From positions 28,849 through 92,848 of the forward strand of contig CANLTZ010000018.1 in assembly GCA_947494145.1 (NCBI GenBank): 64,000 bases of DNA, in the 5' to 3' direction. Position 1 is the first letter of the stretch, and each line of letters starts with the position of its first letter. The notes beneath the pieces are model-generated. The model had not been told where the DNA came from. It searched no databases and saw only the letters and a program-made list of their open reading frames with translations. Positions 1 to 64,000 of the stretch are shown here, piece after piece. The position numbers and the translations under genes are program-made. Source of the stretch: an uncultured Jannaschia sp. Lineage in GTDB: Bacteria > Pseudomonadota > Alphaproteobacteria > Rhodobacterales > Rhodobacteraceae.

Positions 1-287
<287 letters not shown>

Positions 288-290
288 GCC

Positions 291-1043
291 TTGGTCGGGG
301 TGGACCTATCGGGTCATGTGGCCCTTGTGACGGGCGCAAGTGCCGGCCTGGGGCGGCGCGCAGCCCTCGTGCTGGCCCAAGCCGGGGCCCGCGTGGTGGC
401 CGTGGCCCGGCGGCGCGAAGCATTGGAGAACTTGGCCGCCGAGGCACCCGCTGGTCACATCGCCCCCCTGCCCCAAGACCTGACCGACCGCGCGACCCTC
501 CCCGACTTGGCCGCCAGAGCCGCTTCCCCTTTCGGCGCACCCGACATCCTGGTCCACGCCGCGGGGGTCAACACGCGCGAGCCAGCCGATACCGTCACGC
601 CCGAAGGCTGGGACACCACGTTGGATCTGAACCTGCGGGTGCCGTTCTTCCTGTCCCAACACCTGATCACACCCATGAAGGCCAAGGGCTGGGGCCGCAT
701 CGTGACCTTTGCCTCGCTCCAGTCGCACCGCGCCTTTCCCGGCGGGTTAGCCTATGGCGCGTCCAAGGGCGGCGTGGCGCAATTGACCCGCGCCATGGCC
801 GAGGCCTGGTCGGCAGACGGCATCAACGTCAACGCCATCGGCCCGGGCTTCTTCCGCACGGAGCTGACCGCCGCCGTCTTCGCCGACCCGGAACGCGCCG
901 CGCGCAACGCCGCGCAGACCTGCATTGGCCGAAATGGCGAGCCGGAGGATATCGACGGCCCCCTACTCTTCCTTTGTTCTGAGGCTTGCGCCTATGTCAC
1001 GGGGCAAGTGCTGATGGTGGATGGGGGGTTCACGGCGAAATGA
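291..1043 (+). CDS. hpsO: SDR-family dehydrogenase, likely DHPS 2-dehydrogenase
   Basis: TGASAGLG Rossmann motif, YGASK catalytic motif; lies between hpsN and hpsP. Confidence 0.75.
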   Translation: MVGVDLSGHVALVTGASAGLGRRAALVLAQAGARVVAVARRREALENLAAEAPAGHIAPLPQDLTDRATLPDLAARAASPFGAPDILVHAAGVNTREPADTVTPEGWDTTLDLNLRVPFFLSQHLITPMKAKGWGRIVTFASLQSHRAFPGGLAYGASKGGVAQLTRAMAEAWSADGINVNAIGPGFFRTELTAAVFADPERAARNAAQTCIGRNGEPEDIDGPLLFLCSEACAYVTGQVLMVDGGFTAK

Positions 1044-2020
1044 AAGCTCTGGTTCAGACCGCGCCTCAGATGCTTGACTACCGCGATGTCCCCGACCCCG
1101 ACGTGCCGTCGGGCAGCCATCTGGTGCGCATTGACCGCTCCGGCATCTGCGGCTCGGACATGCATGCTTATCTGGGCCACGACCCGCGGCGACCCACGCC
1201 CCTGATCCTGGGGCACGAGGCTTCGGGCACCATCAACGGCGGCCCGCGCGATGGGGAGCGGGTGACGATCAACCCGCTTGTGGCCTGTGGTACCTGCGCA
1301 GCCTGCCTTGAGGGTCGTGACAACCTTTGCGCCGCCCGCCAGATCATCTCCATGCCGCCGCGCGAAGGGGCGTTTGCCCAGGCCGTGGCCATGCCGGATG
1401 CGAACCTCATCCCCCTGCCCGACCACCTGACCACCGCCCGCGCTGCCCTGGCCGAGCCCATCGCCTGCGGCTGGCATGCCGTCCGACTGGGCCGCGCTAT
1501 CGCGGGCCCACGTGCGCAGACCGGCCTGGTGATCGGCGGCGGTGCCATCGGCGTGGGCGCGGCCCTTTCGCTGCTGGCCCAAGGCACGCCCAACGTCACG
1601 CTGGTGGAACCCAACGACCTGCGCCGGACCTATCTGGCGCGCCAGGACCAATTCGCCCTGCGCCACCCGGACGATCTGGGCGATGCTCAATTCGACATCG
1701 TTGTGGACGGCGTCGGCATCGATACCACCCGCGCCACCGCATCTGCCCATGCAAGGCCTGGCGGCGTCATCCTGCATATTGGCCTGGGTGCCGGCACCGC
1801 CGGGTTGGATATCCGCCGCTGCACTCTGCAGGAGATTGCCTTCATCGGCACCTACACCTACACGGCGGACGATTTTCGCCGGACGGTCGACGCCATGGCC
1901 GACGGCCGTCTCGGCCCCCTGGACTGGACCGAGACCCGTCCCCTGGCCGACGGCGCCCAGGCCTTCGCCGATATCCGGGCCGGTCGCGTGGCCGCGCCCA
2001 AAATCATTCTGGAACCTTGA
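1040..2020 (+). CDS. hpsP: Zn-dependent alcohol dehydrogenase, likely DHPS dehydrogenase
   Basis: GICGSD, GHE and CxxCxxC..C zinc motifs, GGGAIG; ATGA overlap with the upstream gene. Confidence 0.75.
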   Translation: MKALVQTAPQMLDYRDVPDPDVPSGSHLVRIDRSGICGSDMHAYLGHDPRRPTPLILGHEASGTINGGPRDGERVTINPLVACGTCAACLEGRDNLCAARQIISMPPREGAFAQAVAMPDANLIPLPDHLTTARAALAEPIACGWHAVRLGRAIAGPRAQTGLVIGGGAIGVGAALSLLAQGTPNVTLVEPNDLRRTYLARQDQFALRHPDDLGDAQFDIVVDGVGIDTTRATASAHARPGGVILHIGLGAGTAGLDIRRCTLQEIAFIGTYTYTADDFRRTVDAMADGRLGPLDWTETRPLADGAQAFADIRAGRVAAPKIILEP

Positions 2021-2033
2021 GAGGAGCCCCCCA

Positions 2034-2324
2034 ATGTCCGAGATCCCCCACCTGCTGGTCCATGAGAAGGCCGACAATGTCGGCGTCGTCGTGGTGGAGG
2101 GCCTGACGGCTGGCACCGATATGCTGTGCTGCATCACCCATGACAATTCCACGTTCCGGTTGACCGCCAAAGCCGATGTACCCATCGGGCACAAGGTGGC
2201 GTTGACCGATCTGAAAACCGGGGACACAGCCATGAAATACGGCGAAGATATCGGCAAGATCATCGCCGATATCGGCCAGGGCGAACACGTCCACACCCAC
2301 AACTGCAAAACCAAGCGCTGGTAA
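2034..2324 (+). CDS. suyA: Sulfolactate sulfo-lyase alpha subunit (UxaA N-terminal SAF domain)
   Basis: DNVGV...IPIGHKVAL-like...KYGEDIG...HVHTHN SAF motif; GAGGAG RBS at 2021. Confidence 0.85.
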   Translation: MSEIPHLLVHEKADNVGVVVVEGLTAGTDMLCCITHDNSTFRLTAKADVPIGHKVALTDLKTGDTAMKYGEDIGKIIADIGQGEHVHTHNCKTKRW

Positions 2325-2336
2325 GGAGCCGCTTCG

Positions 2337-3515
2337 ATGTCGAAATACTCCAACATGACCTTCCATGGCTACCGGCGCGAAAATGGCCGCGTGGGCGTGC
2401 GCAACCACGTCCTGATCCTGCCGGTGGACGATATCTCCAACGCGGCCTGCGAAGCCGTGGCCAACAACGTCAAGGGCACGCTGGCCATCCCGCACGCCTA
2501 CGGGCGTTTGCAATTCGGCGAAGATCTGGAACTGCATTTCCGTACCATGATTGGCACCGGCGCCAACCCCAATGTGCACTCCGTGGTGGTGATCGGCATT
2601 GAGCCGGGTTGGACCAAGAAGATCGCCGATGGCATCCGCGAAACCGGCAAACAGGTGGCCGAATTCTCCATCGAGCAGAAGGGTGATTTCGAAACGATCC
2701 GGGCCGCATCCTGGGCGGCAAAGGATTTCGTCCACCAGGCGACTGAAATTCAGCGCGAGGAATGCTCGATCAAGGAGCTCTGGGTCTCAACCAAGTGCGG
2801 CGAGAGTGACACGACCACGGGCCTCGGCTCCTGCCCCACGGTGGGCAACATGTATGACAAGCTGCTGCCCGAGGGGATCACCGGTTTCTTTGGCGAAACC
2901 TCCGAGATCACGGGCGCCGAGCATATCTGCAAAGACCGCGCCGCGACGCCCGAAGTGGGTGAGCGTTGGTACGCCATGTGGAAAGCCTATCAGGACGACG
3001 TCATCTTCGCCCATCAGACCGATGACCTCAGCGACAGCCAGCCCACCAAGGGTAATATCGAAGGTGGCCTGACCACCATCGAAGAAAAGGCCCTGGGCAA
3101 CCTGGAAAAGATCGGGCGGACATCGACCTATATCGACATCCTGGAACCGGCTGAGATGCCCAAATCCGGTGACGGCCTCTATTTCATGGACTCGTCTTCG
3201 GCCGCCGCCGAATGCGTGACCCTGATGGCCGCAGGCGGCGCCGTCGTCCACACCTTCCCCACCGGGCAAGGCAATGTGGTAGGCAACCCCATCGTGCCGG
3301 TCATCAAGATCACCGCAAACCCGCGCACCGTGCGCACCATGAGTGAGCATGTGGATGTGGACGTCTCGGGCATCCTGCGCCGTGAGCAGACCATCGACGA
3401 AGCCGGCGACGCGCTGATCGACATGATCCGCCGCACCGCCAATGGCCGCAACACCGCGGCGGAGGCTTTGGGCCACCGCGAATTCTCCATGACCAAGCTC
3501 TATCGCAGCGCGTAA
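2337..3515 (+). CDS. suyB: Sulfolactate sulfo-lyase beta subunit (UxaA/GarD family)
   Basis: [37 protein letters not shown] motifs; split UxaA pair next to hpsNOP. Confidence 0.85.
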
Positions 3516-3573
3516 AGCGCGGATCTATCTCGGCGGCCCGGCTTGGTCGGGCCGCCAATGGCAGGACGTTCCC

Positions 3574-4581
3574 ATGACAGATGTCGAGACGATCGGCTTG
3601 GCCGAGGCCACCGACTTGATCCGCGCCGCTCTGGCGGCCCAAGGCGCGTCCGAGGCCGCCGCGGTGGCGACCGCCCGCGCATTGGTCGCAGCCGAAGCCG
3701 AAGGCCAGACGGGCCACGGGTTCAGCCGGGTCGAGGATTACGCCGCCCAGGCCCGCAGCGGCAAGGTCGTGCCCGATGCCATTCCGCAGATCACCCGCCC
3801 TTTCCCTGCATCGATCCATGTGGATGCCGGGCACGGCTTCGCCTATCCGGCCCTCGACGCCGCGTTGGAAGTAGGCTTGCCCGCCGCGCGCGAGATGGGG
3901 ATCGCCATCATGACGGTGACCCGCTCCCACCATTGCGGTGCGCTGTCGGTCCAGGTGGACCGCATCGCGCAGGCCGGGCTGATCGGGTTGATGGTCGCCA
4001 ACGCACCCAAGGCCATCGCGCCCTGGGGCGGAGCCGAGGCGCTGTTCGGCACCAACCCCATCGCATTTTCCGTTCCGCGCGCGGATGCAGACCCGCTTAT
4101 TGTTGACCTATCCTTGTCGGTGGTGGCCCGCGGCAAGGTTATGAACGCCGCAAAGTCCGGCAAACCCATCCCCGAAGGTTGGGCGCTAGACGCCGATGGC
4201 AATCCGACCACAGACGCCAAGGCCGCCCTGGCAGGCACCATGCTGCCCATGGGCGGTCCGAAGGGCACGGCACTGGCGCTTATGGTCGAAGTGCTCTCCG
4301 CCCTGCTGACCGGCGCGCAGCGCTCGTCGGAGGCATCGTCCTTTTTCGCCGCAGATGGCCCGCCTCCGGGCGTGGGTCAGACCCTGCTGGCCATCCGCCC
4401 CGGCGCCGACGTGGATTTCGCCGCCCGGCTAGAGGCCCTTCTGACCGACATTACCGACATGCCCGGCACCCGCCTACCCGGCGCACGACGCGCTGAAGCG
4501 CTGGCCCACGCGGCCCGTGACGGCATCTCCGTCCCGGCCCACTACCTCGCCGCCACCCGCCGCCTGGCCCAGGGCGCCTAA
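3574..4581 (+). CDS. comC: Ldh_2 (malate/L-lactate/sulfolactate dehydrogenase) family protein, ComC-like
   Basis: GHGFSR, HHCGAL, GTNPIAF, GGPKG motifs; context suggests sulfolactate dehydrogenase. Confidence 0.65.
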   Translation: MTDVETIGLAEATDLIRAALAAQGASEAAAVATARALVAAEAEGQTGHGFSRVEDYAAQARSGKVVPDAIPQITRPFPASIHVDAGHGFAYPALDAALEVGLPAAREMGIAIMTVTRSHHCGALSVQVDRIAQAGLIGLMVANAPKAIAPWGGAEALFGTNPIAFSVPRADADPLIVDLSLSVVARGKVMNAAKSGKPIPEGWALDADGNPTTDAKAALAGTMLPMGGPKGTALALMVEVLSALLTGAQRSSEASSFFAADGPPPGVGQTLLAIRPGADVDFAARLEALLTDITDMPGTRLPGARRAEALAHAARDGISVPAHYLAATRRLAQGA

Positions 4582-4665
4582 GGCCCCCTTGCGGCGTCTG
4601 TCCGGCCCGACGATCATAGCGCCAGGCAGGCGGCGACGCCCACAGATCGATGTATCGGAGAGCAC

Positions 4666-6195
4666 ATGTTGGACGGCAAATTCATTCCAAGCGGCAAGCA
4701 CCTCATCGCTGGCAACTGGGTCGCGACCGAAGGCACTTTCCGCTCATCACCCAGCACGGGCGAGGCCCATGAATTTAGCCTTGGCAATGCGTCCCACGTA
4801 GATCAGGCCTGCCAGGCGGCCGAAAATGCCTTCCAGGATTTTGCTGGCACCAGCCGTGCGACGCGCGCCGACTTTTTGGATACGATTGCCACGGAAATCG
4901 AGGTCCGCGGCCCCGCCATCACGCAGATCGGCGTCGAGGAATCCGGTCTGCCAGAGGCCCGCCTGACGGGGGAGCGTGGGCGCACGACCATGCAGCTTCG
5001 ACTTTTCGCCACGCATATCCGCGACGGCGCCTATCTTGACCGCCGCCATGATAGCGCCCTGCCGGACCGTGCGCCCTTGCCGCGCCCAGACCTCAAGATG
5101 GTTCAGCGCCCCATCGGTCCGGTCGCGGTCTTTGGCGCGTCGAACTTCCCGCTGGCCTTTTCGACCGCGGGCGGCGACACGGCCTCGGCCCTCGCGGCGG
5201 GCTGCCCCGTCGTGGTCAAGGGCCACCCTGCCCATCCGGGCACCGGCGAAATCGTGGCCGAAGCCATTCACGCCGCGATCCAGTCCATGGGCCTGCCAGT
5301 CGGCGTCTTTTCCTTCATCCAGGATGCAGGCCACGAAGTGGGCGTGGCGCTTGTTCAGCATCCGATGATCAAAGCCGTGGGGTTCACCGGCTCCCTTCGT
5401 GGCGGGCGGGCGCTGTTTGATCTGTGTGCACGGCGCGCGGAACCCATTCCCTTCTTCGGTGAATTGGGCTCGGTCAATCCTATGTTCTTGATGCCAAAGG
5501 CCATTGCGGCCCGCGCCCAGGCCATCGGGGCGGGATGGATTGGCTCTCTCACCATGGGGGCCGGCCAGTTTTGCACCAATCCGGGCATCGCCGTCGCCTT
5601 GGAGGGGGCCGACGGTGACGCCTTTGTCGCTGCGGCGCGCGCAGCACTGGCGGACGTGCCAGAGCAGACCATGCTCACCGACGGCATTGCAGAGGCCTAT
5701 CGCAGCGGCCAAGCCCGGGTTCAAGCGGCAAACGGCGTGCAGGAACTGCTGGGGCGCGCCGCAAGCGACCGCCAGGTCGGCGCTCATCTCTATGAAGTGA
5801 GCGCCGAGGTCTTCTTGCAGAACCCGCACCTCGCCGAAGAAGTCTTTGGCCCCCTGGGTCTGATCGTGCGCGCCCGGGATCTGGACGACATGGCCGCCAT
5901 CGCCCGCAGCCTAGAGGGCCAGTTGACCTGCACTTTGCATATGGATGACGCCGATACCGAGGCGGCGCGCAGGCTGATGCCGGTGCTTGAACGGAAGGCC
6001 GGGCGGCTATTGGTAAACGGGTTTCCAACAGGTGTGGAAGTGGCCGATGCCATGGTCCATGGGGGGCCCTATCCAGCCTCTACCAATTTCGGGGCGACGA
6101 GCGTCGGGACGATGGCCGTTCGGCGCTTCCTGCGGCCGGTTTGCTATCAAAACGTACCGGACGCGCTTTTGCCAGACGATCTGCAAACACTTTAG
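4666..6195 (+). CDS. NADP-dependent aldehyde dehydrogenase, alpha-ketoglutarate semialdehyde dehydrogenase type
   Basis: VFGASNFPLAFSTAGGDTASALAAGCPV, FTGS, ELGSVNP, GQFCTNPG, HGGPYPAS. Confidence 0.8.
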   Translation: MLDGKFIPSGKHLIAGNWVATEGTFRSSPSTGEAHEFSLGNASHVDQACQAAENAFQDFAGTSRATRADFLDTIATEIEVRGPAITQIGVEESGLPEARLTGERGRTTMQLRLFATHIRDGAYLDRRHDSALPDRAPLPRPDLKMVQRPIGPVAVFGASNFPLAFSTAGGDTASALAAGCPVVVKGHPAHPGTGEIVAEAIHAAIQSMGLPVGVFSFIQDAGHEVGVALVQHPMIKAVGFTGSLRGGRALFDLCARRAEPIPFFGELGSVNPMFLMPKAIAARAQAIGAGWIGSLTMGAGQFCTNPGIAVALEGADGDAFVAAARAALADVPEQTMLTDGIAEAYRSGQARVQAANGVQELLGRAASDRQVGAHLYEVSAEVFLQNPHLAEEVFGPLGLIVRARDLDDMAAIARSLEGQLTCTLHMDDADTEAARRLMPVLERKAGRLLVNGFPTGVEVADAMVHGGPYPASTNFGATSVGTMAVRRFLRPVCYQNVPDALLPDDLQTL

Positions 6196-6230
6196 GCAGA
6201 TCAGACGCGGCGCGTGGGACACAGGTCGGA

Positions 6231-6292
6231 GGGGGCTCTGCCCCCGCTCCGGCAAGCCGGAGCCCCCCGGGATATTTTTGCCAGGAAGAAAG
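6231..6292. repeat. REP-like palindromic intergenic unit
   Basis: Adjacent hairpins GGGGG-CTCTG-CCCCC and GCTCCGG-CAAG-CCGGAGC followed by CCCCCGGGATATTTTTGCCAGGAAGAAAG, between convergent genes; resembles intergenic repeats of Rhodobacteraceae (recollection, not searched). Confidence 0.45.
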
Positions 6293-6333
6293 CCGTTTCC
6301 CTTTCGGCATTCGCAGACAAGTCTGTCTCTCCG

Positions 6334-7131
6334 TCAGTCTTCATGGATGCGATCTCCGGCGAAGGCACCGCCTTGGTAGATCGCGCTCACGTCATCGGGT
6401 GCGGGCGGGACCATTTCAGAGTCGAGTTTCGCGCGGAAGGTCTCTGCATTGTCTTTCGGGCGCCAGCCCAGATATGAAACCGCGCTGTTATCCCACCAGG
6501 CAGTGTCATTGTCGGACACCCCATAAATCACTGGGCAGCCGAGCCTCGGAACCCGAAAAACGCATTCGATCAGCGAGATGAAATCGCCGGGACTGAGCCA
6601 TGTGGATAGCATCCTGTGATCCAGCGGCTCTGGAAAGCATGAGCCGATCCGCAGGCGCGCGGTCTCGATCCCGAACTTGTCATGATACATGGAGGCAATT
6701 GCTTCGCCAAAGACCTTGGAGACACCGTATAGCCCGTCCGGGCGCGGCACGGCATCGGCGCCAATGCGGTCCGTCTGCTCATAGAATCCGATGGCATGGT
6801 TCGAGCTGGCAAAGACGATACGCGGCGTCACCGGCGACCTACGGGCAGCTTCATACAGGTTCACCAGGCCGTCCACATTGGCGGCGCGGATAACGGGCCA
6901 AGGGGCTTCACCGGATTGACCGCCCAGATGAACGATCCCGTCGCAGCCGGAAACGAGATCGGCGACGGCGTGTTTATCGGCCAGATCGGCGTAGCGGACT
7001 TCTTCGTTGAGCGCCGCTTCGCCCAGACCATCCAGGGCAGAGAGCACGATCGTATCGGCCAAGTGGGCAAGGCGATTTCGGCAGAGCGTGCCAAGGCCAC
7101 CGGCCGCGCCGGTGATGAGAAGGCGTTTCAT
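6334..7131 (-). CDS. udh: Uronate dehydrogenase-like NAD-dependent epimerase/dehydratase family protein
   Basis: MKRLLITGAAGGLG, FASSNHAIGFY, RPDGLYGVSKVFGE, RIGSCFPEP, RMLSTWLS motifs. Confidence 0.75.
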   Translation of the reverse strand: MKRLLITGAAGGLGTLCRNRLAHLADTIVLSALDGLGEAALNEEVRYADLADKHAVADLVSGCDGIVHLGGQSGEAPWPVIRAANVDGLVNLYEAARRSPVTPRIVFASSNHAIGFYEQTDRIGADAVPRPDGLYGVSKVFGEAIASMYHDKFGIETARLRIGSCFPEPLDHRMLSTWLSPGDFISLIECVFRVPRLGCPVIYGVSDNDTAWWDNSAVSYLGWRPKDNAETFRAKLDSEMVPPAPDDVSAIYQGGAFAGDRIHED

Positions 7132-7180
7132 GACGACCCTGTTGTTACTGATACCATGGTGTTTTTCGCATGACCGGGGA

Positions 7181-8050
7181 TCATCCGGCGAATGGCACTT
7201 GCGGCACGCCCCGATAGCCCAGGCCAGAAATCGCGTGCAGGCTGCCCGCTTCGGGTTGGCCGGTGGGATCGTCGACCCCAAGGGAGGTGAAGTAGAGGAT
7301 GTCCAAATCGCCGCCCCCGAACATGGGCTTTGACGGTTTTTCGACGGGGACGTCGATGGTGTGCAAAATGTCCCCCTCGGGGCTCCAACGGTAGAGTTGC
7401 CAGCCCTCGATTCCAGCCTGCCAATAGCAGCCCTCCGCATCGACGGTGCCACCATCGGGGCGGCCCGGCAGCCCGTTGGTATCTTTGAATATCTTGGCCT
7501 CACCTGGCGTGCCCGAAGCGCCATCATAGGGTGCGGTCCAGATGGTGCGGATCGGGGCTTTGCTGTCGGAGAAGTACATGCGGGTGCCATCGGGCGTGAA
7601 GGCGAGGCCGTTGGCGGTATAAATCCCATCGCGCCAAAGGGTCACCTGGCCATCGGGGTCAAGGCGGTAGAAGGCGCCTGCGGCTTCGGGCTGGCCGCCT
7701 TCTTTCATGGACCCGGCCCAGAAACGCCCCTGTCGGTCGGTGGTCCCATCGTTAAAACGATTGTCAGGCAGATGGGCTTCGGGATCGTGGATCGCTTCGC
7801 GCGCGCCGGTGTCGGGATCGAACGTCCAAAACCCTGATTTTGTAGCCAAAACCAGGCCGCGCCCGACACGGGGGGCCAGGCAGCCCACGGGTTCAAACCA
7901 GTCGTGGCAGCGGTTTTCACCCGTCCTGGGATCAAAGGCGAAGATCAGACCTGCCGGGATATCGCACCACCACAGAAGGCCGGTGCGGTCGTCCCAGACG
8001 GCGCCTTCCCCAACCTTCGAGCGTGTTGCTGCGACGCAGTCTATCTTCAT
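7181..8050 (-). CDS. SMP-30/gluconolactonase family lactonase
   Basis: GEGAVWD, NRFNDG..DRQGRFW.G, ANGLAF, PDGGTVDAEG motifs. Confidence 0.85.
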   Translation of the reverse strand: MKIDCVAATRSKVGEGAVWDDRTGLLWWCDIPAGLIFAFDPRTGENRCHDWFEPVGCLAPRVGRGLVLATKSGFWTFDPDTGAREAIHDPEAHLPDNRFNDGTTDRQGRFWAGSMKEGGQPEAAGAFYRLDPDGQVTLWRDGIYTANGLAFTPDGTRMYFSDSKAPIRTIWTAPYDGASGTPGEAKIFKDTNGLPGRPDGGTVDAEGCYWQAGIEGWQLYRWSPEGDILHTIDVPVEKPSKPMFGGGDLDILYFTSLGVDDPTGQPEAGSLHAISGLGYRGVPQVPFAG

Positions 8051-8215
8051 GTGCCCCCCATATTGCCGCAACGATACTCGGCCAGCAGGCGCAAAACCAG
8101 CGGGTGAGGTCCACGGGCTGAGGCATCCATGCCGGAGAGTATTCTTTCGGTCCTGCCTTCCGCGACGGTGGCTCGGCGGGTTATGGGGTCCGCGCCCGAC
8201 CTTCGGAGAGCCCCC

Positions 8216-9478
8216 TTGTCCAATACGTCCCCCAAGACCCGCATCGCTGATATTCGCATCACGCCCATTGCCTTTTACGACCCACCGCTTCTGAACAATG
8301 CCGGGTGTCACCAACCCTTTGCGCTACGCTCCGTCATCGAAGTGGAGACCGAAGGGGGCGTGATTGGCTTGGGCGAAAGTTACGGCAATCGCGGGGTCAT
8401 CGATGGCGTTGAGGCGGTGGCGACCGCGCTGCGCGGGCTTGATGTAACCGACATTCATGGGTTGGCGGCACGGGTGAAGGCGTCGGTGCCCGAACAGGTC
8501 GAGGGCTACAATACGGGCGCAGGCAGCCGGAACCTCCGGGTATGCGGCGCCATCGAAGTAGCGATGTGGGATGCGCTTGGCAAAACGACGGGGCACCGCG
8601 TCTGCGACCTGCTGGGGGGCCATGTGCGGGCACACGTGCCTTTTTCGGCCTATCTGTTCTACAAGTTCGGCCAGCATCCCCATGAAGGCGCGCCTGATGC
8701 TTGGGGCGAAGTCCTGACGCCCGAGCAGTTGGTGGCGGAAGCGCATCGGTTCCGCGAACTGGGTGGCTTTGAGGCAATCAAGCTGAAGGGAGGCATCTTG
8801 CCGCCCGAAGATGAAATCGCGGGGTTGGAGGCGTTGCGCGCGGCTTTCCCCGACGCCCCGCTGCGCATCGACCCCAATGGCGGCTGGACGGTCGAGACGA
8901 CGCTGAAACTGCTGCCACGATTGGAAGGGTTGATCGAGTATCTGGAAGACCCCTGTGTGGGGATCGAAGCCAACGCCCAGGTGCAAGCCAAGACGCATAT
9001 CCCTTTGGCGACAAACATGTATGTCGTGCAGCCTGCCCATGTTGCGCCTGCCATCCGGCAGCACGCGTTCCGCGTCATCCTGTCGGATCACCACTATTGG
9101 GGCGGTTTGCAGGCCAGCCGGACCCTTGCGGCCACCTGCGCGATCTGGGGGCTGGGTCTGTCGATGCACTCCAACTCTCACCTGGGGATTTCGCTCGCTG
9201 CCATGACCCATCTGGCGGCGGCCACACCCAATCTGACCTATGATTGCGACACCCATTACCCCTGGCAAACGGATGACGTGATCGAAGGTGGGCGGTTCAC
9301 CTTCCAAGGCGGCGGGCTGACCGTACCAGAGGGGCCAGGACTTGGCGTGACGCTAGACCGCGCGGCCTTGGCACGGTTGCACCAGAATTACCTCGATTGC
9401 GGCTACACCGCGCGCGATGATGAGACAGAGATGCGCAAGCATTGGACGGATTGGACGTTTCAGCGCCCTCGGTTCTGA
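8216..9478 (+). CDS. Glucarate dehydratase-related enolase-superfamily protein
   Basis: FSAYLFYK, KLKGG, RIDPNGGW, EYLEDP, ATNM, SMHSNSHLGISL, DTHYPW; TTG start chosen from the GGAGAG RBS (ORF track starts at 8129). Confidence 0.8.
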   Translation: MSNTSPKTRIADIRITPIAFYDPPLLNNAGCHQPFALRSVIEVETEGGVIGLGESYGNRGVIDGVEAVATALRGLDVTDIHGLAARVKASVPEQVEGYNTGAGSRNLRVCGAIEVAMWDALGKTTGHRVCDLLGGHVRAHVPFSAYLFYKFGQHPHEGAPDAWGEVLTPEQLVAEAHRFRELGGFEAIKLKGGILPPEDEIAGLEALRAAFPDAPLRIDPNGGWTVETTLKLLPRLEGLIEYLEDPCVGIEANAQVQAKTHIPLATNMYVVQPAHVAPAIRQHAFRVILSDHHYWGGLQASRTLAATCAIWGLGLSMHSNSHLGISLAAMTHLAAATPNLTYDCDTHYPWQTDDVIEGGRFTFQGGGLTVPEGPGLGVTLDRAALARLHQNYLDCGYTARDDETEMRKHWTDWTFQRPRF

Positions 9479-9581
9479 CACGCGCGATTTCCAGTTGCTT
9501 TTTTGGCGCGCGCAAAGAACAGTGTAAATCAACGTAAATATCGTGCGCGCTTGAACAGGCGCCAGGGAATTCGACTTCGCA

Positions 9582-10613
9582 ATGTCCGAGACTAAGATCA
9601 GGAACATGCAGGACTTCGCGGATGCCAGCGGCATTTCGCGTCCGACCGTGTCAAAGTATTTCCACGACCCCGACAGCGTGCGGCCGACGACGCGTGCCCG
9701 CATCGAAGCGGCGTTGGAGCGCTACGATTACCGGCCCAACATCTTTGCCATGAACCAGAACCGGAAGCTGACCAAGAATGTGGGCATCGTGGTGCCCTAT
9801 CTGGCAGACCCGTTCTTTGCCGAACTCGTCCGCGTGATCGAGCGGCGCTGCATCAATGCAGGGTTTTCGCCGTCGCTTTTCAGCTCCCACGGGGAGCCGG
9901 CGCTTGAATGCGATATCCTTGACACATTGCGGTCACTGAAACCCGCGGGCGTGCTGCTGGCCCCCCTTGGACGCGGGTCTGACAAAGGGGCGATCGAGCG
10001 CTTTGCGAGGGATGTGCCCACCGTGTTGTTCGACAGCAATATAGAAGGGTTAGGGGCGGCCTTTGTCGGCTCGGATAACTTTAGCTTCGTCTCGCAAACT
10101 GTTGAATATCTGTCGCGAACGGGGGAAACGCCCTGCTTTTTTGAGATGCGCAACCCCGCGAACCCGAACGCCAACAAGCGCCGGAATGCCTATTTTGCAA
10201 CGATGGAGCGTCTTGGACTTTCACCCAATGTGGTGGCCATCGACGGCACGGGTTGGGAGTTTGAGGAAATTGGACGCCAAGGAGCACTTCAAGCCATCGA
10301 ACAAGGCACCCTGCCGTCGTCGACGGTACTATGCAGCAATGACCGCCTGGCCATCGGCTTTTTGTCAGCCTGCTACGAAAAGGGCGTTCGGGTTGGACGC
10401 GAGGCCGAGTGCGACATGCGCGTCGCATCCCATGACGACCACCCGTTTTCGCGCTTTACCTGCCCATCGCTCACGACCGCAGCCCACGACTACACTGCTG
10501 TCTCCGACTACGCGGTCGAGACGCTCTTTCGGTTGATCGAGGGGGGCCGCGCCTCTGGCGACCGGCCCGAGACGCTCTTTCCAGCCCGGTTGATCATGCG
10601 GGACTCTGCCTGA
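9582..10613 (+). CDS. LacI-family transcriptional regulator
   Basis: N-terminal HTH SGISRPTVSK, YRPNIFA hinge, periplasmic-binding-like C-domain; upstream of the polyol operon. Confidence 0.9.
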   Translation: MSETKIRNMQDFADASGISRPTVSKYFHDPDSVRPTTRARIEAALERYDYRPNIFAMNQNRKLTKNVGIVVPYLADPFFAELVRVIERRCINAGFSPSLFSSHGEPALECDILDTLRSLKPAGVLLAPLGRGSDKGAIERFARDVPTVLFDSNIEGLGAAFVGSDNFSFVSQTVEYLSRTGETPCFFEMRNPANPNANKRRNAYFATMERLGLSPNVVAIDGTGWEFEEIGRQGALQAIEQGTLPSSTVLCSNDRLAIGFLSACYEKGVRVGREAECDMRVASHDDHPFSRFTCPSLTTAAHDYTAVSDYAVETLFRLIEGGRASGDRPETLFPARLIMRDSA

Positions 10614-10622
10614 CATCTTGGT

Positions 10623-10696
10623 TTTACTCGCGTAAATTGAGTTTTTACGCGAGTAAAGTTTTATTGTTGACACAACGTCACACATTCTTTTACGCT
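10623..10696 (+). promoter_or_regulatory. Paired LacI-type operators and sigma70-like promoter of the polyol operon
   Basis: TTTACTCGCGTAAA (10623-10636) and its exact reverse complement (10644-10657); TTGACA at 10667-10672 and TACGCT at 10691-10696. Confidence 0.6.
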
Positions 10697-10727
10697 TCTT
10701 ACACAACATCCATCAGGGAGGAATCGG

Positions 10728-12044
10728 ATGCCACTGGGAAACGCACTTCGTGCGGCCACGGCCCTGTCGCTTATTACTGCCAGCGCGGCTTTCGCCGACG
10801 GCCATGCGACGACCATCACCATCGCAACTGTGAACAACGGCGACATGATCCGCATGCAGGGTCTGACCGATGATTTCACCGAAAAGACCGGCCACACCGT
10901 TGAATGGGTCACGCTGGAAGAAAACGTTCTGCGCCAGCGCGTGACCACGGACATCACCACCAATGGTGGCCAGTTCGACATCATGACCATCGGGATGTAC
11001 GAAACCCCGATCTGGGGCGCCAATGGTTGGCTCATCGCGCTTGACGATCTGCCTGCCGAATACGACGTCGACGACATCCTGCCTGCCATGCGCGGCGGCC
11101 TTTCCCATGACGGTACGCTCTATGCGGCGCCGTTCTATGGCGAAAGCTCCATGATCATGTATCGCACCGACCTGATGGAAGCGGCGGGTTTGGAAATGCC
11201 CACAGCCCCAACATGGGAATTCGTCCGCGAAGCAGCGGCGGCCATGACCGACCGCGAAAATGATATCAACGGCATCTGCCTACGTGGCAAGGCCGGTTGG
11301 GGCGAAGGCGGGGCATTCATCACGGCCATGTCCAATTCGTTCGGCGCGCGCTGGTTCGACGAAGACTGGAACGCCCAGTTCGACACGCAGCCCTGGAAGG
11401 ACACGCTTGAGTTCTATGTCGGCATGATGAACGAATCCGGTCCGGCCGGCTTCGCCACCAACGGTTTCAACGAAAACCTGTCGCTCTTCCAGCAGGGCAA
11501 GTGCGGCATGTGGATCGACGCCACCGTTGCGGCTTCTTTCGTGACCAACCCCGACGATTCCACCGTGGCTGACAGCGTCGGCTTCGCACTGGCCCCCGAT
11601 AACGGTCTGGGCAAGCGGTCGAACTGGCTATGGGCTTGGGCGCTGGCAATTCCGGCGGGCACCGAAAAGGAAGGCCCCGCGAAAGAGTTCATCCAGTGGG
11701 CCACCTCGACCGACTATATCGAGCTGGTTGCCGAGAACGAAGGCTGGGCCAATGTGCCTCCGGGTGCGCGGACCTCGCTTTACGAGAACCCGAACTACCA
11801 GGAAGTGCCCTTCGCGCAAATGACGCTCGACTCGATCCTGTCGGCGGATCCCAACGACTCCACCGTGGAGCCGAGCCCTTATGTGGGTATCCAATTCGCG
11901 GCCATCCCCGAATTCGCAGGTATCGCAACCGAAGTGAGCCAGGAATTCTCGGCGGTCTATGCGGGCCAGCAGACCGTGGATGAGGCGCTTGCCAAGGCAC
12001 AGGCCATCACCAACGAAGCCATGGAAGCCGCAGGCTACCGCTGA
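10728..12044 (+). CDS. smoE: Sorbitol/mannitol ABC transporter substrate-binding protein
   Basis: Signal peptide; TITIATVNNGDMIRMQ, EENVLRQRVTTDI, WLWAWALAIP. Confidence 0.88.
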   Translation: MPLGNALRAATALSLITASAAFADGHATTITIATVNNGDMIRMQGLTDDFTEKTGHTVEWVTLEENVLRQRVTTDITTNGGQFDIMTIGMYETPIWGANGWLIALDDLPAEYDVDDILPAMRGGLSHDGTLYAAPFYGESSMIMYRTDLMEAAGLEMPTAPTWEFVREAAAAMTDRENDINGICLRGKAGWGEGGAFITAMSNSFGARWFDEDWNAQFDTQPWKDTLEFYVGMMNESGPAGFATNGFNENLSLFQQGKCGMWIDATVAASFVTNPDDSTVADSVGFALAPDNGLGKRSNWLWAWALAIPAGTEKEGPAKEFIQWATSTDYIELVAENEGWANVPPGARTSLYENPNYQEVPFAQMTLDSILSADPNDSTVEPSPYVGIQFAAIPEFAGIATEVSQEFSAVYAGQQTVDEALAKAQAITNEAMEAAGYR

Positions 12045-12057
12045 GCTTAGGCTAAAG

Positions 12058-12086
12058 TCGAAGGGCAGGCACGCCCTGCCCTTCGA
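12058..12086 (+). terminator. Stem-loop after the SBP gene (mRNA stabiliser or attenuator)
   Basis: TCGAAGGGCAGG...CCTGCCCTTCGA 12-bp perfect stem, no long U tract. Confidence 0.5.
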
Positions 12087-12162
12087 TACCCCGATACGAC
12101 CCAATCGAAAATCGAGTTTCATCTGAGACGGCGCTTCTGCGTCAACAGAGGAGACGTGTCCA

Positions 12163-13029
12163 ATGGCCACGCAGCAGTCCAGATCCGCCGCCCGACTGAT
12201 GATGGCACCAGCAGTTGTCTTGCTTCTTGGCTGGATGCTGGTCCCCCTGATCATGACCCTGTGGTTCTCGTTCCGCACTTACCTGCCCCTTCGCGGAGGC
12301 GACCAGGGCTGGACGGGTTTCGACAACTACGTCCGCTTCGTCACGTCCAGCGCGTTCTGGCCTGCGGTGCAGACCACGCTCATGATCGTGCTGGGCGTGC
12401 TGATTATCACAGTGGCCTTGGGCGTCCTGCTCGCCATGCTTCTCGACCAACCGATGTGGGGCCAAGGCATCGTTCGGATCCTGGTGATCGCGCCTTTCTT
12501 CGTGATGCCCACCGTGTCGGCGCTGGTCTGGAAGAACATGTTCATGGACCCCGTGAATGGCCTCTTCGCGCATCTGTGGCGCTTTTTCGGGGCCGAGCCG
12601 GTCAGTTGGCTTTCAGATGCTGCCATGCCCTCGATCATCATGATCGTCAGCTGGCAGTGGCTACCCTTTGCGACGCTCATCCTGCTGACTGCGATCCAAT
12701 CGCTCGACAGTGAACAGCTAGAAGCCGCAGAAATGGATGGCGCGCCACCGCTCAAGCGCTTCGCTTTTATCATCCTGCCGCACCTCGCTCGCGCGATCAC
12801 CATCGTGATCCTGATCCAGACGATCTTCCTGCTGGCCATCTTCGCCGAGATCTTCGTGACCACGGGCGGCGCCTTCGGAACGCGGACCCTGTCCTACCTC
12901 ATCTTTCAGCGCGTGCTGGAAAGCCAGAATATCGGCTTGGGCTCCGCCGGTGGCGTCTACGCCATCATCCTCGCAAACATCGTCGCGATCTTCCTTATGC
13001 GGATCGTCGGCAAGAACCTGGACAACTGA
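12163..13029 (+). CDS. smoF: Polyol ABC transporter permease
   Basis: Multiple TM segments, EAAEMDGA (EAA) motif. Confidence 0.88.
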   Translation: MATQQSRSAARLMMAPAVVLLLGWMLVPLIMTLWFSFRTYLPLRGGDQGWTGFDNYVRFVTSSAFWPAVQTTLMIVLGVLIITVALGVLLAMLLDQPMWGQGIVRILVIAPFFVMPTVSALVWKNMFMDPVNGLFAHLWRFFGAEPVSWLSDAAMPSIIMIVSWQWLPFATLILLTAIQSLDSEQLEAAEMDGAPPLKRFAFIILPHLARAITIVILIQTIFLLAIFAEIFVTTGGAFGTRTLSYLIFQRVLESQNIGLGSAGGVYAIILANIVAIFLMRIVGKNLDN

Positions 13030-13031
13030 TC

Positions 13032-13862
13032 ATGGCACGTGCTGTTACACCCCGCCGCAAGCTGGTGAATACAGGTCTCGCCTGGGCCGTCGGTTTGCTG
13101 ATCTTCTTCCCGATCCTTTGGACGATCCTGACGTCCTTCAAGACCGAAGGTCAGGCCATCGCCAGTCCGCCGATCTTCTTGGGCTTCGACTGGACGCTGG
13201 AAAACTACAGCGTTGTGATGGAGCGGTCGGATTACGGGCGCTTCCTGATGAACTCGATCATCATCGCCGGGGGCTCAACGATCCTGGGTCTGATCGTCGC
13301 CGTGCCCGCGGCCTGGTCGATGGCTTTCGTGCCGTCGCAGCGGACTAAGGACATCCTGTTGTGGATGCTCTCCACCAAGATGCTGCCTGCGGTCGGCGTA
13401 CTCTATCCGATCTACCTGCTGTTCATTCAGCTGGGTCTGTTGGACAGCCGCGCAGGCCTGGTCGTGGTGATGATGCTGATCAACCTGCCGATCATCGTCT
13501 GGATGCTCTACACCTACTTCCGCGAGATCCCAGGCGAGATCCTGGAGGCCGCGCGCATGGATGGCGCCACCCTCAAGGAAGAGGTGCTCTACATCCTCAC
13601 GCCAATGGCGATCCCGGGCATCGCTTCGACCATGCTGCTCAACTTCATCCTCGCCTGGAACGAGGCGTTCTGGACGCTGAACCTCACGGCGGTGGACGCA
13701 GCCCCACTGACGGCCTTCATCGCCAGCTATTCCAGCCCCGAGGGCCTCTTCTTCGCGAAACTCAGCGCGGCCTCGACCATGGCCATCGCGCCAATCCTCA
13801 TCCTTGGCTGGTTCAGCCAGAAACAACTCGTCCGGGGTCTGACCTTCGGCGCCGTGAAATAG
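13032..13862 (+). CDS. smoG: Polyol ABC transporter permease
   Basis: TM segments, EAARMDGA motif. Confidence 0.88.
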   Translation: MARAVTPRRKLVNTGLAWAVGLLIFFPILWTILTSFKTEGQAIASPPIFLGFDWTLENYSVVMERSDYGRFLMNSIIIAGGSTILGLIVAVPAAWSMAFVPSQRTKDILLWMLSTKMLPAVGVLYPIYLLFIQLGLLDSRAGLVVVMMLINLPIIVWMLYTYFREIPGEILEAARMDGATLKEEVLYILTPMAIPGIASTMLLNFILAWNEAFWTLNLTAVDAAPLTAFIASYSSPEGLFFAKLSAASTMAIAPILILGWFSQKQLVRGLTFGAVK

Positions 13863-13871
13863 GAGCGCTTC

Positions 13872-14876
13872 ATGGGACGTATCACGCTTGAACAAGTGAC
13901 CAAAAGCTTCGGGGAAACCCAGGTCATCCCACCGCTGGATCTGACCATCGAAGACGGGGAATTCGCTGTCTTCGTCGGCCCCTCGGGCTGCGGCAAGTCC
14001 ACCCTTCTGCGTCTGATTGCAGGACTGGAAGATGTCACAAGCGGTGAAATCCGCATTGATGGCAATGCCGCGACCAGCCTCGCACCCGCCAAGCGCGGTC
14101 TCGCCATGGTGTTCCAATCCTACGCGCTTTACCCCCATATGTCGGTGCGCAAGAATATCGCCTTCCCCCTGCGGATGGCGAAGCTGGATCAGGCGGAAAT
14201 CGACCGGAGGGTCAACGGCGCGGCCGATGTGCTGAACCTGACGGACTACCTCGATCGCCGCCCCGGGCAATTGTCGGGCGGTCAGCGCCAGCGCGTGGCC
14301 ATAGGGCGCGCCATTGTGCGCGAACCCGCGGCGTTCCTCTTCGATGAGCCGCTTTCCAACCTAGATGCAGCCTTGCGTGTCGGAATGCGGCTAGAGATCT
14401 CAGAACTGCATGAGCGTCTCAAGACCACGATGATTTACGTCACCCACGACCAAGTGGAAGCCATGACCATGGCCGACAAGATCGTTGTTCTGCGCGCGGG
14501 CCATATCGAACAGGTGGGCAGCCCGCTGGATCTGTACCGCGCGCCGCGCAACCTGTTCGTGGCCGGCTTCATCGGCTCACCCAAGATGAACTTCATCATC
14601 GGCGCCGAAGCGGCAAAGCACGACGCCCACACAATCGGTGTGCGCCCGGAACATATCGAAGTGTCCGACAGTGAGGGGATGTGGTCCGGCGTCGTCGGCG
14701 TGTCGGAACATCTGGGCTCGGACACGTTCTTCCATATCCACGACACCGGTCTGGCCGACACATTGACCGTGCGCGCAGGTGGGGAAGTCGGGTTCAAACA
14801 TGGCGACCGCATTCATCTGACGCCGCGCGCCGATGTCATCCACCGCTTCGACGCGAACGGGCTGCGCTTGGCATGA
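13872..14876 (+). CDS. smoK: Polyol ABC transporter ATP-binding protein
   Basis: [26 protein letters not shown]. Confidence 0.9.
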
Positions 14877-15646
14877 GGCAGCTTGACGGCAAAACCGCCC
14901 TGATCACGGGTGCTGCCCGTGGGATCGGGTTGGCCTTTGCCAAAGCCTATGTGGCCGAAGGTGCCCGCGTGGCCATCGCGGATATCGACATGGTCCGCGC
15001 ACAGGCCGCAGCCGCTGATATCGGCGCCAGCGCCATGGCCGTGCAAATGGACGTAACCAGGCAGGACAGCATCGAGAGCGGGGTTAATGCCACGATCGCT
15101 GCCCTTGGGCAGATCGACATCCTGATCAACAATGCCGCAATCTTTACAGCCGCCCCCATCGTGGAGATCGACCGCGCGGATTACGCGCGCGCCTTCGATA
15201 TCAACGTTGCAGGCACGCTCTTTACCATGCAGGCGGTGGCCCGCCATATGATCGAGCGGGGCATTCGCGGCCACATCATCAACATGGCCAGCCAGGCCGG
15301 GCGGCGGGGTGAGCCGCTAGTGGCCGTCTATTGCGCGACGAAGGCGGCCATCATCTCGCTCACGCAATCGGCGGGGCTGAACCTGATCGCCCACGGGATC
15401 AATGTGAACGCCATCTCTCCGGGTGTGGTGGATGGCGAACATTGGGACGGGGTGGACGCGTTCTTTGCCAAGCACGAGGGCAAGGCCCCAGGTCAGAAGA
15501 AGCGCGAAGTGGGCGAGACCGTGCCCTTCGGGCGCATGGGCCGGGCTGAGGATCTGACAGGCATGGCGGTCTTTCTGGCCAGCGACGCAGCGGAATACGT
15601 CGTGGCGCAAACCTACAATGTCGATGGCGGCCAGTGGATGAGCTGA
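14873..15646 (+). CDS. smoS: Sorbitol (L-iditol) 2-dehydrogenase, SDR family
   Basis: [31 protein letters not shown]; ATGA overlap with smoK. Confidence 0.85.
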
Positions 15647-15675
15647 TGAGAGACCACGCAGCCCGGGAGGAGCCC

Positions 15676-17148
15676 ATGAAGCTCAGCAATGCGACGCTCG
15701 GCGACTTGCCCGAGGGCGTGGACGTGCCGCGCTATGACCGGAATGCACTCCGCCCTGGAATCGTGCATATCGGCTTGGGCAACTTCCACCGCGCGCATCA
15801 GGCATGGTATCTGCACCGCCTGATGCAAAAGGGGTTGGCGCTGGATTGGGCCATTATCGGGGCCGGTGTTCGGCCCGGGGACGCAGCGATGCGCGACCGC
15901 CTCCTCGCCCAGGATTGCCTGACCACGCTGATCGAACTGGCACCCGAAGGCCGGGCCGTGGAAGTAACTGGGCCCATGGTCGACTTCCTGCCCGTCGAGG
16001 AAGGCAATGGCCCCTTGATTGCAGCCATGTCGGATCCAGCCATCCGCATCGTGTCGCTAACAGTGACCGAGGGCGGGTATTACCGGGATGTGACGGGGGC
16101 CCTGGACACGTCCCATCCCGATATCCGCCACGATGCGACCCACCCTACCCGGCCCCGCACAGCATTCGGCGCCATCGTGGCCGCATTGAAAGCGCGGCGG
16201 GCGGCGGGGCATGGTCCGTTCACCGGGCAATGCTGCGACAACCTGCAAGGCAATGGCGCTGTGCTGCGCCAAACGGTGGTCGGCCTTGCCCGTTTGAACG
16301 ACCCGTCGCTGGCCGATTGGATCGATACAGAAGGTGCCTTCCCGGACGCCATGGTGGATTGCATCGTGCCCGCCACGGGCCCGGATGAGCTGTCGCTGGT
16401 GCGTGCGCTGGGCATCGAAGACACGGCGCCTGTGACGCACGAAAACTTTCGTCAATGGGTCATCGAAGACGCCTTCTGCGCTGGCCGCCCCCCGTGGGAA
16501 GACGTGGGCGCCACGCTGACGGGTGATGTTGAAACCTATGAGGCCATGAAGATTCGCATGCTCAACGCGGGCCACCAGTTGCTGGCCAATGTTGGCGAAG
16601 TGCTGGGCTTGCCGACCATTGCGTCCTGCATGGCCGACGAACAAGTGGCAGCGTTCTTTCGGCAGGTGCAGTCCGAAGATATTCTGCCCCATGTGGCGCC
16701 AGTGCCCGGCATGATGCCCGCCGATTATCTAACCCTGATCGAGCGGCGCTTCGCCAATCCGGCTATCCACGACACGACGCGGCGCGTGGCCTTCGACGGC
16801 TCGGCCAGACATACTGGGTTTCTCCTACCGATCCTGAGGGATGCGCTCGACGCGGGGGGCAGCATTGGTGGCCTGGCCTTGGCAGAAGCACTTTGGGCCC
16901 GGATGTGCGCGGGCCAGCGCGAAGACGGATCGAAGATCGCGCCCAACGACCCCCATTGGCCCGCCTTGACCGATGCTGCGCAAGCCGCGCGGAAAGATCC
17001 GGGCGCATGGGTGCAGCAGAGCCAGTTTTACGGCGATCTGGCGGACATGTCCGCTTTCAGCGCCGCGTTCGAACACTGGCTCCGCTTGATATGGGCCGAC
17101 GGCTGCCGCGCGGCTTTGGCCAGCTATTTGACCCAAGCCCCAAAGTGA
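15676..17148 (+). CDS. mtlK: Mannitol 2-dehydrogenase
   Basis: HIGLGNFHRAHQA, SLTVTEGGY, CDNL, MVDCIVPAT, KIRMLNAGH. Confidence 0.88.
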   Translation: MKLSNATLGDLPEGVDVPRYDRNALRPGIVHIGLGNFHRAHQAWYLHRLMQKGLALDWAIIGAGVRPGDAAMRDRLLAQDCLTTLIELAPEGRAVEVTGPMVDFLPVEEGNGPLIAAMSDPAIRIVSLTVTEGGYYRDVTGALDTSHPDIRHDATHPTRPRTAFGAIVAALKARRAAGHGPFTGQCCDNLQGNGAVLRQTVVGLARLNDPSLADWIDTEGAFPDAMVDCIVPATGPDELSLVRALGIEDTAPVTHENFRQWVIEDAFCAGRPPWEDVGATLTGDVETYEAMKIRMLNAGHQLLANVGEVLGLPTIASCMADEQVAAFFRQVQSEDILPHVAPVPGMMPADYLTLIERRFANPAIHDTTRRVAFDGSARHTGFLLPILRDALDAGGSIGGLALAEALWARMCAGQREDGSKIAPNDPHWPALTDAAQAARKDPGAWVQQSQFYGDLADMSAFSAAFEHWLRLIWADGCRAALASYLTQAPK

Positions 17149-17462
17149 TCTGCTGGGGCGGAGACTGAGAGACGTAGCCTTTGCAAGTGGTCTGGGGGTT
17201 CGCGCGAATGATCTGAGGTAACGCGCATCTGTGCTGCTCTGCTTTCCTCTGTATTCGAGTCGCTTCATCGGCGAGCAACCTTTGGCGACAGATCATTCGT
17301 TCGACCGGGCGTCTTGGCTTATGGGTCCCAATGTCTGCCAAGCAATCTGCAAGCATCTGCAAACGGGTTCTGATCGGCGCCATCCGCACTTGAGTTCCCA
17401 CCGAGATTGCGACGTGGACGCGTGTGACGGGCATGTCGGCGCGCGTTGCAACAAAAGGAACG

Positions 17463-18005
17463 TTAGAACAACTCGCAGGAATTTCCGGTATTGGTGGCCC
17501 GAGGTTCCATTGCCACATCGGCGGGAACGGAGCCGGGATAGTTGATCTGAAGTTGCCCCGTGAGCGGGTCGAACGATATCCGACGCGGACGCTTCCCGCC
17601 AAGATCGGTCTGCACGACATTGATCTTTTCAGCGTTGAGATAGTCGAGACAGGTCAGCGCAATGGCTTTGCCGGGCCCCGGCCCGCGGCCGAGCACTTGG
17701 GCACCGCCCGCCAGCCGCGCAACCATATGCGACCGGGAAACGCCAAGCCCCATGAGTTGGTTCACCAAGCGTTCAATATCGGCGATGACATTAGCCCCCC
17801 CCATGGGGCCGGGTAGCACTGCTTGGAAAATGTGGTTCATCCCGCCGGCGCGGCCCTGGTCATCCCTTAAACAAATGGCGACGCAGGATCCAAGTGTCGC
17901 CGTCAGCGCAAGGTTGGGTTTGTCGGTAACGAACAATTCGCCCTGCCCCACTTCGCGCGTGGTCGAACCGGTTGCGCCCGGCAGACGTGCCGCAAGACCG
18001 CTCAT
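17463..18005 (-). CDS. cheD: CheD-family chemoreceptor glutamine deamidase-like protein (orphan)
   Basis: TLGSCVAICL, GGMNH, LAGGAQV, DLGG..PRRI.F motifs; start placed at MSGLAA. Confidence 0.75.
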   Translation of the reverse strand: MSGLAARLPGATGSTTREVGQGELFVTDKPNLALTATLGSCVAICLRDDQGRAGGMNHIFQAVLPGPMGGANVIADIERLVNQLMGLGVSRSHMVARLAGGAQVLGRGPGPGKAIALTCLDYLNAEKINVVQTDLGGKRPRRISFDPLTGQLQINYPGSVPADVAMEPRATNTGNSCELF

Positions 18006-18288
18006 GCCCAAGTCTCGGCCGCCGGGCGGGACTGAAAAACATGGTGAATCAGGCAGGGCATCGCGAACTCCGAATGAGGATGGGCGCAACATGCAGCCAA
18101 GGTCTGAAGATGAGCTTAACGCGCCGCAGACACCGATTGAAGCGATACGGAGCAACCGCTCTGGGCCGCACCAGACAGCGGCCATTGACACGCAGAAAGA
18201 CTGCCCCGCAAGCACGACAATGTCGTCACTTGATCGTGACTTTCGACACTCCCGCGCCCACGGTATCCGCGAAGTCGGAGGTTTTGAC

Positions 18289-18756
18289 ATGTCTCAGACC
18301 GAAAGCCTAGAACAGCCCGATCGCCGCTTGCTGCTGCTCAGCGGGGGCGGAGTTGTTGCCCTGGCCGCCGCTGGTGGATTTGCCGTTTTTGCCCGCGACC
18401 GCTTCGCCGGTGCCGAGATGACGCCGCCGGAAGCATTAGATGCCCTGCGCGCGGGGGATATTCTGTTGATCGACATTCGAAGACCCGACGAATGGGCCGA
18501 GACGGGCATCGCGGAAGGCGCCCAGCCACTCGACATGCGGCGCGACGACTTCATTGAAGCCTTGGCTGACCTCACGGATGGCGCGCGGGATCGCAACGTC
18601 GCGTTGATCTGCGCGCGAGGCGTACGCTCCGACAGAATGTCGGCGCGTTTGGCAGAAGCAGGGTTCACGCGGATCATCGACATTCCGGAAGGAATGCTCG
18701 GGTCCAGGGTAGGACCTGGTTGGTTGGACCGCGGCTTGCCGGTGGTGCAGCCATGA
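18289..18756 (+). CDS. Rhodanese-like domain protein with Tat-like leader
   Basis: DRRLLL plus hydrophobic segment; LIDIRRPDEW, CARGVRS active loop; GGAGG RBS. Confidence 0.8.
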   Translation: MSQTESLEQPDRRLLLLSGGGVVALAAAGGFAVFARDRFAGAEMTPPEALDALRAGDILLIDIRRPDEWAETGIAEGAQPLDMRRDDFIEALADLTDGARDRNVALICARGVRSDRMSARLAEAGFTRIIDIPEGMLGSRVGPGWLDRGLPVVQP

Positions 18757-19589
18757 AGCGTCTCGTCTTTGCGTTCCTGTCTTTGATGATCGCAGGGCCC
18801 GTGGTCGCACAAAGCTGTACACGCGATGAAGACGCCTGTGAGGTGCCGCTGGGCAGCTATCACTTGGTGCTGCCAGAGGCCGCAGATAACCCGCCTGCGG
18901 TGATCTTCCTGCACGGCGCGGGCGGCACGGGCCGTGGCATTCTGGGAATGCGTGGCACGGTCGAGGCGCTGCGCGCGCGCGGCTATGCGGTCATCGCCCC
19001 CAATGGCCTACCCTGGGGCAATGGGCGTGGCGGCGGCATCTGGAACTTCTTGCCCACGCTGGGCCGCGAAAACCCTCGGGATGAAGCGGCCTTTCTGGCG
19101 GAAGTGGTGGCCGACGCCGCAGAATCCCACGGCGTGGATGCGGACCGCGTTATCTTGGCGGGGTTTTCGGCCGGCGGTTTCATGGTGAACTACCTGGCCT
19201 GCGACACCCCGGGGGCTTTTGCGGCCTATATGCCCGTGTCGGGCGGGTTCTGGCGCCCCCATCCGGAGGAATGCGCGGGGCCAGTGCGGCTGCTGCACAC
19301 CCATGGCTGGCGCGATTCAACTGTACCACTAGAAGGCCGCCCACTGCGCGGTGGGCAATGGTTGCAGGGTGACATTTTTGAAGGGCTGGGCATCTGGCGC
19401 ACCGCCAATGCGTGCGACCGACCAAACCCCACCGGCTATTCCGAGACGGGCGATTTCCAACGCCGTCATTGGGAGTGCGCAGAGGGCGCGGCGTTGGAAC
19501 TCGCGCTCTTCCCCGGCGGCCATGGCGTGCCCGCAGGTTGGGCTGATATGGCCATCGACTGGTTCGAAGCACTACCGCCGCAGAGTTAG
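18753..19589 (+). CDS. Secreted alpha/beta hydrolase (PHB-depolymerase/esterase family)
   Basis: Signal peptide, FLHGAG, GFSAGG nucleophile elbow, HGWRD, GGH. Confidence 0.75.
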   Translation: MKRLVFAFLSLMIAGPVVAQSCTRDEDACEVPLGSYHLVLPEAADNPPAVIFLHGAGGTGRGILGMRGTVEALRARGYAVIAPNGLPWGNGRGGGIWNFLPTLGRENPRDEAAFLAEVVADAAESHGVDADRVILAGFSAGGFMVNYLACDTPGAFAAYMPVSGGFWRPHPEECAGPVRLLHTHGWRDSTVPLEGRPLRGGQWLQGDIFEGLGIWRTANACDRPNPTGYSETGDFQRRHWECAEGAALELALFPGGHGVPAGWADMAIDWFEALPPQS

Positions 19590-19708
19590 GGCGGTGGGCC
19601 AAGGCCCTTGCGGCAGCCCTTTGGTCGTAGGCGTTCACGAAAAAAGACCCATAGCCCCCGCAGCGCGCGGCATCTGCCTTAATGCGTACTCGACAGTCGA
19701 ACGACAGC

Positions 19709-21583
19709 CTACTCGGCTGGCGTGACACCCAGGCGGTCGCGTAACTCCGCCCGCCAAGTGGCAGCACGTTTGGCAACCAGAGGCGCGCGGACTTCTTGCG
19801 GTGTGGCCATAGCGCCATGGAGGCGGACGCCGGAAAGCCAGGACAACGGCGCGGCGAAAAGCAGGCTCACCATTACGGGAAGCAGCCAGAGCGACACGAA
19901 ACCCGTAGTCATGCCGAGCACCAGGGTCAGCCCCAGCACGGTCTCCAAGGCGTGAAAACGGAAGAGCGTGAGCCAGCTTTGGCGCTGGCCGTCGCGGGCC
20001 TGCGGTGTCCAGTCAAGAGGCCGACCCGAGAGGGCCGAGGCCACGGCAAGGGTCTGTTGCACCATAAGAACCGGGGCATAGGCGATGGAGACCAGTATCT
20101 CGACGGCCAAAGATGTTGCGAAGCGCAATCCCCCGCCCAGCTTGGCAAGCGACACGCCAGAAGCCAACAAAGCCGCGGCGCCGATCAGCTTGGGCGCCAG
20201 CAACAGCGCATAAAGCGTCACCATCAGCCAGATATGGTTCACTGGCGACATTTCGGGCCAGTTGGGCTGAAGCGGGTTGTCGGGCGAAAAGTAGTTGATG
20301 ACGGACTTGTCTTCGGACACGCCGATCACGGCCCAGATTGTCAGAAGCAGGAACCAGAGCGGCGACAGAAGATAGCCCACCGCCCCATGAAACAGGTGGA
20401 AGCGCGACAGCGCGTGGAAGCCGCGCGTGCCCAGCAGGCCCAGATGTTGCAGATTACCCTTGCACCAGCGGCGGTCGCGCAGCACGTGGTCAATGAGCGT
20501 GGGGGGTGTTTCCTCGTAGCTTCCGCGCAGGCGCGGCAAGAAGCGAACGCCCCAGCCCGCACGGCGCAACAGGCCCGCTTCGATGAAATCGTGACTTAGG
20601 ATCAGGTTGTCGCCACCGCGCAGGCCACGCACGCGGGGCAGACCCGCGCTGGAGGCGAAGGCGCGGGTGCGGATGATGGCGTTGTGGCCCCAGTAATTGC
20701 CCTCCCGCCCGGTCCAACGGGCCAACCCTTCGGCGAGGGCCACACCATAGACGGCGTTGGCGAATTGCTGGCTGCGCGCAAACAGGGTGCGCGCCCCGAT
20801 CAGTTGCGGAAAGGATTGGATGAGGCCCGCGCCCGGGTCACGGCCCATTGCGTCGGCCAGGGCACGAATGGCGCCCGCGCTCATCAAGCTGTCAGCGTCG
20901 AGGACGAGCATGGCATCATGGCCGCCGCCCCAATGTTCAACCCATTGCGATAGGTTTCCAACCTTGCGGTCTGTGTTCTGTGCGCGGCGGCGATACCAGA
21001 TATCGGCATCGGGCAGCCGAGCGCGCAAGGCGTCATAGGCAGCCTCTTCCTGTGCGGCGCGGTCGGGATTGCGGGTGTCCGACAAAATATAGAGCGACCA
21101 GCGATGATGCCCCGGCGCACGGGCTAGCCGTTCCAGCATGGCAGCGGCATTGCCGAAGACGTCCCAAGGGGCTTCTTCGTGAACGGGCACGAGAAGGGCC
21201 ACATCCAGCGGGCGCACGGGCCCATCTTCGGGGGCGGCATTGCGCAAAAGCGCGCCGGAGCCTGCAAGCACCGTCACGAAGGTCAACGCGATCCAGAAGA
21301 AGCCCAGACCGATCAGCGCAGCCAACAGACCCTCGGCCCAGGTGGTGCCATCGGTGGCGAACCAGGCAAGAAACCCCCAAAGCAGCGCCACGGTGGCACC
21401 AAAAGCTGGAAGGAAGGTCGCAGCCCGCCAGATGAGCGCGCTATGATCGGTTCGGTGGTCTGGCGCGGCATCATCACGGAAGCCACGAGCCAAGTCCTGG
21501 CGCGGATGGGCCAGCGGCGCATGGGGCGGCATGGAGGCGTTCTGCGGTACGGCCGTCATGACCGGGTCCACCGATAAAGCCAC
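19709..21583 (-). CDS. opgH: Osmoregulated periplasmic glucan glucosyltransferase H
   Basis: GT2 motifs LDADS, NYWGHNAIIR, SHDFIEA, RDRRWCKGNLQH. Confidence 0.9.
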   Translation of the reverse strand: MALSVDPVMTAVPQNASMPPHAPLAHPRQDLARGFRDDAAPDHRTDHSALIWRAATFLPAFGATVALLWGFLAWFATDGTTWAEGLLAALIGLGFFWIALTFVTVLAGSGALLRNAAPEDGPVRPLDVALLVPVHEEAPWDVFGNAAAMLERLARAPGHHRWSLYILSDTRNPDRAAQEEAAYDALRARLPDADIWYRRRAQNTDRKVGNLSQWVEHWGGGHDAMLVLDADSLMSAGAIRALADAMGRDPGAGLIQSFPQLIGARTLFARSQQFANAVYGVALAEGLARWTGREGNYWGHNAIIRTRAFASSAGLPRVRGLRGGDNLILSHDFIEAGLLRRAGWGVRFLPRLRGSYEETPPTLIDHVLRDRRWCKGNLQHLGLLGTRGFHALSRFHLFHGAVGYLLSPLWFLLLTIWAVIGVSEDKSVINYFSPDNPLQPNWPEMSPVNHIWLMVTLYALLLAPKLIGAAALLASGVSLAKLGGGLRFATSLAVEILVSIAYAPVLMVQQTLAVASALSGRPLDWTPQARDGQRQSWLTLFRFHALETVLGLTLVLGMTTGFVSLWLLPVMVSLLFAAPLSWLSGVRLHGAMATPQEVRAPLVAKRAATWRAELRDRLGVTPAE

Positions 21584-23109
21584 ACTTCGGAGACCGCCGC
21601 GCCGTCGCGGAAAATCTGGGCCCGCAGCTCAACGGCGTCGTAATCGCCAGGGTCGAAGGTGAATGCCAGACGCGCGCCCCCTGTTTCCGGGTTGCGCTGA
21701 ATGATGCCTTCGGACGTCTCGGCCCGCGCGGAATTGATGCGGATCGTCAAACCTTCAAGCGCACCGAACCTTTCAGGCACGTCCAGCGCCGGATGTTCGG
21801 CAAAGTCGATAGCTGCCAGCCAGGCATCCTTGTTGAAGTTGAGGCCCATATGGGTGTCGAGCACGCGCGAAACGTCATCACGCCGCGGCGGCGCGGCGCC
21901 GCCGTCTTCGTCGCCCCAGGTCATGCGGTAGGCGAAGCGGTGTTCGCGACCGGGCCGCAGCGGTTCGCGAGGGCGCCAATAGGCGACGATATTGTCGTAG
22001 ATTTCCTTGTCGGACGGAATTTCCACCAGTCGCACGACGCCCGGCCCCCAATCGCCCTCTGGCTCGATCCAGAGGCCGGGGCGTTCGTGGTAATGCGCCT
22101 CCAAGTCGGCGAAGTCCGACAGGCGGCGGGCGCGTTGCATCAGGCCAAAGCCGCGCGGACTGTCATCAACGAAGCTGGAAACCTGAAGCGAAACGGGGTT
22201 GGCCAGCGGACGCCACAGCATCTCACCCGCGCCATTCCAGATGAGCAGGCCGTCATTGTCGTGGATGGCAGGGCGGAAGTCTTTGAAACGGTGACGGTTC
22301 GTCTGATCATACAAGAACATGGAGGTCAGCGGCGCGATGCCCACATGGTCCAGATCGACGCGCGGGAAAAGCGAGGCCTCGACGCGCATTTCGCAGGCCT
22401 CGCCCGGGGTGACCTCGAACCGGTAAGCGCCCGTGACAGACGGGCTATCGAGCAGGGCATGGACAACCATGCGATCATCACCGGGCACCGGTTCTTCGAC
22501 CCAGAAGCGAATGAAATCGGGGAACTCCTCACCTTCCGGGTCACCGGTCCGCAAGGCAAGGCCGCGCGCGGACAAGCCGTAGGCATGGGCGGCCCCAATG
22601 GCGCGGAAGTAGCTGGCACCTTGGAAGACAGCAAATTCGCGGTGCTTCATCTCGCCAGGGAATTGGTGCCGCAGGCGCAGGCCAGAATAGCCCATGGTTT
22701 CATCCACGGGCAGTTGCGGCGCATCTTCGGTGCCGGTGAACAGGTCAAAGTCGAAGGCCAGGCGGTTGGCTTGCCCCGCCGACACGACATCCACCTCCAC
22801 AGCGCGCGGGAAGTAGAGGCCGGGATGGAAGAGATCCATTTCGAATGGCAGGTCTTCTTCCGCCCAAACCGCTTTCTGTGTGTCGAACCAGATCTTGCGA
22901 TATTCGTCGTAGGTCAGATTCATCCACGGCTCAGGCACCGACGGGCGCAACATGAAGTCCTTCACAGACAGCGCGCGCGCCATGTCGCGGACGGTGTCGG
23001 GCCCGAAGGGCTCAGATGACAAAAAGCGGGGCATGGCCGCGCGAGCGGGTGCCGCTAAAAGGGCAAGCGCCGAAGTGCCGGCGGCCAGGAAAGCGCGGCG
23101 TGTGGTCAT
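21556..23109 (-). CDS. opgG: Periplasmic glucan biosynthesis protein G/D family
   Basis: Tat-type TRRAFL leader; FQGASYFRA, YGLSARGLA, EEFPDF, APLTSMF, GFGLMQR, DNIVAYW. Confidence 0.9.
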   Translation of the reverse strand: MTTRRAFLAAGTSALALLAAPARAAMPRFLSSEPFGPDTVRDMARALSVKDFMLRPSVPEPWMNLTYDEYRKIWFDTQKAVWAEEDLPFEMDLFHPGLYFPRAVEVDVVSAGQANRLAFDFDLFTGTEDAPQLPVDETMGYSGLRLRHQFPGEMKHREFAVFQGASYFRAIGAAHAYGLSARGLALRTGDPEGEEFPDFIRFWVEEPVPGDDRMVVHALLDSPSVTGAYRFEVTPGEACEMRVEASLFPRVDLDHVGIAPLTSMFLYDQTNRHRFKDFRPAIHDNDGLLIWNGAGEMLWRPLANPVSLQVSSFVDDSPRGFGLMQRARRLSDFADLEAHYHERPGLWIEPEGDWGPGVVRLVEIPSDKEIYDNIVAYWRPREPLRPGREHRFAYRMTWGDEDGGAAPPRRDDVSRVLDTHMGLNFNKDAWLAAIDFAEHPALDVPERFGALEGLTIRINSARAETSEGIIQRNPETGGARLAFTFDPGDYDAVELRAQIFRDGAAVSEVWLYRWTRS

Positions 23110-24398
23110 CGCTTCGCCCTCCACGGTTGGGATTTGAACCAACCCGCGCCGTAGGCGCAGGCGATCAGCAGGCCGAAGCCCGTCAGGTTGACCAAGGCCC
23201 AGGTAAAACCGTTGCGACCGATCAAATCGAGCAGGTAGCCGTTGACCCGCGCCAGCACCATGGAAAAGACAAAAACCGCGAGGCTTTGCTGGCCGACCTT
23301 CATGACGATGGCAACGAATTCATCCCAGATGCGCGCGGCCAGGCCATGGCCTGCCGCGATCAGGCGATGCCCACCCTCGCCCGCCGCGGCCCAGCACAGA
23401 TAGGCCAGCGCCAGGAAATGGGCATAATGCAGGATGGCGAAGTCGGATTTATCGAACCAGGGCCGATTTGCCTGTCGCCAATCAAAGATGGGATTGCAGC
23501 GCCCGAAGCCGGTCTCGGTACAGCCCGTCAAGCCAATATAGATATCTCGCACGAAATCTGTCTGGAACATCCGGAACCCGACCGATGACAGCAGGAAGCT
23601 GACGAGCACGACCGCCAGCGAAAGCCCGATGAGCCAGGGACGCACAGGGGGGGCGGGAATCCAGCCGCGCATGAAGGCGAAACCGGTGAAGAAAAGGAGC
23701 TGCCAGCCGAAAGGATTGAAAAACCAAGTGCGGTCCGACCATGGCTCGGCCGGGAAAGCCAGATGCAGATGGCCCAAGCCCAGCCATTCCAGGAAAGCTT
23801 CCTGTGCGAAGAGCCAGATGGTGACGCTGAGAGCAGCCAAAGCGGGCAACGAGACCCGGGCGACGGCCACATAAAGCGGCATCAGCACCAGCACGACCAT
23901 ATACATCGGCAAGATGTCGAAATAGTTGGGCACATAGGTGAGCGTCATCAGCCCCACGATCTGCGTTGCAGGGTCCGAAAAAAAGCGCGTCAGGTTGAGC
24001 GTGCCGATATAGACTTTCTCATGCACAGCCCAACTGTCGACCAAGGCCAAAAGCATGGCGATAGCCAGGAACATGCAGATATGGGCCCAGTAGATTTGCC
24101 AAACCCGGAAACCCACGCGCGAGGCTCCCATCGTCCAACCCATGCGGTCAAAACTGCGCCCAAACGCGATGGCAGAAGCCATGCCCGAACAAAAGACGAA
24201 GATTTCGGTGGCATCGGAAAAGCCGAAGCGCGCGGGGATCCACAGCGTCCAGGCATTCCCGGGGGTATGGGCCAGCAGGATGATAAACATCGCCAACCCC
24301 CGAAAGAAATCCAACCGGGGGTCTCGCACGGTCGCGCTCGCCTGCGCCGTCATTGGCGCTGGGCGGGCGAAAGCTGCATCGGGGGATGTGACACTCAT
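23106..24398 (-). CDS. opgC: OpgC-family glucan succinyltransferase
   Basis: RDPRLDFFRGLA, GFSDATEIFVFCSG, FDILPMY, FNPFGWQLLF. Confidence 0.88.
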   Translation of the reverse strand: MSVTSPDAAFARPAPMTAQASATVRDPRLDFFRGLAMFIILLAHTPGNAWTLWIPARFGFSDATEIFVFCSGMASAIAFGRSFDRMGWTMGASRVGFRVWQIYWAHICMFLAIAMLLALVDSWAVHEKVYIGTLNLTRFFSDPATQIVGLMTLTYVPNYFDILPMYMVVLVLMPLYVAVARVSLPALAALSVTIWLFAQEAFLEWLGLGHLHLAFPAEPWSDRTWFFNPFGWQLLFFTGFAFMRGWIPAPPVRPWLIGLSLAVVLVSFLLSSVGFRMFQTDFVRDIYIGLTGCTETGFGRCNPIFDWRQANRPWFDKSDFAILHYAHFLALAYLCWAAAGEGGHRLIAAGHGLAARIWDEFVAIVMKVGQQSLAVFVFSMVLARVNGYLLDLIGRNGFTWALVNLTGFGLLIACAYGAGWFKSQPWRAKR

Positions 24399-24430
24399 AC
24401 GGTTGATTCTGCGGTTGCTCGGACCGTCAA

Positions 24431-25795
24431 TTAACCTGTTGCACCTTGCGAACAAGTACCATCGGAGGCCTGAGCAATCATTTGCCGCCGCACCGCAGCG
24501 TAGTGATCCTCATGGCCGCCACGGCGGCGGGTCCGGTCGGCAAGAAGGGCCTCGACCTCGGCGAAGCGACCGGCGCGCAGGCCAGCATCGATCGTGAGCC
24601 GCTCAAACACGTCACGTTGGGCGTGGCTGCCCCCCGCGTTTTGCATTTCAGGCCGAGCCCGGGTGAGCGAAGTAAACGCCTGGCCATAATTGCCATCACC
24701 GAAGGCTTCGAGCCCAAGGGCCGCATCCAAACCGGGCCGAGCCATACGCGCCGAGACGTCGCAATCGGCGCGCTGCGCATCGGCCGCGATCCGGCGCAGA
24801 AGGCGCGCGGTGGCATCGTCCCGTTCTTCGTGTGTAAGGGCCAAGAGATAATGAAGGTCGGCGAAGATCAGGCAACCGTCCTGCGTGCGCTGTTCGGACA
24901 GGTCAGCCAGCTCTTCCCAGCGGGCGCCCACATCGACGCCCTCCAATTCCAACCGGCTCAACAGCGACGTGGCGTTGGAGATGTCGCGGTAATCGTCGGT
25001 CTTCTCCGCACGAATTTCCGTGTCGTAGAGGGCAAGCGCCTCATCCATCCGGCCAAGCTCAAGCAGCATAAGCGCCTTGTGCCACCAAACGTGGAAGCGG
25101 AAATTGTTGCAATGCGACCAAGCGGCTTCGCGGCCATGAAGCCAATTGAGTCCCCCTTCCGCATCGGCAGTCATGTCGTGGACATGGGCCACGGCATGTA
25201 GGCCCCAGGCATCGTCAGGCGCCAGTGTCAGCGCAGCCCGGCCCGTCAGGGCAGCGCGGGCATAGTCGCCAGTTTCTTCCAGCGCGAAAGCGTGGCAGCC
25301 CAGAAGGTAGCCCCGGCCCGCATGGTCTGCCGCGTAATGGGGCAGCACATTCTCGATAGAGCTGCGCATCCCGTCACTGTCGCCGATCACGAAGCGCAGC
25401 GCGTGGCTAAGCTTCATGGCGAGCGTATCAGTGGGCGCGGTCGCCAGGACATCTTCGAGCGTCTCAATGGCCACACCGGGCTGGCCGGACAGTACATTGC
25501 GAAGCGCGGCGATGAGCGCGCGTTCGCGACCATTTGCGCCCTCCATGTGCGCCTCGGACGCGGCGAGTGCCTGTCGCGCTTCATCCATCAATTCGCGGCG
25601 GCCAAGAAGCGCGTAAAACAGCCCCTTCACCGCATAGGCAGCGGCATAGTCGGGGGCCAGTTCAAGAAGGCGGCCAAGATGTTGGGGCGTTGCCGCGCCA
25701 TGGGCCAGAAAGGCGCCAACCATACCATCCCATTCGGCAATGGCGGCCTGATCCGACAAGGTGACGGGCTGGTCGAAACGGTCGGTTCGGGTCAT
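24431..25795 (-). CDS. TTC38-like tetratricopeptide repeat protein
   Basis: HAFALEE, DAWGLHAVAHV, HVWWHKAL, GGSHAQRDVF motifs. Confidence 0.7.
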   Translation of the reverse strand: MTRTDRFDQPVTLSDQAAIAEWDGMVGAFLAHGAATPQHLGRLLELAPDYAAAYAVKGLFYALLGRRELMDEARQALAASEAHMEGANGRERALIAALRNVLSGQPGVAIETLEDVLATAPTDTLAMKLSHALRFVIGDSDGMRSSIENVLPHYAADHAGRGYLLGCHAFALEETGDYARAALTGRAALTLAPDDAWGLHAVAHVHDMTADAEGGLNWLHGREAAWSHCNNFRFHVWWHKALMLLELGRMDEALALYDTEIRAEKTDDYRDISNATSLLSRLELEGVDVGARWEELADLSEQRTQDGCLIFADLHYLLALTHEERDDATARLLRRIAADAQRADCDVSARMARPGLDAALGLEAFGDGNYGQAFTSLTRARPEMQNAGGSHAQRDVFERLTIDAGLRAGRFAEVEALLADRTRRRGGHEDHYAAVRRQMIAQASDGTCSQGATG

Positions 25796-25951
25796 GTACG
25801 GCTCCGGTTGTGCACGTGTTAAGAGTCGCACAACGCTTACCGATGCGACCTTTGCTATCCTATAGCGTGGGGTCGGTGCTGACGGATACGTGAGTGGACG
25901 TCAGCGTCAGGTGAGCAAGTTTCCGAACGTCGCGTGCCGGTTTCCGCCGAC

Positions 25952-27133
25952 TCACCCATCTTCAAAGGGGTCCGACCGCGACAGACGGTCGCTGTCTGCC
26001 CCGAACCGGGGCGGCGGGTGCCTGTACGTAACCGGCGTTGCTGAAAGCTTAAGCGGATTGCCGATGAGCGGCAGGGTCAGTCCATCGGCCTGCATGTCGA
26101 TGGCCATATCGCGGGCGGCCACTTGGTCGGAAGCGAAAACCTCGGGCAAGGTTTGAACCGGGCCTACGGGGACGCGGGCGCCTTCCAGTGCGGCGATGAC
26201 CTGCGCGGTGGTCTTCGCAGCGATGGCCGGTTCCAGCACGTCCGCCAGAGCGTCACGGTTTTCGAGCCGCGCGGGATTGGTTGCAAAGCGCGGATCGTCC
26301 GGGGGGGCCGTTATATCAAGAACGTCGCAGAAGCGCCTGAATTGACTGTCATTCCCTACGGCCACGATGACATGACCATCGGCGGTGGCATAAACGCCGT
26401 AAGGCACGATGTTGGGATGGCCATTGCCGCGTCGGATGGGGGTCTGGCCGCTCAGCCGCGTATTCACGCCTTCATTAATCGTCCACGCGATCTGACTGTC
26501 GACGAGCGCAACTTCGACCTGCTGTCCTTCACCCGTGGCTTCCGCGTGCCGAAGCGCGGCCAGAAGACCCACACAGGCATACATGCCGCACATCACGTCG
26601 GCGATGCCAACGCCCACTTTCATGGGCGCGCCATCGGGGTCGCCGGTAATGGACATGATCCCACCATAGCCCTGCGCCATGAGGTCATAGCCCGGCTTGG
26701 ACGCGTTGGGCCCGGTTTGGCCGAAGCCCGAGATTGAGCCATAGACCAGCTTGGGATTCACCGCGCGCAGGCTGCTGTAGTCCAGGCCGTACTTAGCGAG
26801 ACCCCCGGGCTTGAAGTTTTCCAGCAGGACATCGGCCAAAGCCGCGAGCCGCCGGACCTCCGCCTGGCCATCGGGCGACGCGATATCGATGGCCACCGAC
26901 AACTTATTGCGGTTCGCGCACATGAAATAAGCCGACAAATCCGTATCTTCTGCGCCATCCTTCACGTAGGGCGGGCCCCATTGGCGGGTGTCATCGCCCG
27001 CGGTGGCGGGATTTTCGACCTTCAGCACGGTGGCGCCCAGATCGCCAAGCAGTTGGGTACAGGTGGGCCCTGCCAAGATCCGGCTCAGGTCAAGGACGCG
27101 CAGCCCCGCCAAAGGGCCTTCAGATCCGGCCAT
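25952..27133 (-). CDS. Class III (CaiB/BaiF) CoA-transferase
   Basis: VLDLSRILAGP, GDDTRQWGPP, NRNKLS, ENFKPG, SISGFGQTGP, GYDL. Confidence 0.88.
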   Translation of the reverse strand: MAGSEGPLAGLRVLDLSRILAGPTCTQLLGDLGATVLKVENPATAGDDTRQWGPPYVKDGAEDTDLSAYFMCANRNKLSVAIDIASPDGQAEVRRLAALADVLLENFKPGGLAKYGLDYSSLRAVNPKLVYGSISGFGQTGPNASKPGYDLMAQGYGGIMSITGDPDGAPMKVGVGIADVMCGMYACVGLLAALRHAEATGEGQQVEVALVDSQIAWTINEGVNTRLSGQTPIRRGNGHPNIVPYGVYATADGHVIVAVGNDSQFRRFCDVLDITAPPDDPRFATNPARLENRDALADVLEPAIAAKTTAQVIAALEGARVPVGPVQTLPEVFASDQVAARDMAIDMQADGLTLPLIGNPLKLSATPVTYRHPPPRFGADSDRLSRSDPFEDG

Positions 27134-28727
27134 CGTAAGCTCTCCGATCGATTTCACAGGCGATGAGGGTGAATGTATCGGCGTCTTGGGCTTCCACCAG
27201 CGCCGCGCGAAGCGCTGCACGGTCCGCCACGGTGACACCGTTGCCGCCGAACGCGCGGGCGATAGCTGCGTGGTCGGTGGCCCCGAAATCCACGCCCGCA
27301 TTGGCCATCTGGCGCTGGCGCTGTTTCATTTCGATAAGGGCCAGGCTGCGGTCGACGAAGACCACGAAGATCACCGGCAGGCCCAGGGCCGCGGCGGAGG
27401 CCAACTCCCCCGCGACCATCAAGAAGCCCGCATCGCCCATGAAGCCGACCACCGCGCGATCCGGTGCCGCGCGTTTCGCGCCAATGGCCAGCGGCAGGGC
27501 GCAGCCCATGGTGCAAAGGCCGGACGATTGCAGCAGCGTGCGGGGCGCGTCACATTCCCATTGCTGGCTGAGCAGGATGCGATGCGCGCCACTATCGGCG
27601 GTGGCGATTGTCCGGGGCGGGAGGACATCGCGGCAAACCTCCACTACGGAACCGGGTCCCCAATCTTCGGCGGCGAAGTCGGCACGTAGGGCGGCGCGCC
27701 GATCAGAGACATTCCACCGGTCACGCGGGGCCACGTCTTGCAGCGCCGCGAGCGTGTCACCCACATGGGCCACCACCTCTAGCGTGGCGCTATGCATCCC
27801 ATGGGTGTTGGCGTCATGGGCAATGTCGAGGACATTCTGGCTGGCCGGATCCCAGACATCGCGCCAGCCGGTGCGCATCTCAATCGGGTCATAACCTGCC
27901 AGCAGGATAAGGTCAGCCTCCCGGAAAAGGGGCAGCAGATGGGTGTCGGCCTTGGGCGACAGCCCTGCCCCCCCAAGCGCAAGCGAGTGGTCTTCGGGCA
28001 GCAACCCCTTGCCCTTGTAGGTGGTCACAAGGGGGATATTGTGGGCCTCGCACAAAGCGCGGATTTGGGGTCCAGCCTCGTCCCGAACAGCGTCGAGACC
28101 CGCCAGCATGATCGGGCGCTCGGACGTGGAGAGCCAGTCGCGGGCGGTCGCCAGCGCCTTCGCCCCGATGGCGGCGGATGCCGCAGGCGGGCGCGCGACT
28201 CGCACGGGCGCGACGGACGCATCGGCGACAGAAATCGGGACATCCACCAAGACGGGGCCGCAGCGCCCGCCCGCCTGCCCCATGGCGATGCGCACGGCCT
28301 TGTCGGCTTGAACGGCGGCGGCGTTGGGCGTCAATGTGAAGGTGGCTTTGGTGATGGGCGTGAAGACCGCGCGATGGTCCAGAACCTGGTGTGTATAGGT
28401 CTCCGCTTCATCGGCATCGACGCAGCCAGTCAGGACGATCATGGGCACCCGGTCTTGATCGGCATTGGCCACCACATTCACGCCATTCATGGCGCCCGGG
28501 CCTACGGTGGCCACCAGAACGGCAGGGGCACCGTCCACGTGGTGGGCACCTTCGGCCATGAAACCCGCGGCGTTTTCATGGTGGCACAGAATGAAGGTGA
28601 TCCCCGCGCGTTCAAGCGCATCCACCAGGGTCAGGACTTCACCCCCTGGCATGCCGAAGGCACGGCGGCATCCGGCGAGGTAGAGGCGTTGGGCGAGGGC
28701 GTCGGCGGCGCGAATGGAAGCGGTCAT
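27120..28727 (-). CDS. Thiamine-diphosphate-dependent enzyme (acetolactate synthase/decarboxylase-like)
   Basis: FGMPGGE, HENAAGFMAEG, GPGAMN, TMGCALP, GDAGF TPP-binding motif. Confidence 0.85.
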   Translation of the reverse strand: MTASIRAADALAQRLYLAGCRRAFGMPGGEVLTLVDALERAGITFILCHHENAAGFMAEGAHHVDGAPAVLVATVGPGAMNGVNVVANADQDRVPMIVLTGCVDADEAETYTHQVLDHRAVFTPITKATFTLTPNAAAVQADKAVRIAMGQAGGRCGPVLVDVPISVADASVAPVRVARPPAASAAIGAKALATARDWLSTSERPIMLAGLDAVRDEAGPQIRALCEAHNIPLVTTYKGKGLLPEDHSLALGGAGLSPKADTHLLPLFREADLILLAGYDPIEMRTGWRDVWDPASQNVLDIAHDANTHGMHSATLEVVAHVGDTLAALQDVAPRDRWNVSDRRAALRADFAAEDWGPGSVVEVCRDVLPPRTIATADSGAHRILLSQQWECDAPRTLLQSSGLCTMGCALPLAIGAKRAAPDRAVVGFMGDAGFLMVAGELASAAALGLPVIFVVFVDRSLALIEMKQRQRQMANAGVDFGATDHAAIARAFGGNGVTVADRAALRAALVEAQDADTFTLIACEIDRRAYDGRI

Positions 28728-29863
28728 TCCGCCGCAATAGCACCCGCGCGGTCGGCGTCAAAGGCGGCGGGGCGCTGCGGCAGCTTCTGGCCCAGGACAT
28801 GGGCAGCGATCTGGTTGCGCAATACTTGGGCGGTGCCACCGCCGATGGTGAACATGCGCACGTCGCGGTACATCCGCTCCAACGGGTGGGCATCGGAATA
28901 GCCCGCGGCACCAAAGCATTGCAGCGCGCGGTCGACCACGCGCACAGCCGTTTCCGACGCCAGAAGCTTGGCGCGGGCCGCTTTGGTGCGGTCGGGCAAA
29001 GCGCCGGAGGCGGCGGCGTCCTGCAACAGCAGCCGCGCAGCGGCCAATTCGGTATCCATATCGGCCAGCATCCATTGCAGGCCCTGGAACTCGGCCAGTG
29101 GGCGGTCGAACTGGCGGCGCTTGAGAAGGTGGTCACGGGCAAGGTTCGCGGCTTGGGCCGCGACACCCAAGGCAATCGTGCCCGCTCCGATGCGCTGGAC
29201 ATTATAGGCCGCCATGAGATCGCCGAAATCTGCATCCAGTAGCGCGGTTTCAGGAACGAAGTGATGGTCGAAATGCAGTTCCGCCTCGGGCATGCCGCAA
29301 AGGCCCATGGTGCGTTCCAACCGCGCCACGCGCAGCCCCTCGCCCCCTTCGGTCAGAAAGCCGCGAATGCCGTCTTCGGTCTGGGCAAAAACCAAGTGCA
29401 GGCGGGAGACGCCGCCGCCTGTGATCCAGTGTTTGACGCCATCGATGCGCCAACCGCCGGGCACGCGGTGTGAGCGGGTCGTCATCGCCCGCGCGTCCGA
29501 GCCCGCGCCAGGTTCGGTGATGCAAATAGCGGGCTTGTCGCCGGCGCGCACGAGCTGAGACCAGCGGGCCTTCTGCGCGGGTGTGCCATAGGCCATCACC
29601 GCCGAAAGCGCACCCATATTGCCTTCCACCAGAATCCGGCCGGTCAACGTGCAGGCGCCGGATATGGCCTCAATTGCCGGAAGCAAGTCGGCCAGGCTGG
29701 CCCCTGCGCCGCCAAAGTCCTTTGGGATGGTCGCCCCCATAAGGCCCGCGCGGACCAGGTCGGCCACATTGTCTTCGGGATAGATGCGTGTCTGGTCCCA
29801 ATGGTCGGCGCGGGCAGCGAAACCAGGCGCAATAGCGGCCGCGCGGGCGACGAGATTGGGCAT
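28724..29863 (-). CDS. acdA: 3-sulfinopropionyl-CoA desulfinase-like acyl-CoA dehydrogenase family protein
   Basis: GRILVEGNMGA, AGDKPAICITEP, WITGGGVSRLHL, AYNVQRIGAG, MFTIGGGTAQ match recalled motifs of Advenella Acd(DPN7); the usual ACAD catalytic Glu is absent at both canonical positions. Confidence 0.72.
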   Translation of the reverse strand: MPNLVARAAAIAPGFAARADHWDQTRIYPEDNVADLVRAGLMGATIPKDFGGAGASLADLLPAIEAISGACTLTGRILVEGNMGALSAVMAYGTPAQKARWSQLVRAGDKPAICITEPGAGSDARAMTTRSHRVPGGWRIDGVKHWITGGGVSRLHLVFAQTEDGIRGFLTEGGEGLRVARLERTMGLCGMPEAELHFDHHFVPETALLDADFGDLMAAYNVQRIGAGTIALGVAAQAANLARDHLLKRRQFDRPLAEFQGLQWMLADMDTELAAARLLLQDAAASGALPDRTKAARAKLLASETAVRVVDRALQCFGAAGYSDAHPLERMYRDVRMFTIGGGTAQVLRNQIAAHVLGQKLPQRPAAFDADRAGAIAAE

Positions 29864-29958
29864 TGCAACAGCTCTCCTACAAGGTGAATGCAACCTGAAG
29901 GGGTGACAGCTTCAGGTCCATCGAATTAAGTTGGATCGTAACTTCAGGATAACTGAAT

Positions 29959-30780
29959 ATGCAGAACCGCGACCTGAAGACACTTCGCATGATCGCGCGG
30001 ACCGGCAGCTTTCGCGAAGCGGCGGACCGGCTCAACATGACGCTATCGGCGGTGTCGATGCAGATGAAATCACTGGAAACGACGCTGGGTGCTGCGCTTT
30101 TCGACCGCACGACACGCCCGCCAAAGCTCACACCGTTGGGCCGGGCCGTGGCCGACCGGGCGGGCGATGTGCTGGATGCAGAAGCCGCGCTGCGGGCCCT
30201 GGCTGGGCCGGATGCGCCGCTGGCGGGCCGGTTCCGGCTGGGGCTGGTGGCCAGCGCGGGGCCAAGGTTTCTACCCCGCTTTTTGCAAACGGCGCCAGGT
30301 GCCCTGCCCTATGCCAGTTTCGACTTTCGAACAGGCCTGAGCGAATGGTTGGAAGACGAAGTGGCCAGCCGCTCGCTGGACGCAGCCGTTCTGACAGCCA
30401 CGGGCACGCCCCCGGGCGGGCTGCGCCACCACGTCTTGGCCCGCGACCGGCTTGTGGCGGCGGCGCGACCCGGCCTGCCGGAAACCGCGCCGTTCTTGCA
30501 TTTCGCCCCATCGACGGGAATCGGGCGATTGATCGCGGCGGCCTTGGTCCGACGGCCCGATTTGGCCGCACGGCCCCGTATCGTATTGGATCACTTGATG
30601 ACGATCCGCGCCTGCCTGGAATCGGGTGCGGGCGCGACCATCCTGCCTGAGATCGATTTGGAAGGGATGGAGATGCTCCGCGACCCGCTGCCCGACACGC
30701 GGACTTTGGTGCTTGCGACAGCCGAAGGCACGGCGTTGGACCGGGAAGCGACCCGCTTGGCGAATTTGCTGGCGGGGTGA
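29959..30780 (+). CDS. LysR-family transcriptional regulator
   Basis: GSFREAADRLNMTLSAVSMQMKSLE HTH; divergent from the acdA operon. Confidence 0.9.
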   Translation: MQNRDLKTLRMIARTGSFREAADRLNMTLSAVSMQMKSLETTLGAALFDRTTRPPKLTPLGRAVADRAGDVLDAEAALRALAGPDAPLAGRFRLGLVASAGPRFLPRFLQTAPGALPYASFDFRTGLSEWLEDEVASRSLDAAVLTATGTPPGGLRHHVLARDRLVAAARPGLPETAPFLHFAPSTGIGRLIAAALVRRPDLAARPRIVLDHLMTIRACLESGAGATILPEIDLEGMEMLRDPLPDTRTLVLATAEGTALDREATRLANLLAG

Positions 30781-30891
30781 TGGCTATTGTGGGGGTAGCG
30801 GCTTTCCCGCTACGCGCCCAGCAAGCCCGCAAGGCGCCCTCACGGCCAAGCATTTGTCCAAGACCGATGGCGCCCAACTTAAAAAAGGTTC

Positions 30892-31368
30892 CTAACGCGC
30901 GGCTTCGGCCACGGCCGCAAAGGCCGCGTCGAGTTCTGCGGCGATGGGCGCAAGTTCAGGCGTTTCCGCAATATAGGGTGCCAAGCGCCGCGACGGCGGA
31001 ATATAGGAAAGCGTCGCCGTGCCATCGGCATTTTCGGTGACATAGACGCGAATGGGCGCCTCGATCATGGCGGGCGTCGACAACCGCAGAATGCGCACGG
31101 CAAAGTCGTTGTTGAACAATCCGATGACGCGGTTGCCCGGGATCTCGATCCCACGGGACGCCGCGGCACCCGTGGGCCCTGCCATGGTCACCACGGCAAG
31201 GCCGCCCGCCTTGGCCGCAGCGCGAGTATCCGCCGCGAGGGTTTCGAAATCCTTATTAGTCGCAATGACCTGCCAGCCGTCTTCCGGCGCCATATCGGCT
31301 ACGTCAGCGAAGACCATGGGCGCAAGCGCCAGCCAGAGGGCAATGAAAAGCGGAAAGCGTATGGACAT
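30892..31368 (-). CDS. DUF302-domain exported protein (host gene, in frame with the integrase ORF)
   Basis: Signal-peptide-like start MSIRFPLFIALWLALAPMVFA; AMIEAPIRVYVTE..DG...LSY motif. Confidence 0.7.
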   Translation of the reverse strand: MSIRFPLFIALWLALAPMVFADVADMAPEDGWQVIATNKDFETLAADTRAAAKAGGLAVVTMAGPTGAAASRGIEIPGNRVIGLFNNDFAVRILRLSTPAMIEAPIRVYVTENADGTATLSYIPPSRRLAPYIAETPELAPIAAELDAAFAAVAEAAR

Positions 31369-33198
31369 GGTGGTACCTGCGGCGGGAAGCGACGGCAGAC
31401 CAACATCCCCGCAACGCCGCGACAAGTCTTGCCCGTTCACGTTCCCGTTGCCCCTTGCGAAGATGGTGCCCCTTGGCATAGACCCGCCGGCGGACAGGTG
31501 GCCGAGTGGTCGAAGGCGCGCGCCTGGAAAGTGCGTAGGCGGGAAACCGTCTCGAGGGTTCGAATCCCTTCCTGTCCGCCACCCTGGAACATAAGTGCGA
31601 ACGCCGTTCGCCGCCGTTCCTACGCCATCCGAAGAGGCCAGCGCTCGGATCAGCTCGTCATGCGAGCCCATGATGCGGACTTCGCGATCTGCTACTTCGA
31701 CTCGCTGCGCCAAAGCCCGCAAATGATCGCGCCGAAATCCGCCGTCCTTTCCACGCATCTTCTGCCGGGCGGACTTCGCCATTCGGCGTAGGTGCTTTGG
31801 CGAGAGATGCTGGCCTGCATTCTGGATCGCGCTTTTAGCGCGCTCGGCGTCGATGCGTGCCTGGTCTCGCGTTGCCGTCAACTCGACGACCCGCTCGCGC
31901 AACGACGGATCGTCGAGATCAGCAATCCCACTTTCGATGGCGCCATAGAGGCGCTTCAAGCGCTGCTCAGCTTCCGCCGCCCGTTTCGTCAGCTCATTGG
32001 CCGTATCGCGACGGCGGGTATCTCGCTCTTCCCGGCGGTCAAGATGCGCTGACAGCAGATCTTCCAGCCGCTTCGGATTGAGCAGTCGGCGTTCGAGATG
32101 CTCCGCAACCAGATGGTCGAGCTTGTCCATCCGGATCGTCCGGCCTAGGCACCCGGTCTTGCCTTGCCGGGCCGCCGTTGAACAAGTGTAGTAGCGGTAG
32201 TGCTTCGCTTTGCCCGATGTGCGCAGCGTCATGGCCCCACCGCACTCCGCGCAGAAGGCGATGCCGGTGAGCAAGGTCGGCCCACTGACGGTGCGGCCCG
32301 GCGTCACCATCGGCGCGCGCCTCTTGAGGAGCTTCTGGACAGCATCGAACGTCTCGAGGTCCACGATGGGCGGCACCGCAACGGTGATGACTTCGGTCTG
32401 CTGCTTGGGCGTTCCGTCCTTGTAGCTCTTTCCCCATTCATGCTCGCCGATATAGGTCCGGCGGGTCAGGATGCGGTGGACCGTGCCGACGCCCCAACGT
32501 CCGCCGGTACGCGTATAAAGCTTGCGCTCATTGAGATAGGTGGCGATCGCCTTGACACCCATGCGACCGCTTTCGCCATCGCCGTTCAGCGCCAGCTGGA
32601 ACATCAGCCGGATCGTGTCCGCATGCAGCGGATCGATCTCAAGGACCTTCTTGACCTTCGCGCCGCGCTTCTCGGCATCGACCACGCGATAGCCAACCGG
32701 CGGCAACGAACCGTTCCAAAAGCCTTGTCGCGCATTTTCTTTCAGCGCCCGCAGCGTGTGCTTGGCGTTTTCCTTCGACTGATACTCATCGAAGAGCGCC
32801 ATGATCTGGCGCATCATGACATGCATCGGATCGTCGCCGAGTTCCTGCGTCATCGAAACCAGCTTCACGCCGTTCTTCGCGAGCTTGCGGACGTAAAACT
32901 CAAGTTCGAAGTGATCGCGGAAGAAGCGACTGAACGAATGGACCACCACGATATCGAAGGCAGAAGGCTTTGCCGTTCCCGCTTCGATCAAGCGCTGGAA
33001 CTCCGGCCGCTTGTCGTTCGTCGCCGACGCCCCTGGCTCGACATAGGTTTCGACGAGGTCGTATCCGCGCGCCTCACAGTAGGTCTCGCCCTGGCGCTTC
33101 TGATCAGGAATGGAGACATCGTGCTCCGCCTGCCGTGCCGTCGAGACGCGCAGGTAGAGCGCGGCCCGCTGCTTCATTACAGGCTGCGGCGCGTTCAC
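30892..33198 (-). CDS. Large serine recombinase (integrase); about 539 ICE-encoded codons, ORF continues without a stop through the tRNA into the DUF302 gene
   Basis: YLRVSTARQ catalytic Ser, VHSFSRFFRD, CAECGG/YYTC zinc ribbon, coiled coil; GTG start overlaps the higA TGA. Confidence 0.9.
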   Translation of the reverse strand: MNAPQPVMKQRAALYLRVSTARQAEHDVSIPDQKRQGETYCEARGYDLVETYVEPGASATNDKRPEFQRLIEAGTAKPSAFDIVVVHSFSRFFRDHFELEFYVRKLAKNGVKLVSMTQELGDDPMHVMMRQIMALFDEYQSKENAKHTLRALKENARQGFWNGSLPPVGYRVVDAEKRGAKVKKVLEIDPLHADTIRLMFQLALNGDGESGRMGVKAIATYLNERKLYTRTGGRWGVGTVHRILTRRTYIGEHEWGKSYKDGTPKQQTEVITVAVPPIVDLETFDAVQKLLKRRAPMVTPGRTVSGPTLLTGIAFCAECGGAMTLRTSGKAKHYRYYTCSTAARQGKTGCLGRTIRMDKLDHLVAEHLERRLLNPKRLEDLLSAHLDRREERDTRRRDTANELTKRAAEAEQRLKRLYGAIESGIADLDDPSLRERVVELTATRDQARIDAERAKSAIQNAGQHLSPKHLRRMAKSARQKMRGKDGGFRRDHLRALAQRVEVADREVRIMGSHDELIRALASSDGVGTAANGVRTYVPGWRTGRDSNPRDGFPPTHFPGARLRPLGHLSAGGSMPRGTIFARGNGNVNGQDLSRRCGDVGLPSLPAAGTTMSIRFPLFIALWLALAPMVFADVADMAPEDGWQVIATNKDFETLAADTRAAAKAGGLAVVTMAGPTGAAASRGIEIPGNRVIGLFNNDFAVRILRLSTPAMIEAPIRVYVTENADGTATLSYIPPSRRLAPYIAETPELAPIAAELDAAFAAVAEAAR
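31492..31581 (+). tRNA. tRNA-Ser (anticodon GGA); ICE integration site
   Basis: Acceptor stem GGACAGG/CCTGTCC, G discriminator, encoded CCA, anticodon loop CT-GGA-AA, long variable arm, GTTCGAATC T-loop; 90 nt. Confidence 0.96.
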
Positions 33199-33497
33199 GC
33201 TGCTTTCCTTAAGGCTCTTTGCACCGCCTTGGGGTTGCGGTCGATGACGAGCAGGTACGCCCGCGCAGGGCCTTCCGGCACCCGCTGCCCTTGCTCCCAA
33301 TGGCGCAGTGTCTTGATCGAGAAGCCGAACCGCCCGGCGAACTCTTCCTGCGTCATGTTCAGCTTCGTGCGGATCGCCTTCACGTCGATCACAGCGGGAA
33401 TGTGGACACCGTATTGGTTCTCGTCCGCCGTCTCTTCAGCATAGGCTACGGCCTCTTCCAACCCGCGCCGGATGCTATCGGCTGCCTTGCCGCTCAT
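33195..33497 (-). CDS. higA: HigA-type XRE antitoxin
   Basis: DVKAIRTKLNMTQEEFAGRFGFSIKTLRHWEQG..PEGPARAYL. Confidence 0.85.
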   Translation of the reverse strand: MSGKAADSIRRGLEEAVAYAEETADENQYGVHIPAVIDVKAIRTKLNMTQEEFAGRFGFSIKTLRHWEQGQRVPEGPARAYLLVIDRNPKAVQRALRKAA

Positions 33498-33862
33498 GAT
33501 CCGCTCCTCTTGAGATAGGCTTCCTTCAATCGCGCGGTCAGCTCGCGAAACCCATTGCGATCAGCCTGACCGATGTCGGCGCGCTGGTTCTTGGCGAACG
33601 CTGTCAGCGCGAAGAGCGGCATGGCACCACTATGATAGAAGTAGATCACCCGCGCGCCGCCTCGCTTGCCGCGACCGGGCAAGGCCCATCGCAGCTTCCG
33701 CACGCCGCCAGTGCCGGGAACGACATCGCCGGCCGCAGGATTGTAGGCAAGATAATCCACCAACAAGGCACGCTCCTCTTCATCCATCATGCGACCCGTG
33801 GCGGAGATAAATTCCGGCGTCTCGATGACGCTGACGGGCGCTTCCTTCACCATTATTAACAT
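33494..33862 (-). CDS. higB: RelE/HigB-family toxin
   Basis: NPAAGDVVPGTGGVRKLRW..GRGKRGGARVIY; toxin-first order with ATGA overlap. Confidence 0.85.
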   Translation of the reverse strand: MLIMVKEAPVSVIETPEFISATGRMMDEEERALLVDYLAYNPAAGDVVPGTGGVRKLRWALPGRGKRGGARVIYFYHSGAMPLFALTAFAKNQRADIGQADRNGFRELTARLKEAYLKRSGS

Positions 33863-33900
33863 ACTCCAATGAGGCAGTTAGGGCAAGTTGTTTCGACCGC

Positions 33901-34155
33901 CTATTCGCGGCCGGACTCCGGTCCGAACATTTCGTCGAGAAGGTCACGAAACCAGCGTTCGAAGACATCGACCTCTTCGGGCGTGACCGGAACATCGTCC
34001 GGCCAATCATCCACGACCCGCCAATCTGACAGATCGTCCGCGATTGGACGGCCACGCGGTTTCGGCTCGGGCAGTTTGCAGTAGTCATAGAGATCGAACC
34101 GTTCCGTTTGACTGGAGTGGGCGCGTCGTCGGCTGGGTTTTCGCGGAGATGGCAT
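33901..34155 (-). CDS. Small hypothetical protein with basic N-terminus and acidic C-terminus
   Basis: 84 aa; DLYDYCKLPEPKPRGRP and DDWPDDVPVTPEEVDVFERWFRDLLDEMFG; same strand as the integrase operon. Confidence 0.6.
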   Translation of the reverse strand: MPSPRKPSRRRAHSSQTERFDLYDYCKLPEPKPRGRPIADDLSDWRVVDDWPDDVPVTPEEVDVFERWFRDLLDEMFGPESGRE

Positions 34156-34570
34156 GCGCCGAAGCTGGCTACGCGGCAGGCATCTTTGAAGAGATCACAG
34201 ATCGTAGTAGCATGCTGGGACGCAAAGGCAGGCAATCGGCGAAGGCTCTTCCAGGGTTGTATGCCAGCCGACCAATTCAAAAGGGTCGCGTTCTTTTCCG
34301 GCCGCCAAGTTGCGACCAGTCAGTCAGTTATCGCCAGCTCACAATTCAAATGGAACCTTCCGAAAAAACCGTTTCGAAAGGCGCAGAAATGTGGTGTCTA
34401 TTTCTGCCTTTAGGGACATCATTGGTTTTGAACTACACTTTTCGGCAAATGTACTCGGCGGGCGAAGTTGGCACGCCCAGTCGAGAACAGACGGCGAATT
34501 CTCAACTTGACGTTGCTTTGACCTTCAATGATGCTCGTTCTAACGCAGTTGCGAGGGGCACCGCTTTGAC

Positions 34571-35497
34571 ATGATTGAGAAATACCCCCGTGACTGGGAT
34601 GGACACGAATGGGAACAGTTCAGTCTCCGGTTAGTCCGAGAACGTCATGGCGCCGAGAACGTGCAGCCGATACCTGCCCGGGTGAAGGGTGATCTCGGCA
34701 TCGAGTGCATCACGACCGATGGTTGCGTTTATCAAAGCTATGCACCCGAAGAGACTGGCGATACCGGGAAAGCCGCAAGCGCCATGCGTGCGAAAGCCAA
34801 TCGTGATTTGAACAAGCTCATAAAAAACAAAGACAAAATTTTACAACTCCTAGCCGGCATTGAAATACGCCGCTGGATTATGCTGTGTCCGTTCCTGGAT
34901 GATAAAGATGTCGTCAAAACTGTCGCAAAAAAGGCGAGCGAAATACAGACTGCAGGATTGCGGTTTTTGACTAGTGATTTTCGCGGTCTTGTCCACTGCC
35001 AAGAGGACTTTTCAAAAGAAATAGAAAAAATCAGATTGGAGGCCTGTGGCACTACTCTGGCATTGAAAACGCCTGATGCTGATGAGATCTCGGACACTGG
35101 CAATGCGATTGATGAAACGCTCGATCAAAAGATTGGCCGCGGCTTCCCGCAGCTTGACCCCGAACAAGCAGCAAATCGAAAACGTCGCTTCTTGGGTACG
35201 CATATCAGAGCTGAGAACGCCCTTGAGCAGTTGAAACGCGATGCACCTGAGCTCTGGGAGAAGGCCACGATGGCAATAGCCTTGGAAGAAGACCGGCTTG
35301 AGACGTCCGGTCCCGTTTCCGGCGCAACTGGAGATCTGCTGACAAGCGAGCAGGACCGACTGTATCAAGCGCTTTCAGCCGCGCTCCCAACCTTGGAGGC
35401 GAATGCGATCCGCGCAATCGCAATCGGACAGCTCGGGACCTGGCTAATCGAATGCCCGCTTGATTTCGCAGCTTCTCAGAACAGCGCGTCACAATGA
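34571..35497 (+). CDS. ABC-three-component/Lamassu LmuA-like effector: putative REase-fold nuclease plus CTD
   Basis: N-terminal WE...GDLGIEC...YQSYAPE; C-terminal GTWLIECPLDF typical of ABC-3C CTDs. Confidence 0.7.
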   Translation: MIEKYPRDWDGHEWEQFSLRLVRERHGAENVQPIPARVKGDLGIECITTDGCVYQSYAPEETGDTGKAASAMRAKANRDLNKLIKNKDKILQLLAGIEIRRWIMLCPFLDDKDVVKTVAKKASEIQTAGLRFLTSDFRGLVHCQEDFSKEIEKIRLEACGTTLALKTPDADEISDTGNAIDETLDQKIGRGFPQLDPEQAANRKRRFLGTHIRAENALEQLKRDAPELWEKATMAIALEEDRLETSGPVSGATGDLLTSEQDRLYQALSAALPTLEANAIRAIAIGQLGTWLIECPLDFAASQNSASQ

Positions 35498-35970
35498 CAG
35501 ACTCAGACGCCACTTTTTTATTCAGAGAGCGTCCAAAACCCTGCGCTGGCGATATGCGCATATCTTGGCGTATCTCGGTGACACTCTTAGCCTTGCTGCA
35601 CTCACGAGGGAAGAAAGCATCGTTCGCAAAACTGCACGTCCTTAACGACGCCCTGCGCTCGTCGGCGTCTCAGGAAAAACTTCAGGCAATCCTGGATCAA
35701 GAAATTCCAGCCTATACATGGCGGCTGCGTGTTGAACCTGCATTTACACGGGCTCTCGATTTTATGGTCGGAGAAGGTTTTGCAACTTGGTCGGTAAGTA
35801 GCGGCAGGACAACACTCACTCTCACAACGAGGGGAATTGAAGCAGCGAAGGATGTCGTTTCAGTTGAAGACGCCCTGGTTGACGAACGAGCATTCTTGAG
35901 TGGCTTCGCAGCGAAAATAACTGAAGGTTTTGTGCAGCAGCTGTTGCTGGTCGGAAAGCGCCTATTATGA
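35494..35970 (+). CDS. ABC-three-component middle component (LmuC-like)
   Basis: 158 aa between effector and ATPase, ATGA overlaps at both ends, predicted wHTH-like segment RVEPAFTRALDFMVGEG. Confidence 0.68.
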   Translation: MTDSDATFLFRERPKPCAGDMRISWRISVTLLALLHSRGKKASFAKLHVLNDALRSSASQEKLQAILDQEIPAYTWRLRVEPAFTRALDFMVGEGFATWSVSSGRTTLTLTTRGIEAAKDVVSVEDALVDERAFLSGFAAKITEGFVQQLLLVGKRLL

Positions 35971-38012
35971 TCCAAATCCGCCACATCAGGCTACGCTCGA
36001 TCACCGCCGAGAACACCTATGGTGTCGATGTACCCTTATCACCGGGGCTTAACGTCATCCAAGCTGACAACACGTCCGGTAAGTCGACGACATTAATGTC
36101 TATTATCTATGGGCTCGGTCTGGAACGCGCCATCGGTCCGAAGCTCGATGTCCCACTGCCCTACGCCATGCGCGAGCGAATTCAAAGCGCTCCTGATAGC
36201 CCTTACGAAACTGTTCTTGAGTCCCATGTTGCGATCGAACTTGCCAACGATAACGGCGAGTACATGACCGTTCGCCGCGACATTACGGGTGCGGCCGAGC
36301 AAAAGCTGGTGCGGACTTGGGATTGCCGGCTCGATGAAGTCGATCTTGGCCTGGGCAACCAGCGCGATTTCTTCCTTTACGATGCAGGCGCAGCGATCCG
36401 CGAGGACGGGTTCCACCATCGCCTTGCCACTTTCGTCGGCTGGGATCTTCCGCAAGTGCCTCGCTTTGATGGCGACGAAGGTCTCCTCTATGTCGAGACC
36501 CTGTTCCCCATGTTCTTTGTCGAACAAAAGAGAGGGTGGTCGGCAATTCAAGGACCGCTTCCAACCTACTTAGGAATACAAGATCTTCCGCGCCGGGTGA
36601 TGGAGTTCATCCTCGATCTTGACGCAGGGAAAGTGCGCCGCCGCAGAAGCGAACTCCGTAAGGAACTATTGATCCTGCAAACCCGCTATCGCGAGCTTCG
36701 GAAAGAAGTTGTTGAAGGCAAGAGCACACTGGTTCGGATCGAAGGGCTGCCCAACGAGCCAACTGCGAGTTTCGGGCAGGAAGGCGCTGTGCAGCTTTCA
36801 GTCTACTATGGAGAGGAATGGCGCTCGCTGAGCAATGTAGCAGAGGAGATCCGGAGTCGGGTCAGTGCCTTTGACGAAGCGGAGTTTGCCGTCGTTGATG
36901 ACGCTGAGACTGGACTTAAAGTAGAGCTTGCCGACGCCGAAGAGCGCTATGCTAATTTGAACGCACAGATTCAGGTGCTCAGGCAGGATTTCCAACTCGC
37001 GCGCAGTGAGCGGCAGGGCTTCAAAGATCGTGTAGAGGCTCTAGAAGTCGACCTTCTGAGGAACCAAGACGCCCTCAAACTTCAGAAGCTTGGATCAACG
37101 CTCGGGTCAGCGGCCACTGATCACACGTGTCCCACGTGCCAGCAAGCCGTGGCAACAGAACTGCTGCCAGCCGTTAGCCGCGAAGCGATGGGGCTCGAGG
37201 AAAACGTTGTCTTCATCAAGTCGCAGCTGGACCTATACCGCGCGATGCTTGGATCGGCATCTGACAGTATTGATCTGATTAACGTCAGGTATCAATCCTT
37301 GCGCGAAGACCTTCAAGAACAGCGTTCAAAAATCAGATCCCTCAAGCGCGACCTGCTTCGACCAACCAAGAGCCCCGCTCGCTCGGAACTGGAAGAAATC
37401 GTGCGCCTCGAAGCACGGCTCGAACGGTGGCAAGCGCAGCAGGAGAAAGTGGATGGCGCCGTCGATGCCTTGCGAACCATCGCCCAGGAATGGGCCGGCG
37501 TCCGCGCGGAGCTGAAAGAGCTCGGCCCGGGAAATCTCACGATGTCAGACCAAGCGAAGATCAATGCTTTTCAAGGCACCATACAAGACTTGCTTGGTCG
37601 TTTTCGTTTTCAATCCTTCCGCGCGAGCGACATCACGCTCTCCCAAGACGACTTCCGCCCCCAAGTTGTCACGGAAGACGACGATGGCGACAGGCTGGTC
37701 AAAGACATCGGTTTCGAGGCGTCTGCAAGTGATGGCATTCGGCTGAAATGGTCGTATATACTTTCGCTGCTACAATTATCGAAAAGCTACGAAACAAACC
37801 ATGTTGGATTTGCTGTCTTCGATGAACCCGGGCAGCAGCAAATGCGAGAGCTGGATTTAGCCGCCTTCTTTGCAGCCAGTGCGAAAGGTGCTGGAACTGA
37901 CCGACAAATCCTCGTGACCACATCCGAGGTCCTCGACCGCGTAAATGCGTCCCTCGAAGGCGTCGAAGCAACAATTCACTCCTATGATGGCTTTATTCTC
38001 CAAGCGACCTAA
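35967..38012 (+). CDS. SMC/Rad50-like ABC ATPase (LmuB-like)
   Basis: Walker A ADNTSGKST, long coiled coils, CPTC zinc hook, signature-like ASASDG, Walker B AVFDEP. Confidence 0.78.
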   Translation: MIQIRHIRLRSITAENTYGVDVPLSPGLNVIQADNTSGKSTTLMSIIYGLGLERAIGPKLDVPLPYAMRERIQSAPDSPYETVLESHVAIELANDNGEYMTVRRDITGAAEQKLVRTWDCRLDEVDLGLGNQRDFFLYDAGAAIREDGFHHRLATFVGWDLPQVPRFDGDEGLLYVETLFPMFFVEQKRGWSAIQGPLPTYLGIQDLPRRVMEFILDLDAGKVRRRRSELRKELLILQTRYRELRKEVVEGKSTLVRIEGLPNEPTASFGQEGAVQLSVYYGEEWRSLSNVAEEIRSRVSAFDEAEFAVVDDAETGLKVELADAEERYANLNAQIQVLRQDFQLARSERQGFKDRVEALEVDLLRNQDALKLQKLGSTLGSAATDHTCPTCQQAVATELLPAVSREAMGLEENVVFIKSQLDLYRAMLGSASDSIDLINVRYQSLREDLQEQRSKIRSLKRDLLRPTKSPARSELEEIVRLEARLERWQAQQEKVDGAVDALRTIAQEWAGVRAELKELGPGNLTMSDQAKINAFQGTIQDLLGRFRFQSFRASDITLSQDDFRPQVVTEDDDGDRLVKDIGFEASASDGIRLKWSYILSLLQLSKSYETNHVGFAVFDEPGQQQMRELDLAAFFAASAKGAGTDRQILVTTSEVLDRVNASLEGVEATIHSYDGFILQAT

Positions 38013-38177
38013 CGGCTTGGAAACGTAGCATTAGCTGCATTCGGCACCGGATGTTCGACTAGTGGCCCTTCAAGGGGAAAGCCTTCCCCTGCGGTCGAGC
38101 CTGTAGTCTCGCCCGACCCCTTCTGCGGGGAGACCCCGCAACGCCCCCTTCAGAGTAAGAGGTCTGCGGCTATCGCC

Positions 38178-38229
38178 GTGACGGGTTTGGAGGTCGAGAG
38201 AGAGGCTCTCGGACCGCCCGTCATGGAGA
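38178..38229 (+). promoter_or_regulatory. Structured leader hairpin, copy 1 (abuts DUF932 RBS)
   Basis: GTGACGGG..GGTC-GAGAG..CTCTC-GACC..CCCGTC followed by GGAG; second copy at 39509. Confidence 0.55.
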
Positions 38230-38235
38230 TCAGCC

Positions 38236-39429
38236 ATGACAGCGATTGAGATCATGAACGAGCGCCCCGAGAGCGGCGGCTACAAGGTGGATATGTCCCG
38301 CGGCGGGCACGACGGGCGTGTGTCGTCGGAATGGTTTTCGCGGCCCGACGACGAGAAGTATCTCTCCCTCTCGGACCTCTACGCCTCGGTGAAGGGTCGG
38401 GCCGAACAGAGCCGGACGCGGACGGTCGAAAGCGCGGCGATCCGCGTCGAAGCCCATCGCGACGATCCAGAAAAGCTGGCGCTCGTTCTGCCAGACGCCG
38501 AGGCGCCGGTCGCGCCCACTCATTGGAGCTTCGGCCAGCTCGCGAGCCTGGTCAGCGCGCCCGCGGCCTATCTGCGTCAGCTTCCGGCGCCGCTGGCGGG
38601 TATCAACCTGCAGTACGGCCTCACCAACCACCGGGCCGAGCAGGTCAAAACGATGGAGGTCGCAAACGGTCGCACCGAACTGCGCGCCGTCACCGGCCCG
38701 GACTATGGCCGCATCTACGATCACGAACTCGTTTCCGCCGTCCAGCACATTGCAGGCGACGGTGTCGGCGACACGCGGTGGAAAGTGCCCGGCGTCCTCG
38801 ACTGGTCCACCGGCATCTACAACCCGATGGTCGACGTCACCAAGGACACGACCACGCTCTACGCCTCGGATCGCGACGTCTTCCTCTTCCTGGTCGACGA
38901 CCTCAACCCGATCGAGGCGGGCACGCTGCCGGACGGCTCGCCCGATCTCTTCTTCCGGGGGTTCTATTGCTGGAACTCGGAGGTCGGCGCGAAGACGCTC
39001 GGCATCGCAAGCTTCTATCTCCGCGCCGTCTGCCAGAACCGCAATCTCTGGGGCGTCGAGGACTTTCAGGAGATTTCCATCCGGCATTCCAAATATGCCG
39101 CCAACCGCTTCGCGCATGAGGCGTCTCCGGCACTGGCCAACTTCGCCGACTCCTCGCCGCAACCCTTCATTCAAGGCATTCGCTCCGCACGCGAACGCAT
39201 CGTCGCGCGCAGCGATGAGGACCGCACTGACTTCCTGCGCAAGCGCGGCTTCTCGAAAGCGGAGACCGGCAAGATCGTCGAGACCGTCCTTGCCGAAGAA
39301 GGTCGCCCGCCCGAGAGCGTGTTCGACTTCGTTCAGGGCATCACCGCGGTCGCGCGGTCCAAGCCGCAACAGGATGCGCGCCTCACCATGGAGACCCGCG
39401 CCAGGAAGCTGCTGGAGGCCGCCGCCTAG
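38236..39429 (+). CDS. DUF932-family protein
   Basis: WFSRPDDEKYLSL, THWSFGQL, LRAVTGPDYGRI, YASDRDVFLFLVD, WNSEVG, VCQNRNLWG. Confidence 0.8.
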   Translation: MTAIEIMNERPESGGYKVDMSRGGHDGRVSSEWFSRPDDEKYLSLSDLYASVKGRAEQSRTRTVESAAIRVEAHRDDPEKLALVLPDAEAPVAPTHWSFGQLASLVSAPAAYLRQLPAPLAGINLQYGLTNHRAEQVKTMEVANGRTELRAVTGPDYGRIYDHELVSAVQHIAGDGVGDTRWKVPGVLDWSTGIYNPMVDVTKDTTTLYASDRDVFLFLVDDLNPIEAGTLPDGSPDLFFRGFYCWNSEVGAKTLGIASFYLRAVCQNRNLWGVEDFQEISIRHSKYAANRFAHEASPALANFADSSPQPFIQGIRSARERIVARSDEDRTDFLRKRGFSKAETGKIVETVLAEEGRPPESVFDFVQGITAVARSKPQQDARLTMETRARKLLEAAA

Positions 39430-39508
39430 GCCCGCCGTTCCGCTTCGGTCCTTACCCTCCGTCCACGGTCCATCGCTTCCGGAGAGGAAGAGGTGGGCCG
39501 TGGTTTTC

Positions 39509-39558
39509 GTGACGGGTCTGGAGGTCAGAGAGAGTCTCGTGACCGCCCGTCGCGGAGA
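39509..39558 (+). promoter_or_regulatory. Structured leader hairpin, copy 2 (abuts parB RBS)
   Basis: GTGACGGG..GGTC-AGAG..TCTC..GACC..CCCGTCGC followed by GGAG. Confidence 0.55.
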
Positions 39559-39564
39559 AATCCC

Positions 39565-41613
39565 ATGACGAAGTCCAAGAAAATCACCCTCAGCGCCTCG
39601 CGCGACATCCCCTTCAACAAGCTGGTTCTCAGCCAGGCGAACGTCCGCAAGGTCAAGGCCGGCGTCTCGATCGAAGAGCTGGCCGAGGACATCGCCCGGC
39701 GCACGCTCTTGGCGAGCCTGACCGTGCGGCCCACGCTCGACGAGGACGGCGCAGAAACCGGCATGTTCGAGATCCCGGCCGGCGGCCGTCGCTATCGCGC
39801 GCTCGAATTGCTCGTGAAGCAGCGCCGGCTCAACAAGACCGCGCCCGTGCCCTGCATCGTGCGCACCGATGGTCTAGCGGAAGAGGATAGCCTCGCCGAG
39901 AACATCCAGCGAGCGCCGCTGCATCCGCTCGACCAGTTCCGCGCATTCCAGGCGATGCGCGAGAAGGGCAAATCCGAGGAGGAGATCGCCGCGGCCTTCT
40001 TCGTCTCGGTGGGTGTCGTCAAACAACGCCTCAAGCTGGCCGCCGTCTCGGCGACACTGCTCGACGCCTATGCGGAAGAGAAGATGACGCTCGACCAGCT
40101 CATGGCCTTCACGGTCAATCCCGACCACGAGCGCCAGGAACAGGTCTGGGACGCGCTCAAGCAGCATTACAACAAGCAGCCCTACGAAATCCGCCGCATG
40201 CTGACCGAGGGCGCCGTGCGCGCGTCGGACCGGCGGGCGCAATTCGTGGGTCTTGAGAACTACATCGAGGCGGGCGGCGAAGTGCTGCGCGATCTCTTCC
40301 AGACCGACGATGGCGGCTGGCTGCAGGATGCGGCCTTGATGGAAACCATGGTCACCGAGAAGCTGAACGAGGAAGCCGAAGCCATCCGCGCCGAAGGCTG
40401 GAAGTGGATCGAGGTGGGCACCGACTTTCCCTACGGCCACACCTACGACCTGCGGCGCATTCGCGGCGAAGCCGAGCCGATGAGCGAAGAGGAAGAGACG
40501 ACCTACGAGGCGCTCAAGGCCGAGTACGACAAGCTCGAAGACGACTACGCCGAAGTGGATGAACTTCCCGCGGAGGTCGATGAACGGCTCGGCGAGATCG
40601 AGACGGCGATGGAAGCGCTTCAGAACCGCCCGATCCGGTTCGAGGCGGAAGCCTACGCCATCGCCGGCGCCTTCGTCAGCATCGACAGCTCCGGCGGTCT
40701 GCGCGTCGAGCGCGGCTATGTCCGACCCGAGGACGAACCGGTCGAAGAAGCCGAGGACGATCCGGAGGACACGACCGTCGATCCCGATATGGACGGTGCA
40801 GTCGCTGACGCATCCGATGCTGTGACGGATCAGGATGAGGAAGACGATGATGACGGCACCAAGCCATTGTCGGACCGCCTCGTCTGCGAACTGACCGTCC
40901 ATCGCACGATGGCGCTGCGCGATGCGCTGGCGAACGATCCGCAGCTGGCGATGCTCGCCTGTCTGCATGCGATGGTCTTGCAGCTCTTCTACCATTACGG
41001 CCAGGACAGCTGTGTCGAGATCAGCCCGCGCTCAACCCAGTTCGGCTCGCAGGCGCCGAACCTCGGCGAGGCGCAATATGTCCAGTCGATCGATCTCGGC
41101 ATCGAGACCTGGGCGGGCAACCTGCCGAAGCAGCCGGAAGATCTGTGGGGTGCGCTGGTGGAATGGGACAGCGACAGCCGCGACGCGCTCTTTGCCCATT
41201 GCGTGGCGATGACCGTCAACGCGGTGCAGGAACCACACCACCGCAAGCCGCGCCAGATCGCCCATGCCGACGTGCTGGCTTCGACGCTGGGCCTCGACAT
41301 GGGTGTTGCAGGCTGGACGCCGACGGCCGACAGCTATCTCGGCCGCGTGACCAAGGCGCAGATCCTCGCCGCGGTGCGCGAGGCGAAGGGCGACAAGGAC
41401 GCCGACCGTATCGCCGGGTTCAAGAAATCCGATATGGTCGAAGCAGCAGAGGAGCTGCTGTCAGGCACAGGCTGGCTCCCGCAGCCGCTGCGCACGGCTC
41501 CGCTCGCCGAAGAGCCCGACGAGCCGGAGTTCGAGATCGTCGATGATGGCGATGTCGCACCCGACGAACCGGCGATCAAGGACGAAGAGGCCGCGCTTCA
41601 GGCTGCCGAATAA
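39565..41613 (+). CDS. ParB/RepB/Spo0J-family protein (ICE type)
   Basis: AGGRRYRAL ParB box, SLAENIQR, LHPLDQFRAF, long acidic C-terminal region. Confidence 0.85.
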   Translation: MTKSKKITLSASRDIPFNKLVLSQANVRKVKAGVSIEELAEDIARRTLLASLTVRPTLDEDGAETGMFEIPAGGRRYRALELLVKQRRLNKTAPVPCIVRTDGLAEEDSLAENIQRAPLHPLDQFRAFQAMREKGKSEEEIAAAFFVSVGVVKQRLKLAAVSATLLDAYAEEKMTLDQLMAFTVNPDHERQEQVWDALKQHYNKQPYEIRRMLTEGAVRASDRRAQFVGLENYIEAGGEVLRDLFQTDDGGWLQDAALMETMVTEKLNEEAEAIRAEGWKWIEVGTDFPYGHTYDLRRIRGEAEPMSEEEETTYEALKAEYDKLEDDYAEVDELPAEVDERLGEIETAMEALQNRPIRFEAEAYAIAGAFVSIDSSGGLRVERGYVRPEDEPVEEAEDDPEDTTVDPDMDGAVADASDAVTDQDEEDDDDGTKPLSDRLVCELTVHRTMALRDALANDPQLAMLACLHAMVLQLFYHYGQDSCVEISPRSTQFGSQAPNLGEAQYVQSIDLGIETWAGNLPKQPEDLWGALVEWDSDSRDALFAHCVAMTVNAVQEPHHRKPRQIAHADVLASTLGLDMGVAGWTPTADSYLGRVTKAQILAAVREAKGDKDADRIAGFKKSDMVEAAEELLSGTGWLPQPLRTAPLAEEPDEPEFEIVDDGDVAPDEPAIKDEEAALQAAE

Positions 41614-41637
41614 GTCCACGCACCCATCACCCACTCA

Positions 41638-41663
41638 AAGGCCCGGCCCTTGCGCCGGGCCTT
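41638..41663 (+). terminator. Hairpin after parB
   Basis: AAGGCCCGGC...GCCGGGCCTT stem followed by CTTCGTTT. Confidence 0.5.
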
Positions 41664-41685
41664 CTTCGTTTCAAGGAGATGTCCG

Positions 41686-42177
41686 ATGACAGATACGACC
41701 GATACGGCGGCCCAAGCCGCACCGACCCCGACCTTCGACTTCGCCAAATGGGAGGCCGAGCAGCGCGCGCGCAACGCGTTGCTCGATACGATCCGCCCCA
41801 AGAACAAGGCGGCGATCTTCGCCGTCCTCACCGAGGCCGACATTACAACCGTCACCGTCGAGTTCGACGGGTATGGTGACAGCGGCGGCATCGAGAACGT
41901 CCATGCCGAAGCCGACGGCAGCGAGATCGCTCTGCCCGAAGGCTCAGTGACGCTGCTCACGCTCGGCTGGCGCGAGTCCGAGCCGACCGAGAAGACCATG
42001 CCGCTCGACGAGGCCATCGAGCACATGGTCTATGAGCTGCTGGGGCAGACCCATGGCGGTTGGGAAAACAACGCCGGTGCCTTCGGCAATTTCGTCTTCG
42101 ACGTGGCCGCCGAAACCATCACCCTCGAATTCAACATGCGCTTCGAAGACTCCGAGTTCTTCGAGCATACATTCTGA
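41686..42177 (+). CDS. DUF6878-like hypothetical protein
   Basis: V.FDGYGDSGGIE and GWENNAGAFG.F.FDV motifs; AAGGAG RBS. Confidence 0.6.
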   Translation: MTDTTDTAAQAAPTPTFDFAKWEAEQRARNALLDTIRPKNKAAIFAVLTEADITTVTVEFDGYGDSGGIENVHAEADGSEIALPEGSVTLLTLGWRESEPTEKTMPLDEAIEHMVYELLGQTHGGWENNAGAFGNFVFDVAAETITLEFNMRFEDSEFFEHTF

Positions 42178-42188
42178 GGGAGGCGGAC

Positions 42189-42593
42189 ATGGGACATTGC
42201 TATCACCATGCGCTTTCCTCGGCGCGCAAGTTCGGCGGCACGGCAGACGACTATATCGCCCTGCATAATTGGTTTGACGAGTCCAAGTGCATCACCGCCG
42301 ATTTTCGGCATCGGGCGCTGCGCCACCATGCCGAGGGCATTTTCATGCTCGAGCGCATCTTCGGGACCGTCATCACGGTCTCGACCGGGCGCGAGGTGCC
42401 CGTGCGCCAGATCGGCGAGCAGCACGTCATCGAGGATCTCGGCTTCATCCCGAGCTTCGCCGATTGGGTGCGCTGCATCCGGCCCGAACCTTGGATGCAG
42501 CGAGCGCAACCAATCCACCGGATCGTCGATCCGTTCGCGGCCGAGGCAGACCATCGCACGGGCGTAGCGCCAAGACAGGCTGGCGGCGGCTGA
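42189..42593 (+). CDS. DUF6915-like hypothetical protein
   Basis: HHALSSARKFGG..DY..LH.WFDESK, RHRALRHH, EQHVIEDLG. Confidence 0.6.
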   Translation: MGHCYHHALSSARKFGGTADDYIALHNWFDESKCITADFRHRALRHHAEGIFMLERIFGTVITVSTGREVPVRQIGEQHVIEDLGFIPSFADWVRCIRPEPWMQRAQPIHRIVDPFAAEADHRTGVAPRQAGGG

Positions 42594-42716
42594 AGGCCCA
42601 TCGCGCAGCGTCGCTTCTTCGGCGAAGATGGGCCTGTCGCCGCCGCCTTCGCCCACATTCGAGCAGTTGGCGACCACCAACCGCGGGAGACGTTCCCCCC
42701 CAACTCCCTCAGCTTG

Positions 42717-42746
42717 GGGCCTGTCGGACGCGGCAGGCCCTTTTTT
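42717..42746 (+). terminator. Rho-independent terminator upstream of the toprim gene
   Basis: GGGCCTGTCG-GACG-CGGCAGGCCC stem followed by TTTTTT. Confidence 0.6.
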
Positions 42747-42770
42747 CTGCGCATCATTCAGGAGACCATC

Positions 42771-43817
42771 ATGGACAGTCCCGCCGCAAACCTTTCGCAG
42801 AAACTCAGCCGCGAGGCCGAGGCTGTGTGCCGCCATTACCTCTCCAAGGGACGCAAACATGGCAACTACTGGGTTGTCGGCGACGTCGAGAACACGCCTG
42901 GTCGCAGCCTCTATGTCCGGCTCACCGGGCCGACCCGCGGCAAGGGTGCAGCAGGCAAGTGGACCGACGCCGCCACCGGCGAACATGGTGATCTCCTCGA
43001 TCTCATCGCGGCCAATCTCAATCTCTCCACACTTCGCGACACGCTCGACGAGGCACGACGCTTTCTGAGCCTGCCACGTCCCGAACCGCCCGCAAGACAG
43101 CCCCAGACGCCGGTAGCGCGTGGATCGCCCGAGGCGGCACGGCGGCTTTGGGCGATGGGTCAGCCGATCGCGGGCACGTTGGCGGAGCGTTATCTCTCCG
43201 CACGCGGTCTGAAAGGCCTTCGAAGTGTGGGCGCACTCCGGTTTCATCCGAACTGCTACTACTGGCGAGAGGGTGCAGATGCCGTTGATGCACCCGATGC
43301 CTGGCCTGCCTTACTCGCCAAAGTCACCGACACTGCCGGAACCCTGACCGGCGTTCATCGGACCTGGCTCGATCCGCAGACGACCGAAAAGGCTCGGCTC
43401 GATCCCAACCGCAAGGCGATGGGCAATCTGCTCGGCCACGCCGTCAGGCTCGGATCACCGACCGACATTCTCGCTGTCGGCGAAGGCCTGGAGACGATGC
43501 TCTCGTTAAGGCAAGCACTTGCCGGTCTGCCGGTTGCCGCAGCGCTTTCGGGCAACCATCTCGCAGCGTTCGATCCGCCCGCAGATCGCGGCCGACTCTA
43601 TGTTGCCATCGATAATGACGGGGCCGGTCAGGCGGCTTTCGATGCACTGGTCGAGCGCTTCGCGGACAGTGACCTGCACCTCTTGCCGCTGCGACCCATG
43701 CTGGATGATTTCAACGGCGATCTCCGGAAATGCGGCATCGACGAGATGCGCAGCCATTTGCGTCCCCAGCTCTTGCCAGTCGACGTTCCGAATTTGCTCC
43801 CCGCCGAGAATTGCTGA
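42771..43817 (+). CDS. Toprim-domain (primase-like) protein
   Basis: GNYWVVGD, GKWTDAATGEHGDLLD, VGEGLET, DNDGAG. Confidence 0.8.
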   Translation: MDSPAANLSQKLSREAEAVCRHYLSKGRKHGNYWVVGDVENTPGRSLYVRLTGPTRGKGAAGKWTDAATGEHGDLLDLIAANLNLSTLRDTLDEARRFLSLPRPEPPARQPQTPVARGSPEAARRLWAMGQPIAGTLAERYLSARGLKGLRSVGALRFHPNCYYWREGADAVDAPDAWPALLAKVTDTAGTLTGVHRTWLDPQTTEKARLDPNRKAMGNLLGHAVRLGSPTDILAVGEGLETMLSLRQALAGLPVAAALSGNHLAAFDPPADRGRLYVAIDNDGAGQAAFDALVERFADSDLHLLPLRPMLDDFNGDLRKCGIDEMRSHLRPQLLPVDVPNLLPAENC

Positions 43818-44164
43818 CGTCCAGAGCCGGTTTCGTCAGCTGGACAGGCGGAACGAACCTCACGCCGTAGAGCCGCGCCCGACGGCCTTCCCGAGAGGGG
43901 CGAGCCGGAGCGGAACCCGCCCGGTCCGGCAATGGCTGCGGCGACACCGTTTTCCGCCGCCGGGCAAACCCGGCTTTGCATCGCGATCCAAAACGGCGCC
44001 GCCTCCGCCATCCTCCGCTGACGCTCCGGCCGACGCAGCCATGGGGTCCCCGCGAAGTACCACTTCGTGGGGAATTGCGTCGGTGCAGGCCCGGTCGCGT
44101 CCCGCTTTCCGTCGCCCATGAAGGCCGCGCGAGGCGCGGTCAGTGGCAAGGAGGCATAACGCCC

Positions 44165-45091
44165 ATGACCCAGAACGAACCCGACACCCGATCCGCCACA
44201 GCCCTCGTCCTCGACGAGTTGCAGCTCTTCGGACATCGACCGTTTGCCGATGAACCCGATCCGCGGCCACTCCCAGACGCCGGAACCGTCGAAGGCGCGA
44301 TCGCGGATATCTTCGACGCCATGGTCGTCGCCCTCGGCGACACCCGGCTCGAACCCGATCTCGAAGACCTGCTCTGGTCGACCACCAATGTCTTCCACCG
44401 CATGGCGACCCGCATCGACCGCAAGCTCGACGACAACGAACAGGCGCAGCGGCGCGCGCAGCGCAGTCAGGACGGGTCCGAAGTCCGCTCGGTCGAACTG
44501 GAACGCCTGATCGCAGAAGGGCTGACGCTCACCGAACAGCACAACGCCTATGACGGCATGCGTGATCTCGCGGCCGAGCACTTCGAGGCGCATCTCGGCC
44601 AGACCTGGCATCCACGTTCCGGCAGCCACGTCAATCGCAAGCACATGACCGCCACGATGATCGACAGCCGCGACTATCTCGATGCGAAGCGCAAGACCGA
44701 ACTCGAACCGCTTATCCCAACCGGCACCAAGATCGCCTTCACCGGCGGACAGGACGTGGCCGATACCGGGGCCATCTGGGCGGCACTCGACAAGGTGCGC
44801 GCCAAGCATGACGACATGGTGCTCCTGCACGGCGGTTCACCGAAGGGCGCCGAACGCATCGCAGCCTGCTGGGCCGACAATCGCAAGTGCCAACAGATCG
44901 TCTTCAAGCCGGACTGGACACGCCACGGCAAGGCCGCACCGTTCAAGCGCAACGATCTACTCCTGGAAACGCTTCCGATCGGTCTGATCGTCTTCCCGGG
45001 CTCCGGCATCTCCGACAATCTCGCCGACAAGGCCAAGGTGCTCGGCATCCCGCTATACGATTTCCGGAAAGCCAAAGGCGGGTCGTCATGA
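44165..45091 (+). CDS. DUF2493 (SLOG-family) domain protein
   Basis: C-terminal KIAFTGG, LLHGGSPKGAE, AAPFKRND, FPGSGIS; GGAGG RBS. Confidence 0.75.
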   Translation: MTQNEPDTRSATALVLDELQLFGHRPFADEPDPRPLPDAGTVEGAIADIFDAMVVALGDTRLEPDLEDLLWSTTNVFHRMATRIDRKLDDNEQAQRRAQRSQDGSEVRSVELERLIAEGLTLTEQHNAYDGMRDLAAEHFEAHLGQTWHPRSGSHVNRKHMTATMIDSRDYLDAKRKTELEPLIPTGTKIAFTGGQDVADTGAIWAALDKVRAKHDDMVLLHGGSPKGAERIAACWADNRKCQQIVFKPDWTRHGKAAPFKRNDLLLETLPIGLIVFPGSGISDNLADKAKVLGIPLYDFRKAKGGSS

Positions 45092-45215
45092 CCCGCGATG
45101 CCCAAATAGCATCGCGTCGAGAGCCTTTCGAATATTCCGTGAACACCGGGAATATGCTATGCTCGGACCGCGCCATGGCGGTGGTGGCGGCGCAATCCAT
45201 AAGAGGAGACCGCCC

Positions 45216-45683
45216 ATGTTTTTGTCTGCATTTCTGAGCGTTCTGGGGCTCGGCCTCATGGTCTACGTGCTCTTCGCAACCGCCGTTTATGCGCTCCCGT
45301 TCTTCGTCGGACTCACCGTCGGCATGCACCTCTATGAGACGGAAGCAGGCGTCATCACGGCCATTGTTGTTGCGTTCTTTGCGGGTGCCGCCACCCTGGT
45401 CGTCGGTCAGATCGCCTTCGCGTCGATCAAGTCGATCCCCGTCAAGCTCGTCATCGGGATGCTCTTTGCAGCACCTGCAGGGGTCGCTGGCTTTCACGCG
45501 ATCAAGGGTCTCTCCGAAATCGGCGGCGCATCGGAAGGCTGGACTCTGGCCTTCGCCATCATCGGTGGAATTGTAACTGGCGGAACCGCGTGGGTGCGGA
45601 TCGCAGGCCTCGCAGGCGAGCACGACGACCCCGCCTTGGAAGCAACAAATGAGCCCGGATTTCGCGCCGCGAATGACGGCTAG
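45216..45683 (+). CDS. Hypothetical membrane protein
   Basis: Four to five hydrophobic segments, YALPFFVG motif, GAGGAG RBS. Confidence 0.7.
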   Translation: MFLSAFLSVLGLGLMVYVLFATAVYALPFFVGLTVGMHLYETEAGVITAIVVAFFAGAATLVVGQIAFASIKSIPVKLVIGMLFAAPAGVAGFHAIKGLSEIGGASEGWTLAFAIIGGIVTGGTAWVRIAGLAGEHDDPALEATNEPGFRAANDG

Positions 45684-45781
45684 ATCGGCGATCCAGGCGG
45701 TCTCTCACCCGAAGATGTGTCTGGTGACGTCTCCAACCTCTCTGGTTGCTTCATGCCGGAGTAAGACAGAAGCTGTCGGCA

Positions 45782-46735
45782 TCACCCGAAATGCGCGCTC
45801 CCATTCAAGTCCGACCGCTCTCGCCTCGCTTCGATCCGCGCGAGACTGATGAAGCGCCTGAGCGCCGGATTGTCGTTCTCGGGATGCCAAGCCAGGGAGA
45901 AAGGAACGCGCTCTTCGTCGCCGCCCATGGGAATGAGGGCGACGTTGGGATAGCGCGCTTGGGCGGCATGATCGCCGACCACCGTCACACCGATACCAAG
46001 TCCAACGAGGTTCATCAGGCCCTCCCGGCTGACCTGATGGCGGGTGATCGACGCGCCACGCCCGAATTGCGTCGCCCGGCGGACGATATAGTCGTGAATA
46101 TCAGGGCCGGATTCCCGCGCGCTGACGATGAACTGCGCATCGGCAAGATCGTCCCAAAGCACGCTGTCCCGTTGACCGTAAGGCCCATCGCTGGCCACCG
46201 CCAGAAAGACGCGGGTGCGGTCGAGGAGAACGCTGTCATAGCCTTCGCAGGGCGGCGTTCCCGACACGATGGCGATATCCAGGGTCCGATGCCCGAGCAT
46301 CGTCATCATCTGCGTACGTCCACATTCAAAAAAGCACAGCTTCACTTTCGGGTGGCGACGCGAAAACACGGCGACCAGCCGCCTTTGCGGGCCGCAAGAG
46401 AAGGACACCATGGAGCCGATCTTGAGATGTCCATTTTGCCCTATGGCTGTCGTCTGAGCGCGCGCGATCGCCGCCTTGAGGTTTTCGAAGACCGCGCTCG
46501 AACATGCGACGAACTCCGACCCGGCATGGGTCAGGCGCGCACCGACCGAGCTGCGCTCGAACAGCGAAACCCCCAGATTGTCTTCGAGTTTCTGGATGCG
46601 CCGCGATACCGCCGACTGCCCGAGATGCAGCCTTCCGGCCGCCTTTCGGAAGCTGCTGCACTCCGCGACCGCGAGCAGGACCTCCAGGTCCCGCGTATCG
46701 AGCTGTCGGAGCAATGATATCTGTTGACCGTCCAT
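45782..46735 (-). CDS. LysR-family transcriptional regulator
   Basis: SFRKAAGRLHLGQSAVSRRIQKLE HTH; GAGG RBS before MDGQQ. Confidence 0.85.
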   Translation of the reverse strand: MDGQQISLLRQLDTRDLEVLLAVAECSSFRKAAGRLHLGQSAVSRRIQKLEDNLGVSLFERSSVGARLTHAGSEFVACSSAVFENLKAAIARAQTTAIGQNGHLKIGSMVSFSCGPQRRLVAVFSRRHPKVKLCFFECGRTQMMTMLGHRTLDIAIVSGTPPCEGYDSVLLDRTRVFLAVASDGPYGQRDSVLWDDLADAQFIVSARESGPDIHDYIVRRATQFGRGASITRHQVSREGLMNLVGLGIGVTVVGDHAAQARYPNVALIPMGGDEERVPFSLAWHPENDNPALRRFISLARIEARRERSDLNGSAHFG

Positions 46736-47053
46736 AACAATACCTCTCGCTGAGGCGTGTTCGGGCATGTCTGGCGGTCGTTTCTCTCGTGCGGATTCGA
46801 TCGCGCCACATCGTCGTGTTTTGCTGTGGCCTCTAGCGTTTACTTTGGGAGCCGTATTGCAACAAAGCGATGCGCAAATATTCCAATGGGCCATAGATTT
46901 ACAGGATGCTGCTCACAGATCCCGTCGCAGTCGACCGTGCGGTCTGACACAACGGCAACGGTCATTGGCAAATCACTCCGAGCAACATGCTGTAAGCCCG
47001 CCAGTGTCAATAAGACTGTACACGGATGACATTGCAAAGCTCGCACCAGGACA

Positions 47054-47905
47054 ATGCGGGGACTCGAATCTATGCTTCAGATCAGAAATGAAGATTTCGT
47101 CAGCACGGCGTATGAGGGCAAAAGATATTCTCTCTTTGTGCGCCGACCGGGCGCCTATCACATCGATATTCCGCCGGACCGCCACTTCCTCGACATTCAG
47201 GTTGGACCGTCGGATGCGCTCTATGAAATCACGGGTAAGGATGACGACGATGGCAGAGCGCCGCCATCGAGTTTCGTCTTTCTGCCGTCCGGCAGCGCCA
47301 CCGAGATCAAGACCTCCCGCACCGCCTGGAGTGTACAGGTCGCGTTCGATCCCGACGCGATTGGGTGCGTGGATCGAGAAACGTCAGCCCTCCGAGCGCT
47401 TGTCCACGTTCGCGACGACTTCATGGCCAGTCTCGCGCAGCAACTGGCTTGGCAGGATTGCTCCGAAGCCTTGAGCGATGCGCAGATCGACGCGATCTGC
47501 AAAGTCCTTCTGACCCGAACAGAACAGCATCTGATGCAGACGGTCCCGCAGCTGCCATGCAGAACCGCACCTGCGAAACGAATTCAGGCTGTCCTCGACC
47601 ATATCGATGAGGATGTGTCCGCACCGCACGGACTGATGGACCTCGCGGAAGTCGCTGGCCTCAGTCCATATCATTTCTCCCGGGTCTTTCGGGCCGCCAT
47701 GGGACAAAGTCCCTGCCAATACGTCCTCGAACGGCGGATCGTCGAAGCTAAGCGCCGTCTCGACCAATCGGAAGAATCCATTGCCGCGATCGCCTATGAT
47801 TGTGGGTTCGGCTCGCAGAGCCACATGACGAGCGTCTTCACAAAACTGGTCGGGATCACGCCCGGGAAACTGCGGCGGCAGGCATCGCGCGAGCCAGCAT
47901 CATAG
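47054..47905 (+). CDS. AraC-family transcriptional regulator
   Basis: LAEVAGLSPYHFSRVF and IAYDCGFGSQSHMTSVF double HTH. Confidence 0.88.
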   Translation: MRGLESMLQIRNEDFVSTAYEGKRYSLFVRRPGAYHIDIPPDRHFLDIQVGPSDALYEITGKDDDDGRAPPSSFVFLPSGSATEIKTSRTAWSVQVAFDPDAIGCVDRETSALRALVHVRDDFMASLAQQLAWQDCSEALSDAQIDAICKVLLTRTEQHLMQTVPQLPCRTAPAKRIQAVLDHIDEDVSAPHGLMDLAEVAGLSPYHFSRVFRAAMGQSPCQYVLERRIVEAKRRLDQSEESIAAIAYDCGFGSQSHMTSVFTKLVGITPGKLRRQASREPAS

Positions 47906-48549
47906 TCTGACGACCCGCCAACGGAGCAGGGTGACGGGTCCCTAGGGCAAACCATCTATCAAAGCCCGGCAGTGATCGGCGGTCGAACCCTATCCGCCGC
48001 GACGCGGTCCGGAGCGAAATCGCTCGTGCGGGAGCGATCAAGCCCGGATCGACCAGCTTGAGGCTATCTCGCTATGTCTTTGATCGATCGCCTGGTGCTA
48101 TCCGTCCCACGACCACTGACGACCAAGCCAAGTGCAGGCGCGTTTTCGCATCGCCACAGGCCGGGTGAGATCTTGTTCCCGCCGTTCTGCACGCTGGAGC
48201 CTGTCTTTCTCCGATCGACGTTGTCGGTGGATTGCCCGGTCCGAAGGTGGCGGTCATTTCTCATCCCATGCCCTCGTCACCCGCGTCCGTCACGGCCTCT
48301 CAATGGGCTGATCTGACCGGGATCGGCTGACGCCTCGACCGCCTCAGCCGCAACACCGGGTTCGGACTTTCTTCCCCTGGGCTTCGCCCATTCCTCGCGG
48401 GAAGACCCTGACGGGTCCAAGAAAGTCCGCCCCCGGCGTCCTCCGCGTGCGCTGCGGGCCAAGGGCTGCGTCGGCGGATCGTCCCGGTCCTGACGATCGC
48501 CATCGAGACCGCGACGGGCGCGGGATCGAAAGCCAATAGGAGAAATGAC

Positions 48550-48885
48550 ATGGCCACCATCGGAACCTTCAAGAAGACCGGCAACGAATACGTCGGAGAA
48601 ATCGTCACCCTCAATGTGCAGGCGCAGAACGTCCGCATCGTCCCCGAAGACAGCACCTCCGGCGAGAACGCTCCCTCCCACCGGGTCTTCGTCGGCCGCG
48701 CCGAGATCGGCGCCGCCTGGTCCAAGACCTCGAACGAAAACCGCGACTATCTGAGCCTCAAGCTGGACGATCCGAGTTTCACCCAGCCGATCTACGCCAA
48801 CCTCTTCGATGACACGGTCGTCGAAGGCGGCGAGGAGACCTTCAGCCTCATCTGGTCCCGGGCACGCCGCAAGAACGGCGAGTGA
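48550..48885 (+). CDS. DUF736-family protein
   Basis: MATIGTF, APSHRV, EIGAAW, YLSLKLDDPSF..PIYANL, LIWSR. Confidence 0.85.
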   Translation: MATIGTFKKTGNEYVGEIVTLNVQAQNVRIVPEDSTSGENAPSHRVFVGRAEIGAAWSKTSNENRDYLSLKLDDPSFTQPIYANLFDDTVVEGGEETFSLIWSRARRKNGE

Positions 48886-48897
48886 GCGCTGCACATC

Positions 48898-48925
48898 AGC
48901 CCCGCCCGGGAGACCGGGCGGGGCT
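48898..48925 (+). terminator. Hairpin after DUF736
   Basis: AGCCCCGCCCGG-GAGA-CCGGGCGGGGCT, 12-bp stem with GNRA loop. Confidence 0.6.
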
Positions 48926-49163
48926 CTTGCCTCTCTGGAGCATCCGTCTCCGCAAATGTGCTTTGCTGCGAACGCTAAGATGGTTACCGATTGGCAGCTT
49001 CGAGCCCAAACTGTCGAATGCTGCGCCATGTATCAATGGCGCCACCTTGGTCCTATGCGATGTTTGGTCTCTGGAATATTGGCGCTTGATCTAAACCTCA
49101 CTTGAGCTTGTAGGCTTCACAATACAGGCGCATCGCCAATCAAAAACCAGAAAGCAGGAACAC

Positions 49164-49541
49164 ATGAATTTCACAATGGCAGGGATAATTCTCTTCACAG
49201 AGAACTACGAAGAGTGTGTGACGTTTTACGGTTCCATGCTTGAACTGGAAACTTTGCATGTGATTGATCGTCCGGGCGAAAGACTGACCACCTTCCTATT
49301 GGGCGGCACCTACCTGATGGTCGAGTCAGGCGGTATCGCCTCTGACAGCATAAAAGCCATGGAGCAAAATCCGACCAAACTCCGCTTCAACGTTCCGAAT
49401 GTTCGTGAAACCAGCGCCACGCTCAAGAGCAAGGGCATCAATGTTCAGGTCTTCGAGCACACGTGGGGAGTAACTGCCGAGTTTGCCGACCCTGACGGTA
49501 ACCTGTGTGCCTTAAGGTCAGATGCAGGCTTCGGCGACTGA
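49164..49541 (+). CDS. VOC/glyoxalase-family protein
   Basis: YEECVTFY, LRFNV, WG..AEFADPDGNL; visibly lower GC than the backbone. Confidence 0.75.
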   Translation: MNFTMAGIILFTENYEECVTFYGSMLELETLHVIDRPGERLTTFLLGGTYLMVESGGIASDSIKAMEQNPTKLRFNVPNVRETSATLKSKGINVQVFEHTWGVTAEFADPDGNLCALRSDAGFGD

Positions 49542-49660
49542 AGAACTGAAAACTAGGTATACGGTTTCGGGCGTCGCTGCCGAAAGCCGTCATTGGCGCA
49601 ACCGCAGGACATGGCAGCTTCGTCCGCTTCCCGACATATGCGTAGGCCGCTGTCTACAGA

Positions 49661-49885
49661 TTACGTCCTGTCTGACACGTCTTCTTTCAACAAGAGATCG
49701 GGCTCCACCTCCAACGCCAGCGCCGCATGCCACAGCGTGATGATGGTGACGTTCTGCTGACCCCGCTCCATCGAACTGACATGGGCGCGATCCACGCCCA
49801 TCTTCACGGCCAGCGCAGCCTGACTCATGCCTGCTAAGCTTCTGTAGTGCTTGAGATTGTCCCCGAAGACCTGCCGAATATCCAT
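49661..49885 (-). CDS. XRE/C-protein-like HTH regulator (QseC-like)
   Basis: VFGDNLKHYR...SQAALA...DRAHVSSMERGQQN; divergent from the QseM-like gene. Confidence 0.8.
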   Translation of the reverse strand: MDIRQVFGDNLKHYRSLAGMSQAALAVKMGVDRAHVSSMERGQQNVTIITLWHAALALEVEPDLLLKEDVSDRT

Positions 49886-49906
49886 TCTGCAGACAAAGGG
49901 CTATCG

Positions 49907-49934
49907 CGTATTTTAGTGCGACGTATTATAATGC
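49907..49934. promoter_or_regulatory. Tandem operator pair with 15-bp period (C-protein/QseC-like)
   Basis: CGTATTTTAGTGC (49907-49919) and CGTATTATAATGC (49922-49934), 11/13 identical. Confidence 0.5.
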
Positions 49935-50052
49935 TCGTGCGAACTGCACCGTGTGTCCGACCCAGGCCGAAAGCCGACAGAGCAGTTGCGCCAGTCGCAC
50001 CGGATAAGGCATTAACTGTCGCGGGGTCACGAAGCGGAAGGGGGAACGCAAA

Positions 50053-50316
50053 TTGACAGAAGAGCCGCAACACGAAGCCGCCGATACGCCCCCCGGGACC
50101 GACACCATCACCGAGTATGATCGTCAGCATCTGAGGCTCTATGCGCGCCTGCTCGACGCAGATGCGGAAGGCGCAACGCTCTCCGAGATCGTCAAGATTC
50201 TATTCGGGATAGACGCCGACCATGAACCCGAACGCGCCCAGCGGCTGCATTCGGAGCACCTCGAACGGGCGCGCTGGATGGCTGACAACGGCTACCGAGA
50301 TCTTCTCGCTCGTTAA
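50053..50316 (+). CDS. Stand-alone DUF2285 protein (QseM-like antiactivator)
   Basis: TEYDRQHLRLYARLLDADAEGA...HLERARWM..NGYRDLL, 87 aa. Confidence 0.72.
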   Translation: MTEEPQHEAADTPPGTDTITEYDRQHLRLYARLLDADAEGATLSEIVKILFGIDADHEPERAQRLHSEHLERARWMADNGYRDLLAR

Positions 50317-50462
50317 AGGCGACACCGAAAGCCTGCAAAGGACGCGATGCCGAACGCGCATCGCTCTATGCCCCTGAACCCACTACGAATTCCCGGAATA
50401 GTTGCAGATACTTATCGGTCTCGGCAGCCGTGATGCGCCGGATATTCGTTGGAGGTGCAGTC

Positions 50463-51195
50463 ATGTCTCGCAACTGGCGCAACGAAGCCAACTACGATTA
50501 TATCAAGGCCCTCGACGCGGCGGGCCTCGCCTGGGAATGCTTGCGACGCAACGCGCGCTACCGCGCCGCGTTTCCGACCCTGTCCGAGCGCGACGCCATG
50601 GCATGGGGGTTACGATTTCCCGGTCGATCCCGACCTTGATGCGACCGAGGCGGAGGTCTTCTGGACGCCCGCCGCAGCACCCGCCATCGCCCATGTCATC
50701 GCCGAAGCGCCCGCTGAAGCAGTGACGGACCAAACGCTGCGACTGCGCGCCTTCGCGCTCGCCACGCGCGCCACACGGGAAGGCTGGCTCCAGCTGGTTG
50801 GCGACACAGTCGCACTCCCAGGTGTACAGGACGACGCAGATCCTGCCCTCTGCATCCTGATCCCGGTCGATCCGGATTGGCCGATCCGTCTGCAGGCGGC
50901 GCAGCGTCTCCACGATCGGCTGACAGGCAAGCGACCGCGACGGTGGTTTACAGCTCAGCGGCGCCTGCGGATTGCAAACGCGCTGCGCACCGACGACGCG
51001 CGTCAAACTGGCGCCGTGCTGCGAGACATAGCGGCCGTGTATTTCGGAGCGGAGCGCGTCGCAGCCGAACTCTGGAAGACGAGCGCCCTGAAAGCGCAGA
51101 CGGTGCGACTCGCCAGTTACGGCCGACGCCTTACGAGAACCGGTTATCGGCAACTCCTGCGCGGTCGCACGGCGAGCCGGCGACGCACTCACTGA
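50463..51195 (+). CDS. FseA-like activator (DUF6499 + DUF2285) joined by a predicted +1 programmed frameshift, about 243 aa
   Basis: ORF1 50463-50639 LAWECLRRNARYR; TGG GGG TTA CGA TTT CCC at 50604-50621; +1 frame continues FPVDPD...GAVLRDIA..YF...GYRQLL to 51195. Confidence 0.75.
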
Positions 51196-51233
51196 CATCA
51201 CCGCAGCATTTCGATGGCTATTCCTGCGCCGTT

Positions 51234-51281
51234 CCCAGGGGGTGACGATTTTCGCCTGGAATCTTCGTCATCCCTCCTGGG
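51234..51281. promoter_or_regulatory. Inverted repeat upstream of rdfS, candidate FseA-binding box
   Basis: TGACGA (51243-51248) N16 TCGTCA (51265-51270), extended by CCCAGG...CCTGGG. Confidence 0.5.
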
Positions 51282-51358
51282 CGCTCTTCTCCGCTTCTCT
51301 GGCCATCAGCCGTCCCTCGCATCCCGCGAGGAACCCGCGATGACCAAAGGAGCCCCCA

Positions 51359-51643
51359 ATGCCCGATCCCAATGCCGGCCTGCCGCCGCGTTATCTCAGA
51401 ACCCCTGAAGCCGCCCGTTTTCTCGGCCTGTCAGGCCGAACGCTGGAAAAACACCGCACCTACGGAACAGGCCCGCGTTACTCCAAGATCGGCGGCCGAG
51501 TCGTTTACGCGGTCGATGATCTGCAGGCCTGGGTCAGTCGGGGAGAGAAACATTCGACCTCCGACAATACCGGCGACACCGTGCTTCCCGCCAAACGCCA
51601 TGCGGCCATCTCACCGGCCTATAGCGGCGAGAAGCGCTCATGA
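51359..51643 (+). CDS. AlpA/RdfS-like excisionase (recombination directionality factor)
   Basis: RYLRTPEAARFLGLSGRTLEKHRTYGTGP.Y.KIGGRVVY. Confidence 0.85.
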   Translation: MPDPNAGLPPRYLRTPEAARFLGLSGRTLEKHRTYGTGPRYSKIGGRVVYAVDDLQAWVSRGEKHSTSDNTGDTVLPAKRHAAISPAYSGEKRS

Positions 51644-52104
51644 GCGGGCGCACTCTCATCGAACTGACGTGGATCGAAGGCCGCATCGAACGCTGGTTGC
51701 GTTTCGGTCTGATCGTTCAAGAGACGATCAAGAGCCGATCAGTGCGCGTCGTCGGTCTTGATCCCGGCAGCATCTTCGCCTTCGTTCGCTGGGCGGCCAA
51801 CGACTACGGCACCGTCGAAAGCCGGATCGATATTCTGCAGGCCGCTGGCCCTGGTGAACGCTATTCGACCGTTCCTCTTGTGACACCCGGCGCTGTCAGT
51901 CTTCTGCGTCTCACGGGCTGGCCGAAGGTCGAAGCCGTGCTGCTCGCCATCGACCAGATCGAGGCCGAACATATCGCGCCGGAAGACGTCTGCCCGGACC
52001 ATTGGCGGCACGTCCACAACCGCTTGACCTGCAATCTCGAGCCCCGTTCATACACACGCTTTCGCCATGATGCGTGGCTCAGACGCCGGGCGCTGGCGGC
52101 ATGA
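51640..52104 (+). CDS. DUF2840-family protein
   Basis: ERWLRFG, FVRWAANDYGT, WPKVEAVL..ID, PDHWRHVHNRL. Confidence 0.8.
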   Translation: MSGRTLIELTWIEGRIERWLRFGLIVQETIKSRSVRVVGLDPGSIFAFVRWAANDYGTVESRIDILQAAGPGERYSTVPLVTPGAVSLLRLTGWPKVEAVLLAIDQIEAEHIAPEDVCPDHWRHVHNRLTCNLEPRSYTRFRHDAWLRRRALAA

Positions 52105-52613
52105 CCCCCGCGCGCCCATCGCTCTTCATCGGCAGCGCCGGTATCGCGTTGATCGCACTTTCGGCGATCATCCGCGCCAACCCGATCCTCGTGTGGAACG
52201 CGTCGGCCAGCGTGCCTATCGGCTTCTATGCCGTGCAGCCGCTCGACACGCCGAATGTCCGCGATCTCGTCGTGCTCGAACCGCCCTCAGCGCTCGGTGA
52301 CTGGCTTCTAGAGCGCGGCTACATCGGCGCCGATGTCCCGCTCATCAAGCATGTCGCGGCGCTGTCCGGACAATGCGTGTGCCGTATCGGCGTGACGATC
52401 AGCATCGATGGCAAGCCCGTCGCAACCGCAAAGGAGATGGACCGGTTCGACCGCCCGCTACCGGTCTGGCAGGGCTGTCATTTGCTCACCGACGATCAGA
52501 TCTTCTTCCTCAATCCCCACACCGAGGCGAGCCTCGACGGACGTTATTTCGGCCCGCTGCCGCGCGACACGATTATCGGGCGCGCCGTCCCAGTCTGGAC
52601 GCGGGAGGGCTGA
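52101..52613 (+). CDS. traF: TraF-like S26 peptidase (pilin-processing)
   Basis: WNASASVPIGFY, PLIKHVAA, SLDGRYFGPL. Confidence 0.85.
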   Translation: MTPARPSLFIGSAGIALIALSAIIRANPILVWNASASVPIGFYAVQPLDTPNVRDLVVLEPPSALGDWLLERGYIGADVPLIKHVAALSGQCVCRIGVTISIDGKPVATAKEMDRFDRPLPVWQGCHLLTDDQIFFLNPHTEASLDGRYFGPLPRDTIIGRAVPVWTREG

Positions 52614-52617
52614 CCGC

Positions 52618-53367
52618 ATGCCAATCCTCCTTCCTTCCAGCTGTCGTCTTGTCGCCGCTTCCGCGATCCTGATCGCGCTTTCCGGCTGCGCCAATCCGCC
52701 CGCTGCTGACGCACATGATACGGTCCCGCGCTCCGCGGAGACCACCGCGCCGACCTTCGAAATCGACGCGCATATCGCAGAAGCTGCCCAGCGCTTCCGC
52801 ATCCCCGAGCGCTGGATACGCGCCGTTATGCGGGCCGAAAGTGCGGGCAATCCGCGCGCTGTCAGCAGCGCCGGTGCGATGGGTCTCATGCAGATCATGC
52901 CCGGCACTTGGGCCGAACTACGAGCCGTGCATGGGTTCGGCAACGACCCGTTCGAGCGCCGCGAGAACATCCTCGCGGGGACAGCTTATCTGCGCCAGAT
53001 GTACGACCAGTTCGGCGCGCCGGGGTTCTTGGCTGCCTACAATGCCGGGCCTGGACGGTATGCCGAGCACTTGCGCACCGGGCGCACTCTGCCACGCGAG
53101 ACGCGCCGCTACGTCGCCGCGCTTTCGCAAGAGCTTGGCTTTTCGGATGCACCGAACGCGCAGCCGATCCGCACGGTTTCCGCAGACCGATGGCAAGCTG
53201 CCCCGCTCTTTGCGCCAGTTTCGGCCTCGCGAGAAGCGCGGCAGAGTGCAGAGCCTGACCGCAGATCTGCCGATCCGCAGACCGCAGAAAACCCGATGCA
53301 GCCGAATTCTCAGAACAGCCAACCAAACCCGGTTTTCGTCTCCAGAACCGGGGAGTCGGACCGATGA
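52618..53367 (+). CDS. Lytic transglycosylase (SLT) with lipobox
   Basis: LSGC lipobox; AVMRAES, GAMGLMQIMP, AAYNAGPG. Confidence 0.85.
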   Translation: MPILLPSSCRLVAASAILIALSGCANPPAADAHDTVPRSAETTAPTFEIDAHIAEAAQRFRIPERWIRAVMRAESAGNPRAVSSAGAMGLMQIMPGTWAELRAVHGFGNDPFERRENILAGTAYLRQMYDQFGAPGFLAAYNAGPGRYAEHLRTGRTLPRETRRYVAALSQELGFSDAPNAQPIRTVSADRWQAAPLFAPVSASREARQSAEPDRRSADPQTAENPMQPNSQNSQPNPVFVSRTGESDR

Positions 53368-53399
53368 TCGTAGCGACCTGGCTCCGCCCCGTTCCGTCG

Positions 53400-53600
53400 T
53401 GCTGCTTCGTGTGGAATGCGGCAGACGGAAGATTGCAGCCGATATCAACGACGGGAGGGCGAGATAAAAGGCCGCGCGCAGATCACTGCTACGGCGTTGT
53501 TGTTGCTGGGGTTTTTCAGTGCCGTGCAAAGCCGCATAGTGCCGCGCCTGCACCTACTGCACTGTTAGAAAACACTTTTCACCGTGCCACGCAAGTTTGC
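53400..53600. other. Candidate oriT region
   Basis: Non-coding, less GC-rich interval between the SLT gene and the relaxase; positional inference only, no nic site identified. Confidence 0.25.
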
Positions 53601-53614
53601 CCATGGGTTTCGGC

Positions 53615-55372
53615 ATGAGGGGGCGCGACGACAACCTCCAAGTTCGCCCTGGGAAGATCAGGGACCGAGGCACACGCAGCCGCAAGCCCCAGAGCTTCGT
53701 AGGCGAGGTCATGCAAGCCGCACGGAAGGCAGGCTTCACGGGACGAAAGTTCCCAGGACGAGGCAGCAGCCACCGTCGATCTTCGTTCGGGCGCGGCAAG
53801 TTCGTGCGCACGGCCCGCAGCCTCTCCACCGCCCGCCGTCGCGTCGTCATCAAAGCGCGTATCGTTCGCCATCGCGGGCAAAGGTTTCGTTCTGCGCCAC
53901 TCGCCAAGCATCTCGACTATCTGAAGCGCGATGGCGTTACGCTGGACGGTCGTGATGCGGCCATGTTCGACAAGGAGCACGACGGGGTCGACGACCGCGC
54001 CTTCGCCGAACACTGCGAGGAGGACCGCCACCATTTCCGCTTCATCGTCTCGCCCGAAGACGCAAGCCAGATGGAAGATTTGCGCGCCTTCACTCGCGAT
54101 CTCATGGCCCAAGCCGAGCGCGATCTCGGGACGGAGTTGAGCTGGGTCGCCGTCGATCACTGGAACACCGACAACCCGCACATCCATGTGCTGGTCCGCG
54201 GCAAGGCGGACAATGGCAAAGACCTCGTCATCTCTCGCGACTATATCTCCAACGGCCTGCGCGGGCGCGCCGAGGAGCTGGTCGATCTCGAGCTCGGTCC
54301 GCGCAGCGAGAAAGAAATCGCCGCCAGTCTCGATGCGGAGGTGACAGCCGAGCGCTGGACCAGGCTCGACGGGGCGCTGCGCGACTATTCCGAGGACAGC
54401 CTCGGGCTCGCCGATCTGCGTCCGGGCGCACCAGACATCGGCGACAAGGAACTGCACCGCCGGATGATCGGACGGGCGCAGACGCTCGAACGCTTCGGCC
54501 TCGCCGAGAAGCTCGCCCCCGCTGTCTGGCAGCTCAAGCCCGGCATGGAGAACACGCTGCGCGACCTCGCCATCAGAGGGGACATCATCAAGACCATGCA
54601 CCGGGCGATGGGACGTGACCATGCCCGCGCCCAGGGCGATTTCGCGATCGAGGGCCACCCGGATCGTCCGATCCTCGGCAAGCTCGTCGATCGCGGCCTG
54701 CACAACGAACTGACCGGCGAGGCCTATGCCGTGATCGACGGGGTGGATGGCCGGGTGCATCACCTCCGGTTTCGTGATCTCGAGCTGACCGGCGACACGC
54801 CGATCGGCGGCATCGTCGAGACGCGGAGCTGGACCGGGAAGGATGGCGAGGCGAAACGCCTCGCCCTGGTCGGTCGCGCCGATCTGCCCCTCGACAAGCA
54901 GGTCGCCTCAGAAGGCGCGACCTGGATCGACCGGCTCGCCCTCGCGAAGACACGTGCTCCGCTTAGCCATGGCGGGTTCGGCAGAGAGGTGCGTGAAGCG
55001 CTCGAACTGCGCGCCGATCATCTGGTCGAGCAGGGTCTGGCCGCACGGCAAGGCGAGCGCGTCACCTTCAACCGTGATCTCCTGAAGACCCTGCGCGAAA
55101 GGGAATTGAGCGCGACCGGAAACAGGATCGCGAATGAGACGGGAAACCCGTTCCGCAAATCCGGTGACGGCGAGAGTATAGCGGGCACCTACACCAAGCG
55201 CCTCGATCTCGCTTCGGGGCGGTTCGCCATGATCGATGACGGTATGGGCTTCGAGCTCGTCCCCTGGAAGCCGCAGCTCGAAAAGCATCTTGGCCAGACC
55301 GTTGCCGGAACGGTGATGGCGAACGGCGGCATCGACTGGGCGCTCGGTCGCAAGCGGGGCCTGTCCCTATGA
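53615..55372 (+). CDS. VirD2/RlxS-like relaxase (DUF3363)
   Basis: HLDYLKRDG, HHFRFIVSPED, HWNTDNPHIHV 3H motif, GRFAMIDDG. Confidence 0.9.
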   Translation: MRGRDDNLQVRPGKIRDRGTRSRKPQSFVGEVMQAARKAGFTGRKFPGRGSSHRRSSFGRGKFVRTARSLSTARRRVVIKARIVRHRGQRFRSAPLAKHLDYLKRDGVTLDGRDAAMFDKEHDGVDDRAFAEHCEEDRHHFRFIVSPEDASQMEDLRAFTRDLMAQAERDLGTELSWVAVDHWNTDNPHIHVLVRGKADNGKDLVISRDYISNGLRGRAEELVDLELGPRSEKEIAASLDAEVTAERWTRLDGALRDYSEDSLGLADLRPGAPDIGDKELHRRMIGRAQTLERFGLAEKLAPAVWQLKPGMENTLRDLAIRGDIIKTMHRAMGRDHARAQGDFAIEGHPDRPILGKLVDRGLHNELTGEAYAVIDGVDGRVHHLRFRDLELTGDTPIGGIVETRSWTGKDGEAKRLALVGRADLPLDKQVASEGATWIDRLALAKTRAPLSHGGFGREVREALELRADHLVEQGLAARQGERVTFNRDLLKTLRERELSATGNRIANETGNPFRKSGDGESIAGTYTKRLDLASGRFAMIDDGMGFELVPWKPQLEKHLGQTVAGTVMANGGIDWALGRKRGLSL

Positions 55373-55388
55373 GACCGGAGATGCAGCC

Positions 55389-57380
55389 ATGACCAAGCGA
55401 CAAACGACACCCGCCACCGCGATCCTCTGGGGTCAGATTGTCATCGTTTCGATCGTCGCCCTCGCGTTCGTCTGGACCGCGACCCAATGGGTGGCCTTCC
55501 GGCTCGGCTTCCAATCCGAACTCGGCGAACCAATGGCCTCATTCCTGGGTCTGCCGATCTACGCGCCCTGGAACGTCTTCGTCTGGTGGTACTGGTACGA
55601 CGCCTACGCGCCGCGAGTCTTCATGGAAGGGGCGATCATCGCCGGTGCGGGCGGTATCGCCGCAGTTGCCGTTGCCATTTTCCTCTCAGTCCTGCGCGCC
55701 CGCGAGGCGAGCGACGTCACGACCTATGGCTCCGCCCGCTGGGGCACTGAGACCGAGATACGTGAAGCGGGCCTGCTGGTCGAGGATGGCGTCGTGCTCG
55801 GCCGCTACCAATCCCGCTATCTCCGTCATGACGGCCCGGAACATGTGCTCTGTTTCGCGCCGACGCGATCCGGCAAGGGTGTCGGACTCGTCGTGCCGTC
55901 TCTACTGACCTGGCCCGGGTCGGCGATCGTCCACGACATCAAGGGCGAGAACTGGCAGCTTACGGCCAACTATCGTTCCCGCTTCAGCCGGGTGCTGCTC
56001 TTCGATCCAACCGATCCGACCTCGGCGGCCTACAATCCGCTGCTCGAAGTGCGGCGCGGCGACAGTGAAGTGCGCGACGTCCAGAACGTCGCCGATATCC
56101 TGGTCGATCCCGAAGGTTTGCTCGAACGGCGGAACCATTGGGAAAAGACGAGCCACTCGCTCCTGGTCGGTGCAATCCTGCATGTGCTCTACGCCGAGGC
56201 AGACAAGACCTTGGCGGGGGTCGCGGCGTTCCTCTCCGATCCGAAGCGGTCGATCGAGAAAACCCTCGCCGCGATGATGCGCACGCCGCATCTTGGGGAT
56301 CGACCGCATCCGGTCGTGGCGCAGGCGGCCCGCGAACTTCTGAACAAATCTGAGAACGAGCGGTCGGGCGTGCTCTCGACCGCGATGAGTTTTCTTGGGC
56401 TCTATCGAGATCCGGTGGTCGCCAAGGTCACATCGCGCTGCGACTGGCGCATCGACGATCTGGTCACCGATGATCGTCCGGTGACGCTCTATCTCGTGGT
56501 CCCGCCATCCGACATCTCGCGCACGAAGCCGCTCATCCGTTTGGTGCTCAACCAGATCGGCCGTCGATTGACCGAAGATCTGCATGCAAACCGAAAGCAT
56601 CGTGTGCTCCTCATGCTCGACGAGTTCCCGGCGCTCGGTCGTCTCGATTTCTTCGAAAGCCAGCTCGCTTTCATGGCGGGCTACGGCATCAAGGCGTTTC
56701 TCATCGCCCAGTCGCTGAACCAGATCGAGAAGGCTTACGGGCAGAACAATGCCATCCTCGACAATTGCCATGTCCGCGTCGCCTTCGCGACCAATGACGA
56801 GCGCACGGCCAAGCGGGTCTCCGATGCGCTCGGGACCGCGACCGAGATGCGCGCGATGAAGAACTATGCCGGGCATCGGCTATCCCCCTGGCTTGGGCAT
56901 CTGATGGTCTCGCGCCAAGAGACGGCGCGGCCGCTGCTCACCCCAGGTGAAATGATGCAGCTGCCACCGACCGACGAGGTAGTGCTGGTCTCTGGTTCGC
57001 CGCCAGTGCGGGCGGAGAAGGCGCGCTATTACGCCGATCCGCAGTTCAAGGCCCGGATCGGTCCGCCGCCTGATCAAAGCACCCCTGAGAAAGTCGCAAG
57101 CGTCGCGAAAGACGATTGGAGCGGCAGCGCGCCGATAGCCGCGCCGCCGCTCCAAAAACGAAAACCCGGAGAAGACAACGCAGATGGCGGCATCCGCCGT
57201 GAACCCGATCTGCCGGAACATGAGGACATCGCGCCCGATCCGGCGCCCGCGCGTAGCGAGTTCGCCGATCTCGACGACGACCCGGATGACGATGCGCAGC
57301 GAGCGAAAGCCATGCGCGACCGGTTCGGGACCGTCGCGCGGCAAGCCTCGCTCGATCCCGATGACGGGATCGAGCTGTGA
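55389..57380 (+). CDS. traG: Type IV coupling protein TraG/VirD4
   Basis: FAPTRSGKGVG, HDIKGENW, MLDEFPALG, LIAQSLNQ. Confidence 0.93.
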   Translation: MTKRQTTPATAILWGQIVIVSIVALAFVWTATQWVAFRLGFQSELGEPMASFLGLPIYAPWNVFVWWYWYDAYAPRVFMEGAIIAGAGGIAAVAVAIFLSVLRAREASDVTTYGSARWGTETEIREAGLLVEDGVVLGRYQSRYLRHDGPEHVLCFAPTRSGKGVGLVVPSLLTWPGSAIVHDIKGENWQLTANYRSRFSRVLLFDPTDPTSAAYNPLLEVRRGDSEVRDVQNVADILVDPEGLLERRNHWEKTSHSLLVGAILHVLYAEADKTLAGVAAFLSDPKRSIEKTLAAMMRTPHLGDRPHPVVAQAARELLNKSENERSGVLSTAMSFLGLYRDPVVAKVTSRCDWRIDDLVTDDRPVTLYLVVPPSDISRTKPLIRLVLNQIGRRLTEDLHANRKHRVLLMLDEFPALGRLDFFESQLAFMAGYGIKAFLIAQSLNQIEKAYGQNNAILDNCHVRVAFATNDERTAKRVSDALGTATEMRAMKNYAGHRLSPWLGHLMVSRQETARPLLTPGEMMQLPPTDEVVLVSGSPPVRAEKARYYADPQFKARIGPPPDQSTPEKVASVAKDDWSGSAPIAAPPLQKRKPGEDNADGGIRREPDLPEHEDIAPDPAPARSEFADLDDDPDDDAQRAKAMRDRFGTVARQASLDPDDGIEL

Positions 57381-57404
57381 GGCGCCCGGGATGAGGAAGG
57401 CTAG

Positions 57405-57815
57405 ATGAAGAAGGAGCGCCTCAATGTGTATTTCGACCCGTCACTCAGTGCCGAACTCGACGTGCTCGCGGCACGGCGGAAGGTCTCCAAGTCGCAGATC
57501 GTGGAGGCGGCGCTCGCATCGTTCCTTTCGCCCGATGGAGCCGATCAACGCGAGGCGGCTATTGTCCGGCGGTTGGATCGGCTGACCCGGGCGGTCGAGC
57601 GCCTTGAGAGGGACCAGTCAATCGGCAACGAAGCCGTCGCACTGTTCGTGAAGTTCTGGCTCACCACAACGCCGCCATTGCCGGACGACATGCGCGAGGC
57701 GGCGCAGGCGTCAGGCAAAGAGCGATATGGCGGGTTCCTAGAGACGCTGGGGCGGCGGCTGGCGAAGGGGCGCACGCTGACGAAGGAGGTTTCAGAGGAC
57801 CGCACGCCACGTTGA
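57405..57815 (+). CDS. CopG/ribbon-helix-helix protein
   Basis: RLNVYFDP...SKSQIVEAALASFLSPD; typical position after traG. Confidence 0.8.
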   Translation: MKKERLNVYFDPSLSAELDVLAARRKVSKSQIVEAALASFLSPDGADQREAAIVRRLDRLTRAVERLERDQSIGNEAVALFVKFWLTTTPPLPDDMREAAQASGKERYGGFLETLGRRLAKGRTLTKEVSEDRTPR

Positions 57816-57983
57816 AAAGAATAAGTAATTCAGACTTTCGAGCACCAAGGCACTCAGCCGAACAGACCCCTCGAGCAAGATTATGTAAGGCGCGGCGACG
57901 GGTTTGTGCTATCAAGAACCAGTCTATTTGAAAGCCTTTCTGGGAACTGAAGGGGTCGCGAGAGCAGAACGGCGGGAGCGCAT

Positions 57984-58865
57984 ATGGCAACACAAGCGAG
58001 CTTCGCCGACTGGTACAAGCAGGCTTATGCCGGTTTCCCGCAGGAGCATCGCGGCGCCGGAGCGTCTGGGCTGAAGATGTTATTCGTTGAGCAGGAAAGC
58101 CACGAGAGCGTCGATGAAATGGGCGATTTTCACTGTATCGCTCTGGTGACGCGCTATGATGGCCCGCCTAGTCTCTGGGATTTTGGCGATGGTAAGCGGC
58201 GCGCGGACTTCACTCCAAACACCCTGTCAATCCAGCCCGCCCAAAGCGCTCCCCGCATGGCCATTGAAGGGAGACATGATATCCTCGGAATCACCTTCGC
58301 AAATGATGCGATGGAGAGGTTCCTCGGTGAAGCGACACCCGGATCTGGGATTTTTGATGCGTTAACTAGAGACGTGATTTTCCGCGACCGGGAAACCCGC
58401 CATCTGATACTTTCACTCTGGGACACGGCTGCGAAAGACGGGCCCATGGCAGGCATCAAGACTGATAGTCTGTTTCAGCTTCTTTTAATCCGTCTGATTG
58501 AGCTATCCGGGGAAGCGGTAGACGAGAGCACCGCAGGTCTATCTCAGGAGCAGATCGCCAAGGCTTGCGCCCTGATAGAGGACCGGCTCAGCGAAGGCTT
58601 AAGTTTGCCCGAAATCGCTGGCGAAGTCGGTGTTTCTCCCTTTCACTTCGCTCGGCAATTCAAGGCGAAGACCGGCGATACGCCCCATGGCTACGTAATG
58701 GAACGCCGCCTAGCGCGGGCAAAGGATGCGCTGCAGCATAGCCGCGATCCGATCGCCGATATCGCGTATGCCTGCGGTTTTTCCAGCCAACAGCATATGA
58801 CAACGGCTTTCTCGAAGAATCTTGGCGTGACGCCGGCACGCTATCGGCGCGAGGTCAAAGCATGA
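57984..58865 (+). CDS. AraC-family regulator, tandem copy 1
   Basis: SPFHFARQFK and GFSSQQHMTTAF double HTH; N-terminal FADWYKQAY motif. Confidence 0.9.
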   Translation: MATQASFADWYKQAYAGFPQEHRGAGASGLKMLFVEQESHESVDEMGDFHCIALVTRYDGPPSLWDFGDGKRRADFTPNTLSIQPAQSAPRMAIEGRHDILGITFANDAMERFLGEATPGSGIFDALTRDVIFRDRETRHLILSLWDTAAKDGPMAGIKTDSLFQLLLIRLIELSGEAVDESTAGLSQEQIAKACALIEDRLSEGLSLPEIAGEVGVSPFHFARQFKAKTGDTPHGYVMERRLARAKDALQHSRDPIADIAYACGFSSQQHMTTAFSKNLGVTPARYRREVKA

Positions 58866-59743
58866 CCACACGAGCGAGTTTCGCCGACTGGTACAAGCAG
58901 GCCTATGCCGGTTTCCCGCAGGAGCATCGCGCCGCGGGGGCGTCCGGGCTTCAGATGTTCTTTGTCGAGCAGGACAGCCACGACAGTATCGATGAGATGG
59001 GCGATCATCACCTCCTTGGTCTGGTCGCCTCAGCAGAGGCGGATCGATCATTCTGGGATTTTGGTGACGGAAAGAAAGAAGTCGCCAACAGCGCTAGCGC
59101 ACTGGTGGTCCAGCCAGCGCAAAGCGCTCCACGTATGATGGTTGACGGCAGACATGATGTCCTCGTCATGACTTTTCCCGATGCCGTCCTGGGCAGATTT
59201 CTGGGTGAAATGACGCCAAAGGCAGGGGTTTTTGATGCGTTGACGGATTACGTTCTTTTTCGCGACCGCGAAACTCGGCATTTCATGCTGTCGCTTTGGG
59301 ACACGGCTGCGAAAGACGGGCCCATGGCAGGCATCAAGATCGATAGCCTGTTTCAGCTCCTGATTGTCCGGCTAATCGAGCTGTCCGGGCAAGCGTTGAC
59401 GAGGAGTACCGCGGGACTATCCCAAGAGCAGATCGCCAAGGCCTGCGCTCTGATCGAAGACCGGCTCGGCGAAGGGTTGAGCCTGCCTGAGATCGCTGGT
59501 GAAGTCGGCGTGTCTCCCTTTCACTTCGCTCGGCAATTCAAGGCGAAGACCGGCGATACGCCCCATGGCTACGTCATGGAACGCCGCCTGGCGCGGGCAA
59601 AGAATGCGCTGCAGCATAGCCGCGATCCGATCGCCGATATCGCGTATGCCTGCGGTTTTTCCAGCCAGCAGCATATGACAACAGCTTTCTCAAAGCATCT
59701 TAGGGTGACGCCGGCACGTTATAGAAAAATGGCGACGGCGTGA
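58862..59743 (+). CDS. AraC-family regulator, tandem copy 2 (recent paralog of copy 1)
   Basis: Only 4 differences from copy 1 over the 107-aa STAGL..ARYR segment; ATGA overlap. Confidence 0.9.
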   Translation: MTTRASFADWYKQAYAGFPQEHRAAGASGLQMFFVEQDSHDSIDEMGDHHLLGLVASAEADRSFWDFGDGKKEVANSASALVVQPAQSAPRMMVDGRHDVLVMTFPDAVLGRFLGEMTPKAGVFDALTDYVLFRDRETRHFMLSLWDTAAKDGPMAGIKIDSLFQLLIVRLIELSGQALTRSTAGLSQEQIAKACALIEDRLGEGLSLPEIAGEVGVSPFHFARQFKAKTGDTPHGYVMERRLARAKNALQHSRDPIADIAYACGFSSQQHMTTAFSKHLRVTPARYRKMATA

Positions 59744-60627
59744 CCGCGCAGCCGGCAACCCAATTCGCCGCTTGGTACAAGGAAGCCTATGGCCGCTTCG
59801 CGCCGGAAGTCGCGACGCCCGGGCACTTGCCTTTCGATGTGTTTCATGTCCGACAGGACTCGCATGGCGAGACCGACGAGATGAGCGATGTACTCTGCAT
59901 TGGTCTCGTCAAAGCGCCGATATCGACTCATGTAAAACTCGATATGGGCCATGGCTGGGTGTCAGGGCGCATTTCGAAACCCGGATTGAGCTTCCAGCCA
60001 TCCCATTCCAACGTGGCTTTCGATATCGATGGCCGTCATGACTTAACTATCGTCAGTTGTTCCGAACGTGTCGTTGCCTCGGTTTTCGGAGACGACGCGC
60101 CGCCGCTTTCAAACCTCGATGTGCTGACCCGCGACGTGACCTTCGGCGATACCGAACTGCAGGATGGTATCGCGGCCCTCTGGCGCACGGTGACACGGGG
60201 CGGACCGACGCAAGCGCTGAGGGCTGACGCCCTCTTTCAGATCATACTGGTCAGACTGTTTCAATGTGCCGATGGGCTGCGTCCCGGCAGCGCTCACGTG
60301 CTTTCCGATGCAACGCTCAGCCGTGTGGTCTCGCTAATGCATGCGGGCATGACCGATGGCGTCACGATAGGCAAATTGGCGGCCGAAGCGGACCTACCGC
60401 CTTGGCAATTCACGCGCAGCTTCGAGGCGACGACAGGTCGGACCGTGGATGCGTTTCTTGCCGAGAAGCGGCTTGATCAGGCCAGTCGCATGCTGGCCGA
60501 TACCAATGCGCCAATCCCCATGGTGGTTCGGGTTTGCGGCTTTTCCAGTGAGCAGCACCTGGCGGTCACTTTCGCCCAGACACTTGGCGTTAGCCCGGAA
60601 CGCTATCGCCAGGAGAAACGCGCGTAG
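59740..60627 (+). CDS. AraC-family regulator, tandem copy 3 (divergent)
   Basis: FAAWYKEAY N-terminal motif, GFSSEQHL HTH2; GTGA overlap. Confidence 0.85.
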   Translation: MTAQPATQFAAWYKEAYGRFAPEVATPGHLPFDVFHVRQDSHGETDEMSDVLCIGLVKAPISTHVKLDMGHGWVSGRISKPGLSFQPSHSNVAFDIDGRHDLTIVSCSERVVASVFGDDAPPLSNLDVLTRDVTFGDTELQDGIAALWRTVTRGGPTQALRADALFQIILVRLFQCADGLRPGSAHVLSDATLSRVVSLMHAGMTDGVTIGKLAAEADLPPWQFTRSFEATTGRTVDAFLAEKRLDQASRMLADTNAPIPMVVRVCGFSSEQHLAVTFAQTLGVSPERYRQEKRA

Positions 60628-60730
60628 CGAATGCGTCGATGCTCGAAGTATTCGAGCTTTACTACGAGGGACGGGGGAGCAGCGGATAGCGGGCGCTCAC
60701 TTAAGCAACACCACCAATCGGAGACCCATC

Positions 60731-61396
60731 TTATCTCAGTGGCAGGTCCACCTGCCAGGCCATGCCGCGGTCGCGCTCCAACAATTTCATGCGCCCGCAT
60801 GCGTCCGCCGTAAACTCGCGCATGAGCCCCATCCCGCGATCCCGTGCGCTTGGCGGAATACCGGGATACCCCTTGCCATTATCCGCGACGGTCAATCTGA
60901 TCGTACCTGGTGGCAGCTCTGTTACGGACACCTTTATTTCGCCAGCTTCGTGCTCATCAAACCCATGCCTGAGGGCATTGGTGATCAGTTCGCACAGAAT
61001 GAGGCCGATGGTCTGAGCCTGAGCAACCGGCAACTCGTCCGTGTCACCGATCACGAGATCGATGTCGGGACTGTCATGGATCGTCTTCAGATGCGCGCCC
61101 AGGGACCCGATGAAGTCCCGGGTCGCGTCGGACTGTGGCGTTTCACTGTACAGCAGGCGCTGCACGAAGGCGATTGCTGCGACGCTGCGCTGAACCATCC
61201 GAAGGGCTGCGAGCGCCGTTTGCTGATCCGCGCCGTTCAGGATTTCGCGCTCAGAGCGCCGGGCGAGACAGGCGACCGTCTGCAGGCTGGATCCGATCCG
61301 GTGACTGAACTCGCGAAAACATGGGTTGTCCGTCTCATCGACGGCCAAGGTTCTGACCCCGAGCGGGCTTCGGATTTTGATATCCCCGTGCATCAT
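60731..61396 (-). CDS. Sensor-less HisKA_2/HATPase histidine kinase
   Basis: H-box EFSHRIGSSLQ, N-box ELITNALRHG, G1 DNGKG, G2 GMGL; 221 aa. Confidence 0.75.
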   Translation of the reverse strand: MMHGDIKIRSPLGVRTLAVDETDNPCFREFSHRIGSSLQTVACLARRSEREILNGADQQTALAALRMVQRSVAAIAFVQRLLYSETPQSDATRDFIGSLGAHLKTIHDSPDIDLVIGDTDELPVAQAQTIGLILCELITNALRHGFDEHEAGEIKVSVTELPPGTIRLTVADNGKGYPGIPPSARDRGMGLMREFTADACGRMKLLERDRGMAWQVDLPLR

Positions 61397-61735
61397 CCTG
61401 TGAGTGGTATCACGCTGCGCTTCTCACTCTTCCAAACAGGCCAGTTTTTACATCTGCTTGCTTCTCTGTGGGGTGCATCGCGTTCCGTCGCTGACGGCGA
61501 AACCGCTTCAAATTCCCTAATTCCGTATCTCAATTATCCCTTGTCCAAGTAGGAAGCGCCTTCAATAGAAGGTTGCCTTTTGTAGATGACGGTCTCTGAG
61601 CATGTGGCGACTGATGTAGCTCTGGCGCATTTCCCTGCCGCTCTACGACGCCCCACTACTACGCCCCAAAACCTGTTGCTGATCGTCCAATAACGGTCTT
61701 CTTGATCGACCCCGTAACCAGATGCGGGGCCGCGA

Positions 61736-62719
61736 ATGACCGTCCACACTCTCAAATCAGCAGCGATCGAGCGCGGTTCCCGCATGCTCCGCACGGCGCT
61801 TGGGGCCGATATCGCGACCTGGCTCGACGAGGACGCCGTCGTCGAAGTCATGCTCAATCCATGCGGACGCCTCTGGGTCGACCGGATCGGCGAGGGTCTC
61901 TGCGATACAGGCGCCACGCTTACCGCCGACGATGGCGAGCGGATCGTTCGACTCGTCGCCCATCATGTCGGCGCCGAAGTCCATGCGGATGCGCCACGAG
62001 TATCCGCCGAGCTACCCGGAACCGGCGAGCGCTTCGAGGGACTGCTACCTCCAGTCGTCGCCGCGCCCACTTTTGCGATCCGCAAGCCCGCCGTCGCCGT
62101 TTTCACGCTCGACGATTATGTCCGCGCTGGCATCTTGGATGAGATCGCCGCCGACGCACTCCGCGAAGCGATTGCGTCCCGCGCCAACATCCTCGTCGCC
62201 GGCGGCACATCGACGGGAAAAACCACGCTCACCAACGCACTGCTCGCCGAAGTGGCCAAGACTTCCGACCGCGTGGTGCTGATTGAGGACACGCGCGAGC
62301 TGCAATGCCTGACGCCCAATCTGGTCGCGCTCCGCACCAAGGATGGCGTCGCAACCCTGTCTGATCTCGTCCGCTCGTCGCTCCGCCTGCGTCCGGATCG
62401 CATTCCCATCGGTGAGGTGCGCGGGCCCGAGGCGCTCGATCTCCTCAAAGCCTGGGGCACCGGCCACCCGGGCGGCATCGGGACGATCCATGCGGGTTCG
62501 GCAATCGGGGCACTGCGCCGTCTCGAACAGCTCATCCAAGAGGCCGTCGTCACCGTCCCGCGCGCCCTGATCGCAGACACAATCGATGTTCTCGCGGTCC
62601 TCAAGGGCCGCGGTGCCGACCGCCGCCTTGCAGACCTCGCTCGCGTCACCGGTCTCACCGCCGAGGGCGACTATGCGCTCAAATCCCTTCTCACCAACCC
62701 GAAAGGAAACGCCCCATGA
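61736..62719 (+). CDS. trbB: P-type conjugative transfer ATPase TrbB
   Basis: [35 protein letters not shown]. Confidence 0.95.
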
Positions 62720-63048
62720 CCCGAACCCTCCGACTGTACCCGCGCTTGCCGATTTACGCGTCGGCGCTCGCAATCGGCTTCCTGCTCGTCGCAGGTCAGG
62801 CCGAGGCTGCCGGGTCCGGCATGCCGTGGGAAGCGCCGCTTCAGGCGATCCTCGAATCCATCGAAGGCCCAGTCGCCAAGATCGTCGCGGTGATGATCAT
62901 CATCATCACCGGTCTGACGCTCGCCTTCGGCGACACGTCAGGCGGCGCGCGGCGGCTTGTGCAGATCGTGTTCGGCCTCTCGATCGCGTTCGCGGCCTCA
63001 AGCTTCTTTCTCAGCTTCTTCTCCTTCGGCGGCGGCGCTCTGGTATGA
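62716..63048 (+). CDS. trbC: TrbC/VirB2 pilin
   Basis: AGSGMPWE.PL..IL.SIEGPVAK, AFGDTSGG.RRL.QIVFGLSIAFAASSF. Confidence 0.92.
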   Translation: MTRTLRLYPRLPIYASALAIGFLLVAGQAEAAGSGMPWEAPLQAILESIEGPVAKIVAVMIIIITGLTLAFGDTSGGARRLVQIVFGLSIAFAASSFFLSFFSFGGGALV

Positions 63049-63314
63049 GTGATCCGACCGATATCCCTGGCTTCACCGCGCCCGTGCATCGCGCACTTAC
63101 CGAGCCGATCTTGCTTGGGGGCGCGCCGCGCACCATCGCCATCGCAAACGGGACGATTGCCGCCGCCGTCGGCCTTGGGCTGCGCCTTTGGCTTGTCGGC
63201 CTCGTCCTCTGGGCTGTGGGACATCTGCTCGCGGTCTATGCGGCCAAGCATGACGCGCAGATCGCCGATGTCGCGCGGCGTCACCTCCGCTATCCGACCT
63301 GGATGGGGGTGTGA
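63045..63314 (+). CDS. trbD: TrbD/VirB3
   Basis: PVHRALTEPILLGGAPR.IAIANGT; ATGA overlap with trbC. Confidence 0.9.
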   Translation: MSDPTDIPGFTAPVHRALTEPILLGGAPRTIAIANGTIAAAVGLGLRLWLVGLVLWAVGHLLAVYAAKHDAQIADVARRHLRYPTWMGV

Positions 63315-63318
63315 CCCG

Positions 63319-64000
63319 ATGATGCGCCTCGCCGAATACCGTTCCAAAGCCGCTCTGCTGTCGGATTTTCTGCCCTGGGCGGCGCTGATTGCTGACGGCG
63401 TCATCCTCAACAAGGATGGCAGCTTCCAGCGGACGGCGACCTTTCGGGGACCAGATCTAGATTCCGCGACGCCATCAGAATTGGTCTCGACCGCGGCCCG
63501 CCTCAACAGCGCGCTGCGACGCTTGGGGTCGGGCTGGGCCGTGTTCGTCGAAGCGCAGCGCATCCCGGCGCGCGAGTATCCGCTGTCGGAATTTCCAGAT
63601 CCGGTGTCTGCGCTGGTCGATGCCGAACGGCGCGCGCAATTCGAGGAAGCCTCCTCGCATTATGAGAGCAGCTATTTCCTGACCCTGACCTGGATGCCGC
63701 CAGCGGACGATACGAGCCGAGCGAGCGGATGGCTTTTCGAGGATGCGCCGAGCAAGGGCGCGAACCCGCGCGAACATGTGGCAGCCTTCCGGTCCCGCAG
63801 CGATCGGCTGCTCGACCTCTTCGAAGGTTTCATGCCGGAAGCTGCCTGGCTGTCCGACGGAGAAACACTGACCTATCTGCATTCGACCGTCTCTACGCGA
63901 CGGCAAGCCGTCCGCGTGCCCGAGACGCCGATGCATCTCGACGCCTATCTCACAGACGAGCCGCTGATCGGAGGTCTCGCTCCGCGGCTGGGCAATGCGC
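63319..64000 (+). CDS. trbE: TrbE/VirB4 ATPase, 3'-truncated by the window edge
   Basis: MMRLAEYR...DFLPWAAL..DGVILNKDGSFQRTA.FRGPDLDSA; absent from the ORF track because no stop lies in the window. Confidence 0.92.
   Translation, partial: MMRLAEYRSKAALLSDFLPWAALIADGVILNKDGSFQRTATFRGPDLDSATPSELVSTAARLNSALRRLGSGWAVFVEAQRIPAREYPLSEFPDPVSALVDAERRAQFEEASSHYESSYFLTLTWMPPADDTSRASGWLFEDAPSKGANPREHVAAFRSRSDRLLDLFEGFMPEAAWLSDGETLTYLHSTVSTRRQAVRVPETPMHLDAYLTDEPLIGGLAPRLGNA

Follow-up and report, generated by a model that had tools for sequence, protein, structure and literature searches.

The best explanation we can offer for the cluster described here is a LysR-controlled, translationally coupled acd-tpp-act operon that would convert a sulfinate to propionyl-CoA and sulfite without a 3-mercaptopropionate dioxygenase (Mdo), a reading to which we give about an even chance. 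The genes lie in the window, i.e., the whole stretch of 64,000 nucleotides analysed, from an uncultured Jannaschia sp. Their arrangement differs from that of characterised 3-sulfinopropionate clusters in that the gene of an AlsS-like thiamine-diphosphate (TPP) enzyme takes the slot of the Advenella Mdo. The pair formed by this gene and that of a class III CoA-transferase (TPP-CoAT) recurs beside periplasmic-glucan genes in most relatives, and the TPP gene recurs beside the desulfinase gene in many marine bacteria.

Table 1. Features of the locus and its surroundings, in positions of the window.
Feature	Positions	Strand	Remarks
opgC-opgG-opgH (osmoregulated periplasmic glucan genes)	19709-24455	-	OpgC_C, MdoG, GT2 domains
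TTC38-like all-helical TPR protein	24431-25795	-	454 aa; weak TPR Pfam matches
Class III (CaiB/BaiF, SUGCT/Act-like) CoA-transferase	25952-27133	-	393 aa; PF02515
AlsS-like thiamine-diphosphate (TPP) enzyme	27120-28727	-	535 aa; three TPP domains
3-Sulfinopropionyl-CoA desulfinase-family ACAD-fold protein	28724-29863	-	379 aa; start taken as the ATG at 29863
Divergent control region (predicted)	29864-29958	.	95 nt; dyad and third half-site
LysR-family regulator	29959-30780	+	273 aa; HTH_1 and LysR_substrate domains
Secreted DUF302-family protein	30892-31368	-	72% identity to the L002 ortholog, residues 1-140 (tblastn)

Three overlapping genes, in the order ACAD, TPP, CoA-transferase, are read divergently from the LysR gene, at the positions where an earlier sequence-only reading had placed them. 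The sequence itself shows a 4-nt overlap of the ACAD stop with the TPP start (common ATGA) and a 14-nt overlap of the TPP stop with the CoA-transferase start (ATGGCCGGATCTGA). The LysR protein has its HTH_1 domain at the N-terminus, followed by the substrate-binding domain, and its gene is divergent from its putative target; in related loci, genes of orthologs 42-65% identical likewise diverge from that of the desulfinase. The LysR/ACAD intergenic region holds a dyad, ACCTGAAG-N9-CTTCAGGT (29893-29917), and a third half-site, CTTCAGG (29942-29948). Judged by eye, clusters from other orders have a CTGAA...TTATTCGATTGT-like motif between their LysR and desulfinase genes as well. We infer that this conserved operator-like motif is a putative control element, in keeping with the LysR control that had been proposed for the three genes.

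The ACAD-fold protein is, by its sequence, a member of the 3-sulfinopropionyl-CoA desulfinase family, and desulfinase activity is predicted for it. The Pfam domains Acyl-CoA_dh_N, _M and _1 are all present, as are the four motifs on which the desulfinase call had been built (TGRIL, AICIT, NVQRI and FTIGGGT). Aligned with the Acd of Advenella mimigardefordensis DPN7 (AcdDPN7, PDB 5af7, 334 bits), the protein places R76, C114 and Q223 on Arg84, Cys122 and Gln246, whose roles are reportedly set out in the AcdDPN7 structure paper, while FTIGGGT falls on FTIAGGT, in place of the catalytic-Glu motif. Both R76 and Q223 are invariant in the 45 desulfinase family members compared, and the catalytic-Glu column is Gly or Ala in all 45. 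The NCBIfam desulfinase model NF042439 gives 509.5 bits, which is far beyond chance for a sequence match, the next ACAD family reaching 220.8 bits and the ACAD paralogs of the same genome no more than 244 bits. The score lies below the curated equivalog cut-off (600 bits), which is passed by 27 of 301 Rhodobacteraceae relatives, because of three loop deletions covering 13 columns. In a tree with an uncertain root and some badly extracted rows, the protein nests with ordinary branch lengths in desulfinase group B, among proteins named desulfinase by NCBI. We know of no assayed member of this group.

The transferase is Act-like and orthologous to a transferase genetically paired with a desulfinase, and its substrate is predicted from homology. 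It matches PF02515 over profile positions 1-365 of 366 (424 bits), corresponding to a full-length CoA_transf_3 fold, and is 56% identical over 369 residues, GVGIADVM segment included, to the product of the gene directly upstream of Variovorax paradoxus acd, which upholds its earlier assignment as an Act-type class III enzyme. Human SUGCT (9br6) is matched at 282 bits, and the succinate-glutarate CoA-transferase model at 462.6 bits, below its equivalog cut-off of 750.

We propose that a 3-sulfinopropionate-type sulfinate would be the input of the operon. By homology to characterised enzymes, the transferase would, like Act, use succinyl-CoA to form the sulfinyl-CoA ester, and the desulfinase would free sulfite, leaving propionyl-CoA as the other output. 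The flavin-free TPP enzyme may decarboxylate a 2-oxo-dicarboxylate-type acid, with 2-oxoglutarate and its sulfinate analogue 2-oxo-4-sulfinobutanoate as candidates; the latter would come from homocysteine sulfinate through transamination. A housekeeping semialdehyde dehydrogenase would then oxidise the aldehyde product to the acid used by the transferase. Our best guess is that the TPP enzyme would feed the transferase by decarboxylating 2-oxoglutarate-type acids, 2-oxo-4-sulfinobutanoate included.

The association of TPP enzyme and desulfinase extends beyond Jannaschia. An ortholog of the TPP gene, single-copy in every positive genome of the 301 Rhodobacteraceae sampled, occurs in 24 of 30 genomes with a desulfinase vs 65 of 271 without one (odds ratio 12.7, p = 2e-9, without phylogenetic correction). 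The two genes are adjacent in about half of the genomes holding both (11/24), and the TPP loci of other alphaproteobacterial families show the same adjacency in 6 cases of 20; Hoeflea, Nitratireductor and Denitrobaculum are among the cases, which span several alphaproteobacterial orders. The synteny on which the sequence-only reading depended is therefore found in other genomes, and adjacency requires at least five changes on the TPP tree. What found no support is the idea of a dedicated sulfinate module, as 65 of the 89 TPP-bearing Rhodobacteraceae genomes have no desulfinase and carry the pair in a block of TPP, CoAT, TTC38-like and opgC genes. No alignment column was found that separates TPP orthologs of the desulfinase context from those of the opgC context, therefore sulfinate specificity is not marked in the TPP sequence. 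Together with the many genomes that have no desulfinase, this argues that the TPP enzyme is a shared partner, not a dedicated sulfinate enzyme.

The same block raises the possibility that TPP enzyme, transferase and TTC38-like protein serve OpgC-dependent glucan acylation, and that a LysR-desulfinase pair in need of a succinyl-CoA-dependent transferase simply settled nearby, the TPP enzyme having no part in sulfinate breakdown. OpgC/MdoC is the succinyltransferase of osmoregulated periplasmic glucans, and both it and Act-type transferases use succinyl-CoA. In the window, the TTC38-like gene begins 156 nt downstream of the CoA-transferase gene and is followed by opgC-opgG-opgH. About 60 of 80 Rhodobacterales loci retain the whole block, and 7 of 20 TPP loci of other alphaproteobacterial families have TPP-CoAT-TTC38-opgC; in three further families the internal gene order differs. 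OpgC occurs in 34 of 40 genomes with the TPP gene vs 15 of 40 without it, and three Jannaschia relatives (L001, L003 and L006) have the block without LysR-ACAD. The likeness of the TPP sequences in both contexts fits this reading too. However, desulfinase and TPP genes also adjoin each other in genomes without any OpgC (G002, G022, G096 and G179) and in loci without a neighbouring transferase (L125, L127, L135, L048, L185, L188 and L189). With the single exception of L079, every adjacent locus mapped has the desulfinase gene immediately 5' of the TPP gene, including loci that have no transferase next to them, and in the window the two reading frames overlap. We consider this glucan-acylation reading rather unlikely. 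We found no described role of the TPP enzyme, the CoA-transferase or the TTC38-like protein in glucan succinylation.

Under the sulfinate-operon reading that we prefer, the LysR-desulfinase pair may have come to stand immediately 5' of the TPP-CoAT-TTC38-opgC block in a Jannaschia ancestor, and succinyl-CoA-type C4 acyl chemistry would be common to both contexts of the TPP-CoAT pair, whose conserved positions in most relatives are unchanged from those of the window. The TTC38-like protein, modelled with a pLDDT of 93 and matched in the PDB only by generic TPR solenoids, has invariant His, Arg and GGS-QRD positions; its orthologs travel with TPP and opgC, and paralogs 29-35% identical adjoin desulfinase genes.

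The TPP enzyme resembles the catabolic acetolactate synthases (ALS), its best PDB relatives at 196-206 bits, headed by Bacillus subtilis AlsS (4rjj, 206 bits). It shares with AlsS and with Klebsiella pneumoniae ALS (1ozf) three TPP domains, the catalytic Glu (E51), the HQ motif (THQ-LD) and a flavin-free GYDPIE segment (GYDPIEM, aligned with GYDPIEY), and it has no FAD-binding motif. The GDG metal motif is present alongside the cofactor-activating Glu, and E51, D432, G434 and D459 do not vary among 111 orthologs. Assignment as an acetolactate synthase is nevertheless not supported. No ALS model is reached at the equivalog level in NCBIfam: the best match, PRK08322, gives 332 bits (cut-off 509), the AlsS model 273 (cut-off 510) and the biosynthetic type 256 (cut-off 538). 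At the acceptor-substrate position, the Gln487 of AlsS or the Trp of AHAS is replaced by K468, a Lys invariant in all 111 orthologs and set in a basic KQRQRQ stretch. The gene context is catabolic or envelope-related, not one of acetoin or branched-chain amino acid genes. Assignment as an oxalyl-CoA decarboxylase (OXC) or 2-hydroxyacyl-CoA lyase (HACL) is not supported either, with PDB scores of 123-139 bits and neither family among the 25 best NCBIfam matches.

These lyases nevertheless inspire a second alternative. Here a 2-hydroxy-sulfinyl-CoA, for example 3-sulfinolactoyl-CoA, would first lose sulfite through the desulfinase, the TPP enzyme would act on a CoA ester, and formyl-CoA would be recycled by the class III transferase, in the manner of the Frc/Oxc pair. 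Such a scheme would be self-contained in three enzymes, with an aldehyde dehydrogenase unnecessary. The hallmark of oxalate catabolism is just such a pairing of a TPP enzyme and a class III transferase, the lyases are detectable relatives, and the KQRQRQ segment could, speculatively, bind CoA phosphates. We nonetheless judge it improbable, since the TPP enzyme is clearly closer to the catabolic acetolactate synthases and keeps their motifs, and the desulfinase retains all residues tied to 3-sulfinopropionyl-CoA; to our knowledge, 3-sulfinolactate is not a known natural metabolite. Least probable of all is that the Jannaschia-clade protein is a diverged paralogue-like enzyme for some other acyl-CoA: its score is below the cut-off, NCBI names the whole clade only "acyl-CoA dehydrogenase family protein", loop columns are missing, and Asp, the residue of true dehydrogenases, stands in place of an Ala123 that is elsewhere invariant, but it nests among proteins that pass the cut-off, Arg76, Cys114, Gln223 and the Glu-less FTIGGGT are retained in 10 of 10 clade members, and the LysR partner and operator-like motif are common to canonical clusters.

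Returning to the proposed sulfinate operon, its TPP step follows the logic of the arginine transaminase pathway AruH-AruI, where an aminotransferase, an ALS-like 2-oxo-acid decarboxylase and an aldehyde dehydrogenase lead from amino acid to 2-oxo acid, aldehyde and acid. The 5-guanidino-2-oxopentanoate decarboxylase model detects the TPP enzyme at 220 bits. The difference is that the window's operon contains neither an aminotransferase nor an aldehyde dehydrogenase; none of the latter was found clustered with it, although the proposed route needs one.

In characterised pathways the sulfinate is made by the thiol dioxygenase Mdo. As the sequence-only reading had remarked, no Mdo-type gene was found: PF05995 has no match in the window's own genome and a single weak one in the 301 Rhodobacteraceae genomes, and a Burkholderia Mdo-like query had none in the 30 desulfinase-bearing genomes, in a search run without a positive control. 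In short, that reading stood as to desulfinase, transferase, LysR gene, missing Mdo and synteny, and was not supported as to the dedication of the pair to sulfinates.

The closest known cluster is that of A. mimigardefordensis DPN7, with LysR (MIM_c31370), a family III CoA-transferase (c31380), the desulfinase Acd (c31390; structures 5af7/5ahs) and Mdo (c31400) (PMC5373536). It resembles the window in its adjoining LysR gene, its class III transferase and its desulfinase with Arg84, Cys122 and Gln246 and without the catalytic Glu. The order LysR-CoAT-Acd-X is also found in four Rhodobacteraceae loci, except that X is the AlsS-like TPP enzyme there and Mdo in Advenella; the window's order is Acd-TPP-CoAT, and its Acd, about 50% identical, falls in the other phylogenetic group (B). 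In V. paradoxus TBEA6, the acdA/act/mdo cluster encodes an ALS-like protein, "IlvX", which is induced on thiodipropionate as well as on 3-sulfinopropionate. A mutant without the gene showed no phenotype on thiodipropionate, and the authors attributed the abundance of the protein to the vicinity to pathway genes (PMC6370202). There, too, an Act-type transferase adjoins the desulfinase, but the ALS-like gene, a putative counterpart of the TPP gene, is some 11 genes distant. In the other beta-proteobacterial clusters examined, no TPP gene occurs within 10 kb.

Only 4 of 32 desulfinase loci have an adjacent aminotransferase gene. L127 and L022 have an aspartate-transaminase-like gene 3' of the TPP gene, and L131 and L133 carry class III aminotransferases. 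Other occasional neighbours are TAXI-TRAP transporters, a CuyA-like lyase with a TauE sulfite exporter, and a racemase with a D-amino-acid oxidase. These genes point to acidic sulfur amino acids, and the aspartate-transaminase-like, CuyA-like, TauE and TAXI-TRAP genes among them lend indirect support to 2-oxo-4-sulfinobutanoate as a candidate substrate.

Finally, the DUF302 gene is often found immediately 5' of the TPP gene in relatives. Of 80 loci, 28 have a member of its cluster (c6) upstream of the TPP gene, and two have one between the CoAT and TTC38 genes.

The four genes lie exactly where the sequence-only reading had placed them, three on the minus strand and a divergent LysR (see table). 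As read from the sequence, the stop of the acyl-CoA-dehydrogenase-fold (ACAD) gene and the start of the thiamine-diphosphate (TPP) enzyme gene have an ATGA in common, and the TPP stop overlaps the CoA-transferase (CoAT) start by 14 nt; these overlaps point to translational coupling of all three genes. The LysR/ACAD intergenic region holds a perfect dyad, ACCTGAAG-N9-CTTCAGGT, and a third half-site; a similar CTGAA...TTATTCGATTGT motif, judged by eye, occupies the same intergenic position in clusters from other taxonomic orders. The possibility of a truncated LysR was dismissed: it has 273 aa vs 275-302 aa in orthologs, and its substrate domain is nearly complete. No terminators were detected between the CoA-transferase and TTC38-like genes. 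The sequencing runs holding the stretch are exclusively DNA runs, from an aquatic metagenome.

Features of the locus and its surroundings in window coordinates
Feature	Coordinates	Strand	Remark
Block from TPP-CoAT to the OpgH side	19709-27133		same block as in relatives
TTC38-like TPR protein	24431-25795	-	also in L120, L122, L130, L135, L136, L192, L199, L202 (loci in other genomes)
Class III CoA-transferase	25952-27133	-	full-length family member
TPP enzyme	27120-28727	-	three TPP domains
ACAD-fold protein	28724-29863	-	desulfinase family
Dyad	29893-29917
LysR-family regulator	29959-30780	+	divergent, 95 nt from ACAD gene
DUF302 protein	30892-31368	-	intact by itself
tRNA-Ser(GGA)	31492-31581	+	end of synteny with Jannaschia relatives
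Serine recombinase	within ORF 30892-33300	-	Resolvase, Recombinase and Zn-ribbon domains

In the NCBIfam search, the ACAD scored 509.5 bits on the 3-sulfinopropanoyl-CoA desulfinase model (NF042439), the next ACAD family reaching 221 bits, and the closest solved structure is AcdDPN7, the desulfinase of Advenella mimigardefordensis DPN7 (5af7, 334 bits). The family membership first suggested by its motifs was borne out by alignment: R76, C114 and Q223 correspond to Arg84, Cys122 and Gln246 of AcdDPN7, and FTIGGGT stands where the catalytic-Glu motif would be. Arg76 and Gln223 are invariant in 45/45 desulfinase-family members, Cys114 in 43/45. Because the score is under the curated cut-off of 600 bits, the NCBI name for the Jannaschia clade goes no further than “acyl-CoA dehydrogenase family protein”. 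In our tree, the window ACAD and its Jannaschia relatives sit inside desulfinase group B together with proteins that pass the cut-off, whereas AcdDPN7 falls in group A; being nested there, they cannot be taken as a separate paralogous family. The sole differences of the Jannaschia clade are 13 deleted loop columns and the substitution A123D. Given the scores, aligned residues, group B placement and invariant positions, the window ACAD is probably a slightly trimmed desulfinase. The CoA-transferase is closest to succinate-glutarate/SUGCT-type transferases and, in line with its earlier assignment as Act-like, shares 56% identity with the transferase that a Variovorax paradoxus genome encodes immediately upstream of its desulfinase (Act position). 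Desulfinase and transferase are new members of known families.

Two further sets of ACAD genes were seen. Four Rhodobacteraceae genomes (G058, G082, G150, G206) carry members of a third group, at ≈390 bits with the desulfinase model, and three desulfinase-free TPP/opgC loci of other families (L190, L193, L195) carry another ACAD-family gene 3-6 kb from TPP, with 35-37% identity to the window ACAD and near a TTC38-like or DUF302 gene.

The source organism is Jannaschia-like and belongs to the Rhodobacteraceae, a family of which 301 genomes were sampled, one per genus. Counted at ≥ ~500 bits, plus one cut-off gene, the desulfinase is present in 30/301 genomes, or about one in ten genera sampled; the TPP ortholog is present in 89/301, single copy throughout. 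The TPP gene occurs in 24/30 desulfinase genomes vs 65/271 others (odds ratio 12.7, p = 2e-9, with kinship ignored). The pairing expected to recur outside the window does so: both genes are adjacent in 11 of the 24 genomes that have them, and Acd lies directly upstream of TPP in 6/20 TPP loci from other alphaproteobacterial families. The order is LysR/Acd-TPP-CoAT in the window, other Jannaschia, Hoeflea, Nitratireductor and two further loci (L132, L052), LysR/CoAT-Acd-TPP in four genomes, LysR/Acd-TPP-aminotransferase in two, or LysR/Acd-TPP alone. Among all adjacent loci mapped, Acd-then-TPP is broken only in L079. Adjacency requires at least five changes on the TPP tree, and in Jannaschia it is best read as ancestral, with losses in L001, L003 and L006.

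To our knowledge, 3-sulfinopropionyl-CoA desulfinases have so far come only from beta-proteobacteria degrading synthetic thio-acids, and in those pathways the sulfinate is supplied by a thiol dioxygenase (Mdo). The absence of such a gene, noted earlier for the window, extends beyond it: the PF05995 profile found no Mdo-type dioxygenase in the window's own genome and one weak match only across the 301 relatives, and a Burkholderia Mdo-like protein used as query, in a search without positive control, had no match in the 30 desulfinase-bearing genomes. The Advenella cluster is ordered LysR-CoAT-Acd-Mdo (PMC5373536); in the LysR-CoAT-Acd-TPP clusters of Rhodobacteraceae, the TPP gene occupies the slot of Mdo. 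The acdA/act/mdo cluster of V. paradoxus TBEA6 includes a “putative acetolactate synthase IlvX” that is up 3.9- to 6.8-fold on thiodipropionate and 3-sulfinopropionate, but deletion of ilvX left growth on thiodipropionate unchanged and the authors explained its abundance by genetic vicinity (PMC6370202). No TPP gene was found within 10 kb of two other beta-proteobacterial desulfinase clusters. Burkholderia cenocepacia (L160) has a PatB-family C-S lyase gene (7326-8552) immediately upstream of a CoA-transferase-desulfinase pair, and an Mdo-like gene close by; the lyase could yield 3-mercaptopropionate from an S-substituted cysteine, feeding the classical route. In the literature searched, no paper connects the desulfinase with a thiamine enzyme, or roseobacters with sulfinopropionate, and fitness-data papers are silent on the desulfinase-TPP pair; also undescribed there are the conserved TPP partner, the lack of Mdo and the bridge from TPP to opgC and TTC38-like genes.

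This bridge is the second context of the TPP gene. About two thirds of TPP-bearing genomes are without desulfinase, and the order TPP-CoAT-TTC38-like-OpgC-OpgG-OpgH, named for osmoregulated periplasmic glucan genes, is found in ≈60/80 genome loci, often with a secreted DUF302 protein directly upstream. In the window, LysR and Acd are placed between the DUF302 and TPP genes. OpgC also adjoins TPP in 7/20 other-family loci, in differing internal orders and never with a desulfinase, and it is present in 34/40 TPP-positive genomes vs 15/40 TPP-negative; the link is more than Rhodobacterales synteny. These counts are what would be expected if the TPP enzyme were part of an OpgC module and only the transferase were shared with the desulfinase, a reading that we consider rather unlikely: four of the six OpgC-less TPP-positive genomes are exactly those with Acd-TPP adjacency. 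No alignment column was found that separates TPP orthologs of the two contexts and, thus, the same TPP enzyme serves as partner to either of two neighbours. The first, OpgC, is an acyltransferase presumed to work with succinyl-CoA; the second, the desulfinase, takes the sulfinate analogue of succinyl-CoA as its substrate.

The TPP enzyme reaches no equivalog cut-off (best PRK08322, 332 vs 509 bits). It retains THQxLD and GYDPIE in alignment with B. subtilis AlsS, the latter at a position where flavin-dependent relatives carry another motif, and Gln487 of AlsS is replaced by Lys468 within a basic KQRQRQ stretch. E51, H113, Q114, R285, H382, R383, D432, D459 and K468 are invariant in 111 orthologs. 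A lyase of CoA esters is improbable: 2-hydroxyacyl-CoA lyases and oxalyl-CoA decarboxylases are detectable at 123-139 bits, but the nearest solved relatives, flavin-free catabolic acetolactate synthases, score higher (196-206 bits). The pattern fits non-oxidative catalysis on a free 2-oxo acid whose tail is anionic. That the ACAD itself has a different substrate is very improbable in view of its retained Arg, Cys and Gln.

Homology shows a transferase and a desulfinase that are predicted to turn a 3-sulfinopropionate-type acid into propionyl-CoA and sulfite under LysR control. We hypothesize that the TPP enzyme would decarboxylate 2-oxoglutarate-type acids, including 2-oxo-4-sulfinobutanoate, and that an unlinked semialdehyde dehydrogenase would oxidise the product to the acid feeding the transferase, a route modelled on AruH/AruI logic. 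Under this mechanism, succinyl-type C4 chemistry explains both TPP contexts. The whole picture, a LysR-controlled desulfinase operon with a TPP enzyme feeding the transferase, stands for us in even balance, and 2-oxoglutarate-type decarboxylation as the specific TPP reaction is a tentative assignment, to which we give somewhat less than even odds.

Other neighbours suggest that acidic sulfur amino acids enter the route and that sulfite leaves it, each type of neighbour being limited to a few loci. Near desulfinase genes are aspartate-transaminase-like genes (L127, L022), class III aminotransferases (L131, L133), a racemase with a D-amino-acid oxidase (L146), TAXI-TRAP transporters with a universal stress protein (L145, L038, L133, L146), CuyA-like lyases with a TauE sulfite exporter (L145, L038, and L146 by precomputed Pfam families) and a YeiH-type exporter (L120); a YeeE-type sulfur transporter adjoins the TPP gene in L199. 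A clustered aldehyde dehydrogenase serving the decarboxylase route was dismissed, being found in only 2/32 desulfinase loci and 1/80 TPP loci, several kb off and at ≈30% identity. In one Rhodobacteraceae genome (L122), a GcvT/DmdA-like aminomethyltransferase gene (8385-9560) follows a desulfinase-TTC38-like pair, which hints at a demethylation step upstream of the sulfinate, e.g., of methylmercaptopropionate.

The all-helical TTC38-like protein has invariant His200, His204, His239, His315 and Arg381 and a GGSxAQRD motif, a conservation pattern suggestive of an enzyme rather than a scaffold; a fold search with a confident model returned only generic TPR solenoids (TM-scores < 0.5) and no functional hint. 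In several alphaproteobacterial families, orthologs accompany opgC and TPP; paralogs (29-35% identity) adjoin desulfinase genes in five genomes. Because no column separates the orthologs of the two contexts, TPP enzyme and transferase may make the same acyl-CoA in both. If this were 3-sulfinopropionyl-CoA or a close succinyl-CoA analogue, an OpgC-type acyltransferase would put a sulfinate-bearing acyl group on periplasmic glucans of marine Alphaproteobacteria, the desulfinase being a recycling or catabolic branch of that same short pathway. We regard this as a long shot; if true, periplasmic glucans would have a new kind of substituent, an organosulfinate would serve in biosynthesis, and bacterial TTC38-like proteins would gain their first function.

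The desulfinase is common in marine Alphaproteobacteria in which no thiol dioxygenase was found, and is tied instead to an uncharacterised thiamine enzyme. Identifying the TPP substrate would name the natural sulfinate that is mineralised to sulfite by these bacteria, which are abundant in the ocean, and would fill a gap in what is known of marine organic-sulfur cycling. Through its link to opgC and a TTC38-like protein, the thiamine enzyme also offers a way to test what two families of no known function do, and where the acyl groups of periplasmic glucans come from.

Rfam detected only tRNA as RNA elements. The ORF list also gave an 802-aa “recombinase-DUF302 fusion” (30892-33300, minus strand), which was rejected as an artefact: the frame crosses GC-rich DNA that lacks stops, the DUF302 gene is complete, and tRNA-Ser separates it from the recombinase domains. 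No att-type direct repeat was found at the boundary beside the tRNA. The region to its right (31585 to ≈38000) looks like an integrated island at a tRNA: a large serine recombinase is accompanied by a low-GC stretch (0.53-0.55 at 34-38 kb) that holds an AAA/DUF4407-like 681-aa gene.

Follow-up and report, generated by a model that had tools for sequence, protein, structure and literature searches.

Three AraC genes (A1, A2 and A3) lie in tandem between a copG-family ribbon-helix-helix (RHH) gene and the conjugation gene trbB of an integrative conjugative element (ICE) contained in the window (the whole stretch of DNA analysed, 64 kb), and the question raised by this locus is what such an array does there, and how A1 and A2 came to combine practically the same DNA-binding domain with an N-terminal cupin-type domain in which most of their differences lie. 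The first-pass annotation had recorded this pattern and the observation was confirmed; its interpretation as a whole was partly supported.

The reading frames of the three genes were joined by 4-nt overlaps (ATGA between A1 and A2, GTGA between A2 and A3), in agreement with the earlier description of three coupled genes between the RHH gene and trbB (Table 1). All three encoded the C-terminal dual-HTH domain of the AraC/XylS family: PF12833 matched A1, A2 and A3 (87, 84 and 61 bits respectively, cut-off 33.6) and PF00165 also matched all three. The AF2 model of A1 (pLDDT 94) showed strands at residues 20-106 and helices at residues 107-177, corresponding to a cupin-like barrel (about 20-106) and a helical region (107-177), followed by the dual HTH (188-292). 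Foldseek retrieved ToxT, Rns, CsvR, CuxR, BgaR and the AraC N-terminal domain with this model (E-values of 3e-10 to 1e-5), and the HTH superposed on the DNA-binding domains of MarA, AdpA and AraC with 1-2 Å rmsd. The cupin (jelly-roll) N-domain with helices typical of the AraC/XylS family was present according to both AF2 and Foldseek, and the order of jelly-roll barrel, helical region and C-terminal dual HTH is that of AraC, ToxT, Rns/CsvR, CuxR and BgaR. Unlike known cupin-type AraCs, the N-domains of A1, A2 and A3 matched no Pfam (including AraC_binding) or NCBIfam model. NCBIfam gave sub-threshold matches at the level of the HTH (RhaS, FtrA, Rob and others), and therefore no named equivalog applies to the array. 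A defense system was also considered, and PADLOC returned no matches for A1, A3, the neighboring kinase or A4, the fourth AraC gene of the ICE.

The N-domain defines a rare AraC subfamily, with the hallmark motif F..FY...Y..FPQEHR ... D.GDG. At a 50% identity threshold this subfamily accounted for 97 clusters in a collection of 1.8 billion representatives, and about 1% of the sampled alphaproteobacterial genomes contained it. Among 400 genomes sampled from the class, the matches were the window's own and three others, and 200 further genomes from the same taxonomic family yielded no close homologue of the array. Public collections otherwise gave only a 28%-identical AraC on plasmids of Roseobacter denitrificans. 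None of the public RNA runs contained the array sequence, and one aquatic metagenome DNA run showed a 13% word share. The earlier annotation had not recognized the array as a described system, and full-text literature searches likewise turned up no account of a comparable module, nor anything on modules of AraC and HisKA_2 proteins.

Table 1. Position of the array genes, flanking genes and candidate regulatory elements in the window.
Feature	Position	Strand	Remarks
Third box copy CGAGCAACATGCTGTAAG	46979..46996	+	58 bp upstream of the A4 gene
A4, fourth AraC gene of the ICE	47054-47905		
copG-family RHH gene	57405..57815	+	PF01402 RHH_1; left flank, ICE backbone
Candidate AraC-type box GAGCAAGATTATGTAAG (AGCAA-N5-TGTAA)	57873..57889	+	about 95 bp upstream of A1
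Extended -10-like element TGCTATCAA	57907..57915	+	18 nt downstream of the box; putative promoter element
A1, AraC copy 1	57984..58865	+	293 aa; ORF list and Pfam
A1 hypervariable segment, residues 48-132	58125..58379	+	from orthologue identity and dS
HTH2 tract of A1, homogenized with A2	58635..58844	+	dS 0.145; matching A2 tract 59513-59722
A2, AraC copy 2	58862..59743	+	293 aa
A3, AraC copy 3	59740..60627	+	295 aa; GTG start overlaps the A2 stop
Sensor-less HisKA_2 + HATPase_c histidine kinase	60731..61396	-	221 aa; PF07568, PF02518, PF13581
Conserved element TGGAAGAGT	61426-61434	-	after the second box copy
Second box copy AGCAAGCAGATGTAA	61448..61462	-	52-66 bp upstream of the kinase start
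Native trbB leader	61620..61735	+	right of the insert; aligns to the copG-trbB spacer of pAtK224b
trbB, P-type conjugative ATPase	61736..62719	+	TIGR02782, 425.7 bits (cut-off 304.55); right flank

The backbone surrounding the array was of the RlxS/TraG/Trb (MPF-T) type, with the P-type TrbB, an IncP-type TraG (PRK13876, 1185 bits, cut-off 674), an RlxS-type relaxase (557.8 bits, below the cut-off of 850) and copG in order, and the same gene order was found in 29 related genomes. In the Agrobacterium plasmid pAtK224b copG directly adjoins trbB, with 135 bp between them, and the ~115 bp preceding trbB in the window aligned with this spacer. Because the spacer of pAtK224b is so short and its sequence is retained before trbB, the three AraC genes and a convergent kinase gene constitute a true insert (3.8 kb), as had been proposed for the AraC genes. 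The copG-trbB distances in related ICEs were 0.16, 2.0, 2.3, 2.8, 3.8, 7.5, 12.4 and more than 17 kb, and AraCs of the A1/A2 type (“A12” below) were absent from these gaps. Cargo of many kinds thus enters this ICE family between copG and trbB, a general hotspot, and the array and kinase are cargo that does not belong to the transfer machinery.

The earlier suggestion that the position of the array could affect trb expression did not gain from this comparison: the native trbB leader is intact and the slot is a general hotspot, so a specific effect on trb is not indicated. A wider form of this idea, in which the array senses conditions and regulates the trb mating-pair genes or excision from a functional position upstream of trbB, is highly improbable. 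The insert does part traG-copG from trbB, the convergent kinase gene would stop read-through, and a copy of the candidate regulatory box precedes A4, near the regulatory region of the ICE. Against this, the 115-bp trbB leader lacks the box, the slot carries unrelated cargo in related ICEs, and the module of A12-type AraC and kinase also occurs in other lineages, such as L020, L021 and L050, where copG, traG, trbB and rlxS were not found in the flanks examined.

The same genome carries a sister ICE (contig C8), 96% identical in its backbone, with two AraC genes and a kinase. A2 is the orthologue of the single first AraC of this sister element (the tree grouped both with a support of 96/92), A1 was placed apart from this pair, and A3 was 86% identical to the second AraC of the sister ICE. 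The A3 clade was sister to the A12 clade (support 95/98). A1 and A2 thus represent the same regulator in two versions of old divergence. A3 is a paralogue that is older still; its DNA-reading head is different, and it is a constant member of the array. Other ICE variants carried only one A12-type version each, and an Erythrobacter remnant retained copG, an A1-type gene and a truncated A3.

Alignment of A1 and A2 agreed with the details described earlier. Residues 7-23 (FADWYKQAYAGFPQEHR) were identical; two internal blocks were almost completely replaced (4 of 16 residues identical at 49-64 and 1 of 12 at 72-83); and the sole differences in residues 182-287 were S203G, D248N, N279H and G281R, the recognition helices being identical. 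A3 (34% identical) kept the WYK.AY motif, as WYKEAY, and showed altered recognition helices, also as reported.

The claim of a single DNA-reading head in A1 and A2 stood as regards the near-identity itself, which had different origins in the two halves of the head. Regional dS ranged from 0.145 to 2.7 (whole-gene dN/dS of 0.19). HTH1 showed a dN of 0.013 at a dS of 1.58, and was kept by strong purifying selection. HTH2 showed a dS of 0.145 between A1 and A2 versus 0.95 and 0.79 with respect to the C8 gene; the synonymous differences of HTH1 and HTH2 differed significantly (Fisher p = 6e-6), and the three-sequence site patterns shifted along the gene (chi-square p = 2.6e-9), with informative sites favoring A1=A2 at gene nt 631-861 (29:4:6, positions 58614-58844 of the window) versus 4:9:22 at gene nt 481-630. 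The marks of interlocus gene conversion (paralogues closer than orthologues, low dS and sharp boundaries) were all present in HTH2, which was homogenized by this process, with more recombination patches elsewhere in the gene. Because of the low HTH2 dS and the incongruent signal, the shared head of A1 and A2 is partly a product of gene conversion, and the appearance of “same head, different sensor” is mostly old divergence patched by conversion.

Mosaic divergence, sharp tract boundaries and signal incongruent along the gene are likewise seen in gene conversion of tandem arrays in general; the difference here is that, in AraC arrays independent of each other, the homogenized tract repeatedly fell on the 3' end that codes for HTH2. 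The survey for similar arrays, suggested in the first-pass annotation, revealed more cases in the same AraC subfamily with homogenized 3' ends, among them C24 (4 genes), C26 (2 genes) and the L022 pair, in which one copy had an in-frame stop. In C24 and C26 the N-domains were ~20% identical, and the last ~190 nt were 79-100% identical (33-nt windows). Full-text literature searches found no paper on gene conversion in AraC regulator arrays. In many cases the Shine-Dalgarno sequence of the next gene also lies within these nearly identical 3' ends.

The “diversified sensor pockets” fared less well than the shared head. The divergence is indeed in the cupin-type domain, but residues 48-132 were hypervariable in all orthologues (31-62% amino acid identity, versus 66-96% in the flanks). 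Regional dN/dS was 0.18-0.23 in this segment with saturated dS, and 0.99 in residues 100-132 between A2 and the C8 gene; no signal of positive selection was seen by this method in the A1/A2 variable blocks, where diversifying selection may still have acted because dS was saturated. According to a proxy combining secondary structure and family hydropathy, radical replacements were mostly located at hydrophilic, high-entropy hairpin/loop positions, and buried-type positions showed conservative changes. This evidence leans toward surface loops evolving neutrally, the scenario that the first-pass annotation had named as contrary to its own reading. The most conserved polar residues of the family (R23, Q37, D44 and D66) were the same in A1 and A2, which could share one ligand if these residues form the ligand site.

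These results bear directly on the proposal of a multi-input OR-gate, in which different ligands bound in diversified cupin pockets would drive one regulon, with A3 as a heterodimer partner or modulator. Identical recognition helices, an HTH1 under purifying selection despite saturated dS, the clustering of differences in the cupin-type domain, two intact versions coupled in one operon, and the recurrence of different N-domains with a shared C-terminal end in other arrays of the family all speak for it. However, the hypervariability of the blocks in every orthologue with no positive-selection signal, the loop-like location of the radical changes and the shared polar residues speak against it, and the helical region (residues 133-181) was 82% identical between A1 and A2, so that heterodimers are as possible as independent inputs and pure OR logic is not implied. 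A3 is a constant member with a different head, presumably co-transcribed with the other two genes, and the simpler reading of it is that of a downstream output, not of a heterodimer modulator. As a whole, this proposal is unlikely.

A second explanation, also improbable, is near-neutral redundancy. Unequal crossing-over between ICE variants or neighboring paralogues, in an array prone to recombination, would have produced the third gene incidentally; A1 and A2 would have equivalent functions, and their variable segment would be a drifting surface under low constraint. Copy number does differ between sister elements (3 vs. 2 here, 4 vs. 2 in C24/C26), conversion mosaics are present, one L022 copy is interrupted, A3 is truncated in L019, and the dN/dS of about 0.2 and the radical changes at loop-like positions are compatible with it. 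Nevertheless, A1 and A2 have both remained intact after divergence to a dS of about 0.8-2.7, their whole-gene dN/dS is well below 1, and two block types (HCIAL..R.D and HLLGLVA..EADRS) recurred across different lineages, which suggests maintained variants over decay.

The candidate targets of the array were located through its promoter region. The AGCAA-N5-TGTAA box was found upstream of 7/7 A12 orthologues, whose leaders were otherwise unalignable, and TG(C/T)TAT was found at the same spacing in 6/7 of them (TGCTAG in the sister ICE). The box was placed over the -35 position because of the distance to the -10-like element, an arrangement resembling class II AraC-type promoters, in which the regulator site overlaps the -35 region; a simple scan for the generic sigma-70 consensus gave no promoter match in 57300-61900. 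The MarA/SoxS/Rob marbox has GCAC and AAA elements 7 bp apart, and the box of the array (GCAA - 7 nt - TAAG) shows the same two-element layout and similar length, as a single, asymmetric site that may serve as a lead. It differs from the marbox in sequence, and the array encodes AraCs of full length with two domains, unlike MarA-like monomers, their binding to the box being a prediction. AraC/XylS regulators bind asymmetric sites of about 17-20 bp at or near the -35 region of their target promoters; the candidate box measures 17-18 bp.

In the 4.9-Mb genome, the strict 18-mer (0-1 mismatch) was found only at the array promoter and in the sister ICE; AGCAA-N5-TGTAA was found at 7 sites, 6 of them at three promoters of the two ICE copies. 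The orthologous kinase genes of L020, L021 and L050 had leaders with the same GCAA(G/T)-N4-TG-N-AAA ... TG(G/A)AAGA arrangement, which brings the number of lineages, with that of the window, to four; the spacing between box and -10-like element was 11-13 nt at the kinase promoters versus 18 nt at the array promoter. A host regulon controlled through the box was considered and rejected: the looser pattern added the kinase, A4 and one or a few scattered sites to the array promoters, and no host target was identified genome-wide. The absence of an adjacent target gene had been part of the original description, which overlooked the fourth gene of the insert. Since one conserved box is found ahead of the array, of the convergent kinase gene and of A4, the likely targets, judged by their leaders, are adjacent: the array itself, the kinase and A4 of the ICE. 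The box was defined from A12 leaders, and the protein binding it could instead be A4 or a host factor.

The kinase encoded by this fourth gene has a phospho-acceptor His and an ATP-binding domain, as expected for a two-component system; its sensor is missing, since only ~28 residues come before the DHp domain and Pfam recognized nothing else in the protein. Its relatives shared His31-Arg32 as well as the N, G1 and G2 boxes (His31 and the boxes were invariant in six). The best Pfam match of the ATPase domain was HATPase_c_2, of the anti-sigma-kinase type, and the best NCBIfam matches, both weak, were PhyK and a LOV kinase. Orphan HWE/HisKA_2 kinases of the PhyK/LovK type serve the alphaproteobacterial general stress response (PMC5964349, PMC10359499). 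Like them, the insert kinase is a cytoplasmic protein with HisKA_2 DHp and HATPase domains and no adjacent receiver; unlike them, it has 221 residues and no sensor domain at all, its H-box is HRIGSSLQT instead of the usual HRVKN motif, and its gene is ICE-borne behind an AraC-type box.

The neighbors of the kinase were AraC genes in every context seen. It was 93% identical in the sister ICE. An A12-clade AraC adjoined it in L021 and in both ICEs (that of the window and its sister), and a related AraC did so in L050; in L020, at a distance of 2.6 kb from A12, it was the leading gene of an operon that also held two distant AraCs, and in L013 a more distant kinase adjoined A12. Close relatives were very rare and stood beside AraCs wherever flanking DNA was available, and the 400 class genomes yielded generic kinases only (30-34% identity, longer open frames). 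This adjacency in several unrelated contexts (including HK-AraC-AraC in L020 and HK-AraC in L050), together with the HATPase_c_2 match and a CheY tblastn search of low sensitivity that found no receiver domain in the 64-kb window, could point to a non-canonical pair, in which the kinase acts directly on the AraCs (by phosphorylation or as an anti-activator binding partner) instead of on a receiver-domain regulator. Such a pair is very unlikely: a shared promoter box suffices to explain the linkage as that of regulator and target, the H-box His-Arg and ATP-binding boxes resemble those of an ordinary HisKA_2 kinase, and orphan HWE/HisKA_2 kinases using distant receivers are common in Alphaproteobacteria. 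The kinase sequence also changes little from one ICE to the other, in contrast to the variable segment of the AraCs, and A12 occurs without a kinase in L019 and, within the flanks examined, in L011.

The explanation somewhat favored here combines these elements: a 3.8-kb cargo module in the copG-trbB slot; an A1/A2 divergence made of a hypervariable segment, purifying selection on HTH1 and conversion of HTH2; and A12 proteins that would act on the box, with output via A3, A4 and the kinase. The A12-type proteins are predicted to bind the marbox-like site over the -35 region at the array's own promoter and at the kinase and A4 genes; A1 and A2 would act on the same sites, either as independent inputs or as heterodimers, and the output would run through A3, A4 and a transcriptionally gated kinase to host partners. 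The array and the kinase would make up a rare cargo module, located in a variable slot of the ICE, that regulates itself, the self-regulation being deduced from the position of the box. The E. coli rhaS-rhaR and gadX-gadW genes are adjacent AraC paralogues forming a small cascade with autoregulation, and the proposed cascade likewise involves neighboring paralogous AraCs. The array differs from both pairs in having three or four translationally coupled genes with a copy number variable between sister elements, HTH2 3' ends homogenized at the nucleotide level, and two members with identical recognition helices.

A bolder extension, quite unlikely at present, is that the HTH2 3' ends serve as recombination handles for duplicating, deleting and swapping cupin sensors onto a common head, so that mobile elements would gain fast-evolving, combinatorial sensor arrays, with the A12 output set through the amount, not the activity, of a sensor-less HisKA_2 kinase.

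The appearance of a conserved head and a variable sensor can come from gene conversion and a generally hypervariable segment, and by itself is no evidence for diversified ligand pockets. The homogenization of HTH2 against diverging sensors indicates how tandem regulator arrays could retain one DNA specificity while exploring inputs. The conserved box offers a direct handle for tests of the regulator and its sites, and the copG-trbB slot can be named as a cargo hotspot of this ICE family. If the proposed circuit is real, it illustrates how a host newly entered by a mobile element can receive a complete sensing unit, in which ligand-sensing AraCs would control the amount of a sensor-less kinase that could plug into the phosphorelays of the host.

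The three coupled AraC genes that the first-pass annotation had described between copG and trbB of the integrative conjugative element (ICE) were confirmed as ORFs with dual-HTH domains (copies 1, 2 and 3, here A1, A2 and A3), with 4-base overlaps of ATGA between A1 and A2 and GTGA between A2 and A3. Alignment also upheld its details: A1 and A2 were identical over residues 7-23, had two replaced internal blocks (4/16 and 1/12 identical residues) and differed at only 4 residues across 182-287 of the HTH region, and A3 (34% identity) kept WYKEAY but had changed recognition helices. These genes belong to an insert: copG directly precedes trbB in the Agrobacterium plasmid pAtK224b, and the final ~115 bp 5' of the window trbB align with the copG-trbB spacer of this plasmid, thus delimiting the insert. 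A fourth gene, overlooked in the earlier gene list, encodes a histidine kinase. The ORF antisense to the kinase gene is very probably spurious, given the GC-rich DNA.

Coordinates of the AraC array and related features (window positions unless a contig or locus is named), and regional divergence between A1 and A2
Feature	Position	Length	Remarks
A1	57984-58865	293 aa	ORF, AraC dual-HTH
A2	58862-59743	293 aa	ORF, AraC dual-HTH
A3	59740-60627	295 aa	ORF, AraC dual-HTH
Histidine kinase	60731-61396	221 aa	HisKA_2/HATPase, convergent with array, without sensor domain
Insert	~57816-61620
Antisense ORF	60449-61552 (+)	367 aa
Fourth AraC of ICE	47054-47905
trbB leader	61620-61735	~115 bp
Hairpin-plus-T-run	61681-61698
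Sister ICE	C8:541-35455		same genome
Four translationally coupled AraCs	C24:3136-6672		same subfamily, same genome, outside window
Two translationally coupled AraCs	C26:28804-30578		same subfamily, same genome, outside window
ICE remnant, uncultured Erythrobacter	L019:7467-9634
Kinase locus, Erythrobacter ani	L020:8001-14106
Kinase locus	L050:4950-6603
A1-A2	residues 1-47		dS 0.57
A1-A2, variable block	residues 48-83		dS 2.7
A1-A2, variable block	residues 100-132		dS 1.8
A1-A2	residues 133-181		dS 0.81
A1-A2, HTH1	residues 182-217		dS 1.58, dN only 0.013
A1-A2, HTH2	residues 218-287		dS 0.145; each copy vs. C8 gene 0.8-0.95

A sister ICE in the same genome (contig C8), whose DNA was 85-90% identical to that of the window ICE, carried as cargo only two AraC genes and the same kinase (93% identical); it also had a fourth-AraC gene of its own. 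The second of its AraC genes was 86% identical to A3, and the first, a single gene, aligned to both A1 and A2. In the maximum-likelihood tree the clade of A1, A2 and their orthologues (A12 type) had the A3 clade as sister; within it the C8 gene paired with A2 (support 96/92), and A1 was placed separately, together with genes from loci L019 and L011. This tree and the comparison with the sister ICE argue against a fresh duplication: A1 and A2 represent one regulator in two old versions, which other ICE variants carry singly. The L019 locus is a decayed ICE remnant, in which copG is broken into two frames, one A1-type AraC is intact and keeps its candidate binding site, and A3 is truncated at ~residue 251; kinase and trbB were absent from this remnant. 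It shows that the module has been transferred across orders, between Rhodobacterales and Sphingomonadales.

Two related ICEs in one genome offer ample opportunity for inter-element recombination. Synonymous divergence between A1 and A2 was highly uneven along the gene, and the three-sequence informative sites switched partners: A2 matched the C8 gene at nt 142-399, A1 matched it at nt 481-630, and A1 matched A2 at nt 631-861 (chi-square p = 2.6e-9, with segment boundaries picked after seeing the data). The “same DNA-reading head” proposed for A1 and A2 therefore has two sources: true purifying selection in HTH1 and a conversion tract in HTH2.

Residues 48-132 were hypervariable in every orthologue (31-62% identity, vs. 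62-96% in the flanks); other lineages also had the A1 block type (HCIAL..R.D), whereas that of A2 matched the C8 gene. In these variable blocks dN/dS was 0.18-0.23 with saturated dS, and reached 0.99 in one comparison (A2 vs. the C8 gene, residues 100-132). The AF2 model (pLDDT 94) comprised cupin-type barrel, helical region and HTH domain, with ToxT, Rns, CsvR, CuxR, BgaR and AraC as nearest structural matches. Within residues 48-132 A1 and A2 differed at 42 positions, 9 of which were hydrophobic across the family and had mostly conservative swaps; radical replacements were concentrated in hairpin/loop segments 57-62 and 72-80 and in helix 107-111, at positions hydrophilic and of high entropy throughout the family. 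Judged in this way from secondary structure and family hydropathy, the differences lean towards surface variation. Of the “diversified sensor pockets” suggested earlier, the divergence of the blocks stands, and their placement in the pocket appears less probable.

An effect of the array on trb expression had also been suggested from its position. Comparison of window positions 57816-61735 with related ICEs found elsewhere in the bacterial order (L081-L090) gave copG-trbB gaps of 0.16, 2.0, 2.3, 2.8, 3.8, 7.5, 12.4 and >17 kb, and no array-type AraC was found in any other gap compared; this slot is a cargo hotspot of the ICE family. Since the slot is variable, the native trbB leader is intact in the window, and the A12-kinase module is found as well at loci without the tested ICE backbone genes in the flanks examined, the array is unlikely to be dedicated to controlling trb. 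The leader itself, conserved as far as the Agrobacterium plasmid and containing a hairpin-plus-T-run, could serve trb operons as a conserved cis-regulatory element.

The N-domain family was rare (97 clusters among 1.8 billion representatives; only 3 other genomes among 400 sampled from the class; on plasmids, only one 28%-identical gene, in Roseobacter denitrificans), and tandem arrangement was frequent wherever it occurred. Examples are the arrays of contigs C24 and C26 and a pair in L022 (Rhodobacteraceae). N-domains of the C24/C26 arrays were just ~20% identical. Over the last ~190 nt, from TPHQYV, identity per 33-nt window was mostly 85-100% and never below 79%, and this tract was sharply bounded; the L022 pair showed the same pattern, with an in-frame stop in one copy. 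In the C24/C26 sequences the DNA coding for the conserved ...RKEVR tail provides AAGGAGGT, a few bases 5' of the next start codon. Immediately upstream of the first C24/C26 array gene lies what resembles a further 3' end in degenerate form. By eye, the products of the flanking genes read like glutathione S-transferase, isochorismatase-family hydrolase and aldehyde dehydrogenase.

The kinase has very few close relatives, and it adjoined AraCs of the array subfamily in the window ICE, the sister ICE, L021 and L050; a more distant kinase lay beside A12 in L013. In Erythrobacter ani the A12 orthologue was convergent with a 712-aa TPR-HisKA_2 kinase, and a short kinase, 71% identical to that of the window and ~2.5-2.6 kb from the A12 gene, headed an operon that also holds two distant AraC genes. 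In L050 the gene after the kinase orthologue (61% identical) encodes a distant AraC that belongs to this N-domain family. The L050 upstream genes have the Pfam domains of EgtB (DinB_2 and FGE-sulfatase) and EgtD (Methyltransf_33), and we take them to be ergothioneine genes. Full-text search of the literature found no description of a module of AraC array and sensor-less kinase.

Every A12 orthologue had the AraC-type candidate site GAGCAAGATTRTGTAAGG ~95 bp upstream, in leaders otherwise unalignable, and a conserved TG(C/T)TAT element 18 nt downstream of the array site places it over the -35 position. A related site with a conserved TGGAAGA element preceded the kinase gene in the window, the sister ICE, L020, L021 and L050 (in L050 another site-like element preceded the AraC), and the site was also found upstream of the fourth AraC of the ICE. 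Over the 4.9 Mb of the genome, both strands, GCAAG-N4-TGTAA occurred at 7 sites, including 4 at array and kinase promoters in the two ICEs, and AGCAA-N5-TGTAA also at 7, of which 6 lay at the array, kinase and fourth-AraC promoters of both elements. The view that no target gene is adjacent was thus not sustained, and the earlier interpretation as a whole was only partly supported. The array belongs to a known kind, the AraC one-component regulators, with a recombining tandem array and a dedicated sensor-less kinase as variant features. The simplest reading of these sites would be a self-contained circuit, in which proteins of the A12 type would control the operon that encodes them, including A3, as well as the fourth AraC and the kinase, the apparent target of the array.
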